Source: Psilocybe cubensis | Taxonomy: Eukaryota | Length of the DNA stretch: 64,000 nt | Reading direction: 5' to 3' | Assembly (NCBI GenBank): GCA_017499595.2 | Contig: CM039002.1 | Span: forward strand, 1,364,001 to 1,428,000 | Shown: positions 1-64,000 of the stretch, piece after piece | Position numbering within the stretch: position 1 is the first letter of the stretch | Layout: each line of letters opens with the position of its first letter | Position numbers and translations under genes: made by a program | The notes under the pieces: model-generated | Databases searched by the model: none | What the model was told of the DNA's origin: nothing | The model's input: only the letters and a program-made list of their open reading frames with translations

Positions 1-251
1 TTGATGCGCGAGACGCTATAAAATTTTGGGAGCATAGATCGGGAGAGGAAGCGGAGTGTGCAAAACCAGGCAAACATGAACTTCCGGACAGCACCAGCAC
101 CAGTTCAAGGGTTGCCAGGCAAATCATGGGTGACCACAGTACCCATCCAGTCAACGAGCTGCGGGTGAATAGCCTTAAAGAGGAGCTTGCGCGATGGGAA
201 TCTGAAAGGCAGAAAGCAGTCACTCGATTATCGTCGTCCTCGCCGCCCTAA
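1..251 (+). CDS. 3' end of a hypothetical protein (partial, runs off the window)
   Basis: Stop-free frame from position 3 (DARDAIKFWEHR...LKEELARWESERQKAVTRLSSSSPP) to TAA at 249-251, followed by AT-rich terminator-like DNA. No family recognised. Confidence 0.5.
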   Translation, partial: DARDAIKFWEHRSGEEAECAKPGKHELPDSTSTSSRVARQIMGDHSTHPVNELRVNSLKEELARWESERQKAVTRLSSSSPP

Positions 252-542
252 AATGTGTCCATCATTTTTCCTTTTGCTTTATTCCACCATCATGATATAT
301 TTTTGTAAGTTAGTACCCAAGCCATGTAATCATAGCACAGTTAAGTATCTCTCGTCGTATCATCTATCGGGATCTTCCACCGCTCAAATATAATTATTCC
401 CTACCGCTTATTAGTGATGGAATACAATCATATAAAAACTATTGTATTGACATGCAAGCCAAATCTACGGAAGGTATCTGGTTTGAGCGACCGAAAACGG
501 GTATGTAAGGGTGCAAAACAGAGTTTAATGAGAGTGCTCCGT

Positions 543-2938
543 CTATAGTTGCTCTCCGTCTACAATATGCACTGTTTTATACCTTCTTACCAGTCGAGTA
601 TTCTTCGCACCGTCTGCATGGTATTGAACCTCTTCGATAATTTCATACCCATAATACCTGGGTAAGAAAATGATCCACACCCAGTAATACAAGCCACAAC
701 ACTGAATTAAAAAATTAGCCCATAAAATGGATTAAAAGAACAAGGCGCTTACCCCAAGGAGGCCAATACCCGCCACACAGTACCTAATTATAGGTGAAAG
801 GATCGACATCAACCCCAATCCGAAGCCGCGGATGCAGGCTATACAAGGTCAAAAGAGAAAAATTACTTACGTGGCGTACCAAAACGAAACGTCAGCATGG
901 CCAGGTTCCGGTGGTACCCTGGAAAGCAACAGAGTACATGAACAGAGTAATCTTAAAACAAAAAAATAACGGAACACACCATGGCATTAAGAGTAACAAA
1001 ACGCAAGAGGTGAGGTACAATGCGACAATGGAATTTTTGGCCTGAAATGCGGGAGGTTTTATGTTGGCCAGCGCCCTGCGTCGGCGGAGGGCCCATAGAC
1101 CTAACGCCAGAGCGCAATTGAAAACCTGTCCAAAATCTGTCAGTGGGGTTTCTGACAGATTTATTGTCATGAAACAATTCTACGATGCACACCAAGGATG
1201 GGTAAGATGCCAGATCCAACACGAAATTAAACGCATCTCTAGCAGGTATAGCAACAATTACGAGGACGGTCAAAAGGCCTTTCAGTGCTATAGGGCCAAG
1301 AGGCGTCCCGAAAGGCCTTATAGACGTGAAGACGCCAGGATACGGCAACAAGCCTTGTCTGGCGACCTCTCGAATTACGCGTGTGTGGCCAATCGTCTAT
1401 AACACAATGGTTGGATATGCCCAAAATTTGGACAATAGATGGCTCTTACGACTGCGATCTATATCACGTATGGTTAATATAGATGAATTGGTACACTAAA
1501 CAAAGGCCAAACTTACAATATTACCAAAACAACTCGCCGCTACAAATAATGGGAATACTCTTGCACCTGTAGTCCCAAAGACACGCTGAAAGAATAACAC
1601 CGCAATGAGCTGCCCAGAGTTTCGTATGTCTTCTTGTGGAACAGCTGCGACGTATGCAATATTTATAAATAAGAACAAAACAGAGACCGATAAAAGAGAG
1701 ATTATTCCGGCTCTGCGAACAGTTTTGACAGGATCCTTGCTGCGAACTTCGCCGAGTACATTGAAAGCATTGTTGTAACCAACAAATGCGTGGTTTGATT
1801 TCACCTGAAAACGATCAGAGGGATTAGTTGATGCCGGTATCTATTTCCGTCGGGGGTATCACATACAAATGCTGTGGCAAGTGAATTTGGATTCCACGAA
1901 GTGCCTTCAAAAAGGTTGTGGAAATTGGCATAGGGATCCTCAATTCGGGTCAACCCCAGCAATACTGCCAGTCCAGTAGCAACAATGCTAGAAGCTTCAT
2001 CAGACCAGGATAACTGAGGGGATGGTATGCGGAAGCTCACAAAACTAGTGATAAAACCTTGAAAACTGTAAGAAAGTTGACAACCCGTAGAGACCATTTG
2101 GTGGAAAAGGCGACAACTTGTTAGATGTTAACAAAAATACAAGACTAAAGCCACAAAGGGTTAACGCCTTACACGCAATAGTCACGAATATCATAGCTAA
2201 CGCGGTGACAGTTTGGTTTTGAGCTGTGATCGGGACATTGAAGGCAGATAACGTGTATTGCGCAAATACGATTGAATTCGAGGCACTGAATCTATGACCT
2301 TGCTTTATCAAATTCATTAATGAAAATTTTCTGTTTTTTGACTTACGAAGTCAGGATTGCGGTGGCAGCGAATGCGGTGGAAACAAGAAAGCGGGGTCTG
2401 GGGTACGCTTGCTCCAGATATACAACCTCGGCCCCAGATCTGTTTGGAAACATACTTGCAAATTCGCTATATAAAGATATTCCAGCTGTATTGAATGTCA
2501 TTTATAGGTCTTTACATCAAGTAGAACGACTTACCGTACGCGAAAATTGGCGTTAATATCCAGTAAAGCAACAGAACCCCGACTGAGCCAACTGAGTTTA
2601 GGATGACTCCAGGTACAGCAAAGATACCAGAACTATAAAAGAATGTTCGTCAGCACCGAATTTGCGATTTTGTCAGTAAAAGGGCCTACCCCGTAATCTG
2701 ACCGATATTCAGCATAATTGCGGATAATAGGGTCACTTCACGACCAAGGACAGAGGACTTGGAGTGTATAAGTACAATAATACCTCATAAAAAGTTATGA
2801 AAACTACAGTACCCTTTCCACAGGAGCGCCGATTGCTTGGAATTCATCAAGAGTTGTAATGGGTACATCTGAGAGTAATGAAGTAGTTTCATTTGGCCCA
2901 GCGCCCTGAGCTTCAACTTCTACGTCGTCTTTTCGCAT
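543..2938 (-). CDS. APC-family amino acid permease (Mup1/LAT-like), multi-exon
   Basis: Exon peptides such as YLEQAYPRPRFL, NHAFVGYNNAFNVLGEVRSKDPVKTVRRAG and RQGLLPYPGVFTSIRPFGTPLGP, with many transmembrane segments. ATG at 2938 and TAG at 543-545, joined by GT-AG introns. Confidence 0.85.
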
Positions 2939-3596
2939 TGCACAGATAGTTGGTAAAAAAGACGATGTAGATCCTCTCTAATCATCGAGCATGAAGCATG
3001 AACATTCTGCTGAGTGAGTTTCGATAGTGCACCATTTCTATACATAGTGGCGTCATGGGATACCCCAGTTGGATTACTCTCACGACGTTAGGTGAACTGA
3101 ATTGAAGATATGGACACAAAAATCAAGTGCAATCGCACAGGGAAAGAGTCCAAGCATCGAGCCGTGGGAGTGACATTAAGACAAGAAAGTTCAAAGGTTG
3201 ACAATTTACGATTGTTGGACGTTGACATCATCATGGTTCTCTAAGTATTACAAATTGGAAATAAATGGTTACGTCTTCAGTGACAGCAGCTCAGCTGGAA
3301 TCGAATCGGAGAATGAAACCAACAACAAATGATTATACTCCGCCTAAACTGTGTGTCTACATTATAAATGTCCTCCGAGGACTTGAGGTTTATGTTATGA
3401 TGTTTGCCTTCGGCAAGGTCAATCCTATTGATTGTTGCTGGCACGAGTCTTTGTTATGTGCATGGCTCTAAACTACTAACTTGTCCAACCATACTAATCT
3501 TGGACGATCACATCCACCAAATTTTGGGCGCCTGCAGAAACCACATTCGAACACCATTTAACATTTGACATCTGCTATCATCTGACGATTATAGTC

Positions 3597-5499
3597 ATGG
3601 GAGCGATGGTTTCGACGTTGCGCATGGCTCTACAGACGTTCAAGTCTCTCTTAAATGACTTTGAAGTTGTTTCAAGTCGTATTTCTGAATCTCCAGGCAT
3701 ACCACGTCCCAACAGTTCTATTCCATACTGGACAATTCCAGCATCCCCTATCGCAAATCACGGAAAGGACTCTGATTTACTACAGGAAGTTGACGTTGTT
3801 ATTATTGGAAGCGGTATCACAGGAACTTCCATTGCCAAAGCTCTTTTGGAGCATAAAGACTCCCAATCTGGCGATACCACTGGGAGACTCAACGTTTTGA
3901 TGCTGGAGGCAAGAGATGTATGCTCAGGAGCAACTGGGAGGTGAGTGGATAGATCTGTAGTGGACCAGCTAAAGCGAAACTTCTGCCCATCAGAAACGGG
4001 GGGCATGCTTCGCCCATCATTTATAATGAATATTTTGGTCTAAAGAAACATCATGGTGCTGCTGTCGCGCTGCAGATAATCCAGTTTCGTTTGGCCCATA
4101 TTACGACCTTGCTCGATGTTGCAAAAGAAGCAGGGTTGTTAAACGAATCTCAAGCTAGGACCGTGGACAACTATGATGCCTTCATACAGTCTAGTTTTTT
4201 CGCCAACGCAAAAGGCGAGTTAGAAAGGTTCATGAAGGAGGTGCCTCCAGAAATAGCTGCGCAATTTGGGTCTACTGACGATCGCGAGACTATAGAGGTA
4301 AAGGATTTATACCAGTATTTAAAGCCCTTTGGTTGTAAGGAAATCTTCGTTATAGAAACTTCAACTTGCTACCTCTATTATTGGACTGATTTCAAAGCCT
4401 GGAGCATCCATCCATCCATACCGCCTTGTCACTGGAATTCTTTCAAAACTTCTGGATCGATTTCCAAAGTAAGTGGGTTAAGAACTTGAACACTGGACTG
4501 TATTTATTGACCTGGATTATAACGCGTATTAGCTTCAGGTTATACTCACACACTCCATGTACGGAAATTTCGACTGAGAATGGAAAGTATGTTGTAACTA
4601 CGCCAAAGGGGAAAATACAGGCACGACATATCATTCATGCCACAAACGCTTGGTCGTCGCACCTCCTCCCTGGGCTTCGGAGAAAGATCGTGCCCATTAA
4701 AGCCCACATGTCGACTCAAAGGCCAGGAAAGGGGCTCCATGTAACAGACAATGTTGATAATATCAACCCTTTAGGCGCGCTGGATTGGACTGGCCAACGT
4801 GCATTCGTATTCTACCCTGGTCATGTCGATTATGCGTACGACTATCTCACCCAGTTTTTACCTGCCCCATCTTCTCAAACTGCCATACTATCCTCCGATG
4901 ACAATGGGAACCCTCATAGTGCTGCAATATTGCCGACCGCAGGGGAGTTTATGTTTGGAGGTGGCCTCACTATTGGCGGAAGTAGCGAAGCAGCCTTGAT
5001 GGCCGCTGTTGGGGTTGCAGATGATGAACATACTGATTTCGCTGTCGAAGCCTATTTAAGTGGCGCCCTTCCGATGTACTTTGGCCAGCATTGGGGAGAA
5101 GAAGCTGACGGTAAAGTTAACGATCCTTCTGGCTCTGAGTGGCAGAAAGGTCGCGTAAAGGCGCTATGGACGGGCATTGTTGCAATATCGGCCGATGCAA
5201 ACCCTTGGGTTGGACGTGTGCCTTTGTCTGTTTCAGGGCGTCCGGAGCCTCAACGACCAGAGAGCACACGGTTAACTTCGAATGCAGAGTCATTCCCTTT
5301 ATCCCATTCTGGAGAATGGATATCTGCTGGATATAGTGGTGAAGGCATGGTACATGCATGGCTGTGTGGACGTGCTCTGGCGCACATGATACTTGGAGTT
5401 CCTGATCAAGCAAGTAACCCAACTTTACCAGCACCTTTCTTCATTACGGACAAAAGGGTTAAGCGAGCTAAGATTGAAGATTTTATGGACAATCTCTAA
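3597..5499 (+). CDS. FAD-dependent oxidoreductase (DAO family)
   Basis: Rossmann motif DVVIIGSGITG; EARDVCSGATG/RNGGH across an intron; IIHATNAWSSHLLP; C-terminal WISAGYSGEGMVHAW. Confidence 0.88.
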
Positions 5500-5958
5500 A
5501 TAGGATGAAATGTGTTTGGCTTGAACACATATTATCTTTGTTTTGTTATGCCTTTGAAACTGAAATACAATGGAGTGGATATTACTTCGGGAAAAGTATC
5601 TAGGATGAAAGATTGTCGAAAGTATCCAACTCGCTCTTTTTCATTTAACAATACATGGATTGTATGCGCATCTTTGAGTCGTGTCCGTTGATCGACTAGG
5701 TTGCACTATATTTCTGTCACGCTTGTAATCCCAAGGTCTTGTGCAATGATAACAGCGGCCTTCTCTCCAATTGCAATAGCTGTGTTGTACATATTAGCAC
5801 CAATATTTCCAGGTGCAATGCTACAGTCTGCTTTTTCTGTCAGAGATTATTCCAATTGAAAGGCGGATTTAACGCACCCGCAACTTTGAGGCCATGGATT
5901 CCGTACACATTCAATCGTTCATCCACTACCCCCTTCTGGTCTCTGGGTTTCATAGCAC

Positions 5959-6258
5959 TGTCAGAATCTAAGTAACGAGCGTGAAGCTCGATCTCAGTAC
6001 GTATCGTGGAACGAACTGAGTTGCAGTATCTACCTAAGTAACGAGCGTGAAGCTCGATCTACGAAGTGATGTAATAAGTAAATAATGAATGTTTAATGAA
6101 TAAACTTTAAGCATACCTCAGTACGTATCGTGGAACGAACTGAGGTATGAATCAAAGAGAAAACAAAGGAAATGGGGGAGCACGATACACGTGATGAAAG
6201 AAACGGATGAAGTAGTTAATCTATGTATACGGCGTATCCGAGTCGTCATATTCTAACA
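5959..6258 (-). repeat. 3' LTR (300 bp)
   Basis: Direct repeat of 11159-11458. Element-sense termini TGTTAGAAT...ATTCTGACA form an 8/9 inverted repeat. Confidence 0.98.
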
Positions 6259-9200
6259 CTCCCACTCGTGTGAGGGCGTAATCCCATGATGTTGCAGAAT
6301 TTCCAGTGTTTATCGTGAGATAAGGATTTGGTAAAAATGTCAGCGACATTATCTTCTGTGGGAACGAATCGTACTATCGCTTGACCCTTTCCAACGATGT
6401 CGTCTCGTAGATAGTGGTATTTCCGTTGAATGTGTTTGGTACGTGCGCGAAACTGTGCGTCTTTGGTGAGAATGATTGCAGCTTGATTATCGCAGAATAA
6501 TTCTGTGGGACTGGACTGCTGGTGTCCGATATCCTCGAAGAAAGATCGCAACCACGCCAGATGTTGTCCGGCATGGCATAATCCGATGTATTCTGATTCT
6601 GTGGACGAGAGAGCGACCATGCTTTGTCGTTTGCTTCCCCAACCGATTGCAGCTCTGGAGGTAATAAATACGAAACCGGATGTTGACTTTGAGGTGTCTG
6701 TGTCGCCGGACCAGTCAGCGTCGGAAAACCCGTGAAAATTGAAATCGCCTTTGAAGTCCATATCCATTGAGACGTCATTTCCATCAAATTCGAGTGTCAT
6801 GTCGGCCGTTGCTGATAAGTATCGTAGGACACGTTTTGCAGCTACCCAGTGATGTGCTTTTGGGTTTGCGCTGAATCTTCCCAAAACTCCCACTGTGTAA
6901 GCAAGGTCTGGTCGGGTTCCCATCATGGCATACATTAGCGATCCAACTACGCTTGCATATGTGACTTGTTTTCCGTCAATGTTCATCTCGTAAACTGTTT
7001 CATTGTTGCCGTCGGGGCTGTCTGATGTGAGGTGTAAGTTGGGTGCCATTGGAGTATAGATCGATTTCGAGTTAGACATGCCACATCTTTCGACCACAGT
7101 CTTGATGTATTGACTTTGGGATAAAGATATTGTTCTGGCCTTTCGATTTCGTGTGATTTGAATTCCCAGAATGTACGTGGCTAATCCCAAGTCTCGCATT
7201 TTGAAAGTTTCCGAAAGTTTTGATTTTATACTGTTCATGAATGGGCGTGAGTTTGCTGCAAGGAGGAAATCGTCGACGTAGACCACTAAGAAACAAACTT
7301 CGCCCTTTTTGCCTTTGAACACATAGAGACATGTTTCAGCATTTAATCGTATAAATCCGAGTTCTCTAAGTTTCTTGTCCAGCGTGTGGTTCCATGTCCT
7401 TCCCGCTTGCTTTAGGCCGTATAATGATCGTCGAAGTCGCCAGCAATGTCCTTTCGGAATCTCTACTCCAGCAGGCGGGTGCATGTACAGCTCTTCTTCG
7501 AGTTCTCCATTTAAATACGCTGTCGCCACATCCATTTGATCGAGCTCTAAGTCATATTTGGCTGCCAATGCAAGGATGATTCGGATTGATTCAAGATTTG
7601 CTACTGGTGCAAATACTTCCTTGTAGTCAATCCCTTCCTTTTGTGAGAAACCACGTGCAACTATACGAATTTTATATCGTTCGACGTTTCCATTTGCATC
7701 GTATTTGACTCGCGGAACCATTTTTGACGTGATGGGTTTGACGTGCTTTGGAGTCTGTACAATTTCGTACACATGGTTGTCGTTGAGACTTTGGAGTTCT
7801 TCAGTTAGCGCTGCTCTCCAGTGATGTCCATTTGGTCCGTTGAGTGCATCAATCGCATTTGTTATGATCTCGCGAGCATGTGGGCCAGTACTTGCAACAC
7901 CAGCGAAGTAGATGTCTTCATGATCTACGTCATCAGGGTTTGTGTGATCGGCCCTTGATTCAGGGTTAGGGTCGACTTCCAAATTTGGACTGGCATTGTT
8001 TGGTGGTGATTCGTCCGTAATCCCCGAGTCCGATTCTTCTTCCTCGACAACTGGCCAGTTTTTCCTCTCGACATTTCCACTATCTCTTGATTGCTCGGAT
8101 TGTGTTGCGGTTTTGGATCTTAAAGTTTTAGTGTTTGCACGGTGAGTGTCCTGCAATTTCTTTGCACGGTAATAATCATTGTTGGGTCTGTTTGGTAAGG
8201 GGTTTCGTCGAGGTCGGCTAGCTCCCACTGAGCTTGGGTCAGGTGTATAGGTCTTTCTCGGTCTTGTTATTTTTGGTGGTGGATCATTTACGGCGGTTGC
8301 TGCTGGAATGTCTGCAGGTGCGTCTTCTTGTTGTGTTTTAGCTCCCACTGACGCAATACTGCGCATGACTGTTTCAGCCATGTCCTCCCACTCGTCGTTA
8401 GATCCACTGCCTTCCATGTTATTTAAGTCGTCCAATTCAAGATCGGTAGAAGGAGGCAAATTTGGAGCATCTGTGTGTCGTAGGATTTCGGATTTATTTT
8501 GTAGGATGTCGTGTGATTTGTTTGGGGTGTTTGGTGTGTCATATGAACTTAGATCAATGGGATTGTCGTTGTTCTCATCAAAGCGAACGTGCCGACAGTG
8601 AAATACTTTTCGAGTTGCAATGTTAAGAAGGCGGTATGCCTTTCGCCCTGTTGTGTAGCCAAGTAGCAAGGATTTTATTCCTTTCGACGAGAATTTTCCT
8701 TTTCGTTTGCTTTTGGGTATTAGCGCATAGGCGACACATCCAAACGGTCGGAGCCATGATATGTCCACTTTCACCTTAAAAAGTTTCTCATAGGGTATTC
8801 CTCCAGAAAGTCCGGCAGCGGGTGCTCGTGCCATGATGAACGCCGCAGTGAGCATTGCGTCGGTCCAAAAAGACATTGGTACATTTGAATCTTCAATCAT
8901 TGCTGTTGCTAGGTTTACCAGTGTTTGGTTCATCCTTTCAGATATTCCATTCTGTTCTGGTGTATCCGGCGCTGTTATGCGGTAGGTGACTCCTGTACTG
9001 GCAAGTTCCTTTTTGAATTCTTTTGATAAGTATTCACCGCCGCCGTCAATTTGGAAGAATGAAACAAAGTTTGGTGAGAAGATTATTTGCCCAATCTCTT
9101 CGCCGAATTGAGCTTGAACATCTGAGCGCCATTGTTTGTAGATTCCGAGTGCTTCGCTCTTTTTCTTCATGAAATAAATCCAAGGATATCGACTGTGATC

Positions 9201-11000
9201 GTCGATGAGTGTGATCCAGTATTTGTATCCATGTCGATCTTGGGGTTTGACAGGACCTCCCACGTCGGAGTGAATTATTTGGAGTGGTTTTGAGGCTCGT
9301 TCTCCTTCATGGGATTTGAAGAATGGCTTTTTCATCTTTGCGAGTATGCAAGGCTCGCATAGTTTGGGAATTCCAGTTACTTTGTCAATGTTGACGATGT
9401 GGCCATCTGACACCATCTTTTTCAGCCTTTCCATTGATATGTGTCCCATTCGGCGATGTAGAATGTTTATATCAATAGAGCTGAGTGCGAATTCGGGATT
9501 GGTGTAGTCTCGTGGTTTTGCATCCAGTTGATATAGTCCATCCTTATCCGATCCTTGAAGAATGGATTTACGACCTTTTGACAGTTTGACTGTACATTTC
9601 CCATTCTTGAAGACTGAGTAACATCCTTTCTTATCGAGCTTGCGAACCGATATGAGTGTGAGTTTAAAAGATGGTATAAACAGCACATTGCTTAATTTAG
9701 TTTCGATGTTCTTTCCTCGGATAGTATCACAGAGGGTTATTGATCCGATTCCAGTAGCGTTTACAAAAGATTTGTCGCCAAATTGAATTGGTTTTGGCGG
9801 GTCTAGTGTTTGGAATGTACTGGGATCAAACCACTCACGACATGGAGTCATGTGTGTCGATGCACCCGAATCAAGAAGAATATCGTGTAATGTGTCTCTA
9901 GTCTCATTTGCTGCAAGGTAGGCTTGAATGCGTGTTTTCAATGCTCTATTTACGGACATGGGAGTAGGATTACTAGATGTGTATGCCAAACCCGAGAATT
10001 GGGCTTTGTCCATTGCCTCAGTATCCGATTCATCGTCGTCATCTGATGAGACGGCAGATTCATGCTTAGCCTTGTGTCCAGACTCCTTTTTCTTCCCCTT
10101 TGAAAGTGATGTGGATGCTGCCTTTGCCTTTTCTCTATCCATTCGCTTCTTAGCAAAGCACTCCTTTGTGCTGTGTGACGTCGAATCTGGATGAATGTCG
10201 CAGTGTTTGGGAGTCTTTGTTTTTGACGCTTTTGATCGAGCGTTCAACGCTGACTCGGCATTGGTTGATCCTTGAATTCGAGTTGCTTCGGAAGCGAGGC
10301 GGTTGGATATTTCAGCAAAAGAAAGCTTTGAATCCTTTGGCAATGAGTTTAGGACGGTTGACTTGAAGGTTTGCCACATTTGATCGTCGGGTAATGAGTG
10401 GAGTAAAAGGAATGCGAGAAATTCCGAATCGAATGGCTTCTTCATTGCAGTCAGTTTGGCATCCGCTGATGAAATCGATGATATGTGGTCTTGGATCGTT
10501 GATACGTCTCCGTCCCATTTCTGACTAACCATGCCGACAAACGTGTAGAATGCGCTTACTCCAACGTTGGTGTTTTCGTGCATGTTGATGAGCTTAGAGA
10601 ACAATGCGAATGCAGTTGTTTCCGATGCTGTGTCCAGTACCAGTCGATCAGATATGTGGTCGGTGATGATTCCGTGAGCCTTTGCATCGCGTATCTCCCA
10701 CGAATCTCCGAAAATAGTTGTCAGGCCAGCAGCAGCTGCTCGAGCAGCATTTTCGGCTGCAACAGCGGCTGCCTGAAGCTGTGTATCGTCTGGTTTGGCA
10801 TCTGCTGAGCTTCGAGCGGCTTGAGCGGCTGCTTGGGCTAGGTTGAGCGATGTTGAATCAGATGTGATTGGGGGTTTTGGAGTGATGGTGACATCAAAGA
10901 CTTTCTCTCGTTTGAGTTTGGCGGATATTCTGAGTTTCCAGATCTGGAAGTTCTCAGCGCCAGTGAGAACTGGGCATTTGGAGGTGTCCGAAGTAGCCAT
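6246..11000 (-). CDS. Copia Gag-Pol polyprotein, 1584 aa, uninterrupted
   Basis: Gag N-terminus LTGAENFQIWK; protease LLDSGAS; HHCC HRRMGH...CEPC; integrase HSDVGG/IDGGGEY/PEQNGISE; RT YVDD; RNase H FSDADW...CDNQ...ADIFTK. The stop codon lies inside the 3' LTR. Confidence 0.97.
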   Translation of the reverse strand: MATSDTSKCPVLTGAENFQIWKLRISAKLKREKVFDVTITPKPPITSDSTSLNLAQAAAQAARSSADAKPDDTQLQAAAVAAENAARAAAAGLTTIFGDSWEIRDAKAHGIITDHISDRLVLDTASETTAFALFSKLINMHENTNVGVSAFYTFVGMVSQKWDGDVSTIQDHISSISSADAKLTAMKKPFDSEFLAFLLLHSLPDDQMWQTFKSTVLNSLPKDSKLSFAEISNRLASEATRIQGSTNAESALNARSKASKTKTPKHCDIHPDSTSHSTKECFAKKRMDREKAKAASTSLSKGKKKESGHKAKHESAVSSDDDDESDTEAMDKAQFSGLAYTSSNPTPMSVNRALKTRIQAYLAANETRDTLHDILLDSGASTHMTPCREWFDPSTFQTLDPPKPIQFGDKSFVNATGIGSITLCDTIRGKNIETKLSNVLFIPSFKLTLISVRKLDKKGCYSVFKNGKCTVKLSKGRKSILQGSDKDGLYQLDAKPRDYTNPEFALSSIDINILHRRMGHISMERLKKMVSDGHIVNIDKVTGIPKLCEPCILAKMKKPFFKSHEGERASKPLQIIHSDVGGPVKPQDRHGYKYWITLIDDHSRYPWIYFMKKKSEALGIYKQWRSDVQAQFGEEIGQIIFSPNFVSFFQIDGGGEYLSKEFKKELASTGVTYRITAPDTPEQNGISERMNQTLVNLATAMIEDSNVPMSFWTDAMLTAAFIMARAPAAGLSGGIPYEKLFKVKVDISWLRPFGCVAYALIPKSKRKGKFSSKGIKSLLLGYTTGRKAYRLLNIATRKVFHCRHVRFDENNDNPIDLSSYDTPNTPNKSHDILQNKSEILRHTDAPNLPPSTDLELDDLNNMEGSGSNDEWEDMAETVMRSIASVGAKTQQEDAPADIPAATAVNDPPPKITRPRKTYTPDPSSVGASRPRRNPLPNRPNNDYYRAKKLQDTHRANTKTLRSKTATQSEQSRDSGNVERKNWPVVEEEESDSGITDESPPNNASPNLEVDPNPESRADHTNPDDVDHEDIYFAGVASTGPHAREIITNAIDALNGPNGHHWRAALTEELQSLNDNHVYEIVQTPKHVKPITSKMVPRVKYDANGNVERYKIRIVARGFSQKEGIDYKEVFAPVANLESIRIILALAAKYDLELDQMDVATAYLNGELEEELYMHPPAGVEIPKGHCWRLRRSLYGLKQAGRTWNHTLDKKLRELGFIRLNAETCLYVFKGKKGEVCFLVVYVDDFLLAANSRPFMNSIKSKLSETFKMRDLGLATYILGIQITRNRKARTISLSQSQYIKTVVERCGMSNSKSIYTPMAPNLHLTSDSPDGNNETVYEMNIDGKQVTYASVVGSLMYAMMGTRPDLAYTVGVLGRFSANPKAHHWVAAKRVLRYLSATADMTLEFDGNDVSMDMDFKGDFNFHGFSDADWSGDTDTSKSTSGFVFITSRAAIGWGSKRQSMVALSSTESEYIGLCHAGQHLAWLRSFFEDIGHQQSSPTELFCDNQAAIILTKDAQFRARTKHIQRKYHYLRDDIVGKGQAIVRFVPTEDNVADIFTKSLSHDKHWKFCNIMGLRPHTSGSVRI
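6259..6267 (-). other. Polypurine tract
   Basis: GAGTGGGAG immediately before the TG of the 3' LTR in element sense. Confidence 0.8.
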
Positions 11001-11146
11001 TTTCGGGTACCAGCTGCTTGACAGCTGTGGGATATGTGTCGATCAGGTCTGATCTTGAGATCGCGATTGAATTGCGGACACTCGGAGGGTACGCAGTTGA
11101 TACGAGTTCGTTTCGTTGTAGATCAGGGTTAAAATCGCGCTAGGCG

Positions 11147-11158
11147 GGGCCCATAACC
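11147..11158 (-). other. Primer binding site, half-tRNA-iMet type
   Basis: GGTTATGGGCCC directly after the 5' LTR. It is complementary to the anticodon arm of initiator tRNA-Met rather than its CCA end, as established for Drosophila copia and yeast Ty5. Confidence 0.85.
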
Positions 11159-11458
11159 TGTCAGAATCTAAGTAACGAGCGTGAAGCTCGATCTCAGTAC
11201 GTATCGTGGAACGAACTGAGTTGCAGTATCTACCTAAGTAACGAGCGTGAAGCTCGATCTACGAAGTGATGTAATAAGTAAATAATGAATGTTTAATGAA
11301 TAAACTTTAAGCATACCTCAGTACGTATCGTGGAACGAACTGAGGTATGAATCAAAGAGAAAACAAAGGAAATGGGGGAGCACGATACACGTGATGAAAG
11401 AAACGGATGAAGTAGTTAATCTATGTATACGGCGTATCCGAGTCGTCATATTCTAACA
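11159..11458 (-). repeat. 5' LTR (300 bp)
   Basis: Direct repeat of 5959-6258, offset exactly 5200 bp. Confidence 0.98.
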
Positions 11459-14400
11459 AGCACATGTGCCAATCTGTTACTCGAGTGTCAACCGATGCAT
11501 AAAGGACGTATGAGGTCAGTTTTTCGTACCGAGTGCCAGGCGGTCTCAACTATTATGTGATTGTCGAGATAAATAAATAAATATAGGGCAGTAAAATTAC
11601 TATGACTGGAAACGCACCGTTTCGTCTATGATATTCGTCGATGGCAGCGTCATCTTCTTTCGAATAAACGATAATGGGAGCAGAAACATTGACAGGAGAT
11701 GCCGGTTGTATGGTTCGGGCATTACTATTTTCTTTGAAAATTGGATGTCCGACAACTAGATCCCCTGCGTAGTATTTGAGCCGGCGGCCAAGTTCACGAG
11801 CCTTTTTGTACCCCCATCGAAGGGAAACAAGATCTGACGGACTTGAGCAATTGGTAAGGCTACGCTTATGTTTACTTTTCGAACGGCTGGAAACATACTC
11901 GTCGAGAAACCCAGGATGAAAATCTAACGGAGTTTTTGCATCCTTAGAAGTGACATGGACGCTACCAACTGATGATGGATAACCCTTGTAAACCGAACAA
12001 TATGTCAGATGGATTAAGCTACCTCAAATTGATGAATATGTAATTACCAAGTAATAGCCAATGCTGTAATACTTCCCGCGTGGAACTTCAGGGTTGACAC
12101 CACAGTAGCTGACAACGGAGGTTGCTGGTCAGGCTTTGCTCGTTCGATATGCGGTCATTATAACATACGCAGCAAGTGGAGCCATTAAAATGACAGGTTT
12201 GTCGTGATGGTCAGCTTTAGCGAAATAAGATTGCCATCGATAGTCGAACTCAGGTGAGATTTCGGCAAGCTCCTCTTTGCTTGGGCGCATCCTGACCACA
12301 GCATCAAGTCCACTGGTGAGGTTGATGAGGTGAATCCGCTGAATCTTGTAAGCAAGCACCTACTTGTGCGATAACAAACCACTTCCATCTTTCAACCATT
12401 GCGTTTCGTAATCTGAACCGAATTAAAGGTTAACTGACTTTAGAGAACAAATGGACGTACCTTTGATTTCTTCGGTGCTTCCTCGGAAAATTTGATCCAT
12501 AGTGTCCGCGTCCTCTGTTGCGACAAAAGGAAGAAAGATGACGTTGTGGTCTAAATAGATGTGTACATGAGCTTGTTTTGAGATGTCAAAATCATTGTCT
12601 GACTAGCTTACCCATATAGTTCTCTCCGACGCCAGGGAGGTCCACAACAAGGTCTATACCAGCTTTGTTCAATACCGCCTCTCCACCAATCCCAGATCTC
12701 TCGAGAATTGCTGGTGAACCGAAAGCTCCTGCTGAAACTACGACTAGACGAGATGCTCGAGCGATGAGCAAAGGAGATTCTGTTCCCTTGGATTCATTAA
12801 AATATTCTACGCCAACTGCCCGGCCATCTCTGAATCGACTTAATTAACGAAATCATGTATGCTTTATAGTTGGAATGACCACTTACTCCAAAACGACGCG
12901 TGTAACTTTGTGTCTGTCCAAAATTGCAAGGTTTTTATTGCCCTCTTGGTTGTATATGTAGTGGTGTGCAGTGTCAGACCTTCGTCCCGTCTTGAGGTCA
13001 ATATACCTGATCTTATAAGTCAGATGTAATAGTCACTTAACCTGAACACAATGAAGGTACCTTTGCACTCGCTGAATAAGAGATGCAAATAAGTATGACC
13101 TCTTTTCACCACCCTGGATACACTCACTCCGTACTGATCACAGCTAGTAAATGTATTGGTGTCGTCTGTGATGGTGCGCTCCTGATCAAAGGCGGCTGCA
13201 ACTTCCAAAAAGTTCTCTCCGACATTTACTAAATCTGGCGCGAATGAAACTTTTAGCGGGCCTGAACTTCCATGTGTGGAATTCAGCGTATTTGGTTGGT
13301 GTGTTTCCGCCTTGATTGAATTCGAATTAACAAGGGTGCCTGTTAAGAATACCCTTCCACACCTTTTTTAACAGAGGAATCAAATACTTTGATCCCCAGC
13401 CTTTGTTTCCGTATTCAGTTTCCCAGTCATCGTAGTCAGATGCCGCTCCTCGAGTGTATACCATGACTAGGATGAGATATTAGAACCAAAATAAATTAGC
13501 ACATTGATATCTAACTTGCAATTGACACTCGAGCCACCTCCCACAGCATGCCCGGTCGGCACAATGGGTGATCTACCGAGAAGAGATGGGCTAGACCTGC
13601 CAATGTGGAAGGTGAAAGTTTCCTTGACCTGAGCGAAGTTGCTAAAATATCGGGCAGGTTGAACACAGTCTTCCATTCCTTTGACGTGTGGACCGGATTC
13701 CACAATCTAAGCGCCTTCCTGAGTTTCATCACTATTTCGAAAATTAGTTGACATACCAGAATCTTTAGGCTAGGGTCAGCCTCGGCAAGACGGCCAGCTG
13801 TGATGCAGGCTGATGCCCCTCCTGGTGTGTTTCCAAAGGATGGTTGGCATCAACGAGTTGGATATCATGTCTTGTCAAAGACGAACCTCCTGCAAAGATT
13901 ATATCATATGTCGATTCTGACCCTGCAGTTTGCTGGTGCGAATGCATATTCCCAGATAGGTTTGAGTATAAGACCAATCAAATGCCCAAAGCAAGCAAGG
14001 ACTTGACGAACTACTGTCCTGCGAGTTGCAATATTTATCGCTAACAACGCCCGGGTGGAACGGTGACAACTCATCCTCCATCATTCGGTAATTGGTTCAT
14101 TGAACGTGGCGATGTTTAATGCAAAAGGGTGCGCATGCGAAAGTCGAGAAGTTGTCAGATGTCCAAGCCATGTACTACAATGTACTATCGTGCTTGGCTC
14201 TTGATGTGCTGCGGAAACGGAACAACGGATAGAACAATAACATTAGCCGGCCTTAAGGTAAGCTAGACTCGGAGTCTGCGACCGGGAAACCTAGGGAAAG
14301 GGCACGAAGTCCAATGATTAAAGTTCCAGATCCTGTGAATGGTCATTCAAGTTTCAACATATCGGCTTGATACCACTAACTGCACGTACACATTTCCTTG

Positions 14401-14816
14401 GAGTAGACCAATCATCATGCTTAATTATTTAGTATAAGGAAATCGAAAAGTGTACCGTTATATATGTGACGCGTTTTTGCCATGAGTGAGAGCTTGTGGC
14501 ATTATTGAACCTGTGCCATGGAACAGAGATTACATAAATACTAAATTTCTGTCATCATTTTCTTTTAACTCTCACGATCCTCATGATGCCAGTTTCACCC
14601 AAGGTTCATCTGACATGCAATAATACCTCGTTAGATCAAGTTAAAAACTTACGGCAAGGTCAGTTCGCCACTATTGTTCGCAACTTATCTGTTAGGGGCC
14701 TAATGCGCAATAGATTGATGGAAATAAACGCGAACAAATGAAATGCTATGCTACAGTACTGGTGAATATCATCATGGTCTAACGTGGGTCAAAATGTCTG
14801 TTGGGAGCCCCAACTA

Positions 14817-17275
14817 TTAGTTGCCAGCAGCAGCGATGCACTGAGCTTGCTGAGCGTTGCAAGCAGATACAGTGAAACCATTCTTGTTTCCCGAAGCGTT
14901 GGCAGCATTTGCGCACTGGTTATTTTGAACATCACTGTTATACAATAAATTTCAGCGCCGCAAAATTTGAGTTCCTGAATGGACCTACCAAGAGCGCACA
15001 ACGGCATTCCTGACGTTGTTGAAGGAAGCGTTACCTGCCACTTGGAACTGTCCGTTACCAGCCGCTGTCACGACAGGAGCTACGACGTTTCCAAGAGCAC
15101 CCTGGAAGGTTTGAAGATTGCCCGAAACGTTGGAAGCTTGTGTGGCAGTCGCCACCGGAGCAGCAGCGGTAGTAGGGGCAGCAGCGGTGGTGGTGGCAGG
15201 AGCGGCAGGAGCCTGAACAGCTCCAACAACTCTACCTTGGTTATCAATTTGCTGAACAGAGGCAAAGTTCTACGGAAGATATTAGCACGATAAATAGTTA
15301 CAATCGCATAGGCACGCACGGTGGTGATTCCGAAGACTTGATTGAAAGCGTCTGCCTGTGCACCGCTTCCCTTGGTGGCGGCGGATGCAGCGCTTTGGGC
15401 AGTCTTGCAGGTTGCCTTGGCAGTTGCGTCTGCGGCACAAGAGTTGGTCAAAGTATCACAGATGAACTCTAAATTGAATTGTTAGTAAAAATTATCGGTT
15501 AGACCGAAGAGACAGCTCACGGGTGATGATGTCGATGTTCTGAGCAGATCCATGGTTGAACGAAGCTAGAATATAATTAACTTCCAAGACCTAACGAAGC
15601 AAACTGGTTATTTACCTTTGTCAACAGGTTGGAAGCTGGTTTCTTTTCTGTTGTCGAAACCCGCAGCAAATTCGATCTCAGGGACAGAACATTTACCAAA
15701 GCTACCAATGCCGGAGGAGACAGCAGGGGTGCTAGCAGGTGGGGTCTGAGATACGACAGATGCAACAGGGGCAACAGGGGCAGCTCCAGCAGAAACTACT
15801 CTTCCTTGGTTGTCAATGACAGCAACTGTGCTAAATGTCTGAGGGATTTCACATTGTCATCAAAAGTAGAAGCAAAACTAAAAGAAATGCATTTACGGTT
15901 GTGATCCCAAACGCGGCATTGAAGGCATCAGCCTGCGCGCCTGTCTGAGATGCAGCGGCAAGGGCAGCTGTTTGAGCCTGAGCACAGAGGTCTTTAGCAG
16001 CCTGGTTAGCCTTGCAGCTGTTCGTCAAAGTATCGCAGATGAATCCTGAGAGAAGAAATGAGTCATTGTAACAACATATGGGCGGCAGAGACGCACGAGT
16101 GATAATCGCAATATTTTGAGCGGAACCATGGTTGAAAGATTCTAAAACAACTTATCAGCATCTGATAGAAAGTTACAGCAAAGATCTTACGCTTGTCAGT
16201 GGGCTGGAAGCTGGTCTCCTTTCGGTTGTCAAAGCCAGCAGCGAATTCAATTTCCGGAACAGTACAGCTACCAAAGTCGGCGCCAGCAGGAGCAGTGGCA
16301 GGGGTAGTAGCTGCGGGAGGAGCAGCCGTGGCAGCATCATCCCCCACAATGACGGTGACAGCAGGATCTGATGCAGTAGCAGTAGCAGCAGCAGTGACGG
16401 TGACGGTGACAGTGGACTGTAGAGGACGTGATTATTTATCGGCGCAGAAATAATCCAACTAGTACTGCACTTACGGCAGCGCAATCAGTCGCACTCGGTG
16501 TCTCAATCAAGATTGGTTCCGTCTCCTGGGGTGTCTCTACAGGAGTTTCGGGAGAAGGCCTTCGCTACAGGTTAGGATCTAAAATCAATTTAACGGATTA
16601 ATTAATGAACTTACTGAGCAACAGCACCGTTGAAAGGCGAAGTATTGGCTTGAGTGCCTTTACGGACCGACGCCTTCTTTGCAGGGTCGAAGAATATGTT
16701 GGGGTCGTTCGCAGGATCCTGAGCTTGAACAAGACCGTTGAGCTGAGGGTTCTTGGGGGCCTTCTGACAGAAAACAGAGTTTCGGTTGGTGGGTGGATTT
16801 GTCGTGAAATCCTACCCATATCGGATCAGAAACAGAACAAAGTATACCAATATTTATCATTACCGGAGGAGTATTCTTCTCGACTTGACGGTATTCAACG
16901 GCAGCGGCAATCATGAGTTCTTGAGTGGCGGCATCGAATTGCTTACTGGCATCTACAAGGCATTTAGCGGACATTTTTTATCAATATAGGCGATGGCGTA
17001 CCGATGATTGCATCTGCGTGATCCTGTTGGGAACACTCAGGCTGAGCGGCGAGCAAAGGAGTCACTGCTTGGCCAGCTAATACACCGCAAACTTCTCCAG
17101 GGCATGCGGTTCTGATTTTTTCAAGGACAGCAGGCTGTTCTTGACCAAATCTCCGTGGATACAAGTAGACAGCACGTCCATCCCTCTCGAGCCACCTTTC
17201 ACGTGCGAAGGCTTGATCAACTGAAGCAGCAAGGACAGAGCACGCTAACAGAGCAAACTTGGAAGTCAAAAGCAT
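14817..17275 (-). CDS. Secreted multi-domain Cys/Ala-rich protein with an internal domain duplication, function unknown
   Basis: Signal peptide MLLTSKFALLACSVLAASV. Two copies of FGxCxVPEIEFAAGFDNRKETSFQP...SFNHGSAQNI...FICDTLTNSC...AQADAFN, Ala/Pro/Thr linkers, and a C-terminal Cys domain ending CNAQQAQCIAAAGN-TAA. Confidence 0.85.
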
Positions 17276-19988
17276 TTTTGATGTGTTCAGAAATTCGGAT
17301 TAAGGAGCAAAGAATGTGTGCAGCAGGTAGGCCCAAGAATAAGAAAAGAATGAAATGGAAAAGATAGACACCTGGTCAAAAGTTGGTAGAAGAGGCAAAA
17401 ATGAACGAGCCGTCAGCGACACAAGTGTCTAAAGGTTCACTGAACCTAGAAAAGAGAAACAAAGGGAAGTAGTTTTCGTATAATTGCATTAGGCTCATTT
17501 AATAGTGAATCAACAGGAGTGCCTAGTCCCGGTTGTTCTCTCCAATCAAGGCCCCCACCCGAGACCGATATATTTCCGCGAGTTGCTTTGCCAACATAGG
17601 ATTACAAGGGCCGAGTCTTGGATAGTTTCTTCGCTCAAGCGATTTCAGAGGTAAAGCGAGCCCCTTTGGAAGTTCCAAAAAGAAGACGGATGAGAATATT
17701 TCACATAAACGAAATTTCACTGATGATGGTTGGTATACAACCTCGTATCAAGCCATGTTTACTTGTTTAGGTAGACATTACTAGTAGTGAGACCGCGCGA
17801 GGACTTGATTTAAATTTCTGCATTGGTTTTCTGGTATTTTTCACCTCGCACAACCGACTTCATGATCAATTACCTTGAACATGGAGGACAGATAGAACTG
17901 GCACAAGATGATCGTTACTGTTGCTCATGACCTTTGGTTGTGAGAGCTGAGGAGATCATCGATCAGGAGCATATGGGTAAGGTAGCAACCAGAGATGCAC
18001 ACCAATTATTACGAGTTTAATGGTGATATGCAATAACTGCTCAAATCTAACAGTAAAAGTTCTTTAAAGAATGGGAAATGTATTCTGCAGTTTCAAAAAA
18101 TTACAGAGTCAACCACTGGCTGAGCCCTTGAAGTAGGACGGACTATGTAATAGCAAAAAATATTGTCCGCATCTGACACAAGTATAATAACTTGAGCATA
18201 ACGGGTTGCTACCTAGTTGCTATCGGTTGTCATCCCAGGGTCAAATACGGCACCCTAAAGACACCGCTGATAGGTATTTAGACCTCCCGTCGTACCCTGT
18301 CGTACCTGATCGCAATCAAGTCTATTAACGCAGATTAACATAGATTAACCCTCGGGCATCAATGCTCCATTGTCGCGACTCACCATACGTAGAGGCTTAT
18401 AATAAAACATTGCAGGACCTATTTCTATAGCAGTCGAGGATTTACAGGAACTGCATATAATCAACAATTTCAACTAATCTCTTCGATAGACGTCGTTTAT
18501 TTTGAAACACAAGAAGAACACCACACCTAAACCAACTCAACCATATTGAGATCAGTAGTAATATTTTCCCGGAATCAATGGCAAAGCAGACACCACTTTG
18601 ACTTGAGAGCCAGGTTACTCTTTGAGTTCACCAGCTGTTGTCATGCCGTTTTCGCTCCACTAGTTTTCTCACACCGCTGGTCTGGGAAGGATGTGACAGC
18701 CACCTTCGGCTACCGGGTTATGAGCGTATTGAGGCCACCTTGTAAACATTCTAAGCATTTTGTTAGTTCCCCGCTGGGGGGTGTATACCCACCAATGGAG
18801 TTTATTGAAAACCAAAGCGCATGGCAATCGAAATTTCAGACACTGCTCTTCAGCCCCGAGAAAGTTATAGCGAGTTCTCTATGAACGTATGCCCCATGAC
18901 TGACAGAAGCTTGAGTCAGAGGTCTTGTTGTTTTACACTCGACTACACCAGAAAGTGTCAACGGGTTCGGACACACAGATACTATGTTTAGTTAAGGAAG
19001 ACGTACTGAGTATCAAACTCGGAGGTCGTATGCAGAACCATGTGGTCGTGTTTAAGTCCTCGTCTGGGGACTCGGAAGCGCCAAAGACAGAACTCCATCC
19101 GCAAAGTCATTCGAATCCAAATAAAGAAACCACAAATCGTCATGGTCAACATGCATACTATCTGTACCAAAAATTCGAGATTCATCTTGTTGTCTAGGTT
19201 ATAAGGATTATAAGCACACAACTCTTGGAGTCATAACTGAGGATAACTACCAGCCCACAAAATCACTTTCTCCCAGTCATTTTTAGAAGGCAGCTAGCTA
19301 ATCAATTTCCACGGGTGAAGGGAAACGTCATGGTCATAAACTGGCGAATGTATATCTTCTGACCTCGTTGCCGTATATATGTTCATTGCACGGGGAGATA
19401 ACAAATGTTCAGTAGACACTTAACTAGGCCAACGGCGGTCGCAACCGTCCCGAGAAGGATCAAGTTGTAGTGTAAATTCAAGGTAAGCAGATAAAAATTT
19501 TGGGATCAAGAACGTAAACGAACCTAACGATCAGATGGGGCATATCATTGCTCTGTAGCTCAAGAAAGACAGAGATATTTGCTAAGACGTCCGTTTGTTA
19601 CAGTCAAAAAACCGAATTGAATAGTACACGATAGGACATTTGTTGCCCAAGTAATCCAGAGGCTTTGATGGTACAGCGCCATTACGTTACGTGGGCGTTG
19701 GAAATGGTCACTCGGGGAGATTTCACAAACGTAATCTTCAACCTGTTTGCTTTTTAAGTAGGATCCGATGGAAGACGATTGTTTGTGCGCAGACTGCGCT
19801 ACGAGTTATGACAGAAGAGGTCAAATAATGCCAATGCAAAGAAATGCAATAATACTCGAGCGAATTGAGAAAGTCTACATGTGCGATATCAACTTCAGGA
19901 GAGTTGGATATAATTATCTTGCCTCCGACCCAGGCTACTGGTCCGTCTCTATCGAATTGTTAATTCAGCACCCATCAACATCCATATT

Positions 19989-20606
19989 TTAATGGTGGTG
20001 TTCATCGTGGTGCTCTTCACCCTGGAAGTCAAGCTTGTAAACTGCGGGTCACATTGTAAGATCCAGATAAGCCGGTAGGAAGATAAACCAAGACGCGTAC
20101 CTGAGCCGCACTCCGTGCAACGGCCCAACTTGTCCTTCTTCAGGTTGAACCAGAGGATGTCATGAGAGTCGGCAGGAACACCCGTGCATCCGATGATGCG
20201 TTCAACGTCCTAGAAACGAAACAAAAAATACAAAATACAAGAACAAAAGCGGTTAGTATTAGGCGGGTTACAATATGAACAATGTATGTCGGTCACGTAC
20301 AAAGGAGGGGACGAGAACGGGGTTAGCTTTAGTACCAATGCGGGAGGAGTCCAGAGGGCTGTCATCAAAGACATTGATTCCTTCAAGCTCTCCGAGAAGT
20401 TGCAGACGCTCGAGACCGGTGGCCTGTTCAATATCGGTAGGGACTGTACCGGGTTTGGCACCTTCACCATACAACTGAGGGGGTGGGGGTCCAGATTGGA
20501 CGCGAACGCTGGTGGAGAAAGCGCGCAGGGTGGATGTGGATGGCTTGGTGAGAGCGCGACCCGCCAGGGCGGCTGGACGAGCAGCACGGACAGCGGTCTT
20601 GAACAT
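19989..20606 (-). CDS. COX4: Cytochrome c oxidase subunit IV (COX5B family), 3 exons
   Basis: Arg/Ala-rich mitochondrial presequence, GTVPTDIEQATGLERL, RIIGCTGVPADSHDILWF, RCTECGS/VYKL. Confidence 0.95.
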
Positions 20607-20928
20607 GGCTTTTGGGAGAAATATTATTGACGAGACGACTTGGAGATGACAGTCCAAGGGCGTGTCACGTATACTGCCATCGCGTTACGGTCACTCCGGC
20701 CTCTCCCGCTGCGGCTTCTCCTAGGCAGCGCCTAGCTCTGATCCAGACTTTCAATTCGTTTTTTCCTTTCTCTTTTAAAATCGTAAATTCGAAACGCGTT
20801 AGGCTACATTTACATACATGATACATACACTGCTCGTACTGCCGATTTTGTACTGTAAGTGTTGAAACGGGAAAGTAGAGAACGCAAACAAAAAAAAGCT
20901 AAACCGCTAAAAAAATTCAAGAACAATC

Positions 20929-23900
20929 TTACTCTTGTTTGGTGACGACTTCGTGAGACTCTTCATCGCTCTTTCTGAGTCCCTCCTTCTCTACATCGTT
21001 GAAAAGGCCAAGTCGGCGCAAGATGGCGGCCTGGCGCGCTTGGTCGGCGGCAGCCATGCTCTCGGTAGCCCCAAATACGTCGTCCATTTCCTCCAAAGTA
21101 AGACCTAGAGAGAGATACATGATCAATAATTATCAGTAACGAAGTGTTGAACTGACCCTTGGTTTCGGGAACGAAGAAAAGAACGAAGAGACCTCCAAGG
21201 AAGGAGAAAGCCTGTGAATAAGAATTTGAGTAATCGAAAGGAATCTGATAAATATTTGATCGCGTACTCCGAAGAATATGAAAGTGCCGAAGGATATATG
21301 CGTGAGCATAGAAGGGGTTACCTGGGCAGAAGGATGTCAGAATTTCGATGCTTATTTTGTGACTGCATGCATCTTACTTGACCAACTACAAGAAATACCG
21401 GATCATTCTGTGTCAGTGTGCGTATGGGCAGGATTATCGGTATACTGACCAATAAAGTTATTCATCTACACCCATGTAAGTCTTAAAAAATTCTGAAGAG
21501 TATTTTCGACATACCCAGTTAGAAGAGGCAGAAATGGACAGCCCTTTTCCTCGGACACTAAGAGGCCAAATCTTGGTTTCAGGTGAGCAGCAGACATATA
21601 CCAGAAAGAAAAGGTAAAACAGACCTCGGCAACAAGAATCCATGCACAGGGTCCTTTTTGGTGTCACTATCATGCACAGATAATGAATGAGTAATCACTT
21701 ACCCCAGCTGTAGCCAAATGCTATGTAATGAAAGTATCGATCAGTTGTAGGGGTGGAGAATACAAGTAAGATAGCGTACCCATAGCGAAGATCCAAACGA
21801 AGACACAAGCAACCCATCCAGGAGCTAAGGTCCAAAAGTTAAAGGTGTCCAAAGGTGTGTCTTCTCATATGCTTACCAACATGGCTGTGAAATAATCAGT
21901 CAACTGTATCCACAAGCAAAAAATCTTTACGCACGCTGGCCAATCAGTATGGAAGAGACCAGTTAAGATGGCAACGATTATATGGCAACTAAAGTATAGA
22001 AGAAATAAGATATATATAACTGATAGAAAACCTAAAGGACGAGGGACTTACCCAGCCATAATAAAGGCACCAGAAATCAGAACAGGTTTGCGCCCAACTT
22101 TGTCGACCCAAAGGACTGCAGGAATGGTAGCCAAAAACATGCTGAATACCAATAGTCAATTAATGAATGAGCGCATTAAAGTTGATTATTTACGCGATTC
22201 CAACAACACCCGTAGCGAGAAGGGAGTTGGCATTTCCTTGTTGACCGAGTTCTTGGAAGATCGTCGGGGCGTAATACAGAATAGCGTTGACACCGGCTGT
22301 TTCATGCTCGTCAAACAACGTTCGTTCAAAAACCAACCTAACAACTTACTCCACTGCTGGAAGAACATGGTCCTGTTTTTTTTTTTAGCTTTCGTAGTAT
22401 TTGAAAGTAAATGGACCTACAATGTGCCCACGGCAACGCGGTAAAGCAGGTCTGGTTGATTGAAATTAGAATCCTTTATTAGTCGATCAAAAACAGTTGA
22501 CCCACTTCTGTCACGGAGAAGACTGAAGTAGTCATAGAGTCCGAGTTTGAAGTTAGAACTCCAGCTTCCGTCTTGGAATTGGGGGAACTTCAGTTCAGAT
22601 GTTTCTTTCTCGAACAAATATTGCGCCCGAATTTCCCTGTTGCCCGGAATACGAACATGTTAACAAGTCATAAACGCCCTACAAGCTTGATACCCACAAG
22701 AATTCGATTTGGACAAGGTCAGAGGTAGGGGGAAGTCTTCGAGCGTTGCTGAGGACCGTCAAAGCCTCATCGTCACGGCCTTGATTGACCAACCAACTAT
22801 AATCTATTCAGAGAATACCCCAAAATACATTACGAACCGCGTGGACAGACATACCGGGGCGAGAACGGCATAAACAAAATGCCAACTCCCAATACGATCG
22901 CAGGAACCAACTGCAGACCCAGTGGAATGCGCCACGCCGCTTCATGTTGGCCCGGGCCTGTCCCTCCGATGTAATTGGTACCTAAAAAGGGAAAAGTGAA
23001 TCCATCGGTATATTTGATACACAATTTATCAAAAGCGTACCATAGTCAATCCAGAAAGATATCATGATACCGAAGGTGATAGCGAGTTGTTGAAGAGCGA
23101 CTAAACTTCCACGAACTTCAGGAGGAGCAATTTCAGCGTTGTAGAGAGGAACAGCCATGCTCAGAGATCCGACCCCAAGACCAGTGACAAATCGACCTAT
23201 GAGCGCGTCAGTGTGCATAAAAATGGAACCTGGAGAATGGGGTATGCAACAAACCTCCAAAAATAGAGGATGATTCGAATGCAGCCGTCTGAACAATGAC
23301 GCCAATACAGAATACGATTACGGCTGGAGCAAAGATCAGAATCAATTGCGAGTAGTATGGAGTGATGAGGAAGAAAACATTACCCAGGACAATCGTGTAT
23401 TTCCTTGATAATTTGTCGGCCAAGTATCCTAATCATCTCAGTTCAATCGATGCTTTGAGGCCATTGAAATGGTTCGGCGCACCTGTCATAAGAACACCCG
23501 CCCAGGCACCCAGTTCAAGGATGGCCACTAGCCAACCCTTTTTTCCTGGGTCGGAGACGGCGTCACCCATGCGTGTACCGAATGAATGCATTCTATCATT
23601 GTGCCCCGTCAGTTTGACTGAAACACCAAAGATGGTGAACGACGTACGCCAGTACTCCAGAGAAGACGCCCTACTGAATGTTAGCAGGGAATCTACATAA
23701 CAACAATAATACTCACCTGGTTATAGCCTGGATATTGAAGGTCGGTCATTTAGAACGACTCCTTAAAGTCTTCAACAAAATATTTACCATATAAGCTGGA
23801 ATAGCCTAGGGCTCAAAAAAACGCAATCACGACAAACACAAAATGAAAACTCACAGCCCTCCAAGTGAAGCAAATACGGCGGTAGCAAAAATTTTGCGAT

Positions 23901-24043
23901 TGTGCACAAGCCCAGCCTGATAATCTGTTGAGCATCCAATACAGATGAAGTGCTTAAACGATGCCCACCCATCCTGATTGTCCAACTAGAGCCTTGCGAC
24001 GGCTCAGAGCGAAAGAGGTAGGTTCTGCGGAGGCACCACCCAT
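20929..24043 (-). CDS. MFS sugar porter, many exons
   Basis: [78 protein letters not shown]. Confidence 0.93.
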
Positions 24044-24548
24044 ATTGAAATTACGGTCTGAAGGCAATATTTTGCGTAACACGACCTCGTCCTTTTGAAA
24101 GATGGTTCCCATCTTATATGAAAACTGACATTGCCATATCTCGTCGTATTCTCGGAGCCATGACATTCAAATGGAGCTTCTTCATCTCCTCAAAGTAATG
24201 GAGAACCCGTAAAAATATAGAAACACGGGGTGAGCGGACCGCTTAATCTTTTCTCCAGAGATGTTCTCCAGATAAAAGTCAAAGTTAGTCACATTGCCTC
24301 CACTTGATCTAGGTGACACCTATAAAAACTCAAACAGCAAGATATAAGCGAATGTAATTTAAATTGAGGCGTACAGAAGGCCACATGGTCAATAATGAGC
24401 TATAGATAATACGAACAACCGCAAGTTTTGATCTAGAGGCCGTCTAAGAAGTCCCTTAAAGTCCGTATAGATTCATGGCGGATATAAGAAAAGAGGGCAT
24501 TAGCGTTCGAATATTGAGCAACGTCTCAATATCTCAAGTTGGATTGGC

Positions 24549-25493
24549 TTAGGCGACAAGGGCGAGCATGGCAGCGCCGACCATAGCAGCAACACCAGCA
24601 GGAGCGTATTGAGCAATGGCTGCTGAAGAGGGAGTGGTCGAAGGAGTGTTAGACTTGGTGGCAGAGGCGGTACCGGATGTAGAACCGCTGTTAGGGGTAG
24701 TTATAGGTCAACGCAACACGAAAATTGAGAAATCAGGAGACATACGAGGTTGACGCGGGTGCTTGGCCAGCAGCTCCGCCCGGGCCAGCGCTAGTAACAG
24801 GTGTTTGACCAACACAGCTGGTGTTGGCTGAAGAGTATTTGAACAAGACAGAAAGCTAGCGAGATGTCATAAAACTTACTTCCAGATTGGACAGTGAAAG
24901 GACCAGACTGGGCGAGAGTACCAGTGCTATCGCGCAAGTTGAGGAATCCACTGATGCCTGCGTTTGGACATTAGCCATGGAACCGTTCCAAATGATTATG
25001 CGTAGACATACCAGGTTGGAGGTTGGCAACCCATGTTACAGAATTTCCCGACTGTGAACCAAGGTCAAGAAGAGCAGGCGCAGATGGTTGTCCAGCAGGG
25101 AGGATGCTGAGAAAAGCGTGTGAATAAAAGTCTCGCTTTGGAGAGCAGTTCACAAAGTGGTCACTTTACCTCTAAAGAATGGAGGGAGTATGCATTAGAC
25201 TGGTGCCAGAAGAAACAATATCAAGAAAAAGACAACGAACCAAGAAGAAAGGGGCTGGGAAGAAAAATATTAGCAGTTGCAGTATCTGGACAACAAATTT
25301 AATTACGAGATCCTCCAGTCCAGCTCAGCAAAGCAGGTTGGCAAACTACAACAGACAAACTGAGGAAAATGAGTGCAAAGGTAGATAAAATGTTGAGTGA
25401 GATAACTCACGGTGTGTTGATCTGGTAAGTCTGGGCCATGGCACTAGTGGCCAGGAGAGCGGAGAGAGCGACATGAGCAACGAAGGAGAACAT
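24549..25493 (-). CDS. Small secreted Ser/Thr-rich, probably GPI-anchored, cell-surface protein
   Basis: Signal peptide MFSFVAHVALSALLATSAMA, domain INTP..VVCQPALLSWTGG.PPFFLSILP...NLRDSTG, Ser/Thr tail and hydrophobic C-terminus ...GAAMLALVA-TAA. Confidence 0.85.
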
Positions 25494-27703
25494 AATGAAC
25501 GCAGGGGGGAAAGATTGACTAGAGTACAGGTTAGTGGGCTTTTGAAAGAGTGATAGGTGGCGGTTGCCTTGGCGGTTCAGCAGTACGGACACCAAGCCCT
25601 TGTTTCCTCCGGACAACCCCGCTTCGGTATTTCATCAACAGTCACACTGCCGTCACTTGCGACCAAAATTTTCATTCTCCAAGCTCTCCCCTATCTCTTC
25701 TTTATATATGCCATTGGCAGTGGACCTCTCTGTCCACAAACGAAAGGCAAAACCACATCTTGAACAGTAATTTATCGCTCGAATTTCAGCGAGAATCACG
25801 TCCATCTGGTTCAAAGAGCAAAGCTAAAGGTAAGCCAATCAACGTCTCTAGGTGTCCCGACAGTCCACGCGTCCATCTATCCAAGCTTCAGTAATACATA
25901 TCAGCAATGTCAACGGTTGCTTATGAATGGAAACCTTGTACACCTCGACAAACAACAGCGCGCAGCCTGTGTTGTCAAACACAGCAGCTCCGCTGCTACA
26001 CAAACGGACAAAATAAACCTTGAAGATTCTTGATCTCCGACTCGGCGTCGAATAACTAAAAATATCGAGTGACTGTTTTGATTTACGCAATTGTTTACGT
26101 TTTCAATTATTAACTGTGTGTCCATTACGTGCGACAATGATATGCATTATCCAACCTTCTTGCATGTGCGTCACTATGTATTTTGTCCTCAAACATGATC
26201 AGTCTCTCGGGTGAAATTTTAATTCCAGTCATAGCGAGATTTCAAAATACAAGCATGATGTTGAGAAGGCATACTATTATAGAAATACAGATATTTTTTT
26301 TTAGAATAGAGGATGGTCAGAATCTATTTTTACGTGCAACTTAGTTTAAGAAGCGTCACTAGTACTAGCAAAATGATGCACAACCATGGGTTATGCTGAA
26401 CGTAAGTGGTGTGTTGATCGCCGTTTACGAAATCTGCTACATTCAAAAGAAGAGCCAAGGTTCAAGCAGGGCCAAGTAATCAGACAAGACATGGATATAC
26501 GCACCATGGTATCACAAACATTCAAGTCTGTCAAAATAGGCAAGGTGCTTGCTTACTTGCGGGAGTGAATCAAAAGCTTTGACTTCTGAATTAGATATGT
26601 AACGTTGTAAGTAAAAATTCTGTTCAAACGGGTGTGCTGGGCCGAAATCCTCTGCCTGGAAACCATCAGGGTAGGCCATAAGTTGCCACAGGAGATAAGA
26701 CAGACATAAGAATCTGCACTTGAGATCAAGATAGCATGCGGATCCAGGAAATGGATCTAAATAGATTTACTGTCTTTGAACGCAAGCAATTAGGCATGTC
26801 TAGCGAAAGTCGAACATTGCACCGAATTATTAGTTCAAAACCTCAGTGCATCCTGGCTGATGTGACTCGTGATCATCATTGAAGGATCGTCATGCTATTG
26901 TCTCCCAAGACAGATCCACCCCACGTCGCTAGTATTGGCTCTCATGAAATTTGGTGGAGCAACGTAGCGCAACCTACATGCTGTTGTTTCCAAATCGGAT
27001 AGTTACCAGCGTCGACTCTGCCACCTTTTGTCACATCTCCTTTGATGAAGAGCCTCCACAGAAAATTTAATTCGGCTGCGAAGAGGAGGAATAGGATTCA
27101 ACAAATAAGATATATATCCCTCTGTTACAAGAGTTGTTGGCGTGGTTGTAACTTGGACATCTAGATGCAGGGTGTTCCGCAAGCTGTGAGGCGATATATC
27201 CTTCGACGCAAGAGCAATTGAAAGAAAACGAACGCCAATGGGCAGGCCAGATGATCGCAGCAAATTGCAATACGAGTCAGAAGGCCCCGCCAATAGACTT
27301 CGTTTTGTAATATATGTTGGCATCAACGAGGACATGGTCAATCGACCATCGCTATCTGACAACTGCATATATGGTTATCGTACTCTTTTTGCAAGTTGGC
27401 AATCACTGAGCTAAAGCAGTGTTTGTGACGTTAACTGTAATTTTTCAGCAGCGAAAACGTACCCAACCTAGATATTTAGTTCCCAACCTAGATATTTATG
27501 AGCAATTCTTCAAGGTCAAAATACCCCCCAAATAAAGTGCCTTGATTGAACGCTTCCCATGGTGGAAAGAGTGAGAAGTTATGGGCTGAGCTCTGCATGG
27601 TCGGACCGCCGCCTTGTAGTTTAACAAATGTGACAGTGCAAAGTTGAAGTGTATCCGCCTAGATGGTATATTCGAGACCCTACATGATGAATTGAGATAT
27701 GAT

Positions 27704-29969
27704 TCATAGATAGTAACGATCGCCTGAAAGGTCATAATGAGTGAACTGTTTGGTCAAGTTTCCAACTCGCGTACCTATTTGACCCATACCCGGCTTCATC
27801 ACCCACACTTTCCGCCCTTTTCCTTCCGGGTTACCTTCGCCCTTGTACCCCTCAAGCCATCCTTCCTGCATCTCGTCGTCCACAGCTCCGCAAACAATCT
27901 TAACTCCAGGGAAGGCACGCCTTAAAACAGAAACGCCTCCTTCGCGAGCGACTAAGATTGTCACAAAAATAATGTGGTCTTCCTTTACACCATGGTCTAA
28001 AAGGATGCGGATAGCCATGAACGCGGCGGCGGCGGTACCAATCTGAAGAAAAGATAGAAAAGGTCAGGAAGAGTGGAAAGATTGATATTTAAGGGATGAT
28101 ACCTGTGCATCGAGTAGGAATACATAAGATTCATCTGCCAGGTGTCGATGACGAACGTATATAGGGAGAGTAACTTGAAGTAGAAGTGCTTCGCCGGACT
28201 TGCTGTCGGATTGGATAAGTAATGAACCCACTGGGACATCATTGATGACGCGGCGAAATCCACGTTCTAGAGCACCTCCTGAGCGTAGAATTGTAACCCC
28301 ACAGATGTACTATGCGGAAACTGTCAGCAGCAGCAGTAGTCGTTGACATTTTTAAATAAATACCCTTGCACCCAACTTTTTGCCATGGGCCTGAACACCA
28401 ACCGGAGTCGTAACAGTTTTGGGTATATACGGCAGGTGCTGCAAAGCATACTCGACTAATAGGGTCGAAAGCCGATCAGTAAAAAAAATAAAGTCCTGTC
28501 GGCTTGTACTTTTGTCTCGCAGAATGGAAAAGATGCCCTAAAAAGGAACGCATAAGTGAAATAAACTTGATAAAGAAACATAGAGTTACATGGACTTGGC
28601 GAGTTTGAGGAAGAATAGTCAGGTTGAGGTCTTCCAGCCTCCTTTCTGGAGTAGAAACTCCGGATGGAAAAGAAATGTATCGATGAGGAATGGCAATTTG
28701 TTCTCTGAATTTATTCGAACGTTCCTGGAGTTTTTGGCGAACATGTGTGCATATCAAGTCAATAGCCACATCATTATTCGAACCTGGAACAATCTACTAT
28801 AATGAGCAGCTTGTACTCGCAATACGGCTTTATACAACTTACGATGTCAGCGTGAGCCGCTGAAGGTCGCACGAAATTGTCGTATGAGGGCTTTACGTAT
28901 CGTAGGTACCTGATGGCAGAATCAGAACTTGGATAGGAGATGAGTGTTGATCAAAGCCCTACTGGTCGAGAATGCCGCCAACATCTCGTCTACGTTCTTT
29001 AACGTCTCGCTTGATGCGCCTTGCAAGCATCAAGTCTGAGTCACATTGCACAAAAATCTGAAAATGTCAATTAAGTGTTTAAATATACGAAATGGAGTAT
29101 AAACCTTCAGATCATACAGGGCGCGTAACGCAGGATCAGTAAGAGCCATGATGCCCTCCGCTTCAACAGACAATCAACAAATCGGTAGATGAATGTGAAT
29201 AAATATGCACACCAATAATGATAGTGGCTCCATACAAGTATTTCGTTTCTTCCAGTCTTTGATGTTCTGCAAAGGAGTATACGGGAATGTTGGTTTGTTT
29301 ACAGGCTTTAAGGTCAGCAAGGCACTATAATTAAAACAGAATGGCATCAGTCGTATGTTCTTCAGATTCTGAACAACGCACCGATGCAAACAATGGCATG
29401 TCAATTGCGTCTGGATGGTCAAAGTCGAGTAGGTTGGCGTGTGCCAATTTCAATTCTTCCTCATTGTGATATTTGTAAAAGCTATCCTGGACATCTTTGA
29501 AGATGAGTACAATGAATCCGAGGATGATGAAGAATTGAACCTGTGATAGTATAATAACAGTGGGTATTGACCCAAGCCTTCGTACAATTTGCCTAGCGAC
29601 ATGCGTCTGCGATTCCATAAAGTTTAGCCTTTCTCTCTTGTAAAATTCAACAGGCTAACCTTTCCACTTGCTGAACCTCCTACAAGCAGTATGAGAGCAA
29701 TCAGAACAATTGTAATGCAGACAGACATGTATATACCAGCTACACCGATAACGAACGCGTCTGATATTCTCGCGCCATCTTCCGCATACCTCACGATTCA
29801 AGAACTTTAGATAGATAGCGCGATAGATGGTTAGTACACACCAGGGTGGCCTTCCGTGGGACACAAGAACTGTGTTCTTTTTGGGTTGAAGAGACGGAAC
29901 AGGTCTGCCTTGCCAATCGTTCCGCTGGGTGGAAATATAACCAGGCTCCTGTATAAATTCGTCAGGCAT
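27704..29969 (-). CDS. URK1: Uridine kinase with C-terminal UPRT-like domain
   Basis: GRPPW, IGVAG/GSASGKT P-loop across an intron, QDSFYK, DFDHPDAID, MLARRIKRDVKERGRDVGGILDQY, and the UPRT-like tail MKPGMGQI/GDRYYL. Confidence 0.92.
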
Positions 29970-30115
29970 GTCTTGACGGTGTGGCTTTGTGTTGTTCAAC
30001 TAGGGGTATACAACAATGTGCGATGATTCCGTTTGTACTTGTCTGTATTGCTGGCGTCTTTCGACGGTTACGATGACTAGCCGTTATATTAAACAAACTT
30101 TTTACGTTAAACAAG

Positions 30116-30219
30116 CCTTCGATAGCTCAGTTGGAAGAGCGTGGGACTGTAATGGTTATCATAGGGTTACTACCCTATCCTAAATCCCGAGGCCATCGGT
30201 TCGATCCCGATTCGAAGGA
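30116..30219 (+). tRNA. tRNA-Tyr(GTA) with a 31-nt intron (30153-30183)
   Basis: Acceptor stem CCTTCGA/TCGAAGG plus discriminator A, D arm GCTC..GAGC, anticodon GTA at 30149-30151, T arm ATCGG-TTCGATC-CCGAT, and a downstream T-run Pol III terminator. Confidence 0.95.
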
Positions 30220-30491
30220 ACTTTTTGCCATTGCGAGCTCTCCATATTTTCAGATATAATGTTTTTGAGAGGATAACCCTATTTTTGAAGTTTTGCTTGA
30301 TATAACAGTCGAGACGGTTTGTGTGACGCTAGTGACATCTGTGACGGAAAGTAACACCGGTTTCGCCATTTATGGTAAGCTTTGGCCCCTCTCTTGCAAT
30401 CCGACATTGAACGCGCCTGTACTCCTACCACCGATCGTGACTGGTTGGTAGGCCTTTCATTCGGCCGTTTCCTTGCACCTGGATCTTCTTT

Positions 30492-33400
30492 ATGGCCTCT
30501 CCAGCCCCCTGCCCTGTCTTGGCTGAGCGGGCGGATATTCATAAGTCCTGCAAATCCATCGAAACTTTGCTAAATACTTTGAATGAATATTGCGAAGCTG
30601 CCGGGGCCGTGGTAGCGCTACAAAAGAAACTCGCAAAAGCCCTAAGAGATACTGCAGCGCACAAGGTTACTGGAGAGATATCAGGTAAGATACCTCCGAG
30701 TCATTTTGATACAGACCTTTATTCATATAGATGGACGCGCCTCGTTTGAACTCTAGCAAATGCCATGAATGCTAGTGCAAGCATCTATGATTCATTGTCA
30801 GATATAGACTCCAAGTTCTCCAGAATTGCAGACAAGGAGTACGATCTAATCAGCGCAGAAGTGAAGAAGTGGTTTAAGAAACTTGCTGTAAGTCATCGCA
30901 ATTGTCTTTGTTGGCACGCATTGAACAGAACAAACGCTGAGATAGAAGGAAGAAAAAGCCCACGACGAACGAATCTCAAATGCAAACGCAAAGATCAAAC
31001 AAGCAGGTTGGTCCGATTCCATCTTCTTAAGACCCGTACTCTTAACGTATTTATTTCCAGGACAAACTTACGAGAAAAAGTCCAAAAAGAAGACGACTGA
31101 CGCTGGAGAGGAACATGCACGGTATATCAATTTAATCAGCACATTGGGCCCTGAAGTCTCACAGGAGAAATAGTATGTTCTAAATCCAATTTCTCATGGC
31201 GGTAGTATATTAAAGCCCGGCAAAGCAACCACGCGCTTAACGTTACTCAAAAACACCTCGCAATTACTTATAACGTTGCCGCGAGCCTTTCTCGACTGGC
31301 AGATACAGAATGGCAAAAGTCTTGCGAATGTATTCGCAAGTTCTCTCCTGCGATTGGTCCTCTTGGCCAATGGCGAGCACTATGCGAAGGAGGGTGGACT
31401 GGACCCATTCCAGGAGATTTGCCAGATACAAAAGATTCTAACGACGCAGTAGAATCTGAGAAAGAGCCTACCAACTCGACAGATCTGAAATTGAAGCTTG
31501 GAGAAGATATACGACAACCTCAGCAAGTGGCTTCATTGAGTCCTGAACCTCGCATTCCACCCCCAGGATATTCGACTGGTCCTCCTTCTGCTTCCGCTAG
31601 TTCCAATGATCTGCTGAGAGAGCAAACGGCCCAGCAAAATTCTCCCAAACTTTCTAGACAGCAATATTCCACCTCAAGCCATAATACCCCTGCGCAATCA
31701 GGTACCGCAGCACCCACCACATCGGAAGCTTTGGAGCCACCAAAACTCCCATTTGTGGACACAGTTACAGGGTCTGTTCGCTCTCTGTCTGCTTTTCCGG
31801 TGCCTCCGAACCACTTCCCAATTCCTCCCCCTCGAAGCCAGAATTCATCTCAGTTCCTCTCGTCGGTTGCTTCTTCCTCGAATCTAGATATTCCATCCGA
31901 AAGCCAATTTCCAGATTCTCCTGTCTCTGCAAACGAGCACCCTTCTAGCCCTGGAATTCTTGAAGAATTATATTCTAGAGCCAATAAACACGGCTCTCTT
32001 GATTCTCCTGTTTCTCCTCCATCTCCTGAAATCAAGTACAGGGATCGGCCTCGCATGACCGACGGAACAACTCGCGAACAATATATTGACGCCAATGGGC
32101 AGGATATACAACAACCTATACCGTCAAGGCCACAGACAACTTTCTCTATTGAACTAATCAATGAAAGCAGTCGAGACAAGCCTACACTGCGTCGCGAAGT
32201 ACGGCACGTACCATCTTCCTCTGCCGACTTGAAATATAGGAACGCTGAGCCACCGAGACGACGTAGTTTGGATCAAGAAAGCCAGGGACTCGAAGCTGGG
32301 ACCAGGACAGAAGATGGTAAGGTACGAACGACTTCGAACGCAAAACACCCGCGGCTCGAAAGAATGGACACAGGAGAAAGCAGGGGTAGTATCGTTGCAG
32401 AAATGCGTAATAGATATTCCAGTAACGTATGTTTATCTTTTCTCCTGAAACACATGGTAACTGATATGCGCGTTATTTTGAGCCTGAGTCAGCATCTCCT
32501 CCGCCCAGAGATGTTCCCCGACTGCCTCTCAGCGTCAATGACCTGGCCACTCGGTATCAAGCCACAGATGCACCACTTTCGCCTCGACACAAGGCTGCAT
32601 TACCGCCTGTCTTGCGTCAACAATCTTTACCTCTCCTAGAGACTACTGCTCACCAAGTTAAAGAATCGTACCAAGACCGTTCATCTGGACAAAGCCAGTC
32701 CAAGCAAGAGCAAGATAAACGAAGGCAACTACGATATGATGACAAGGCAGAGGCTGAGCGTAAAGCAAAGGAGCAATCGTTGAGAGAGCGTGAGCGAGAG
32801 CTTGAAATTCGTGCCCGAGAATTGGAAAGGGATCGCGCTCGACTTCAGACACTCCTCGAAGATGATAGACGGTCCAGCCCAAATGTCTACCGTGAAGGAA
32901 GTAACAGTGGTCAAGCGCAATCTACACAATTTGGCCTGCGACCCAGAGAACGCCGTACATCGCTTCGACACCAATTGCAGCGGCCTTTGTCTCAAATGGA
33001 TCTTGAAGACCTAGGGGAACTCACCCCAAGAGCTCCTTCGGGTGCTGGAATCACCAGCACCAATCGCCAACATTCTGACAGCGCGAAGCACATGGCTCTT
33101 CATTCCTCTTCTGGTGTTGATCTCCCTCTTTCACCTACACGACCCCTTCATTCACCTAAAGCTGCTCAAAATGCACCTCGTGCATATGACCTATACCCGA
33201 GCAATAGTGCAGGATCGAATTCCAACACAAGTAGTTACGAGAGTGCTACATCTCATGCGTCATACTGTGGCTGTGAAACGTGCTCTGTCAATAAGTACAA
33301 GTACTCTGGTTCAAGCACACCCAAGCAACAATCCAACAATGCCAAATCCGAGAAGCCCACGAGGAGTAGTTGGATTCGCCGCCTGAGCATGCCAGTTGGC

Positions 33401-33694
33401 AACGCTTTCAGCCTTGACTCGAAGCGGCATCAAAACAGTAACAGCACAGGAAATATTTATGGACTGGGAAGCGGGGTCGAGAATGTACCTACTGGCCCTA
33501 GTCGAGGCCTTTTCTTTATGGACGGAAAGAAGAATGCGAGTACGACTGCCTTGTTGTCATCCAGCACCAGTGGAGAAAGTGGTCTTGCTGTGCAGGAAGA
33601 TGGCCGCCTGCGTCATGGTAGGAGAAGCCTTGAAACTAGCGGTGGAAACAATAATCGCAGCATGACTAACTTGGGCAACCTGGGACTACGATAA
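30492..33694 (+). CDS. Hypothetical protein: helical (possibly BAR/IMD-like) N-terminus and long Ser/Pro-rich disordered C-terminus
   Basis: Spliceable exons ERADIHKSCKSIETLLNTLNEYCEAAG... followed by long ORFs 31419-32639 and 32612-33694 joined by an intron. The BAR-like call is inference from the amphipathic pattern only. Confidence 0.75.
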
Positions 33695-34088
33695 CATGGT
33701 CCTATTTGAGCTCCTGTTAGTATGAGTATTCTGCAATTTGGCGATCCTGAAATGGTTTTCCTTCTTCATCTTATACCCCAAGGACAATTATTTGTATGTA
33801 TCACCATCGGTGTAAAATTATTTGTATACTCCTCACGAAATATGTAATTTATATCTAACCTTGTATTGTAGCATTTTTTTCCTGCTCTGAAGTATTTACC
33901 TTTTTATCTGATTATTTTGGCTATTTGGGTCAAATCGTATGCTATGCTTCGGTTTGCTCTGCTTCATATTTACAAACGTCTCATTATAGTTTTCTGTTTG
34001 TGATTCTATTCGTATTACACTTTGTACACTGCAAATTTATCGTTTATTTTTTCAAGATCTAGTATTACCCTTTACAATGTTTTTGGCG

Positions 34089-36798
34089 TCAAAGCAAAGC
34101 GGCTGCAAGCTGAACCTTCAGTGACTTCAAGACCTCGACAGCAGCCTTAATTTCAGCGTCTAGTTCTGGCGTCTTTGGGGTCTTTGCCTTCAGCTCCCTG
34201 ACAATCTGGCCTTGTTCGGCAACCTTCGTCTCCAGAGCAATCGCCTCCTCCGACTTTGGCTTGTCGCTAGCAACATCTGTGGTTTCTCCCTTTTTCTTCT
34301 TGTATTTGGCGCCTTTGGCCGGCTCGGCCTCGGCTTCTGCAGCAGGCTTGCCACCAAACTTAGCCTTCCACACCTCCTCCATCTTGTCGTCAATCTTCTT
34401 GAAGAGGTGCTCGGGCTTTCCAATCGTGTGGCCGCCAAGGATATCGTTTGAAAGCACTTCGGGTACGACACGCGCGGGTGCATTGAGTTGGGAGAGAATA
34501 GATTCGGAGGTGGCAGGCATAAATGGATAGATGAGAGTCGACAGCGCATAAATAAGATTAATAGCTCGGGAGATAACCTGGGCACATCGGGTTGGGTTAG
34601 ATTCCATAAGAGCTTTGTTGAGGCCAGATGATTGCAGGTAGGTATTTCCGGCGGAGGATATATGCATGACAGTTTGGAGTCCCAGACGAATCTTTACGGA
34701 GTCCATGGCGTCGATATATTCTTTCAAGAGGGTATTCACGTTAGTAATAAACTCCGCGTCATCGGGATCGTTGGGAGAATAAGGTCCTGGGGCGTCGCCA
34801 CTCTCTGGAATCACACTGTTATATTGCGACGACACAAATTTGAGAGCACGGTTTACAAAGTTTCCGAAGCTGAAAGATGGTCAGTGAAAGTGAAAAAGGA
34901 GCTGAAGGTTGAAAAAGTGATTCGTACTTGTTTAATAGCACGTTGTTGTTGGCGGCAATCTGTGCAGATTTTTTCAGATATAGAATATCGTGACGGAGAA
35001 ATCAATCAACTTACACATTCTGCCCACGAAAACATGGCATCTGCTGTTTCTGGTCGGGAAGACAACAAGTAATATCTCCAGACTGACGCAGGAATGCCGG
35101 TTTCTTTGGCAGCTGGTCCGAACACACCACGATTCTTTCCTTTCGAGAACTTTCCACCTTCGTAGTTCAAGTATTCTACAGATGCGGTGAGGAGAGTCAG
35201 AATGTGACGCTATATGGCAGATATCATGGGCAGACCTGTCGTAGAAAGATGGTGGAGCTTGGTCCAGTCCCTGCCATCACCGATTTGCACCGACGGCCAA
35301 TAGACTGTATGGAAGTAAACATTGTCTTTGCCCATGAATTGATATAGGTCAACATTTTTGGGGTTGAACCACCATTGCTTCCACTCTGGTGTCAAGTGAG
35401 CCGTGATACTGGGGTACCCAATAGGAGCGTCGAACTAATAGGAAATGATAAATTTTATGGCGGGGGAACCAGAGAAGTAAGTCGTACCCAAACATCTAGG
35501 GATATTGGGCGTCAGAACAAAACTTGGGCAGTAAACAGCTCAAAAACGTACATAATACCTTTCCTGCCATTCCCAATTTATCCTCATCGTCATAAGGAAC
35601 CGGGACACCCCACTTCAGATCGCGCGTCAAAGGGGTAGGGAGAAGTCCATTTTTCAGTCGAGGATCGACGATTTCTCCATCGGCGTTGATCACAGAGTTC
35701 GGAGACCATTTACCGGCCTTCCAGGATTGTTTGATCCATTCTTCCGTTCGTGGCTGGATCGAGTCAAGTTTAAGATACATATGTGATGATATCCGAGTGG
35801 TAAGTGTGTGGGTCTTATCAACGATACAGCGAGGTTTTATCAGTTCAATGGCATCCAAAGTCCTGCCACATCCATCGCATTGATCCCCTCGAGCATCTTC
35901 AAAGGCGCAATGAGGGCATACACCTTCAACATAACGGTCGGCAAGGAACCTAGGGAAACTCAGTACATATTCTAGTAGAATCTTGTGATAGGACGTACTT
36001 TGGGCACCCTTCACAATAGATCTGTTCCTTCTCTTGTTTTTCTAGAAGGTCGTTCTTTCCCAGATTAGTGTATATTTCTTGAGCAATTCTGAAAATCCCT
36101 TAATTTTGATAGCTTAAAATAAATAAGTCCCGTAACACATACTCAGAATGAATAGGGGTAGAAGTGCGACCAAAATGATCAAATCTAAAAGCTCGCAAGT
36201 CAATCTAGATATCACATATACTATATAATTTGAAGCCATACCCAATATCAAACCATTCATACGTTTCCTTGTGCAGAACATAGTATTTGTCGCAAAGTTC
36301 TCGGGGGGTAATTCCTTCCTTGAGGGCCTGTGTTTCCGTGGCAGTCCCGTATTCGTCCGTCCCGCAGATGTATAACGTCCGCCATTGCCTAGTTCCTGTA
36401 AGTATTTGAGCATTGAGATTGGCTGGGATGAAGGAGCAAGCATACGAGCATATCTTGAAGCAATTTAACTAAGAACAATTATTTATGACAAAATCAAGTG
36501 CGTTGGACATACCGACTGAACACATCAGCACTGAGGGTGCTTCCGATGATGTTACCTACCCGAGGTCAGCACGCATAACAACAAAAGATGACTGCACACA
36601 CCGAGATGGGGAACGTTATTGCAATAGGGCAATGAAGAAGTAATAAGTATATTTTTCTCTCCTTCCTTGGGCAGTCTAAAGATTCTGTAAGCCAAACGAG
36701 CGCGTGTTGTAAAATGAAAAATCTGCGTACGGCGCCTCTAATCCGGGTGGTGGTACCACTCGCAAGAATCCATCATCGGGCCTGATTTTCTGGACCAT
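34089..36798 (-). CDS. MES1: Cytosolic methionyl-tRNA synthetase
   Basis: [20 protein letters not shown] (HIGH-like), ICGTDEYG, Zn knuckle [32 protein letters not shown] (KMSKS-like), and a WHEP-like C-terminal appendix. Confidence 0.96.
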
Positions 36799-37033
36799 AT
36801 TTGTAGGAGAGTGAACAAATCGACGACTGGTAATTTAAAAAGGAAAGGATGTCGAGTCGATAGAAGATGAAGTTCGCTCAATCGATCTTCATCAATTTAA
36901 TTAGCCATATGACTCGACCAAACAAGGATCTACAACGCGCCTGTCACGTTATGACACACCAAACTTTAGCCGAGCTTTGAACTGACCCCTTACCAACCCC
37001 ACATTGATAAATGCTCCCTTCAGTGCAGCAATC

Positions 37034-39589
37034 ATGAATTCTATTAGAGCCTGGGTCAAGTGAGTCACTGGCGTCTTGCTTTTATACCAATCATCTTACT
37101 GGTAGTATGAAGCTTTCTCAAACCCAGAGCGGGTGTTCCTACAAGCTCAGCACAACCCGAGTTCACTCTGCGAGCTGTCTGTTTAGGCCTTGCAATCGGT
37201 TGCTTAATATGTTTTACCAACTTAAGTTTGGGACTTCAATCAGGATGGATATCTATGTGTGTCGTTGTGATCAAAGGTGGAACTTCTGAGGGTCTAACTT
37301 AATTGTAGGATGTCCATCCAGTCCGCCCTGATTGGTTTTCTCATATCCAGAACACTTCCTGTCCCGTTAACCCCACAAGAGATTATTGTGGTCCAAACAA
37401 CTGCTGTCGCAACAGGAACTATGCCTCTTGCTGCTGGATTTGTGGGTATACTGCCTGCTCTTACGTTGCTTAGCGAAGAGCGAGACGGCACTCCAGCTAT
37501 ACACCTCACCTGGATTGCTGCGATAGGTTGGTCATGCTCAGTGGCTTTTTTTGGGTAGGTGTCTCACCGCACTTCAAGATCGTATTGATTATCCTGTTCC
37601 CAAGAGTCTTCTTATCCCCACCTATACGTAAACAAGTTGTATGTCTACTCGTTTGCAGACCATGCATGCCCTTCGCTCATATACGTCCACTAGATCATCG
37701 AAGAACAACTACCCTTTCCTTCAGGAACTGCAACTGCACATCTGATATCAGTTCTACACCATCTTCCCCCACCAGATACCACTATACGTCACCGACAAGG
37801 GTATCAACAAGTTGAGGATGAAGAGGAGGTCACTGTATCTGCTGAGAACCAACAAGAATCAATCACGGAAGAAGAATCTGAAGATGAAACTGAACGTGAT
37901 ATTGTAGAGCACCAAGGATGGTCAAACCTTATCTGGAGTTTTGCTGTTTCTGGTGGTTTAACTGTAATCCGACTGTCAATTTGTGAGTTTACTTTTCAAA
38001 CTGATCAGTAGTATTTCAGCTCGTCGCATACTTTTTCCCTGTTCTGTTCGCCATTCCATTATTCGGAAACTATCTTGCAAAGGAATGGCTATGGTATTTC
38101 ACACCAAGTCTGTCTTACGTCGGACAAGGTTTGTATACCAGTATTTCTGGGATACATGTCCATAACTTCTATGTCTAGGCGTGATTATGGGATTTTCTAC
38201 GACTATCAGTATGAATTTGGTGCGTGTAACGCGGAGCATTGTTGTTATGGTACCTAATGCTTCTTGTTTTAGGGCATGTTTGCAGGTTGGGCAATTTTGT
38301 CTCCACTTTCCAAACTGTCTGGTTGGGCTCCAGGTCCTGTCGGGGACATGGCCAGTGGTGCTCGAGGCTGGATTCTATGGATATCCCTCGGTATTATGTG
38401 CTCTGATAGCCTGGTTTCTCTTCTTCCGGTTGTTTTTGAATATCTCGAAGATGGTCTCCGCCACTGGAGAAGAGATTATTCTGTTGTAGAAGGCCTCGGC
38501 CAAAGTAAAAGTCACGAAACCGAGACTAAAGAACGACTTGTGCCCAATAGCTGGGTTATTATTGGTCTTTTCCTTAGCGTTTTCATCGGCACTATCTTAG
38601 TATGGATCGTCTTTGGTAACGAAGGGATCAAACCTTGGGCCACTCTGCTTGGTTTTATTCTCGGGGGAATGTTGAGCATTATCGGGTACACAGTTTCTGA
38701 AAATATATCTTCTCAAGCTGATCACTTTACAACAGAGTTCGTGCTCTTGGCGAAACAGATCTTAATCCAGTGTCTGGTCTAGGAAAAGTCTCACAATTGT
38801 TCTTCGCATGGATTCAGCCCGGTAACATCGTTGCCAACATAATTGCTGGAGGTGTAGCTGAAGCTGGTGCACAACAGCAAGTAGATTCAATCGCCAGCGC
38901 CTGCATACGACTTATCATTTTCATTACTCTTTAGGGCTGGTGACCTTATGCAAGATCTGAAGACAGGGCACCTATGTCAAGCATCTCCACGAGCACAATT
39001 CTATGGTCAGCTTATAGGTTCTTCGGTGTCAATTGTGGTCACTACTACAGCATACACACTATACAATCGTGCCTATGTAATACCCGGGCCTTCTTTCCCT
39101 GCGCCAACAGCATATGTGTGGCTAAGCCTTGCGAGACTGCTTCGTAAGTTCGACACGTTTTCCAGAAGATAAGGCTAATTCCTGTTTGTAAATTTAGGCG
39201 ACGGTCAATTACCGGAGAACAGTGCAATGTTTATGGTAGTGTTCTCTGCCGTCTTCGCTTTCATTTCAGCTACGAAGACTTACGCCTCGAGGAGAAGTCT
39301 ATGGTATGCCAAATGGCTTCCCTCAGGGGTCGCCTTCGCGATCGGGTTTTTGAATACTCCTTCCTTTTCAATCGCGCGTTTGATTGGAGGAATCATGGAA
39401 TACGTTTATCGCACTCGTTTTGCTAAAGATAAAGGTGACATTCGACTGATTGTGATCGCAAGTGGATTCGTGCTGGGAGAAGGTGTAGTCAGTATTATAT
39501 CCCTGATCCTTCGGACACTTGGAGTTGGTGTAGCTAGCTGTTATGGGTGTGGACATGGACTGTGTGGAGGATGCGCTACTGTATCCTGA
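37034..39589 (+). CDS. OPT-family oligopeptide transporter (YSL-like clade)
   Basis: EFTLRAVCLGLAIG..GLQSGWISM, FPSGTATAHLI, GETDLNPVSGLGK, AGDLMQDLKTGHL. Start inferred from the spliced first exon MNSIRAWV/NFLKPR. Confidence 0.92.
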
Positions 39590-39836
39590 TGTAGACGTTG
39601 TATCGATTTGTAAAGATTACACATTGTTTCCATGTCGTTTCATCTTCAATACCTAGCTTCTTCCGTGCTTGAGGTGTGAGTTGGGCCTGAGCTTCATTTG
39701 GGCCAGGTTTGATCCTTTTACATCATCCCGACACGTTTGTTCCACGTCAGCCTTGCTTTGGATATGTTGCTCAGTCAGTTCACTGCCCTGCACGCAATAT
39801 GTCGCATACACCAGTCATCCTTTTAAACGAACGTCC

Positions 39837-40855
39837 ATGTCTAAAATCGAACTAGCCAAAATCAAATCTCTAACGTTCTACAATGACGCAGTCACTGCTG
39901 CCCGCCGTACTGCTCCTATGCCGCAGCTAGTTTGCGTCGGCAAACCATGTAGAGTTTTCCAACCCGAAGCGGTTAGATGTGTTAACCTTGGAGGTTCTGG
40001 GACGGACGTCGACTGGAAGGTGGTTGTCATGTTTATGTCACTTGGGTTGTATTTCTTATCATCGAGCTAGTGTGAAGCAGATCTTCCAGACTCGTTACGG
40101 TTTGGCAAAGTGGAAGTTTCTTGTGAAGGATGGTCAAAGCCTGGTGATCCTTATGTTTTGAAGGGTACGCAAACAATTTCGATATCACTTGCATACCGCT
40201 GGCTTATTGACGTTGTTTAAGGATCCTGTTCTTTAGAATATCGACTTGTTGAAGTTCCGAGGACACTACTCCGCGATTCAGACTCTCCTCTTTTCAACCC
40301 AAGTTGTAAGGGACCCTTGATTCATCTTTCTAATTTTTTCTGAGTTATGGAGCAGCATATGACTGGGCAAGCATCTTCTTCTTCATTTTATGGCTTGCTT
40401 TCCTCGGGATCATCCTCTACAGCTTTATCCTGTCATGTTTCCGTAACAACACCACAACACGAGGGCCTCGTCCCACAGGTCACAATCGACCAGGCGGAGG
40501 CGGCAGCAGTGGGTGGTTCCCAGGAGGATACAACGACCATTCAACCGATCCTCCTCCTCCGTATTCCAAAAACGCACAGCCTGAACCCCGGCAGGGTTGG
40601 CGACCTGGTTTCTTCACCGGCGCTTTAGTTGGCGGACTGGCAAATCATCTGTGGAATCGACCGCGCAATGAGCAGTATGCTCGTACCACTAGTTATGACT
40701 GGGAGCGGCGTCGAGCGGTACCACGATCGTCATTCTTTGGTGGGGGGAGCACCTTTAGGCAGCCATCATATCAGAGCGATGACCGGGGAGAAGGAAGTTC
40801 GAATTTAGGATCGATGAGACGGAGTACAGGCTTGGGAGGCACAAATGTCCGGTGA
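39837..40855 (+). CDS. SARAF/DUF1183-like membrane protein
   Basis: IKSLTFY..RRTAPMPQLVCVG..VRC.N.G..DVDWK/CEADLP..FGKVEVSCEGW..DPYVLKGSCSLEY, one transmembrane helix, PPPPY motif and tail RRSTGLGGTNVR. Confidence 0.88.
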
Positions 40856-41677
40856 AGCTGGGTTCTATGGTTTCTTGAGTCCTCTATATTCATTTCTTGA
40901 CCTCTTTTGATCTTACACAAAACTGTAGCTAGAGTTCCAGACGCCCTTGCGCTATCTATTTGTACGGATTTCCATAATCCTGTATACTGCTTCGGAAAAA
41001 TATATGTCATACCATTCAAATCGAACTACAATTTGGGGGAAACATTAAAGCTCCGGTTTTATTATGACCGCAACGAAATCAAGCTTTCAACAATCAATGC
41101 CGTGCTTCGAAATTCGGATCCTTTTTCTCCACATTAGAATTTACGCTTCTTGCGCGCCTGCAACCCGACTGGGAAATGTATCCTATAAAAAACGCAATTA
41201 GGTTCTCACTGTACCTGTCTAGTGGAACCTTCGTGCTTACAGACCAGTCCTCATGAGATTGAGTCTTGACCACATCAACTCTCTCAAATACAAGAACCTT
41301 CGCGTCGTCCCAGCGCTTTCTCGACGGTTGCTGTGGGGTAATCTTCGGATTAAGTGCAATCTTGAACAGCCAACCGACAATAAATCACGAGTGCGACTTA
41401 GCAAACCACAACAGGGTTGTCACTGCTATATCGTTTGGATTCCTTCCATAGCAATGATGCGGGGCTTGTTATCGTTCACTCGCAAACATAGGACGTACTT
41501 GGATCCGAAGAAACTTCATCAAGGACTATGTTGTAAGGATTGGCGTGGCACCCATTACGCCTCATATCCCCACATACCTATGTGTGCGTGTTTCTGAAGA
41601 ATGCCAAGTCTCGTTAGAATTCATGTGATGCCGTCCTCCCTCTCCCTTGTGCGCGTACTACCAGCGAGTGCGCGAAC

Positions 41678-41737
41678 ATGGCTGTATGTCGGGCATTTAA
41701 CGGATAACCTCCCGCTACGGAGCGAGTATTAAAGCGC
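41678..41737 (+). promoter_or_regulatory. Conserved promoter block upstream of GH5 copy A
   Basis: 31-bp ATGGCTGTATGTCGGGCATTTAACGGATAAC (30/31 identical to 44886-44916), followed by TATA-like GTATTAAAGCGC, which both paralogs share. Confidence 0.6.
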
Positions 41738-41783
41738 GCGTCTTCTGAAGGGGGCGAGAGAAGGCAAACCCCCTCGGCTCGAA

Positions 41784-43675
41784 ATGAGGTCCTCGTTCAC
41801 TGCGTTTGCATCTTTGGCGCTCTTGTCGTCTGTGTCTCCCGTCCTGTCGGTCCCTGTCTATGGCCAGTGTGGTGTATGCACCTTTTCGCTTTCCAGTGGT
41901 AGATGAGGAAAATATCTTGTGCTAACATGATGTGGTGTATCGTTGCAGGGACAAAACTACTCTGGCTCTACAGTTTGCGATGACGGATCAGTGTGCACTT
42001 ACTCCAACCCATGTAGGCGACATGCAATATCCAGAAACATACGCAAGGTCGTTGACCAATTTGAATGTAAACAGGGTATTCACAGTGTTTGCCCGGCAGC
42101 GCGACGACTCCGACACCCACCACGACAACTTCGACCACCAACAATGGCGGCACACCCACCTCCACCGGCACATCTCCAGGGAACTCCGTCTGCGCAGGCC
42201 CGCGCACCAAATTCAAGTTCTTCGGTGTGAACCAGTCCGGTGCCGAGTTCGGAGAGTCCATCTGGCCGGTAAGTCCATAGTTGCTAAATATAAAACAGGG
42301 ACACATGGGCGCTTATGCTTACAACCAATCTAACAGGGTACCCTTGGAAAGGAGTACACATGGCCCAGCCCGAGCTCCATTGACTACTTTGTCGGCCAGG
42401 GATTCAACACGTTCCGCGTGCCATTCCTTCTCGAGCGCATGAACCCCCCAGCGAACGGCATTGCTGGCGCGTTCGACCAGATGTACCTCAACGGTCTGAA
42501 GACGGTGCATATTCCAACTCTATCCTGCGGAAGTGTATGATGGATAACTGATGTAAATTCCAGACCGTCAACTACATCGTCGGCAAGGGTGCATATGCCG
42601 TCATCGAACGTACGATATGAATTGGCTATGGTGCGATCATGTTAGGCTAATTGAGGATACGTTTTGCAGCCCATAACTACATGAGGTACAATCATGGTAT
42701 CATCACGAGCGTCTCCGAGTAAGTTTGGCCCTGCACATACGAGCGCTTAACTTTTCTGATCAAATCTCGTTGCCAGCTTCTCTACTTGTGCGTACCCTGT
42801 TCGCACTCTGTTGCATATATACTGAGCTTATTTCTCAACATAAGTCTGGAGGAACCTTGCCAATGAATTCGTGCGTCGATTTCTTCGAGTAACATGACTA
42901 CTGATAGTTGAACTAATGTCCATAGAAATCGATCAGCAATGTCATCTTCGGTGAGTCCTTAAATTTTTTTTAGTAACTATTTCTTACAATATGCGTTCCT
43001 CTTACAGACGTAATGAACGAACCCTACGGTATCGAAGCTCAGACCGTCTTCAACCTGAACCAGGCCGCCGTCAACGCGATCCGCGCCGCCGGTGCAACCC
43101 AACAGCTCATCCTCGTCGAAGGAACCTGTACGTCCTCCCAGCAAAAAATAAAAAAAACAAATCCCACTCACTCCTCTCTCACAGCGTGGACGGGCGCCTG
43201 GACATGGCAGTCCTCCGGCAACGCAGCCGTCTTCGGCGCGATTAAGGACCCAAACAACAATGTCGCGATCCAGATGCACCAGTACCTCGACTCAGACGGC
43301 TCCGGCACGTCGCCAAACTGCGTCTCGCCTACGGTCGGCGCGGAGCGCCTGCAGGTCGCGACGGAGTGGCTAAAGGCGAACAACCTGAAGGGCATCCTCG
43401 GCGAGATCGGCGCGGGCTCGAATTCGCAGTGCATCAGCGCGGTGCAGGGCGCGCTGTGCACGATGCAGCAGTCTGGTGTGTGGATCGGTGCGCTATGGTG
43501 GGCTGCGGGACCTTGGTGGGGTAATGTGAGTGTTTTGCTTTTATTTTATTTTTTTGGAGCATTTTGTGGTGGATGCTGATGTGTGGGTTTGTGTTAGTAC
43601 TTCCAATCTATCGAGCCGCCCAATGGAGCTGCCATTTCGCAGATCCTCCCCCAGGCGCTCAAACCCTTCCTGTAA
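41784..43675 (+). CDS. CBM1-GH5 endo-1,4-beta-glucanase (GH5_5-like), copy A
   Basis: Signal peptide, CBM1 YGQCG/GQNYSGSTVC...YSQCL, Thr-rich linker, FGVNQSGAEFG, acid/base MNEP, HQYLDSDGSGT, nucleophile GEIG, WWAAGPWW. Confidence 0.96.
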
Positions 43676-44096
43676 AAACAGATTTCTGGGAATAGGCCAT
43701 TCGTACTAGAACCGTTCGCATTCGACTCTCGAGGGCGTTATCCGGTTGCTGACCCAGGAATGTCGCCTGAAGCTAGAAAAAAACTTGCTTTGATCTGAAA
43801 TGAAATATTTTATATTCCATCAATTCTAACTGAATATTGAAAGGTGTGAAAGTCGAAGAAGTATCAGCCAGAAATAAACAATATTATCATGACGTTGACG
43901 TTTCCGCGCCGGACAGGTCCCTCCAATTCCTTTCAAAAAGTTTCTTTCTTCTATGTTGCACACGTGGAAAACGAGAGAACAGGCGGGAAGGCCGCTTTAA
44001 CAGCCTGTGGCCATGATCTCATTCTGACCTTGATTTCGATGCTGACCTCTTTCCTTGCACTTATTTCGAGGTTTCAATGGTTCAGATGAAACCACT

Positions 44097-44250
44097 TCAA
44101 CACCATGGCTGGCAGCGCCCTCTTGGACCCAGATACCTTCTTATTCAACTCACACACCGTCCTGCACATCTCCGCTGCCCGTGCCCTCCAGCGCAAGCTA
44201 AAGAACAAGTAGCGCGCAGCAACACCAGAAGATGATGGGACTGACGATGA
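44097..44250 (+). pseudogene. Decayed copy of exon 1 of the downstream MFS gene
   Basis: TCAACACCATGGCTGGCAGCGCCCTCTTGGACCCAGATACC aligns by eye with TCAACACCGTGGCGGGCGACGCCCTCATCGGCCCAGACGCC at 48065. AAGAACAAGTAG here corresponds to AAGAACAAGCAG there (CAG to TAG). Confidence 0.75.
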
Positions 44251-44885
44251 TCCATTCTCTTCGTCTGTAATGGCACGCTCTCCCACGGGCCACGGGCCAC
44301 GAACATGAATCCTGATCATCTCGACGACACTCAAATACCAGAAATGAATAACAATAACCCCAGCGCTTGCGGATTTTACACTTTGTTTTTTTGTTTTCGA
44401 CGGTCGACGGTTGCCATCGCCATCATTCAATGCCGTGCAGCGGGGGTAAACTTCGGACTGTCCAACCTTCGACAGTAAGCCCGAGCAGCCAATCACAAGT
44501 GTCGAACTCGCCCCGAGCGCAGGCAGTTGTGGGGCAGTTTATACTAGGTTACACTTCTGTGTTCTTCCATAGCATCGAGCAATGATGCGTGATGCGTGAT
44601 GCTTAATATGGGCGCGCGGGGGTTGGGTATCAGGGTACTGTGCAAACATAGGACAGAGTTGGATCCGAGGAAACTTCATCGAGAGGCTTGAAAGGTCTCC
44701 TTTGCGCCTTTTTGTATTGGTGTTGTCCCCCCGGCCCGCAGAAGATATACGCGCTATATGTTTGTGTGTTTCCGAAGAAAGTCAAACGTTTCGCGAGAAT
44801 TCAGGTGATACCGTCTTTCCTATCCCCCACCCCCCCCCTCCCCAACCTATTGCGCGCATGTTAGCAGCCGGCCAGTGCGCGAGCT

Positions 44886-44945
44886 ATGGCTGTATGTCGG
44901 GCATTTAGCGGATAACTCTGAGTTACAGCCCAGGTATTAAAGCGC
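44886..44945 (+). promoter_or_regulatory. Conserved promoter block upstream of GH5 copy B
   Basis: Near-identical to 41678-41708, plus the shared GTATTAAAGCGC. Confidence 0.6.
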
Positions 44946-45016
44946 TAGTATATGGAAGGGAGGCCAGAGACGAACCGCCTCCACTCCCCATCCTCCCCAT
45001 CTCGACTCTGAGAAAA

Positions 45017-46986
45017 ATGAGGTCCTCGTTTACTGCGTTCGCGTCTTTGGCTGCGCTCTTGTCCGCTGTGGCTCCTGTGCTGTCTGTAGCTGTGTACGGC
45101 CAGTGTGGTGTATGCTTTTTTCTCGCGATGTGAATTGCAAAAGAATTTTTTGATCAAGCTGACGTTCGAATGCAGGGACAAGGCTACTCAGGCTCAACAG
45201 TCTGCGACTCCGGCTCCGTATGCACCTACTCCAACCCATGTAAGCTACCCTCTTCCCTCATCCCCCCCCTCCCCCCAAAAATTAAAAATAAAAATAAAAC
45301 CCACTAAATAAAACCATGTATCTGCAACACCCAGACTACTCGCAGTGCCTCCCAGGCACCGCAACAGCCTCACCAACAAAGACGACGTCGTCAGCGAGCA
45401 GCAGCGGCACGGGCACGCCCACGTCCACGGGCACAGTGCCGGGCAACTCCGTCTGCGCGGGATCGCGCACCAAGTTCAAGTTCTTCGGCGTGAGCGAGTC
45501 GGGCGCCGAGTTCGGGGGCACCGCGTGGCCTGTAAGTAAAGTTTTTTTGTGCTTTTGAGATTCGGTGATGTGCGCAGGGCGCTTATTTTTTTTTTTTTGG
45601 GGGGGGGGGATGTAGGGTGTCCTTGGAAAAGACTACACGTGGCCTAGCCCGAGCTCGATCGATTACTTTGTAGGACAGGGATTCAACACGTTCCGCGTAC
45701 CCTTCCTCGTCGAGCGCATGAACCCGCCCGCGAACGGGCTCGCAGGCGCATTCGACCAGACGTACCTCAGCGGCTTGAAAACCGTGAGTATATCATATTA
45801 ATATCATCCTCGCTAAGCTCGCTTTTTTTCGCTTTTTTGGGGGAGGCTGATGCTTTGTGTGTGTGGGTTGAATTTTAGATTGTCAATTATATCACGGGCA
45901 AGGGTGCATTTGCCGTTATCGACCGTACGTCTTGCGTTTTCGTGCCCGCTATGGTGATAATAACAGACTAGCTGATATGTGATGTGCAGCGCATAACTAC
46001 ATGAGGTACAACAACGCAATCATCACCAGCGTCTCCGAGTGAGTGTTCCTCTGAGCCTATGAGCGCTTAATTTTGTCTGACAAAGCATGGGGTTGTTTGC
46101 TAGCTTCACCACTTGTACGCGCTAAATTTGTGGTTTATTCGAAATTAATTAACCATTCTCTCCAAAAACCAGTCTGGACAAACCTCGCTGGTGAATTCGT
46201 ATGTGGATTTTGTTTGATATGTCATACGGTATTTGTTAAATGCCAATAGAAATCGAACGCCAACGTCATCTTCGGTGTGTTTTTTAATTTTTTTTGCAGC
46301 TTTGACTGGGTCTAACCTCGAATAGATATCATGAACGAGCCATACGGTATCGACGCTTCGACCGTCTTCACCCTGAACCAGGCAGCCGTCAACGCGATCC
46401 GCGCAGCCGGCGCAACCCAACAGCTCATTCTCGTCGAAGGAACCGGTACGTCTTCCCCCCCTCCAAAAAAACAAAAAAGAAATACCTACTCATACCTCTT
46501 TACAGCATGGACAGGCGCCTGGTCATGGCAATCCTCCGGCAACGCAGACGTCTTCGGCGCAATCAAAGACCCAAACAACAATGTCGCGATCCAGATGCAC
46601 CAGTACCTCGACTCGGACAGCTCCGGGACATCAGCCACCTGCGTCTCGTCGACGATCGGCGCCGAGCGCTTGCAGGAGGCGACGCAGTGGCTGCAGGCGA
46701 ATGGGCTCAAGGGGCTGTTGGGGGAGATTGGCGCGGGCTCGAATGCGCAGTGTATTAGTGCTGTGCAGGGTGCGCTGTGTGCGATGCAGGAGTCTGGTGT
46801 GTGGATTGGTGCGCTTTGGTGGGCTGCTGGGCCGTGGTGGGGTGATGTGAGTGTTTTGGTTCTTTTCTTTTGCTTGTGGTGGATGCTGATGTGCGGGATT
46901 GTGTATAGTACTTCCAATCGATTGAGCCGCCCAATGGCGCTGCTATCGCGCAGATCCTGCCCCAGGCACTCAAGCCCTTCCTGTAA
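45017..46986 (+). CDS. CBM1-GH5 endo-1,4-beta-glucanase (GH5_5-like), copy B
   Basis: Same domain order, catalytic motifs and intron positions as copy A; intron sequences have diverged. Confidence 0.96.
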
Positions 46987-48039
46987 AACAGACTTTGTGA
47001 TAAGTGCAGTGGGTTATCATTGTCATTGCGCTTGGGAAGCGAAGATAGATTGTAACAAAAGAGGTGTTGGATCTGAAATGAAATATAATACTGTGATATC
47101 GGTTCCCAGTGAGCGGTGTGAGCTGAGAAGGTGTGTTGGACTGAGAAGAAGCTTTGTGAGCACTCCTGTGTGGCGCCTGAAAGATCCGAGCAGGTTGGGA
47201 GTACTCAGTACAGAGGGATTCAGCTGCCAAGAGATCGATAGCAGACGTGGAGGTCAATTAGGGTTGCGATGAGATAAAGTAGGAGTCGAGTGCAACGTCG
47301 AAGAAAGTAAATTGTGTGACCTCGTGCCCGGTGGAAGGACGATGTGCAAGCCAAGGCCCCTAACTGGTGGTGCACTAGAATGTGCCAAGAGATTTGGAGG
47401 GACGTCATGGGAAGCGAGGAGGGTGATCCGCTGGTTTAGCGATGTTGTGATGCAGAGATATGGATTCCGGGGCCGGGTTTGAAACGGAATGGGTAATAAA
47501 GCGCCCAAGGAGAGTGGATGGCAGAGGCGCTCGCGCTTTCAGGATGCCAGAATTGGAATGTAGTCTAAAATGACGACAGAAAGAGGTAGCACGCGATAGA
47601 AGATGGGACAATTAGACACGGGCGACGGGATATGAGAAGCGGCAAGGCGACAGCATGTGTCGCGCCTGGCTTGTCCTTGGGTGTCGCATGACTGGGGATT
47701 ATGGTGAGAGTTTGTTTGAAATAGAGAGTTCATGGGTAAGATAGATGATAAGTAAGAAAGTTATGTTGGGACGGAGATAAGAGACGAAAATAGAGGAGAG
47801 ACGCACTGCGGGCACGAGTGTTCACGTACGAGTGCAACGAGTCAGGATGACAGCCGAGAAGCCGGAAGCTATCAATGGATGTCTAGTGAAGAGACGCTGG
47901 GCTGCCAGTCCCCCTCATTTCTAATCTCTGCCTGCTCGTGTCTCACCGCCTCCGCCTCGCGCCTGCCGCGCCTGTCCTTTCATATCCCTTATATTAACCT
48001 GCCTCTCCCTCCCTCCCTCTCTCCTCACACTTCTCCCTC

Positions 48040-50522
48040 ATGTCCCGCTCTCAGCTGCCGCCCCTCAACACCGTGGCGGGCGACGCCCTCATCGGCCCAG
48101 ACGCCTCCTCTTTCAACTCGCCCTCCCGCACAAGACACCACCCCACACCTGCCACCGCAAAGCGGAAGAACAAGCAGCCCGCAGCAGTCCTCCCAGCAGA
48201 CGATGACGACAGAGTGCCAAGCGACGAGTCGACGCCTTTGTTGGCGTCAGCACAGAAGCCAAAGAAGAAACCATTCTACCGCCCACGACCGTTATGGTAG
48301 GTCCTTTGCCTTTTCCGTGCGCATATATCCCTCATTCTCGCTAGGCTTGTCCCATTTGCCGTCACTGCGTCACTAGTGGTCAGTATTATTCTGCGCTAGC
48401 ACTATCTCTGTTCTCACTGCCATGTCTACAGCGCGCAATGACCCTTGCACCCCGTGTCGAAGTCTTTACACAGCTCTCCTGCAACAAGCTCCACGGCGAC
48501 CACCACTGGAATCACACACAGGTCCCTGCCATCTTTTCCCCTACAGTTGATCCCATCAGCCCCCTGCTACATCAATTCCATCCCTCCAACAATTCATCAC
48601 CGCTGTCCGTCTCTGTCCTGCTCGATCCGTTAGACCAGGACAGACAGGACAGCGACGACACTGAAAATCCAAGTCGCCTGCCTTCCAAGAGATGTCTGTC
48701 AGACCCGGCAGTCATCGCAGGTGCAGCACGCATACAAGCTATCATGACCACAACCATGGGCTTCCTCTCTGCCCTCACCACAGGCTGGTGGGGTCACTTC
48801 AGCGAGCGTCACGGCCGCACTCGTGTCATGGCCATCGCCACCCTCGGTCTTTTCCTAACGTGCGTCCCACATCCATCTCCATCAACAAGTTTGACTGACC
48901 CCCCATTAGCGATCTCACATTCATTCTCGTCTCTACTCCTTCTTCCCCGCTTGCCCGGCACGGACACAATCTCCTCCTCATCGCACCTGTCATCGAGGGT
49001 CTGCTCGGCGGCTGGTCCACTCTCCAATGCGCAACTTCCGCCTATCTCAGCGACTGCACGTCCCCCGGCTCCCGCGCACAAATATTCAGCCGTTTCCAGG
49101 GCGTCTTTTACCTCGGCCTCGCCGTGGGTCCCAGTATCGGCGGTTTCCTCATCCAGCATCCCTTACGCATCTTCGCGGCCGAAGCAGGTGGGGATAAAAC
49201 AGTCACAACCGTATTTTGGGTCTCCATCATGCTCTCCTTTGCAAATCTCCTCCTCGTCCTCTTCGTATTCCCCGAGTCGCTCGGGAAGAAGAAGATGCTA
49301 GAGGCAATCGCAGAGGCAGAGGCCGCCGCGCTCGCTGCAAGCAAGCACACCGCCGTCGCTGTCGACCCAGCGCAGGCGAATGATGCAGGAGCATCGTCAT
49401 CCGATGTGCCTGAACCGGCAAAGCAAGAAGACGGCGTCATTGTTGGGTTCCTGAGGCCCCTCGCCGTGTTCCTTCCTGTCATGGTTCTCCAGCCTTCCCC
49501 GAATGGAATCGGCCTGCGCAAGAAGCGCGACTGGAGCTTGACCATTCTGGCACTCGCGCTGTTCGCGTTCATGCTCTCCACGGGCTTGTACCAGCTCAAG
49601 TATATGTACGCTATGCAGACGTACGGATGGGGTGCCGAGCAGCTTGGGTATTATATTTCGTTTATGGGTGTAGGAAGGGCGGTCTGGCTATTATTTGCCT
49701 TGCCTTGTGAGTTATTTATACCTCAAACCCCAAAATACGAGTTTGCTAATCCTCCCTCAAGTCCTCATTGGGTTCTTCAAACCAAAACGTAAAACCGCAA
49801 AGAAACAACCCACAGCAGCAGCAACATCGTCAGGCGCACCGACAACAACAACGAAGAAACCCAAACCGACACGTACACAGCTGGGCGAAGAGATCCGCTT
49901 CGACCTGCGTCTCACGCGGTGCTCGCTCCTCGTCGACATTCTCTCGCACACGCTCGTCTCGGTCCTCCCCGGCCCGGCGCATATGAACCTGGACGGGCTC
50001 ATGGTCGGCGGGATCAGCCCGGAGAAGAGCCAGGCGCTGTTCGTGCTCGCGTCGTCGATGAACGGGATGGGCAGCGGCGCTGTCCCGGCGATCCAGAGTC
50101 TCGCGCTGTGTATGCTCCAGGTGCGCGCGTTTAATGGCGGTGAGGGCGGGGATAATGTCAATGAGAATGGGTCGCCTTCCGCTGGTAGTGGTGCGGGTGA
50201 GACGCCAGGCTCAGGGACACTGTTCGGTGCACTCGCGGTACTCCAAGCTGTCGGGCAGATGATCCTCGGGCCGATGCTCTTCGGGCTGATATACAGCGGC
50301 ACAGCCGCGAGCTTCCCCAAAGCCATCTTCGTCGTCGGCGCGTGCATCGTGGGCTTTGCGGGGTTGATGATGCTGTGTGTGCGTAACCCGGTCAAGGGGA
50401 TGAAGCGCAGGAGGAGGATATTGATGTTGGGGGATGATGCGGAGGAGGCGGAGAGGGGACGGTCGAGGGTTAGTAAGGATTTGAGGGGCGGGGCGGTGCG
50501 CTATTCGTCGTGCGATAGTTAG
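48040..50522 (+). CDS. MFS transporter (fungal, TetA/SLC46-like), substrate unknown
   Basis: LTTGWWGHFSERHGRTRVM (MFS motif A-like), AYLSDCT..SRAQIFS, VFPESL, GTLFGALAVLQAVGQMILGP. Confidence 0.88.
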
Positions 50523-51350
50523 AGCACAGGAGCGCTAGAGGATTTGGGAGGTTGGGTGTGTGGGGGGGGGGTTTGTGTATTTTGCTTCTGTATGATTAGC
50601 ATTTAGGCTGCGTTGCTGTTGCCCGTTTTCGTCGATTGTATTATTTGTTAAGTAGTATAGTAATATTGTAGACTAAGTATTAGTAGAAAGAATGAGAATG
50701 GCACAAAAAAAGCATACATTCTTTTAAATTTTTTTTTTATCTGTGAACGAGGAAGTTGGATAAGTATTGAGATCTGAGAATTAGGTGGGATTGGACTCAG
50801 GAGTGCAAGAAAACTTCGATTTGGTAGTGGGCGCTGGGCTTGACCTTCACGTGATGTTAATGACGCGACGCGCCAAGGGTTCATTGACATTTCACAAAGC
50901 GGTCGGCGAAGAGAGTGACAAAATATGCTACTCGTAACTGGAAGTAATCATTCAGACTTATTGTGCGGCATAGTGACTAGATAGAAACATAGACTCAGAG
51001 GGCAGTGGGAATACATCCAATTATACTATTAGTCGGCCGTACTGCTAGTATCATCACACGATCAGGGAGATTAGCATTAGCAAATATTTGTAGGAAAAAA
51101 TTGGTGAATTGCAGAACTTGAACTTGAAGAACAGGAACATATCCCATTTCCGCGATAGAAACTTACTATGTACCCGAAATCATAGACGGCTAAAGATCAT
51201 CCAAGATTTCTCAAAAATATTTCCGCATATTCATAATACCTATACACCTACAAGTACAACACAAAGATAGCCGTCTGGCCACGGATTGGCGACGTGGAAT
51301 TTGATCTGAATGAATAAATCAACCAATACTTTTTTTAGAGAGAAAAAACA

Positions 51351-52265
51351 TCACAATTGGCTGGAAAAGAAGTTGTTACAGTGTTAGCCTCATAATTAGA
51401 AATCAAGAAGAAGAAATAAAAAGACACGGACTCGACGAAGAAAGGGGCGCCGTTCAGTGTACCTTCGCATGATCCGTGCTGAGTGTTCCCGCAGACATGG
51501 AACACCTCTGACGCAGCGACACCCTGTATGTTCAAAGGTGACAATCAGCATTCAGCAAAACGGTATTTGAATAATATTATATATATATATTTTGTAAAAA
51601 AGAAAAAAAGGCGCGTACAAAGTCGTTGAAGCAGTATTCTGTCGGTTGCGTCGAGCTGGTGCCGAAAGCGGCGTATTCGCAGCTGTTGAGGATGAATGCG
51701 AGAGCCTGGCCGGGTGGGATTGTGAAGGTAGCCGCTGCAGAGCACACATATGTGGGCCAATGTTCTCGTAGAACACATTGATGATGCTACACACGATTGT
51801 TTATAAGAGAGTTTGCGAGGTTGGTGCAGTCCGCTGCTTGAATATGATCGGTAGTAGCGGAGCACATGCTAAAGAAACCTTTTTCGGGCGACCGTATGGG
51901 TATTTACAACTGTAACAGCGAAAATGGAGAAGTGCTTACAAGGAACACCGCAGATGCAGTTGGCTGTCGTGCACTGAGAAGCAGCGCGCTTGTCCTGCAG
52001 AGATCGAAGTGAGTTTGCGGCCGCTCGAGCTTTGGGGGCCTCGTGGATGTCGTTGGTGCAGTTGAACCTCTGCATGGTAATGGTGTGGCCAGAGGGCATA
52101 GTCACGGGTGTGGAGTCGATAATGTGCTTGTTGTCGCATCGTCTGGCGTTGCCTGTATCAATGAGAGACAATCAGCATTTTGTTCAACGTGAATGAGGAA
52201 GAAGGGCTACCCAAAGCAATGCTTGACGCTACTGCGAGGGCAACAAAAAGGAACGTCGAGTACAT
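51351..52265 (-). CDS. Small secreted Cys-rich protein with Kex2-type KR site, copy 1 (6 exons)
   Basis: Signal peptide MYSTFLFVALAVASSIAL, pro-region ending QDKR, mature part with 10 Cys, ending FFVDQL-TGA. Intron positions match copy 2. Confidence 0.85.
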
Positions 52266-52885
52266 GAGTTTAGAAGTAGATTGACGAGAAGCTGCAAAAT
52301 GTTCAACTGATGATTTTTCTTTCGCTCTTCGAGCACCCGCCTTTAATTTATACCTTTGGCGAGGCATCCAGTCCAACGCATTCACCTCGGTCCTCAAGCC
52401 AATAGTCCATGAACGTCAACTCCTGAGACCAATCACCCCCACCCCCTCTGAAAAAACCGCACGAAGAAGTAAAAGTAACGATCAGAAATCAGGCATTGCA
52501 CTCAAAAAAGTCTGAAGCATGTCAACGGCGACGTTGACCATTCAAACAGCCGGAGCTCATTGCCCTTCTGGGTTGCGCCAAATACAGTGCGGACGTCGGT
52601 AGGTCGAGGTCTGTCGTCCGCAGCATCAATGGAACAGTCGATTCCAACTTATAGGGGTGTGTGCACGCTACAAAAATACCGACATGTGTGATCACCGGTG
52701 TTAATGAGTGAGCCACCGCGTCCAAGGGGAAGGCCATTTTTGTGACTGTATTTTGCGAGCGGGCAAGATAGGGGATGAGAGGACAATGGTCCAGAGTACA
52801 GACTAAATACCTATAGTCCGCCAGGTCGATTTTGAACAGAGATGTTGTTTGGCTTTTCGTAAATTGCTAATTGTTTGGGGTAAAC

Positions 52886-54270
52886 AATATCGCTCGAAGG
52901 GATTCCTGCGAGATATAAGAGAAGAAGGAAATATAATTGTGAGATTGAATAACACAAGATATCAAGTAAAGTGAGGACTATATATCCGTGGTGACACAAA
53001 TTTCTGTGGGTGTGTAGCTGAACATTGGCTGCGAGTCGAAGTGACCACAGGAATTAAAGGACACGTGATCGTTAGTACAGGTCTGACGCGATGAAGACGC
53101 GACCTGGATGAACTGATTTGGAAGGACCCGGGAAGCTCCCGTACAGGCATGTCCGGATTTTCGCGGATTTGAGGCCAAAAAATGGCAATTTCTTTGTCCA
53201 GTTCTCGCGGATTTGAGGGCGCCGCAGGCAAAATTTTGGCCAAACAAAGTCCGGTTTGGCGGATTTGAGGCCCATATTTTTAAAAAAACTTCTGTAGTAA
53301 TGGTTCAAAGGCGGCATGCCGCAACCATTTTTCCCAGATGCAGCTAATTGTTGGCCAAATTTGGGGCCGGGATCCCGCTTAGATTGCAATGATTGGCCAG
53401 CGTCTATTATCTAAGAGCGGTAGACGGATGGAAATCAACGGAAATACACAGTAGTAAATCGAAGCAAGGTTACATTTCCTATATACAGCATATTAGTGAA
53501 ACTTGGACGTCTTTTCTCTGCTACCCTGACATATTTCTTCACTATCCTGATAACTAGTAATGGAGGTTCCACCTCCTCAAAATCCTTCCCCTCGAGGCAT
53601 GTAACACCTAAATATCTACTCCATATGTTTATTTTGCAATCAATTAATGACTTGTCGAGCCATCGAGTGGTTTTGCAAGCTCGCCCCGCAGGGCTGAAAA
53701 AAAAATCCTAATTGGGAAAGCCCCTATCGGGCATTGTCCGGTTTCGCGGATTTGAGCCCCAAAATCTCGCGGATTTGAGGGCAAAAATTGGGATCCCAGG
53801 CGGACATGCTTATAGGGGAGCTTCCCGGGTCCTGATTTGGAGAGGAGTTGGGCTGCCAAAGGCCTGAGCGACTAGGTCAAAGCCACACTAAAGCCAGTTT
53901 CGAAGATTGTGATGTGGCTGTACCAAACACTAATAAGAAGAAAGACGGGAGCGGTGGGTGGGATCAGAAATTCCCTGGAGAAAATCATTCCAGAATTCGA
54001 AAACTTAAAGTTCAGAGACAGAAAAAAAGCGAAATCTCCTGGAGGCGAGAAAGAACCTCGAGATGGGGGAAAGGCACATTCTCGAGGTGGTATAGCAGGT
54101 CCACAAAATTGAAGAAGGACATTGTATTTTAACTGCCTTCATGTCACAAATAGAATGATCATTTATCTGTCAAAAGAATTGATGAAGATCAGTGAAGATC
54201 CCTTAGGGGAAAATCCTTTTTTCTCCCTCTCATGTTATCCGCAGTTGAGCTCGTTTGCGCACTCATCGCT
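52886..54270. mobile_element. About 1.4-kb insertion upstream of copy 1, absent from the paralogous region of copy 2
   Basis: Homology with the copy-2 upstream region breaks at 52885 and resumes at about 54271. Flanked by GGGTAAAC/GGGTATAC (7/8 match); the paralogous site is a single CGGTAAAC at 56084-56091. Confidence 0.55.
53123..53833. mobile_element. Non-autonomous TIR DNA transposon (MITE-like), 711 bp
   Basis: 33-bp TIRs (30/33 match) starting AGGACCCGGGAAGCTCCC, perfect 8-bp flanking direct repeat GATTTGGA (53115-53122 and 53834-53841), five internal GCGGATTTGAG repeats, no transposase ORF. Confidence 0.88.
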
Positions 54271-54531
54271 GGGTATACGCATTGCCAATGTCCAGTCGTT
54301 TGCTTCAGCTGATGACGTCACAGTACGAGAAGTAAAAGAAAGAAAGAGGATTAAAGAAAACAGGATCTGTTGAAGTGCGCCTCTCACGACATCGAGTAAT
54401 GATTCAGACTTTTAGGTACAGAATACAAGTTACCACTTGCCGGCTTGAACAGTTTCAGTACGTAGATAACACAACAGTAGACATCCATAATGGCCAACGT
54501 GGAGTAAACCAACCAACGGAATACAAAGACA

Positions 54532-55415
54532 TCACAGGAGGTTCAGTTGGCTGATAAAAAACACGTGAGTCCCATAATGTACGAAAGCACAGTAAAACGA
54601 ACACGTACTCGACGAAGAAAGGGGCGCCGTTCAGTGTACCTTCGCATGATCCCTGCTGGGTGTTTCCGCAGACGTGGAACACCTCCGACGCAGCGACACC
54701 CTATATTTTCAAAGGAAACAATCAGCAAAACACGATACAAGTGGCACAGAAAAAAGCAAGAAAGGCGCTTACAAAGTCGCTGAAGCAGTATTCTGTCGGT
54801 TGAGTGTTGCTGGTGCCGAATGCAGCGTATTCGCAGCTGTTGAGAATGAATGCGAGAGCCTGGGCCGGTGGGATTGTGAAAGAAGCCGCTGCAGAGCAAC
54901 TGTTTGAGCCAATGTTCTCGTGGACCACATTGATGATGCTACGCACGGTTGCTTATAAGAGAGTTTGCAAGATTGGTGCAGTCCGCAGCTTGAATATTCG
55001 CGGTTGTAGGGAAGCACTTGTTAAAGAAACCTTTCGGGTGATTGTATGGGTATTTACAATGGTAAGTGCGAAAAAGGATAAGTGCATACAAGGAACACCG
55101 CAGATGCAGTTGGCTGTCGTGCACTGAGAAGCAGCGCGTTTGTCCTGCAGAGATCGAAGAGAGTTTGCGGCCGCTCGAGCTTCGGGGGCCTCGTGGATGT
55201 CGTTGGTGCAGTTGAATCTCTGCATGGTAATGGTGTGGCCAGAGGGCATAGTCACGGGTGTGGACTCGATAATGTGCTTGTTGTCGCATCGTCTGGCATT
55301 GCCTGAATCAATGAGAGACAATCAGCGTTTTGCTTGACGTGAATGAGGAAGATGGGCTACCCAAAGCAATGCTTGACGCGGCTGCGAGGGCAACGAAAAG
55401 AAATTTCGAGTACAT
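54532..55415 (-). CDS. Small secreted Cys-rich protein with Kex2-type KR site, copy 2 (6 exons)
   Basis: Paralog of 51351-52265; ends FFVDQLNLL-TGA. Confidence 0.85.
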
Positions 55416-57053
55416 GAGCTTAGAGGTAGATCGACGAGAACTGTAAAATGTTCAACTGATGATTTTTCTTTCGGTCTTCGAGCAACCGCCTTTATACCTT
55501 TGGCGAGGCATACAGACCAACGCAGTCACCTCGGTCCTCAAGCCGATGGTCCATGAACGTCAACCCATGAGATCAGTCACCCCCAACCACTCTGGAAAAA
55601 ACGCACAGAAAAGCAGGGATAAGAATCAGAAACCAAGCATGGGGCTCAAAAAAAGCCTGAAGTCTGTCATCGGCGACGTCGTCCAGTCAAACAGTCAAAG
55701 CTTATTGCTCTTTTGGGATACGCCGAACACAGTGTGGACGTCGGTAGGTCTGAGGTCTGTCGTCCGCAGTATCGATGGAGCAGTCGGTTCCCAGATTGGG
55801 GTGTGTGTACGGCTACAAAAATAAGACCTGTGTGAACACGGGTGTTAATGGAAGAGCTGCCGGGTACACGATGGGACCAAGGGAAAGTCCATGTTAATGA
55901 CTATATCCTATGAGTGGGTAAGATACAGGTCGGATGAGAGGACAATGGCAAATGCGGATCCGTCATGTCTCTGACTGACGGGCAAGACCCAGAGTATAGG
56001 TTAAACACCTACAGTCTGGCACCTCAATCGGTCGATTTTGAGCAGAGATGTTGATTGGCTTTTTGCAGTTTGCTAATTGTCTGCGGTAAACGCATTACTA
56101 ACATCCAGTCGTTTGCTTGGTCTGATGACAATCATAGTAATATTGAGAGGGTGGATGGCTATGGACGGATTGGTTTAAAGTCTATTATTGACAGCATGGA
56201 AATGGAAAGCTATCCATGAATAATGTATTTCTATCTGTTCAGAGGGAGGACGTACCAGTACGAATTACTTGGAAATCCAAGACGGGCAATACAAATGGCC
56301 TCATGAAATACAACGCGCCGAGAAGTGGTTCGTGGTTCGTGGTATTTGGAAAAAGTAAACAACGAGGCGAATTGACCTGTTGCAACACTTGTATGATTTG
56401 CCTATTTTGACGGATGGCGTCGAGTCGAGTGAGGCAGTAAATGCCTGAACAGATATAGTGAGAGAGTGCGTGGTCAAAGGCCAAATGTCGATTGACAGGA
56501 AAGCCAAACTATGAAGGCGATTGATACACTCTTAACGACGATTGGAGGCAGACTGAAGTCCGTAAGTCCGACCTTTCCGAACAAATTGGATTTGAAGGCT
56601 GGACTGATGATGTCCAACGGCTTATTTGAGGCTAGTAACCGTCCTAAGAAATAATGCCGCTAGATAAGAGCATGGGTAGTTCAAGCAGCGAGAACCAGCT
56701 TTCACTGCTTTGGATGTAGTTCTTTCAGCATGCCATGGAAATTAAACATGCCATTTGCTGGAGAAGTCGAGCATGTTGCCGAAAAGATATGAAGAGATGG
56801 AGCAGTATGTGTTGCATATGATCGCCGGATGAGAAGAACGTGTGTTGTGATAAGCTTCCCGATAGTTGCTGTATGGCAGTAAAATAAAAAAGCGTAGAGA
56901 ATGGCTGTGAGGAGAAAAGAGAACTGGCCTGAGGGAGGCACTGTGCACACGGCTGGACCGATGAGAAACAAACAAATGACAACAGTGTGTGTTCTGTTGT
57001 TGTTCCAGTGACTTGAGCGAGACTTATACTTTTCTCTCTTTCAGCAGGAAGAG

Positions 57054-58975
57054 ATGACAAACTCCAACGCCGTTGCTGGCCCTTCGTCCATGCCGTCTCT
57101 CATCCCCCACTACTCCAGTTCTCCGTCACCGCCGCCCCCAGCCCACCACTACCCACGCCCTCCCACTCCGCCCCTCCTCTTTCTACCCCCCGCCCCAGGT
57201 GGTTTTCTCTATTTCTGTTCTTGATCTACCTGCTAACACTTGTACCCAATTCCACCTTCCACTTCATCAACTCAGTCCGCCAGCAGCCTAAGCAGCATCT
57301 CGAAAGCACACAGGACCTCCTCGCCCGATTTCACCTCCACCCCGCCTATGACAAATACGTTCGTCCTCTCGTCACCCCAGGCGACGACTTCGCGTCAGCT
57401 CCCACACACGATCAGCATGCACCTCCAGTCGACGGTGCCACAGAGAGGCTGGATAAAGGAAAAGGGAAGGAGCGGGATCCGGCCACAGCAGCAGTCACCC
57501 CAGGTCCCTCAGGTGCTACAGAGGCGGATCACGCCGATGGCCCCGATGCTGACGACGACGATGCTGCCGGGGGCAAGGGAGAGAAGAAAAAGAAGAACTC
57601 GTATAAGCATTTAATCAAGGGTCTGCCTGGTATGTCCCATCCTTCTCGCGTTCAATGCTCTGTATGTTTGGTTTCGATGGAGAGACTTTCTTCTTTTGCC
57701 ATGTTTCCGCGCTTTGGCCTTCCAAAATTCGCTTCGTACTCGTGCTTACATCGTGTCTGTGACTGCTTCAGGCAAGCATTCGTTCAAAAAGGACGAAGAG
57801 CTCACCAAGATCATGCTCGCACCACCAAAACAACGCATGCGTATACTGCAATTTGATGCGAAAACTCAAGAAGATGCATTCACAGTAAGCGCAGAAGGCT
57901 TAAAAGGCGTACGTATCTACCACTGTTTACTACCTTTTCTTCAATCTCAAAATATATTCAGTGGAATATCAACGCCCTCGTCCTCGAATCCGCACAGGCC
58001 CGGGAAGACCGGAAAAAGAGAGTACGTTATCTCTTTTCGTCATTCATACACAATCTATCATCCCATCCCGGTTTACTCACACACTCCTTTTTTCCTATCT
58101 CGTCCTGTAAACAGAAAGAGGCCAGGCGGCTCGCCAAACTGCAGCAAGCGCAGGCGCAGGCAAACGGAGTGGCCCTCCACCATGCCGACTCCACTACAGG
58201 CGCATCAACGCCTCAACCATCTTTTGCTGGCACAACCCCTGGTGTGTCAACGCCCGGCGTAGCGCAACCTCAACCGGTAAAAGCATCCATGCAGGCGAGT
58301 GCAGGCGTTGGTGGTTCAGGTATAAAGAAACCGGGTGGAATTGTGCCCGGGAGAACGGGGACTCCTCGGACAGCGGCTGGAGCTGGTGTCGGTACTCCGA
58401 GACCTGTATCCGCGGCCCCTCAAACTACGGTCGCTGTACCCAGCCCTGTTATTGCTGCTCAGGCGTCAGTTGGTGGAGGCTCAGGCGTGGCTGGTGGGCC
58501 TGCTACAATTCCAAGATCGACATCCACAATTCCCAGGCCGGGGTCCGCTGTTCCAAGGCCGGGATCAACCGTTCCAAAACCTGGGAGTGTACCCATGAAA
58601 CAACAGCAACCGTTGAGATCGGGAACGCCGATGGATGTGGATCAGCAGCGAGGGAAGAAGAGGGAGAGAGATGACGGTGGTACAGTGAATGGCGCAGTTA
58701 ACGGGAATGGGAACGGCGCGCATATGAATGGTCATAATGGGCACAGCACGGCGAATGGTACACAACAGTTTCATCCTGGTCATCATGCTCTCAATTCGAA
58801 AGCTGGTACGGGGAATATACGACCGAGGCCCATCAAGAAGCAGAGAATGGTATGTTTTTTTCTCCTGTTTAGTTTACACAAGCTTAGCAGGGTTGCTGTT
58901 ACGAAGGATATGCAAGGACAAGCGAGAGATGTCAATGGACCAGTGCAGCAGCAACCAACGCCTCAAGGGGTTTGA
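57054..58975 (+). CDS. MED19: Mediator subunit 19 (Rox3)-like protein; start uncertain
   Basis: TQDLLARFHL..YDKYVRP and GEKKKKNSYKHLIKGLP/GKH resemble the fungal Rox3 domain, followed by a low-complexity tail with basic NLS-like clusters. Confidence 0.72.
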
Positions 58976-60699
58976 GCAAATTCTTTTCAGTGCCTGGTTT
59001 TTCCCTCCTGCCTACCTTGTTGCTTCTCTTCGTCGTTCGAATCGACGAAATGTGGCCAGTAACTCGAAATATGGTGCTTTCGTCATTCTGTTGCACCAAT
59101 AGCGTCCAATAATTCTCGGATCCTATCGGGCAAGAGATTATCAAAGGTCGTGGATAATGCGTTAAACCACGTCGTCTCTCAACTCCGCTTTGGATGCCTC
59201 CTGCACCATATATTGTTATGGTTGTTCTCTGCATTCGCTTTCTATTGTGGATTATCGACGAGTCACGATTGCCATGAATCACGACGTTCACTGTTTCTTT
59301 TCCATGTTCCACTTTGTGGCCTGCGGCAATCAATCTAATGGATCAGTATCATCAAACATAATGTCTGGACGAACTCGCTTTTTTCTGGTGTATTTCCTTT
59401 CTCCAATGCTTCGTTGTTTTTGCTTTTCGAATTTCTCGTCGTTTTGTTCATCCCTTTGATTTTGTGTATTGGTCTGTGGTATCTCTGTTCCTTCAATTTT
59501 TTTTCTTTTTTCTTTTGTCATCACCTTTTTCTAGCCTTCTTTCAACGTTTCTTTATTTTTTTTGTTAATTCCAACCGTCAATCTGTTTCTGGGTTCAACT
59601 TCATACTTACTTGCCTCTTTTGTCTCTGCGATATCCTCCCCATCATTCATCCTTCTGAACAAGCAATACATCGCTCTCCCGAGCACTGCATTTTTCCATT
59701 ATCCGGACTGTTATTATGAGCATGATGTAAGGATTGTTTTCGCAGAGAATCTGAAGGGTTTAGAATGCGTCTATATATGCGCATTCTTTGGGGTGTCGAG
59801 CGGTGCCTTCTTTTCTGATGTGTGTGGAATTGTTGTTGGCTGGATATGGCGGGGAGGGCATAGGGCATTTATATATGCTGGGTGTGTATGTATGTGGAAT
59901 TTTCATTCCACCACCACCTATTTGGGGCAGACCTGCGGCGTAGTGTGGATGCTGTGGGTATGTGTAATTCACAATCGAATCAGCGGGTGAGATTGCCGGT
60001 CGGGTTAAATGTGTGCGTGTACTTTGACGAGCGGCCTGTTGTGGTTGTATCCATGTCCGCGACCATGTTCCAGTGTGTGTTTGTTATCTGACTACCTTCA
60101 GCCGACTTGTGTTCGTTACCGCCGTCTATTGCTTAGACATTTTTCACTGACCTACAGGCTCTTCATTTAACCAAGCTTTCCTTGTGAGTTTTTTTTGCTT
60201 GGTTAACGGGATAATGATTGTGGTCTGATCCCCTCCCAACAGCTTTGCATTCTCGTCTTTCACTCTAACTCTCAACTTACGTCGCACTCGATAGTCTCAA
60301 CTTCAAGTCGCTAAAATTCAATTAAAGTATACACGCAAGGTATATTGAAGCTTAAATTTCTCATGTTACATGCACGATAATGATGTCGACTGTCTAGTAG
60401 CCTTGCCTTTTTTCCATAGAACCGGCCCGAATACTTCGACGTACCCGCTACTTCTTGTCACCTACAGCCTAACATCTATTGGAAGCCGGTGTGGGTGAAT
60501 GCCTACATCAAAAGTGTTCACCTTGGCATGACAGATTATGTAGTATGTGCGTTCTTCGTCTCTGAAATGCCGCTGCTTAATACATCATTGGGTCTAGGTT
60601 AGACCAAAGCGTAGGAGGAATGGCGCGTTCAAGGCCGTAGATCCTTGCCTTGGTTATTACATCCCACTGCCGCGGGATACCCATCCAGGTCCAGAAACT

Positions 60700-62061
60700 A
60701 TGAGGCAGCTGCCAGATGGTGGATCGAATCGTGAAATGGAAAAGAAGGCTGAGACAGCTGCGACCGGCGGCAAGATGGCGGTGGATGAGTTGGACGTGGG
60801 CCCTGACGTAGACTCGTTATCCTGCGCTGACGAATTGGACCGCTTGCACCGACAAGAGAATCGCGACTATGGCAGTGGTTCGGATTCAGACGGGCATACT
60901 GTAACACGCAGCCGCTGTCGCAATCGAAGGCGCATAGTCGCTTCTCCGCCGTCTTCTCCCAGTTCATCTTTACAATGGGCGAATGCAGACTGGGCGATCC
61001 TCATTCCTGGACCCGTTGCCGCATTGAGTCGAGACGTCAATCGTACTCGTCCACATCAAGCCAGTGGCACTAGCTCTCCGAAGCCTTACGACCACGTCCA
61101 AAAGGAGCCACAATCAGAGACCCTTACGGTTGAGGCATTCTTGAAGCGGTCGGCACAAAAGACGTACACCAGCAAGCGGAAGCGTGGAAGGCAAAAGAGG
61201 GTACTTCATACGAAACTGATTGCCGGGGGATTGGAATCTGAAGCGCACGAGGAGCAACATAATCGCGAAGATGAAAGGGACAATGAGAACGTGTACCTGA
61301 ACGCGAATACAATCCAATTGCGTTCAAGAGAAATAATAAGAGCACTATCTCCCACTTCTCCTGGCTTCTCGTCTGATATCTCGTCCGATATGGAGACAGA
61401 GACGGAAAGGCTTTCAGGTAGCCGAAACTCGTCTTCTCCTTCCTCGAAGACGAAGAAATATACAAAGTCTAAGAAAACGTCAAAGAAGAAATCCAAGTCA
61501 CTGAGGAAGCGCATATATGAAGCTGCGATATCCACACATGTTGATCCAGATCCATATTTTGCGTGTTCCCAAAAAGCAGGAAGCGTTTCGACGCGAATAC
61601 CTTTACGATTTGTCCCTGGTGTACATGTAGGGTCAATAGGTGGTTCTGAAACCCACTCTTCGAAGCGTGTAATGAAGATGAAGAAACGCAGCTTTACTCT
61701 CATCGACCCTCGCAAATCTGTGGGCATACGCACCGCGGCGTTCTCGTCGAAAATCAGGCCGCCCAATTTGGCGTTCAATAACGTCCAGAATGTGTTGCCG
61801 TCAAACAGTAGAATGACTGGCAAAAAAACCCAGGGAAAATGGAAGTGGGATCCACAGCTTGGTGCACCTATGATTGGTCCGAAACAACAATTTCTCGAAT
61901 CAAAGGTTGAAGCAAAGAAAGAACGAATCAAGCAAGATGTACCCGAGACAAAACCTGGAATCAGTCCACTAGTATTTATACCTATGCTAGAAGCAGAAGC
62001 GAGCTATTCTTCTTTGTTTCGTGGACGAGGGTCAGCTCCAGTTTGCATCCTCGGTCGCTGA
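60700..62061 (+). CDS. Hypothetical Ser/Lys/Arg-rich protein; may continue in further exons to about 62900
   Basis: 453-codon ATG-initiated ORF with no recognisable domain; splice-like signals downstream. Confidence 0.6.
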   Translation: MRQLPDGGSNREMEKKAETAATGGKMAVDELDVGPDVDSLSCADELDRLHRQENRDYGSGSDSDGHTVTRSRCRNRRRIVASPPSSPSSSLQWANADWAILIPGPVAALSRDVNRTRPHQASGTSSPKPYDHVQKEPQSETLTVEAFLKRSAQKTYTSKRKRGRQKRVLHTKLIAGGLESEAHEEQHNREDERDNENVYLNANTIQLRSREIIRALSPTSPGFSSDISSDMETETERLSGSRNSSSPSSKTKKYTKSKKTSKKKSKSLRKRIYEAAISTHVDPDPYFACSQKAGSVSTRIPLRFVPGVHVGSIGGSETHSSKRVMKMKKRSFTLIDPRKSVGIRTAAFSSKIRPPNLAFNNVQNVLPSNSRMTGKKTQGKWKWDPQLGAPMIGPKQQFLESKVEAKKERIKQDVPETKPGISPLVFIPMLEAEASYSSLFRGRGSAPVCILGR

Positions 62062-63441
62062 TAGGCATTCACCTCTTTTCGTTTTGTGGCTTAAATAAAC
62101 GTTCAGAGCCCGACCAGCAGAAATGGCACAGCCGGAGAAGAGGTCTAGGCTGAAAACTGGACCCGTGAAAACTCAGGCCAATAGATCCTCGAGCAAAGGA
62201 ACCGAGTGAGCACAGTTCCAGATCCTTATACACGTTGCATGTGTCATGGAAATGTCTGCAGGTTATCAAGGATACAAACATTAACAGAGAAAGATTATTC
62301 GACCATTGAAGAGTGTACCCCGCCAAACCGCGCATCCAAAATGGCAAGGGCAAAGTCGTCCCAAATGTAACTCACTGAAATATTTTCTACCCAGGCTATC
62401 GCACCTACACCTCGGTCAGAATCGCCTGTAGAGATAGAATCGCCGTCCATGACACCCCTCGCCGGTGTTTCCAATTTATTGGCATCCCCACAAAACTCCG
62501 CCCTAGGTAGTATAAGTTGCACCGGTAAACAGCTGCAACCCTTGGCCTCTTACGCAGACAAAATCATGGCGACAATTCTAAGCGTTACAAGAACCGAAAG
62601 CAACAAGGTAATATTGCATAGTTAGACTTCGAAATAGCTTCAGGAACAATAAGTTGACCCAGATCTTCCAGAACGCTTGATTTCCTTTTTTTACGGCATA
62701 ATAGTAAAACGCTGTCAAAGCCTTCGGTAAGTATTTGTGGGGTTCAATCTGAAGCTATTTTATTCCAAGCTTACACTTCAAGCTCACTTCGTATCTTATT
62801 GGATCAAATGGAAGCTATATCGAAGAGAGCACCCGGTTCGTCACATTATTTCATTTCTTTCTCGGGCACGTAGATAGCAGTTCATCTCCAGAATCCTCAC
62901 CTGAGTACGTGGCCTGATTTAACCCAAACGGAGCCGAACTTAATTTCCTATACTCTCTTTGCAATCTGGCGTCACTTTAAATGACTTTTGCGCACTTGCC
63001 CTGCATCTGTTTTGCTCTTCCCGATTGTTTGTCAAATAGCTTCGACCAGCCTGGACTCCGTATCATCAAGTGATACTTGCATCACTCTTGCCTCAATATA
63101 CAGATTTGTTTGCCGAATGCCTCATGTTTCGTTTTCCAATAAATAATCTTGAATAATCCAGCGGTGATGTTAAATCCTTCTTGGCACCGACATTAAAGAC
63201 AAATAATATGTTCTATGCAAAATGGATTCGAGCTAGGTATGCACGCGTGATCCCCACTAGGGGCGACAGACGTTACTTACTATACGAAATTTATGATAAG
63301 GATTATGACCAAAAGAGAAAAAAAAAAAACAAGATAACACTTCCAGATAGATGGATGGTAATTCAGTGAGAAGAAGAGAATGATAATTTATGCAGTTGAA
63401 GATCGTTCGATGGATGTGGTATCACTATAAAGAGAAAATAA

Positions 63442-64000
63442 TCAAGAATCTCCGGAGCGTGAGCGAGCGTCAACCCTGTAGCAACGCATGTTAGGGTATC
63501 TTAGAATGAGGCCTTTGCTAGTCATTTGAGCATGAATTTCTTCGAACTGTAAAAGATGATTGTTGAAAGGAATGAATATATTTGTTAACCACGGGGCCGG
63601 CAAAAGAACATCGAATAAAGATGATGCGTACCCGGGTTCCCTCTGGAAGGGGTAGGGTCCTGTGGAACATCTTTCGGACATGTTCGCGCAGAACGACACC
63701 GTCCTCTTCCTCCCATTCGGTGATCTCGCCGCTCTCCCATGTGAGGACGAGTTTGTTGCGTTGGAAGCTGATATGGATGTCCTGCTTCGCGACCTCGGGA
63801 AGGTCAAAAGTGGCCACTATGGCGCGGCCGTCCGTGGATTCACGGAAAGTTGATCTATCAGGCAAAGGGGAAGACGGGTAAATTCAGTTTACGAAGTCCA
63901 GAAAGCGACCACGACTCTGTCGTTTCAGACGCGAGCGGGGAAAGACAAGAGATATAGACTGTTATTTACATTGATTTCTGTTTCCTAACCGACTTAGGAG
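63442..64000 (-). CDS. HSP20/alpha-crystallin-like protein, 3' part (start beyond the window)
   Basis: IVATFDLPEVAKQDIHISF..KLVLTWE...FHRTLPLPEGTR/FEEIHAQMTSKGLILRYP. Confidence 0.8.

What the first reader, a model, noticed from the sequence alone, without database searches (positions are those of the whole stretch)
11159..11344. Copia LTR contains an intron-split segment plus an exact pre-spliced copy of it: a candidate intron-preserving replication system
Seen (element sense, minus strand, in both LTRs): block B, CTCAGTTCGTTCCACGATACGTACTGAG (11344-11317), is followed by a 58-nt GTATGC...CTTCGTAG segment (11316-11259). That segment has the size and ends of this genome's introns. Next comes block A, ATCGAGCTTCACGCTCGTTACTTAG (11258-11234), then 13 nt, then B fused directly to A (11220-11168, 53 nt). 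The fused copy is exactly the splice product of B-intron-A. A second GTAGAT...TTAG segment (11233-11168, 66 nt) would, if spliced, turn the RNA 5' end into B-A-ATTCTGACA-PBS, identical to the unspliced LTR end. Established: reverse transcription normally erases introns, and introns are needed for efficient mRNA accumulation in Schizophyllum commune and Cryptococcus neoformans. Inference: transcription starts near B and the leader is spliced. Minus strong-stop DNA then jumps to the pre-spliced BA copy at the unspliced 3' end of the RNA and regenerates an intron-bearing LTR each cycle. I do not know of a description of this architecture but cannot search the literature.
Basis: partly seen in the sequence, partly recalled or inferred. 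Interest (0 to 1): 0.93.

Follow-up and report, generated by a model that had tools for sequence, protein, structure and literature searches.

The report
Intron-preserving LTR in fungal Copia elements
A jumping gene of a mushroom-type fungus carries introns in its terminal repeats, followed by a ready-spliced copy of the same stretch; many distant relatives share this layout, which would let the element be spliced like a host gene and still hand its introns on to its offspring.

Summary
An intact Ty1/Copia element (5959-11458, minus strand) has identical 300-nt LTRs, a 5-bp target duplication and one 1584-aa Gag-Pol ORF. Each LTR holds X(28)-GT..AG(58)-Y(25)-13 nt-XY fused-9 nt, then the PBS.

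Of 80 related Copia loci from metagenomes, 10 show the same layout: X-intron-Y-spacer-XY. Their X and Y sequences differ between elements, and RT-RH identity is a median 42%. Nine more show a simpler form, X-spacer-X, in which spacer plus second copy looks like an intron. All instances lie on the element strand. Controls on the other strand give 0 or 1.

Within an element the two copies are 97% identical (476/489). Between elements XY identity is about 59%. So the fused copy is renewed from spliced RNA over and over. It is not a one-off relic. The left edge of X sits in an initiator-like CTCAGT, about 30 nt after a TATA box in half the elements. X folds as a hairpin in 11 of 11. The spacer starts GTA in 11 of 11.

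Best model: the spliced leader templates strong-stop DNA, which lands on the pre-spliced copy in the unspliced 3' LTR. No RNA data were available, and the signals of "intron 2" are weak.

The parts
5959..11458 (-). Complete Ty1/Copia LTR retrotransposon
   Evidence: Identical 300-nt LTRs, TG..CA ends and a 5-bp target duplication, and a single 1584-aa ORF with gag, protease-like, integrase and RVT_2 domains in Copia order.
11459..11463 (-). Target-site duplication GTGCT (upstream copy)
   Evidence: Read. It is the same 5 nt as at 5954-5958.
5954..5958 (-). Target-site duplication GTGCT (downstream copy)
   Evidence: Read. Runs X7, X8 and X11 also hold the empty site, in which the two flanks are joined (table 7).
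11159..11458 (-). 5' LTR
11345..11458 (-). U3 of the 5' LTR (promoter side; ends in a pyrimidine-rich tract)
   Evidence: Position upstream of X1. That it acts as promoter is inferred.
11317..11344 (-). The start of X1 is the proposed TSS.
   Evidence: Exact repeat of 11193-11220. Hairpin -9.7 kcal/mol, z -3.2. Initiator-like context is shared with relatives.
11259..11316 (-). Intron 1 (58 nt, GTATGC..CTTAT..TCGTAG)
   Evidence: It is absent, to the base, from the fused copy. It has G at +5 and a CTNAY motif 16 nt from the 3' end. Homologous introns of 46-58 nt occur in 10 relatives.
11234..11258 (-).
   Evidence: Exact repeat of 11168-11192.
11221..11233 (-). Spacer GTAGATACTGCAA: proposed 5' end of intron 2 and possible poly(A) signal region
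   Evidence: The spacer starts with GTA in 11 of 11 type II elements.
11168..11220 (-). X2Y2: pre-spliced copy of X1+Y1. Proposed 3' part of intron 2 in the 5' LTR.
   Evidence: Spacer plus X2Y2 is 66 nt here and 51-66 nt in relatives.
11159..11167 (-). U5 remnant ATTCTGACA (LTR end)
11146..11158 (-). Primer-binding site GGTTATGGGCCCC
   Evidence: It directly follows the LTR. The same motif follows the LTR in L002 and L042 and in many other loci. That it matches an internal part of initiator tRNA-Met is recalled, not tested. No tRNA gene lies in the window.
6246..11000 (-). Gag-Pol ORF (1584 aa). Its last codons and stop lie inside the 3' LTR.
6259..6267 (-). Purine-rich tract GAGTGGGAG next to the 3' LTR (candidate PPT)
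   Evidence: Read. The function is inferred from its position.
5959..6258 (-). 3' LTR
6059..6116 (-). Intron 1 copy in the 3' LTR, which must stay unspliced in the template RNA
   Evidence: That it stays unspliced is inferred.
5968..6020 (-). X2Y2 in the 3' LTR: proposed acceptor (effective R) for minus-strand strong-stop DNA, and the proposed region of the poly(A) site
   Evidence: The role is inferred from the layout and from concerted evolution in relatives.

Best explanation
The LTR is built so that the element's RNA can be spliced in its leader without the introns being lost from the next DNA copy.

Proposed cycle:
1. Transcription starts at the first base or bases of X1 in the 5' LTR.
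2. The leader is spliced twice. Intron 1 is the 58 nt between X1 and Y1. 'Intron 2' is the 13-nt spacer plus X2Y2.
3. The RNA therefore begins X-Y-U5(9 nt)-PBS.
4. In the 3' LTR the RNA ends in or just after X2Y2, so intron 2 cannot be removed there. Intron 1 must stay unspliced in at least part of the RNAs.
5. Minus-strand strong-stop DNA, the complement of X-Y-U5, anneals to X2Y2 at the 3' end.
6. It is then extended through the spacer, Y1, intron 1, X1 and U3, and the usual plus-strand steps place this full LTR at both ends.
7. Each cycle thus overwrites X2Y2 with the splice product of X1/Y1 and recopies the introns from the 3' LTR.

Shown: the anatomy, its recurrence in diverged elements, the concerted evolution of the two copies, and the conserved GT/AG borders and hairpin.

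Inferred: the TSS, both splicing events, the poly(A) position and the strand-transfer target. Also inferred is the benefit, namely that basidiomycete mRNAs often need an intron to accumulate.
For: (1) The element is young and whole. It has identical LTRs, a target duplication and an intact ORF. Both filled and empty sites occur in runs X7, X8 and X11.

(2) X2Y2 equals X1+Y1 minus a segment with full intron signals.

(3) The layout recurs. Of the 80 loci kept from 544 relatives, 10 have X-intron-Y-spacer-XY. All are on the element strand with the gap in the first copy. After TRF masking, 10 of 74 split-repeat events on the + strand have a GT..AG register, against 0 of 90 on the - strand.

(4) Nine further loci have X-spacer-X, where X ends in AG and the spacer starts with GT. 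Among exact direct repeats, 16 of 60 pairs on the + strand are AG|GT, against 0 of 60 on the - strand. The relaxed scan gives 16 loci, against 2-5 for decoy dinucleotides and 1 on the - strand.

(5) The two copies evolve in concert. Identity within an element is 476/489. XY identity between elements has median 0.59 and maximum 0.76. RT-RH amino-acid identity among the 11 has median 0.42. Sister pairs such as L006/L002 differ in X and in Y, yet both copies carry the lineage's own version.

(6) Features that were not used to select the elements are nevertheless shared. The spacer starts with GTA in 11/11 and Y ends with AG in 11/11. Spacer plus X2Y2 is 51-66 nt. The left edge of X falls within CTCAG and shifts by 0-3 nt between elements. 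A TATA-like motif lies 29-35 nt upstream in 8 of 16. X folds as a hairpin in 11/11 with differing stems. Where a PBS follows, XY lies at most 9 nt from the LTR end.

(7) Intron 1 has G at +5 in 10/11. It has CTNAY at branch distance in 9/11, against 4.6 expected.

(8) The by-products the model predicts exist among relatives: XY-U5 without introns (L071), X-intron-Y without a fused copy (L024), and X-U5 in one LTR of L072.

(9) No type II LTR has a third XY copy.

(10) Most tested genes of Cryptococcus neoformans lose mRNA accumulation without introns (PMC3744415, abstract).
Against: No RNA evidence of any kind. No RNA holder was listed, so the TSS, the splicing and the poly(A) site are untested.

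The signals of 'intron 2' in type II elements are weak. G at +5 occurs in 1/11. CTNAY at branch distance occurs in 4/11, against 2.9 expected.

The model needs intron 1 to be spliced at the 5' end but kept at the 3' end of the same RNA. I have no evidence for how that would happen.

By a rough criterion, 46 of 64 assessable relatives lack the layout, and some between the positive clades have plain LTRs (L007, L039). The layout is therefore not required for Copia replication.

In one search a G>A change at 11337 (in X1) is common in other strains: X7 47.3/47.3, X8 590/618, X11 34/102. The matching place in X2 (11213) is not in the listed rows. 63 rows were hidden, so this cannot be judged. If those changes were inherited through transposition, they would argue against overwriting in every cycle.

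The metagenome contigs are of unknown hosts and may be chimeric. The tree has no support values and is midpoint-rooted.
Confidence: 0.62

Rival explanations
1. Recurrent by-product. These Copia lineages have a real leader intron and replicate from unspliced RNA. Now and then a strong-stop DNA made on a spliced RNA is joined aberrantly to an unspliced 3' end, which creates the fused copy. The layout is tolerated, but it is not a working part of the cycle.
For: It explains why the fused copy lacks intron 1 exactly. Retroelements are generally taken to package unspliced RNA (established knowledge, recalled). Many relatives do without the layout.
Against: Independent accidents would not give the same fine structure in three clades: spacer starting GTA in 11/11, Y ending AG in 11/11, spacer plus XY of 51-66 nt, and XY next to the LTR end. 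If the layout is old and inherited, near-identity of the copies (476/489) set against 59% between elements needs repeated renewal. That renewal is what the main model proposes.
Confidence: 0.15
2. Tandem-R slippage. The LTR carries a tandem duplication of its R segment, kept uniform by out-of-register strand transfers. Only intron 1 is spliced. The GTA after Y is conserved for another reason, for example as part of a poly(A) or pause signal.
For: 'Intron 2' in type II elements lacks the usual G at +5 (1/11) and shows no branch-motif enrichment. Spacers are AT-rich and often end in AATA-like motifs (my reading).
Against: Out-of-register transfer of a leader spliced only for intron 1 should give LTRs with three XY copies. 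None is seen in 11 type II LTRs. In-register transfer would delete intron 1. In type I elements the spacer has a good 5' splice site, with G at +5 in 7 of 9 by my count of the spacers printed. AG|GT borders are found 16:0 between the strands.
Confidence: 0.12
3. One-off template-switch relic in this single element.
For: The source genome holds only this one copy. LTR depth is 38.3, against 19.7 for the interior.
Against: The same layout occurs in 10 other loci with different X/Y, and the simpler form in 9 more.
Confidence: 0.02
4. Host-sparing splice sites. The splice signals in the LTR serve to splice LTR sequence out of host transcripts when the element lands in a gene, as with introner-like elements.
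For: This copy sits inside a GMC oxidoreductase gene, in the gene's orientation. Copia elements and solo LTRs that act as introns are reported in PMC12130899 (passages).
Against: The two candidate introns remove only 124 of 300 nt of an LTR and nothing of the 5-kb interior. This reading does not explain the fused copy or its concerted evolution.
Confidence: 0.03

Closest known systems
Canonical Ty1/Copia and retroviral LTR replication (U3-R-U5, minus-strand transfer through R)
   Same: LTRs, a tRNA-type PBS, a purine tract, 5-bp target duplication and gag-PR-INT-RT order. The proposed cycle uses the ordinary two strand transfers.
   Different: The stretch transcribed from the 5' LTR is not the same as the stretch that serves as R. 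X1-intron-Y1-spacer is transcribed at the 5' end but behaves like U3 in reverse transcription. The effective R (XY) is contiguous in DNA only in the downstream copy, and in RNA only after splicing. I found no description of this in seven literature searches.
Penelope-like elements, which keep a leader intron
   Same: A 75-bp intron lies 46 bp downstream of the start site and is retained through transposition. Removing it abolishes reporter expression, and the authors suggest selection for the intron (PMC2377424, passages).
   Different: Penelope-like elements are a different class, with a GIY-YIG endonuclease and no integrase. No pre-spliced copy is described in the passages I saw. Here the retention device is a sequence feature of a Copia LTR.
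Retroviruses with a splice donor in R or the leader, which package unspliced RNA (for example deltaretroviruses and foamy viruses; recalled, not searched)
   Same: Splice signals lie inside or next to the LTR, and a promoter-proximal poly(A) signal has to be ignored at the 5' end.
   Different: Their introns span the coding region and the genome is the unspliced RNA. No whole intron lies inside the LTR, and no spliced duplicate sits beside it.
Splicing of Arabidopsis Ty1/Copia RNA to make a gag-only message (PMC5580714; search listing and abstract only)
   Same: Copia elements use host splicing for expression.
   Different: That intron lies in the coding region and serves protein ratios. It does not bear on the LTR or on strand transfer.
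Engineered split-intron or LTR-intron retroviral vectors, and the internal complementary region of DIRS1 (both recalled, not searched)
   Same: The logic is similar: sequence placed so that reverse transcription rebuilds a structure that the RNA lacks.
   Different: The vectors are man-made and DIRS1 is a tyrosine-recombinase element. Neither uses a pre-spliced R copy.

Membership tests
Ty1/Copia LTR retrotransposon (Pseudoviridae) | Direct long terminal repeats with TG..CA ends | tested here: met
   300-nt LTRs, 100% identical, with TGTTAG..CTGACA ends.
Ty1/Copia LTR retrotransposon (Pseudoviridae) | Short target-site duplication (5 bp) | tested here: met
   GTGCT on both sides. The empty site is seen in three runs.
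Ty1/Copia LTR retrotransposon (Pseudoviridae) | Domain order gag - protease - integrase - reverse transcriptase (integrase before RT) | tested here: met
   Pfam hits: Retrotran_gag_2 99-244, Pol_BBD 375-460, gag_pre-integrs 488-556, rve 570-681, RVT_2 1075-1319. RNase H was not reported as a separate hit.
Ty1/Copia LTR retrotransposon (Pseudoviridae) | PBS next to the 5' LTR, complementary to a host tRNA (initiator Met, internal part in copia-like elements) | not testable with these tools
   GGTTATGGGCCCC follows the LTR and recurs in relatives. No tRNA gene lies in the window, so the match to tRNA-iMet is recalled.
Spliceosomal intron (for the 58-nt segment) | GT..AG ends, G at +5, a branch motif near the 3' end, and a size like host introns | tested here: met
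   GTATGC..CTTAT(16 nt)..TAG, 58 nt. A 50-nt GT..AG intron can be read in the flanking GMC gene (my reading).
Spliceosomal intron (for the 58-nt segment) | Removal from RNA | not testable with these tools
   No RNA run held the element. The fused DNA copy is indirect evidence.
Spliceosomal intron (for spacer + X2Y2, 66 nt) | GT..AG ends, G at +5, and a branch motif | tested here: inconclusive
   GT and AG are conserved in 11/11 and sizes are 51-66 nt. But G at +5 occurs in 1/11, and CTNAY in 4/11 against 2.9 expected.
Penelope-like elements | RT fused to a GIY-YIG endonuclease, no integrase | tested here: not met
   Integrase and RVT_2 are present and no GIY-YIG hit was found. The resemblance is only in keeping a leader intron.

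The most novel reading that the evidence does not exclude
A broad set of fungal Copia lineages replicates from a leader-spliced genomic RNA. They use a pre-spliced duplicate of the leader exons, placed at the end of the LTR, as the landing site for strong-stop DNA. Their introns are therefore recopied from the 3' LTR in every generation. This would be a natural solution to the rule that reverse transcription erases introns, and it redefines R as a sequence that exists in RNA only after splicing.
Probability: 0.55. Interest if true: 0.92.

Novelty: new variant of a known kind. Interest (0 to 1): 0.88.

Why it matters
Retroelements are expected to lose any intron that is spliced from the RNA they copy. 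That is also why intron loss is used as the hallmark of retrotransposition. In basidiomycetes many genes need an intron for their mRNA to accumulate (PMC3744415, abstract), so a retrotransposon there faces a conflict between being expressed and being copied faithfully. The layout described here would resolve that conflict using sequence alone. It is found in many diverged elements, so it can be tested directly with RACE, long-read RNA and particle cDNA. It would also change how fungal LTRs are annotated, because U3, R and U5 cannot then be read off the DNA. It could explain a set of LTR variants as by-products of partial splicing, and it could offer a compact leader cassette for expression in mushroom-forming fungi.

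Tried and rejected
- Whole-genome search: no genome is held for this window.
- Earlier findings of the scan: nothing by place, by sequence or by words.
- RNA evidence: no RNA holder listed. The two runs guessed to be RNA held next to none of the words, and I did not lay them.
- Read laying: no joints in four DNA runs. However, 63 rows of variants were hidden, so I could not check whether changes in X1 are mirrored in X2.
- First relaxed scan: it lost true hits because my low-complexity cut-off was too strict.
- Junction-probe scan: it gave 14 loci at up to 3 mismatches. I kept 10 and dropped L023, L025, L052 and L070 (3 mismatches each) as probable repeat noise. In one search four decoy dinucleotide pairs gave 4-8 loci each, which I attribute to tandem repeats.
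- L055: dropped, because it is a run of 40-nt tandem units.
- Viral-contig scan: one distant locus (L081, 29% identity), not analysed.
- tRNA genes: none in the window.
- A single long splice from X1 to the X2/Y2 border: rejected, because X does not end in AG in L006, L060 and L080.
- Models with the poly(A) site after Y1, or with the TSS at X2: rejected, because they lose the intron or give no homogenisation (reasoning only).
- Literature: seven searches found no description of an LTR with an intron plus a pre-spliced copy. Subscription journals, Repbase notes and supplementary files were not visible to me.

Full report
**1. What is there**

In element sense (minus strand), window 5959-11458 is a complete Ty1/Copia retrotransposon.
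- Its two LTRs are 300 nt long and 100% identical.
- They begin TGTTAG and end CTGACA, and are flanked by the 5-bp duplication GTGCT.
- One ORF of 1584 aa (6246-11000) carries gag, a protease-like barrel, integrase and RVT_2 in Copia order.
- The sequence after the 5' LTR is GGTTATGGGCCCC. I recall this as the complement of an internal part of initiator tRNA-Met. No tRNA gene lies in the window to test that.

**2. The observation**

Each LTR reads: U3 (114 nt), X1 (28 nt), a 58-nt GTATGC..TCGTAG segment, Y1 (25 nt), 13 nt, X2Y2 (53 nt), and ATTCTGACA.
- X and Y each occur four times in the window with no mismatch. None is expected in 100 shuffles.
- X2Y2 is X1+Y1 with the 58 nt removed.

**3. 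Siblings in sequencing runs**

No RNA run holding the element was listed, so expression could not be examined. I laid four DNA runs on 10700-11560 at 80% likeness.
- The source-like run X1 holds only this copy (LTR depth 38.3, interior 19.7).
- X7, X8 and X11 hold the filled site, the empty site and a second locus, so the insertion is polymorphic.
- No joint was reported in any run. That means no sibling lacked the 58-nt or the 66-nt segment at 5% or more.
- One X8 contig with 14 differences and 4 one-letter indels in 165 nt still spans 11177-11341 without a break.
- Differences are nearly all C>T and G>A.
- A G>A change at 11337 (in X1) is common in the other runs. The matching place in X2 (11213) is not among the listed rows, but 63 rows were hidden, so this stays open.

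**4. The recurrence test**

The closest named relatives of the Gag-Pol are from Agaricales: Panaeolus 69%, Candolleomyces and Coprinellus about 62% over the RT-RH part. An alignment of 16 proteins retrieved 544 relatives from metagenome contigs, of which the best 80 were kept (29-61% identity).
- A script looked for split repeats with exact arms. It found the window's layout in 7 loci, always on the element strand and always with the gap in the first copy.
- A junction-probe scan added L001, L002 and L033.
- After masking tandem repeats, 10 of 74 split-repeat events on the + strand allow a GT..AG register, in 9 loci. On the - strand 0 of 90 do.
- L034 shows the layout in both of its LTRs.

**5. 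Anatomy shared by the 11 'type II' elements**

| Feature | Value |
|---|---|
| Intron 1 | 46-58 nt |
| Y | 11-25 nt, ending in AG in 11/11 |
| Spacer | 7-20 nt, starting with GTA in 11/11 |
| Spacer plus X2Y2 | 51-66 nt |
| Distance from XY to the LTR end, where a PBS follows | at most 9 nt |

- The GTA, AG and length features were not used to select the elements.
- X always begins inside CTCAG and ends in CTGAG or a near variant.
- X folds as a hairpin in 11/11 (z -1.7 to -6.7), and the inner stems differ in sequence.
- The left edge of the repeated block moves by 0-3 nt within CTCAG between elements.
- A TATA-like motif lies 29-35 nt upstream of that edge in 8 of 16 elements examined, at -47 in one, and is absent in 7. 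This is what a copy of an RNA 5' end would look like.
- Intron 1 has G at +5 in 10/11. It has a CTNAY motif at branch distance in 9/11, against 4.6 expected from shuffles.
- 'Intron 2' has G at +5 in 1/11 and CTNAY in 4/11, against 2.9 expected.

**6. A simpler form ('type I')**

In 9 loci (L009, L011, L017, L021, L051, L057, L070, L072, L076) a block X is followed by a spacer that starts with GT, and then by X again, ending in AG. Spacer plus second copy is 48-79 nt, so its removal would leave a leader identical to the downstream DNA.
- Among exact direct repeats of at least 14 nt spaced 35-110 nt, 16 of 60 on the + strand have the AG|GT border, against 0 of 60 on the - strand.
- A relaxed scan gives 16 loci on the + strand. 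Five decoy dinucleotide pairs give 2-5 loci, and the - strand gives 1.
- In total 19 of 80 loci show type I or type II.
- By a rough criterion 64 loci include an LTR end that can be judged. Of these, 18 are positive and 46 are not.

**7. Concerted evolution**

- Within elements, X1Y1 and X2Y2 agree at 476 of 489 positions. The differences sit in copies that also show transition decay.
- Between elements, XY identity has a median of 0.59 and a maximum of 0.76.
- RT-RH amino-acid identity among the 11 type II elements has a median of 0.42 and a minimum of 0.36.
- Sisters such as L006/L002, L034/L047 and L042/L033 differ in X and in Y, yet each keeps its own version in both copies.
- The positives fall into three clades for type II and mainly one clade for type I (L057 falls elsewhere), with plain LTRs between them (FastTree, midpoint root, no support values).
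- A duplication frozen in a common ancestor cannot give this pattern. The fused copy must be remade from the lineage's own spliced RNA again and again.

**8. Mechanism**

1. Transcription starts at X1 and the leader is spliced to X-Y-U5-PBS.
2. Strong-stop DNA made on this leader anneals to X2Y2 at the unspliced 3' end.
3. It is then extended through the spacer, Y1, intron 1, X1 and U3.

I considered and rejected the following alternatives:
- A poly(A) site after Y1. It loses intron 1.
- A start site at X2. It gives no renewal of the fused copy.
- Transfer of a leader spliced only for intron 1. It predicts three XY copies or loss of the intron. No third copy is seen in 11 LTRs.
- A single long splice to the X2/Y2 border. 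X does not end in AG in three elements.

Partial splicing under the model predicts three by-products: XY-U5, X-intron-Y-U5 and XY-spacer-XY. Forms like these exist (L071, L024, the 3' LTR of L072, and type I itself).

The AT-rich spacers often end in AATA-like motifs (my reading). They may be the poly(A) signal, which would place cleavage inside X2Y2 and protect intron 2 at the 3' end. This is inference.

**9. Weak points**

- There is no RNA evidence.
- The second intron of type II elements has poor signals.
- Intron 1 must escape splicing at the 3' end, for reasons I cannot name.
- Most relatives lack the layout.
- The hosts of the contigs are unknown.
- The 11337/11213 question is open.

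**10. Comparison with what is known**

Seven literature searches found no description of an LTR holding an intron beside its spliced copy.
- The nearest known case of a retroelement that keeps a leader intron is Penelope. Its 75-bp intron lies 46 bp after the start site and is needed for reporter expression (PMC2377424, passages). It belongs to another class, and no pre-spliced copy is described there.
- Introner-type Copia elements (PMC12130899, passages) are a different matter.
- That basidiomycete genes need introns for mRNA accumulation rests on PMC3744415 (abstract) and on the listing: the title of PMC4935854 and the start of the abstract of PMC8379801.

**11. Verdict**

It is a new variant of LTR retrotransposon design, widespread among fungal Copia elements, and it awaits RNA-level proof.

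Noticed in passing
window 5700-5958 and 11459-13800, minus strand: The element sits inside a GMC oxidoreductase gene, in the gene's own orientation. Pfam GMC_oxred_N hits lie on exon-like ORFs upstream. By my reading, the C-terminal coding sequence continues across the target duplication. Runs X7, X8 and X11 also hold the uninterrupted site.
   Followed up: partly
window 10700-11560 (tables 1 and 3): Sibling copies in other strains differ almost only by C>T and G>A changes (for example X8: 30 and 41 of 101 places). Those I checked lie in TCG context. This looks like a RIP-like or methylation-driven decay of repeats.
   Followed up: no
L072: 5' LTR near 100-230 and 3' LTR near 4800-4960: Within one contig the 5' LTR has X-spacer-X-U5, but the 3' LTR reads X-U5. 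It is as if the spacer and second copy had been spliced or slipped out. It may be a real heterogeneous element or a chimeric assembly.
   Followed up: partly
L071 (start and end of contig); L024 near 380-497: Two relatives carry variant forms. L071 has the hairpin X joined directly to Y with no intron and a 52-nt U5. L024 has X-intron-Y with no fused copy. Both forms are expected by-products of partial splicing under the main model.
   Followed up: partly
window 6246-6258: The Gag-Pol ORF runs 13 nt into the 3' LTR, so its stop codon is LTR sequence. Many relatives show a similar GGGAGTGTTGA junction of purine tract and LTR start.
   Followed up: no
L034 near 2941-2965 and 7780-7800: In this relative the LTR ends inside the last AG of Y. 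In the 5' LTR copy, the G of that AG is the first base of the PBS-like motif.
   Followed up: no
window 11221-11233 versus 11159-11167: After its first four bases, the 13-nt spacer resembles the 9-nt U5 (ATACTGCAA versus ATTCTGACA, 6 of 9). L049 shows a similar likeness. This hints that the layout began as a tandem R-U5 duplication.
   Followed up: no

Follow-up and report, generated by a model that had tools for sequence, protein, structure and literature searches.

We found that the long terminal repeat (LTR) of a Ty1/copia retrotransposon, located in a 64-kb window of the Psilocybe cubensis genome (the whole stretch of DNA analysed here), carries a perfect hairpin one arm of which is antisense to the 5' splice site of an intron contained in the LTR itself, and that across related LTRs this arm co-varies with the splice site. 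We consider that the stem probably acts as a switch gated by the transcription start site, by which the 5' LTR loses intron 1 through splicing while the 3' LTR keeps it. We also lean towards the broader reading that a widespread fungal copia lineage uses such an arm to toggle a donor on and off between its two LTRs, with the spliced copy serving as R and the introns being rebuilt every cycle though the packaged RNA is spliced.

The element matches Ty1/copia (Pseudoviridae) in its identical 300-nt LTRs, 5-bp target-site duplication, primer binding site (PBS), polypurine tract (PPT) and gag-PR-IN-RT order with an RVT_2 domain (Table 1). In 5 of 8 genome matches, the complement of the PBS falls within the tRNA-Met(CAT) anticodon arm, a complementarity that points to priming by part of tRNA-Met, as in hemiviruses. 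A second copy of the element, likewise with identical LTRs, lies on another contig. The open reading frame (ORF) contains an rve integrase and RVT_2, with no Penelope-like GIY-YIG endonuclease found in it, and its copia order in a single ORF differs from the spumaretroviral (Spumaretrovirinae) plan, which has env and places integrase after reverse transcriptase.

Table 1 Coordinates (window positions) of the copia element and of the features within its LTR
Feature	Position	Strand	Remarks
5' LTR	11159..11458	-	300 nt, TG...CA, identical to 3' LTR
3' LTR	5959..6258	-	Hairpin copy at 6112-6149, the proposed place of masking
Target-site duplication	11459..11463	-	5 bp; partner copy 5954-5958
Primer binding site (PBS)	11147..11158	-	Complementary to tRNA-Met(CAT) anticodon arm; half-tRNA type
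Polypurine tract (PPT)	6259..6267	-	
gag-pol ORF	6246..11000	-	Single, 1584 aa; copia gag, protease barrel, integrase, RVT_2
Donor-masking hairpin (putative)	11312..11349	-	11-bp stem 11349-11339 / 11322-11312
U3 arm CATACCTC	11342..11349	-	Complementary to 5' splice site -3..+5; presumed U3
Initiator-like TCAGTT	11338..11343	-	Probable transcription start at A 11341
Exon B1 (first exon)	11317..11341	-	
Intron 1	11259..11316	-	58 nt, GTATGC...TAG; splicing suggested by precise B/A join in copy 2
Exon A1	11234..11258	-	With 5-bp hairpin 11256-11242
Intron 2	11168..11233	-	66 nt, GTAGAT...TAG; holds B2 (11220/11217-11193) and A2 (11192-11168)
U5-like LTR end	11159..11167	-	

The LTR reads, in order, U3, exon B1, a 58-nt GT-AG intron, exon A1, a 66-nt GT-AG intron and a final 9 nt. 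The 3' part of the 66-nt intron is an exact joined copy of the two exons (B2-A2), and removal of both introns from the 5' LTR leaves a sequence identical to that of the LTR end before splicing; B2 and A2 together would represent R, the acceptor of strand transfer. An invariant CTGAG, which reads as the initiator-like CTCAG on the opposite strand, closes B (11193-11197 and in relatives), and in copy 2 it may provide intron 2 with its branch point. An ATTAAA in intron 1 was dropped as a candidate poly(A) signal, not being common to the introns of relatives. In three relatives (L135, L137 and L185), the AG ending intron 2 borrows its G from the PBS, and U5 is essentially absent.

The stem consists of 11 uninterrupted Watson-Crick pairs closing a 16-nt loop, inside which 3 further pairs form, with a minimum free energy of -19.7 kcal/mol (z = -6.5; as stable in 0 of 200 shuffles), and the same stem is present in the identical 3' LTR. 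The original prediction of a perfect 10-bp outer stem was right as to its perfection and fell short as to its length, and the 3' arm does include the donor GTATG, as had been claimed, covering bases +1 to +5 of donor 1 (11316-11312). In read-through RNA the stem is predicted to extend by a further 5-6 bp (11357-11352 / 11310-11305). Stems of at least 10 bp with loops of at most 30 nt occur five times in the window, two of them being the LTR copies, and when the non-duplicated part of the LTR was shuffled, a stem of at least 10 bp arose in 10 of 3000 shuffles and one of at least 11 bp in 1 of 3000. The remaining perfect stems of 10-11 bp in the window lie at 1133-1162, 1274-1319 and 60167-60206. 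A search for Rfam cis-regulatory RNAs returned nothing above the gathering score (one match, 23.4 bits against a threshold of 49.9).

A second hairpin, CGAGC-TTCAC-GCTCG, had been described in block A and is indeed present (-6.7 kcal/mol). Across the 20 subfamilies introduced below, however, it reaches -4.7 or better in 3, is marginal (-0.7) in 2 and is absent from 15, 3 of which had A exons clipped by our parser; we therefore rejected it as a general part of the arrangement, since it is clade-specific and strong in only 3/20. It is found in the clade whose A exons are long, where it may bring branch point and acceptor closer together.

To place the hairpin among relatives, we examined the genome of 46.6 Mb in 21 contigs. 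A PBS pattern gave 102 matches, most of which were sampled while known same-family repeats were skipped, yielding 61 distinct contexts in 20 clusters. Our first set comprises 20 two-intron subfamilies, hand-picked at one per distinct LTR, including one metagenome locus (L023) and excluding L115, a decayed copy whose donor is mutated; in a metagenome scan of 23 loci, this LTR type occurred only in L023 and L030 among the loci inspected. Sixteen of the 20 rows parsed cleanly, with intron 1 of 48-65 nt and intron 2 of 49-67 nt, all GT-AG. LTR identity is about 55-75% between clusters and 55-87% between nearest neighbours. The first-set subfamilies are spread across five deep pol clades, in trees that were quick or weakly supported at depth, carried long-branch warnings and drew on relatives from this genome and one metagenome only (L100, L076 and L123, which have no pol of their own, were left out).

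Six core pairs of the stem are formed without exception in the 20 subfamilies (120 of 120 cells). Five of the six are invariant and so uninformative alone, which leaves the variable part as the test: because the core may be held by other constraints (the initiator TCAG, the exon end AG/GT and, in copy 2, a possible CTGA branch point), only positions +2 to +5 test pairing. At +3 to +5, 40 of 60 cells are Watson-Crick paired with the arm, compared with 22.7 under permutation (0 of 100,000 permutations as high), with G-C, A-U, U-A and C-G pairs all occurring at +4 and U-A and C-G at +3. At +6 to +8 the count equals chance (7 vs. 7.0). Resampling one subfamily per cluster gave median p values at +3 to +5 of 0.0003 (12 clusters), 0.008 (9 clusters) and 0.017 (6 clades, where p < 0.05 was reached in only 71% of draws), and was never significant at +6 to +8. 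Within the youngest clade, which has 10 members, covariation at +3 to +5 was likewise detected (p = 0.002), and in L109, L133 and L135 pairing is maintained across bulges. Perfect stems of 7-13 bp are found at donor 1 in 19/20 subfamilies, compared with only 2-7 bp at donor 2.

A search with the core pattern itself gave 208 genome matches (both strands counted), against 16 for a reversed control. From 40 further core-pattern places we obtained a second set of 19 subfamilies, after setting aside 15 without a second B copy and 6 near-duplicates; as this set was picked by the core, and several members come from clades already used, only the extension counts as a test. Here again +3 to +5 exceeded expectation (31/57 vs. 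17.6 permuted, p = 0.0001), with a borderline result at +6 to +8 (15 vs. 10.8, p = 0.056). The percentage paired at +3 to +5 (71.7) was little above that of a control slid to -2 (66.7), but the covariation score was 0.52, compared with at most 0.29 in slid controls. Covariation across related LTRs, which had been proposed as a check on the original prediction, is thus present between the arm and donor bases +3 to +5 in both sets. We also tried G-U content and sense/antisense energy as proof of sense-strand function and found no sense advantage: the sense fold was better in 14/39 and worse in 24/39 subfamilies, with 9 G-U pairs in sense and 18 in antisense.

The boundary of identity between the two B copies offers an indication of where transcription begins, since each cycle would overwrite B2 from the start site onward, so that the edge of identity would mark the start. 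Among 39 subfamilies, this edge falls at the A of the AG in 26, 1 nt upstream in 7, 2 nt upstream in 5 and 3 nt upstream in 1, and identity never extends to the base pairing with -1 or +1. The single subfamily with an edge 3 nt upstream is this element's own family, for which the earlier observation that identity begins at CTCAG (11344) is accurate. In 11/20 subfamilies the A of the edge lies within TCAGTY, which fits the INR consensus TCAKTY (PMC3601003). On these sequence grounds A 11341 appears a more likely start than C 11344, although 11344 may serve as an occasional one. More generally, the copy-identity edge would provide a way to infer transcription starts from genomes alone.

We then compared the predicted cost of opening donor 1 (positions -3 to +6) in RNAs with different starts. 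First-set medians were 14.4 kcal/mol in read-through RNA, 7.9 in RNA begun at A-3 and 4.1 in RNA begun at A, and second-set medians were 15.4 for read-through vs. 4.4 from A. Donor 2 showed no switch (medians of 4.5 vs. 4.4 kcal/mol). For 200 background AG/GTR sites the median was 4.5 and the maximum 12.4 kcal/mol, and 18/20 read-through costs lay above all 200. Mean pairing to U3 was 1.00 at -3 to +1, 0.8-0.6 at +2 to +5, 0.44 at +6 and 0.2-0.35 beyond. For this element's family, opening costs in local folds were 16.7 (read-through), 8.0 (from 11344) and 2.2 kcal/mol (from 11341), and those in long context were 17.2 (in the 3' LTR), 8.7 and 6.0, respectively.

The claim that a U3-derived arm masks the donor in read-through RNA is therefore backed by conservation, by compensatory changes restricted to the U1 site and by folding in 39 subfamilies. 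That the stem persists in these 39 subfamilies although its letters change speaks against a one-off accident. A start at CTCAG (11344) had also been claimed to free the donor, and this part did not stand: exon bases GAG (-3 to -1) stay paired, the donor is left half-paired, and the opening cost from 11344 (8.0-8.7 kcal/mol) exceeds the predicted gain from the U1 duplex at donor 1 (-5.8 kcal/mol, with what we take to be the U1 motif), so that the donor would not be free. Even in RNA begun at A, donor bases are still 42-80% paired to something in the ensemble. Two single-intron families also have a stem, mostly on the exon side, with opening costs of 10.6 vs. 2.9 kcal/mol in L081 and 7.1 vs. 4.3 in L007, whereas the L013 and L087 families, which lack the duplication, have no masked donor (2.8-5.2 kcal/mol). 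The L013 family is high-copy, with a 181-nt LTR in which a long hairpin spans two AG/GT sites, and in the L087 family the donor is a perfect GTAAGT and a duplicate is absent.

Under the mechanism we propose, the position at which an RNA begins would set the state of the stem. In the 5' LTR, transcription beginning at the A of the initiator-like CTC-A-G (11341) would leave the U3 arm untranscribed and thus absent from the RNA; donor 1 would be open to U1, introns 1 and 2 would be spliced, and the RNA would begin B-A-U5-PBS. In the 3' LTR, where RNA is read through U3, the arm would pair with the whole U1 site (-3 to +5) and intron 1 would be retained. Intron 2 is unmasked, and would need no mask if the RNA were cleaved ahead of its acceptor. 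Strong-stop cDNA made from the spliced 5' end would land on the pre-spliced B2-A2 at the 3' end, and copying onward through A1, intron 1, B1 and U3 would restore an intron-bearing LTR, with B1-A1 overwriting B2-A2. The benefit may lie in a host that needs introns for mRNA accumulation, as basidiomycete genes often do according to the relevant passages of PMC3744415. An intron-keeping LTR element must treat two identical LTRs differently, and the hairpin offers a concrete 8-nt mechanism for doing so, one that natural compensatory variants make directly testable. For the single-intron relative L021, sequencing runs, two of them from one study and RNA only by our guess, gave 1 and 3 short contigs, which covered the 5' leader only, with none over U3, the intron or the 3' LTR and with no joint in those two runs.

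Collapsed and rearranged LTRs are only consistent with this model, because DNA recombination could explain each of them too. For instance, L085 and L153 (G000:C5 about 3275041 and 3296066) are the two LTRs of one element, both intron-free and with a common 5-bp target-site duplication, and the collapse therefore preceded integration; full collapse to U3-B-A-U5 is also seen in L154/L155 and L120. The metagenome LTR L030:250-405 keeps intron 1 and the arm and is without intron 2 and its spliced copy, while the solo LTR L174 (G000:C8 about 1043200) has its exon-intron-exon-spacer unit doubled ahead of the spliced copy. In the 5' LTR of L019, copy 2 is fused to a downstream AG/GTCGCC site with ~46 nt missing, possibly through use of an alternative acceptor; in L086, unrelated DNA is joined at the same AG. 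Among 21 donor-less pattern matches chosen by eye from 58, none had lost intron 1 only, as a leaky switch would produce.

Among other explanations, we regard as fairly improbable the idea that the main role of the stem is to guide the first strand transfer, hiding B1 at the 3' end so that cDNA lands on B2, with donor masking a by-product. Landing on B1 instead would delete both introns, and collapsed U3-B-A-U5 LTRs (those listed above) do exist; moreover, the arm of single-intron families pairs mostly with the exon (in L007 all of it, with ~23 bp, and in L081 from -9 to +1). The two-intron families, however, co-vary at intron bases +3 to +5, which are absent from cDNA, first-set covariation stops where the U1 site has its edge, at +6, and B2 plus A2 would offer longer homology than B1 alone if cleavage occurs in A2. 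It is unlikely that, as in foamy viruses (for which the pertinent section of PMC3694450 supplies a precedent), the chief reason for the stem to block U1 from donor 1 at the 3' LTR is to allow cleavage and polyadenylation there and not to rescue the intron. In 31/39 subfamilies the 12 nt preceding copy 2 include an A/T-rich motif (AATW/ATAA/TATA), compared with 1/39 for copy 1, and this motif is a candidate 3'-end signal that splicing at the 5' LTR could remove; yet donor 2, which is closer to this motif, is unmasked, and the motif is missing from the spacer of this element's family. Donor masking, strand-transfer steering and poly(A) licensing can coexist.

Quite unlikely, in our view, is that the inverted repeat has nothing to do with splicing and is instead a hairpin of the DNA or of the antisense strand, or a neutral quasi-palindrome which template switching keeps matched. 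Antisense folds are equal or slightly stabler (mean -20.6 vs. -19.9), and the hairpin also forms in single-stranded DNA (-11.6/-12.1 kcal/mol), but non-cognate controls nearly match the strand bias (0.52 vs. 0.69), which is therefore compositional. Pairing across bulges is not expected from template copying, the arm covers the U1 site and ends where copy identity begins, and donor 2 has no comparable repeat. Identity reaching 3 nt upstream of A in this element's family would fit a start upstream of the arm, with the stem a constitutive TAR-like leader hairpin at both ends and the intron rarely spliced; this we hold to be very improbable, as copy 2 never includes the arm and is a precisely spliced copy 1 even between families with unrelated exons (B mismatches are 0 in most rows), which requires regular copying of a spliced 5' end.

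A start-gated switch thus remains our preferred reading, and its closest working analogue is the foamy virus LTR, although the element does not itself belong with those viruses. There (Schrom et al. 2013, PMC3694450, in the section on the switch), 13 upstream U3 bases extend a stem, so that at the 3' LTR fewer U1-complementary bases are left unpaired. As in that account, one LTR sequence takes two folds, with a donor in both LTRs downstream of the start (here a probable one), and hiding of the U1 site by U3 at the 3' LTR is indicated in our element by prediction and covariation. The output in foamy virus is the choice of poly(A) site, independent of splicing, and the section describing the switch mentions no LTR-contained intron or spliced copy (PMC3694450). 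In the copia element, by contrast, the arm is directly antisense to -3 to +5, co-varies with it and guards a complete LTR-internal intron. HIV-1 is similar in that U1 at the major splice donor occludes the poly(A) site in the 5' LTR, so that splicing signals distinguish the LTRs (passages of PMC12789967), and differs in having this donor only near the 5' LTR, which makes masking unneeded (as outlined in PMC3694450).

Introns in the LTR retrotransposons EVADE, BARE1 and Ogre are inherited via unspliced genomic RNA, whereas the genomic RNA of the copia element would be spliced at its 5' end and its intron inherited from the 3' LTR. Those introns are, as here, sense-strand spliceosomal introns within an LTR retrotransposon, and yield subgenomic RNA according to the parts of PMC12786077 that treat them, where intron loss upon retrotransposition is also given as the classic proof of an RNA intermediate. 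Hemivirus-type Pseudoviridae share the LTR-PBS-gag-pol-PPT-LTR plan, the PR-IN-RT order and a PBS matching an internal part of tRNA-Met, and are profiled with a plain U3-R-U5 LTR, without LTR introns, spliced duplicate or switch (PMC8515867). Introners, in the relevant portion of PMC12130899, are whole elements acting as host introns. In the passages of the mostly open-access literature that we consulted, we found no account of LTRs that bear introns together with a spliced copy of them or with a hairpin over the donor, and repeat-library annotations in supplements could describe such LTRs.

If the proposed switch is real, LTR structure switching of the foamy-virus kind would reach into copia elements as well, and a transposon would be seen to have adapted to a host whose mRNAs depend on introns to accumulate. 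Penelope-like elements reportedly retain introns through an RNA stage with involvement of a terminal repeat (Arkhipova and colleagues, 2003); they have a GIY-YIG endonuclease and a pseudo-LTR and use no tRNA priming, and we know of no start-gated switch of this kind in them.

Elsewhere in the genome, one copia family forms head-to-tail tandem arrays (G000:C2:2202929-2250083, C4:2869773-2883238 and C10:2234841-2249604) with spacings of about 4714, 4484 and 2950 bp. The window itself also holds an FAD-dependent oxidoreductase (DAO) frame at 4390-5499, which ends ~460 nt from the 3' LTR, a tandem pair of GH5 cellulase genes ~3.3 kb apart (41678-47272) and a second tandem duplication with a spacing of ~3.15 kb (51424-56091). 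The cellulase genes, like GT-AG introns of 50-60 nt, are in keeping with a mushroom host. A MITE-like element lies at 53123-53833, with 33-nt inverted repeats 645 nt apart and internal 25-nt repeats.
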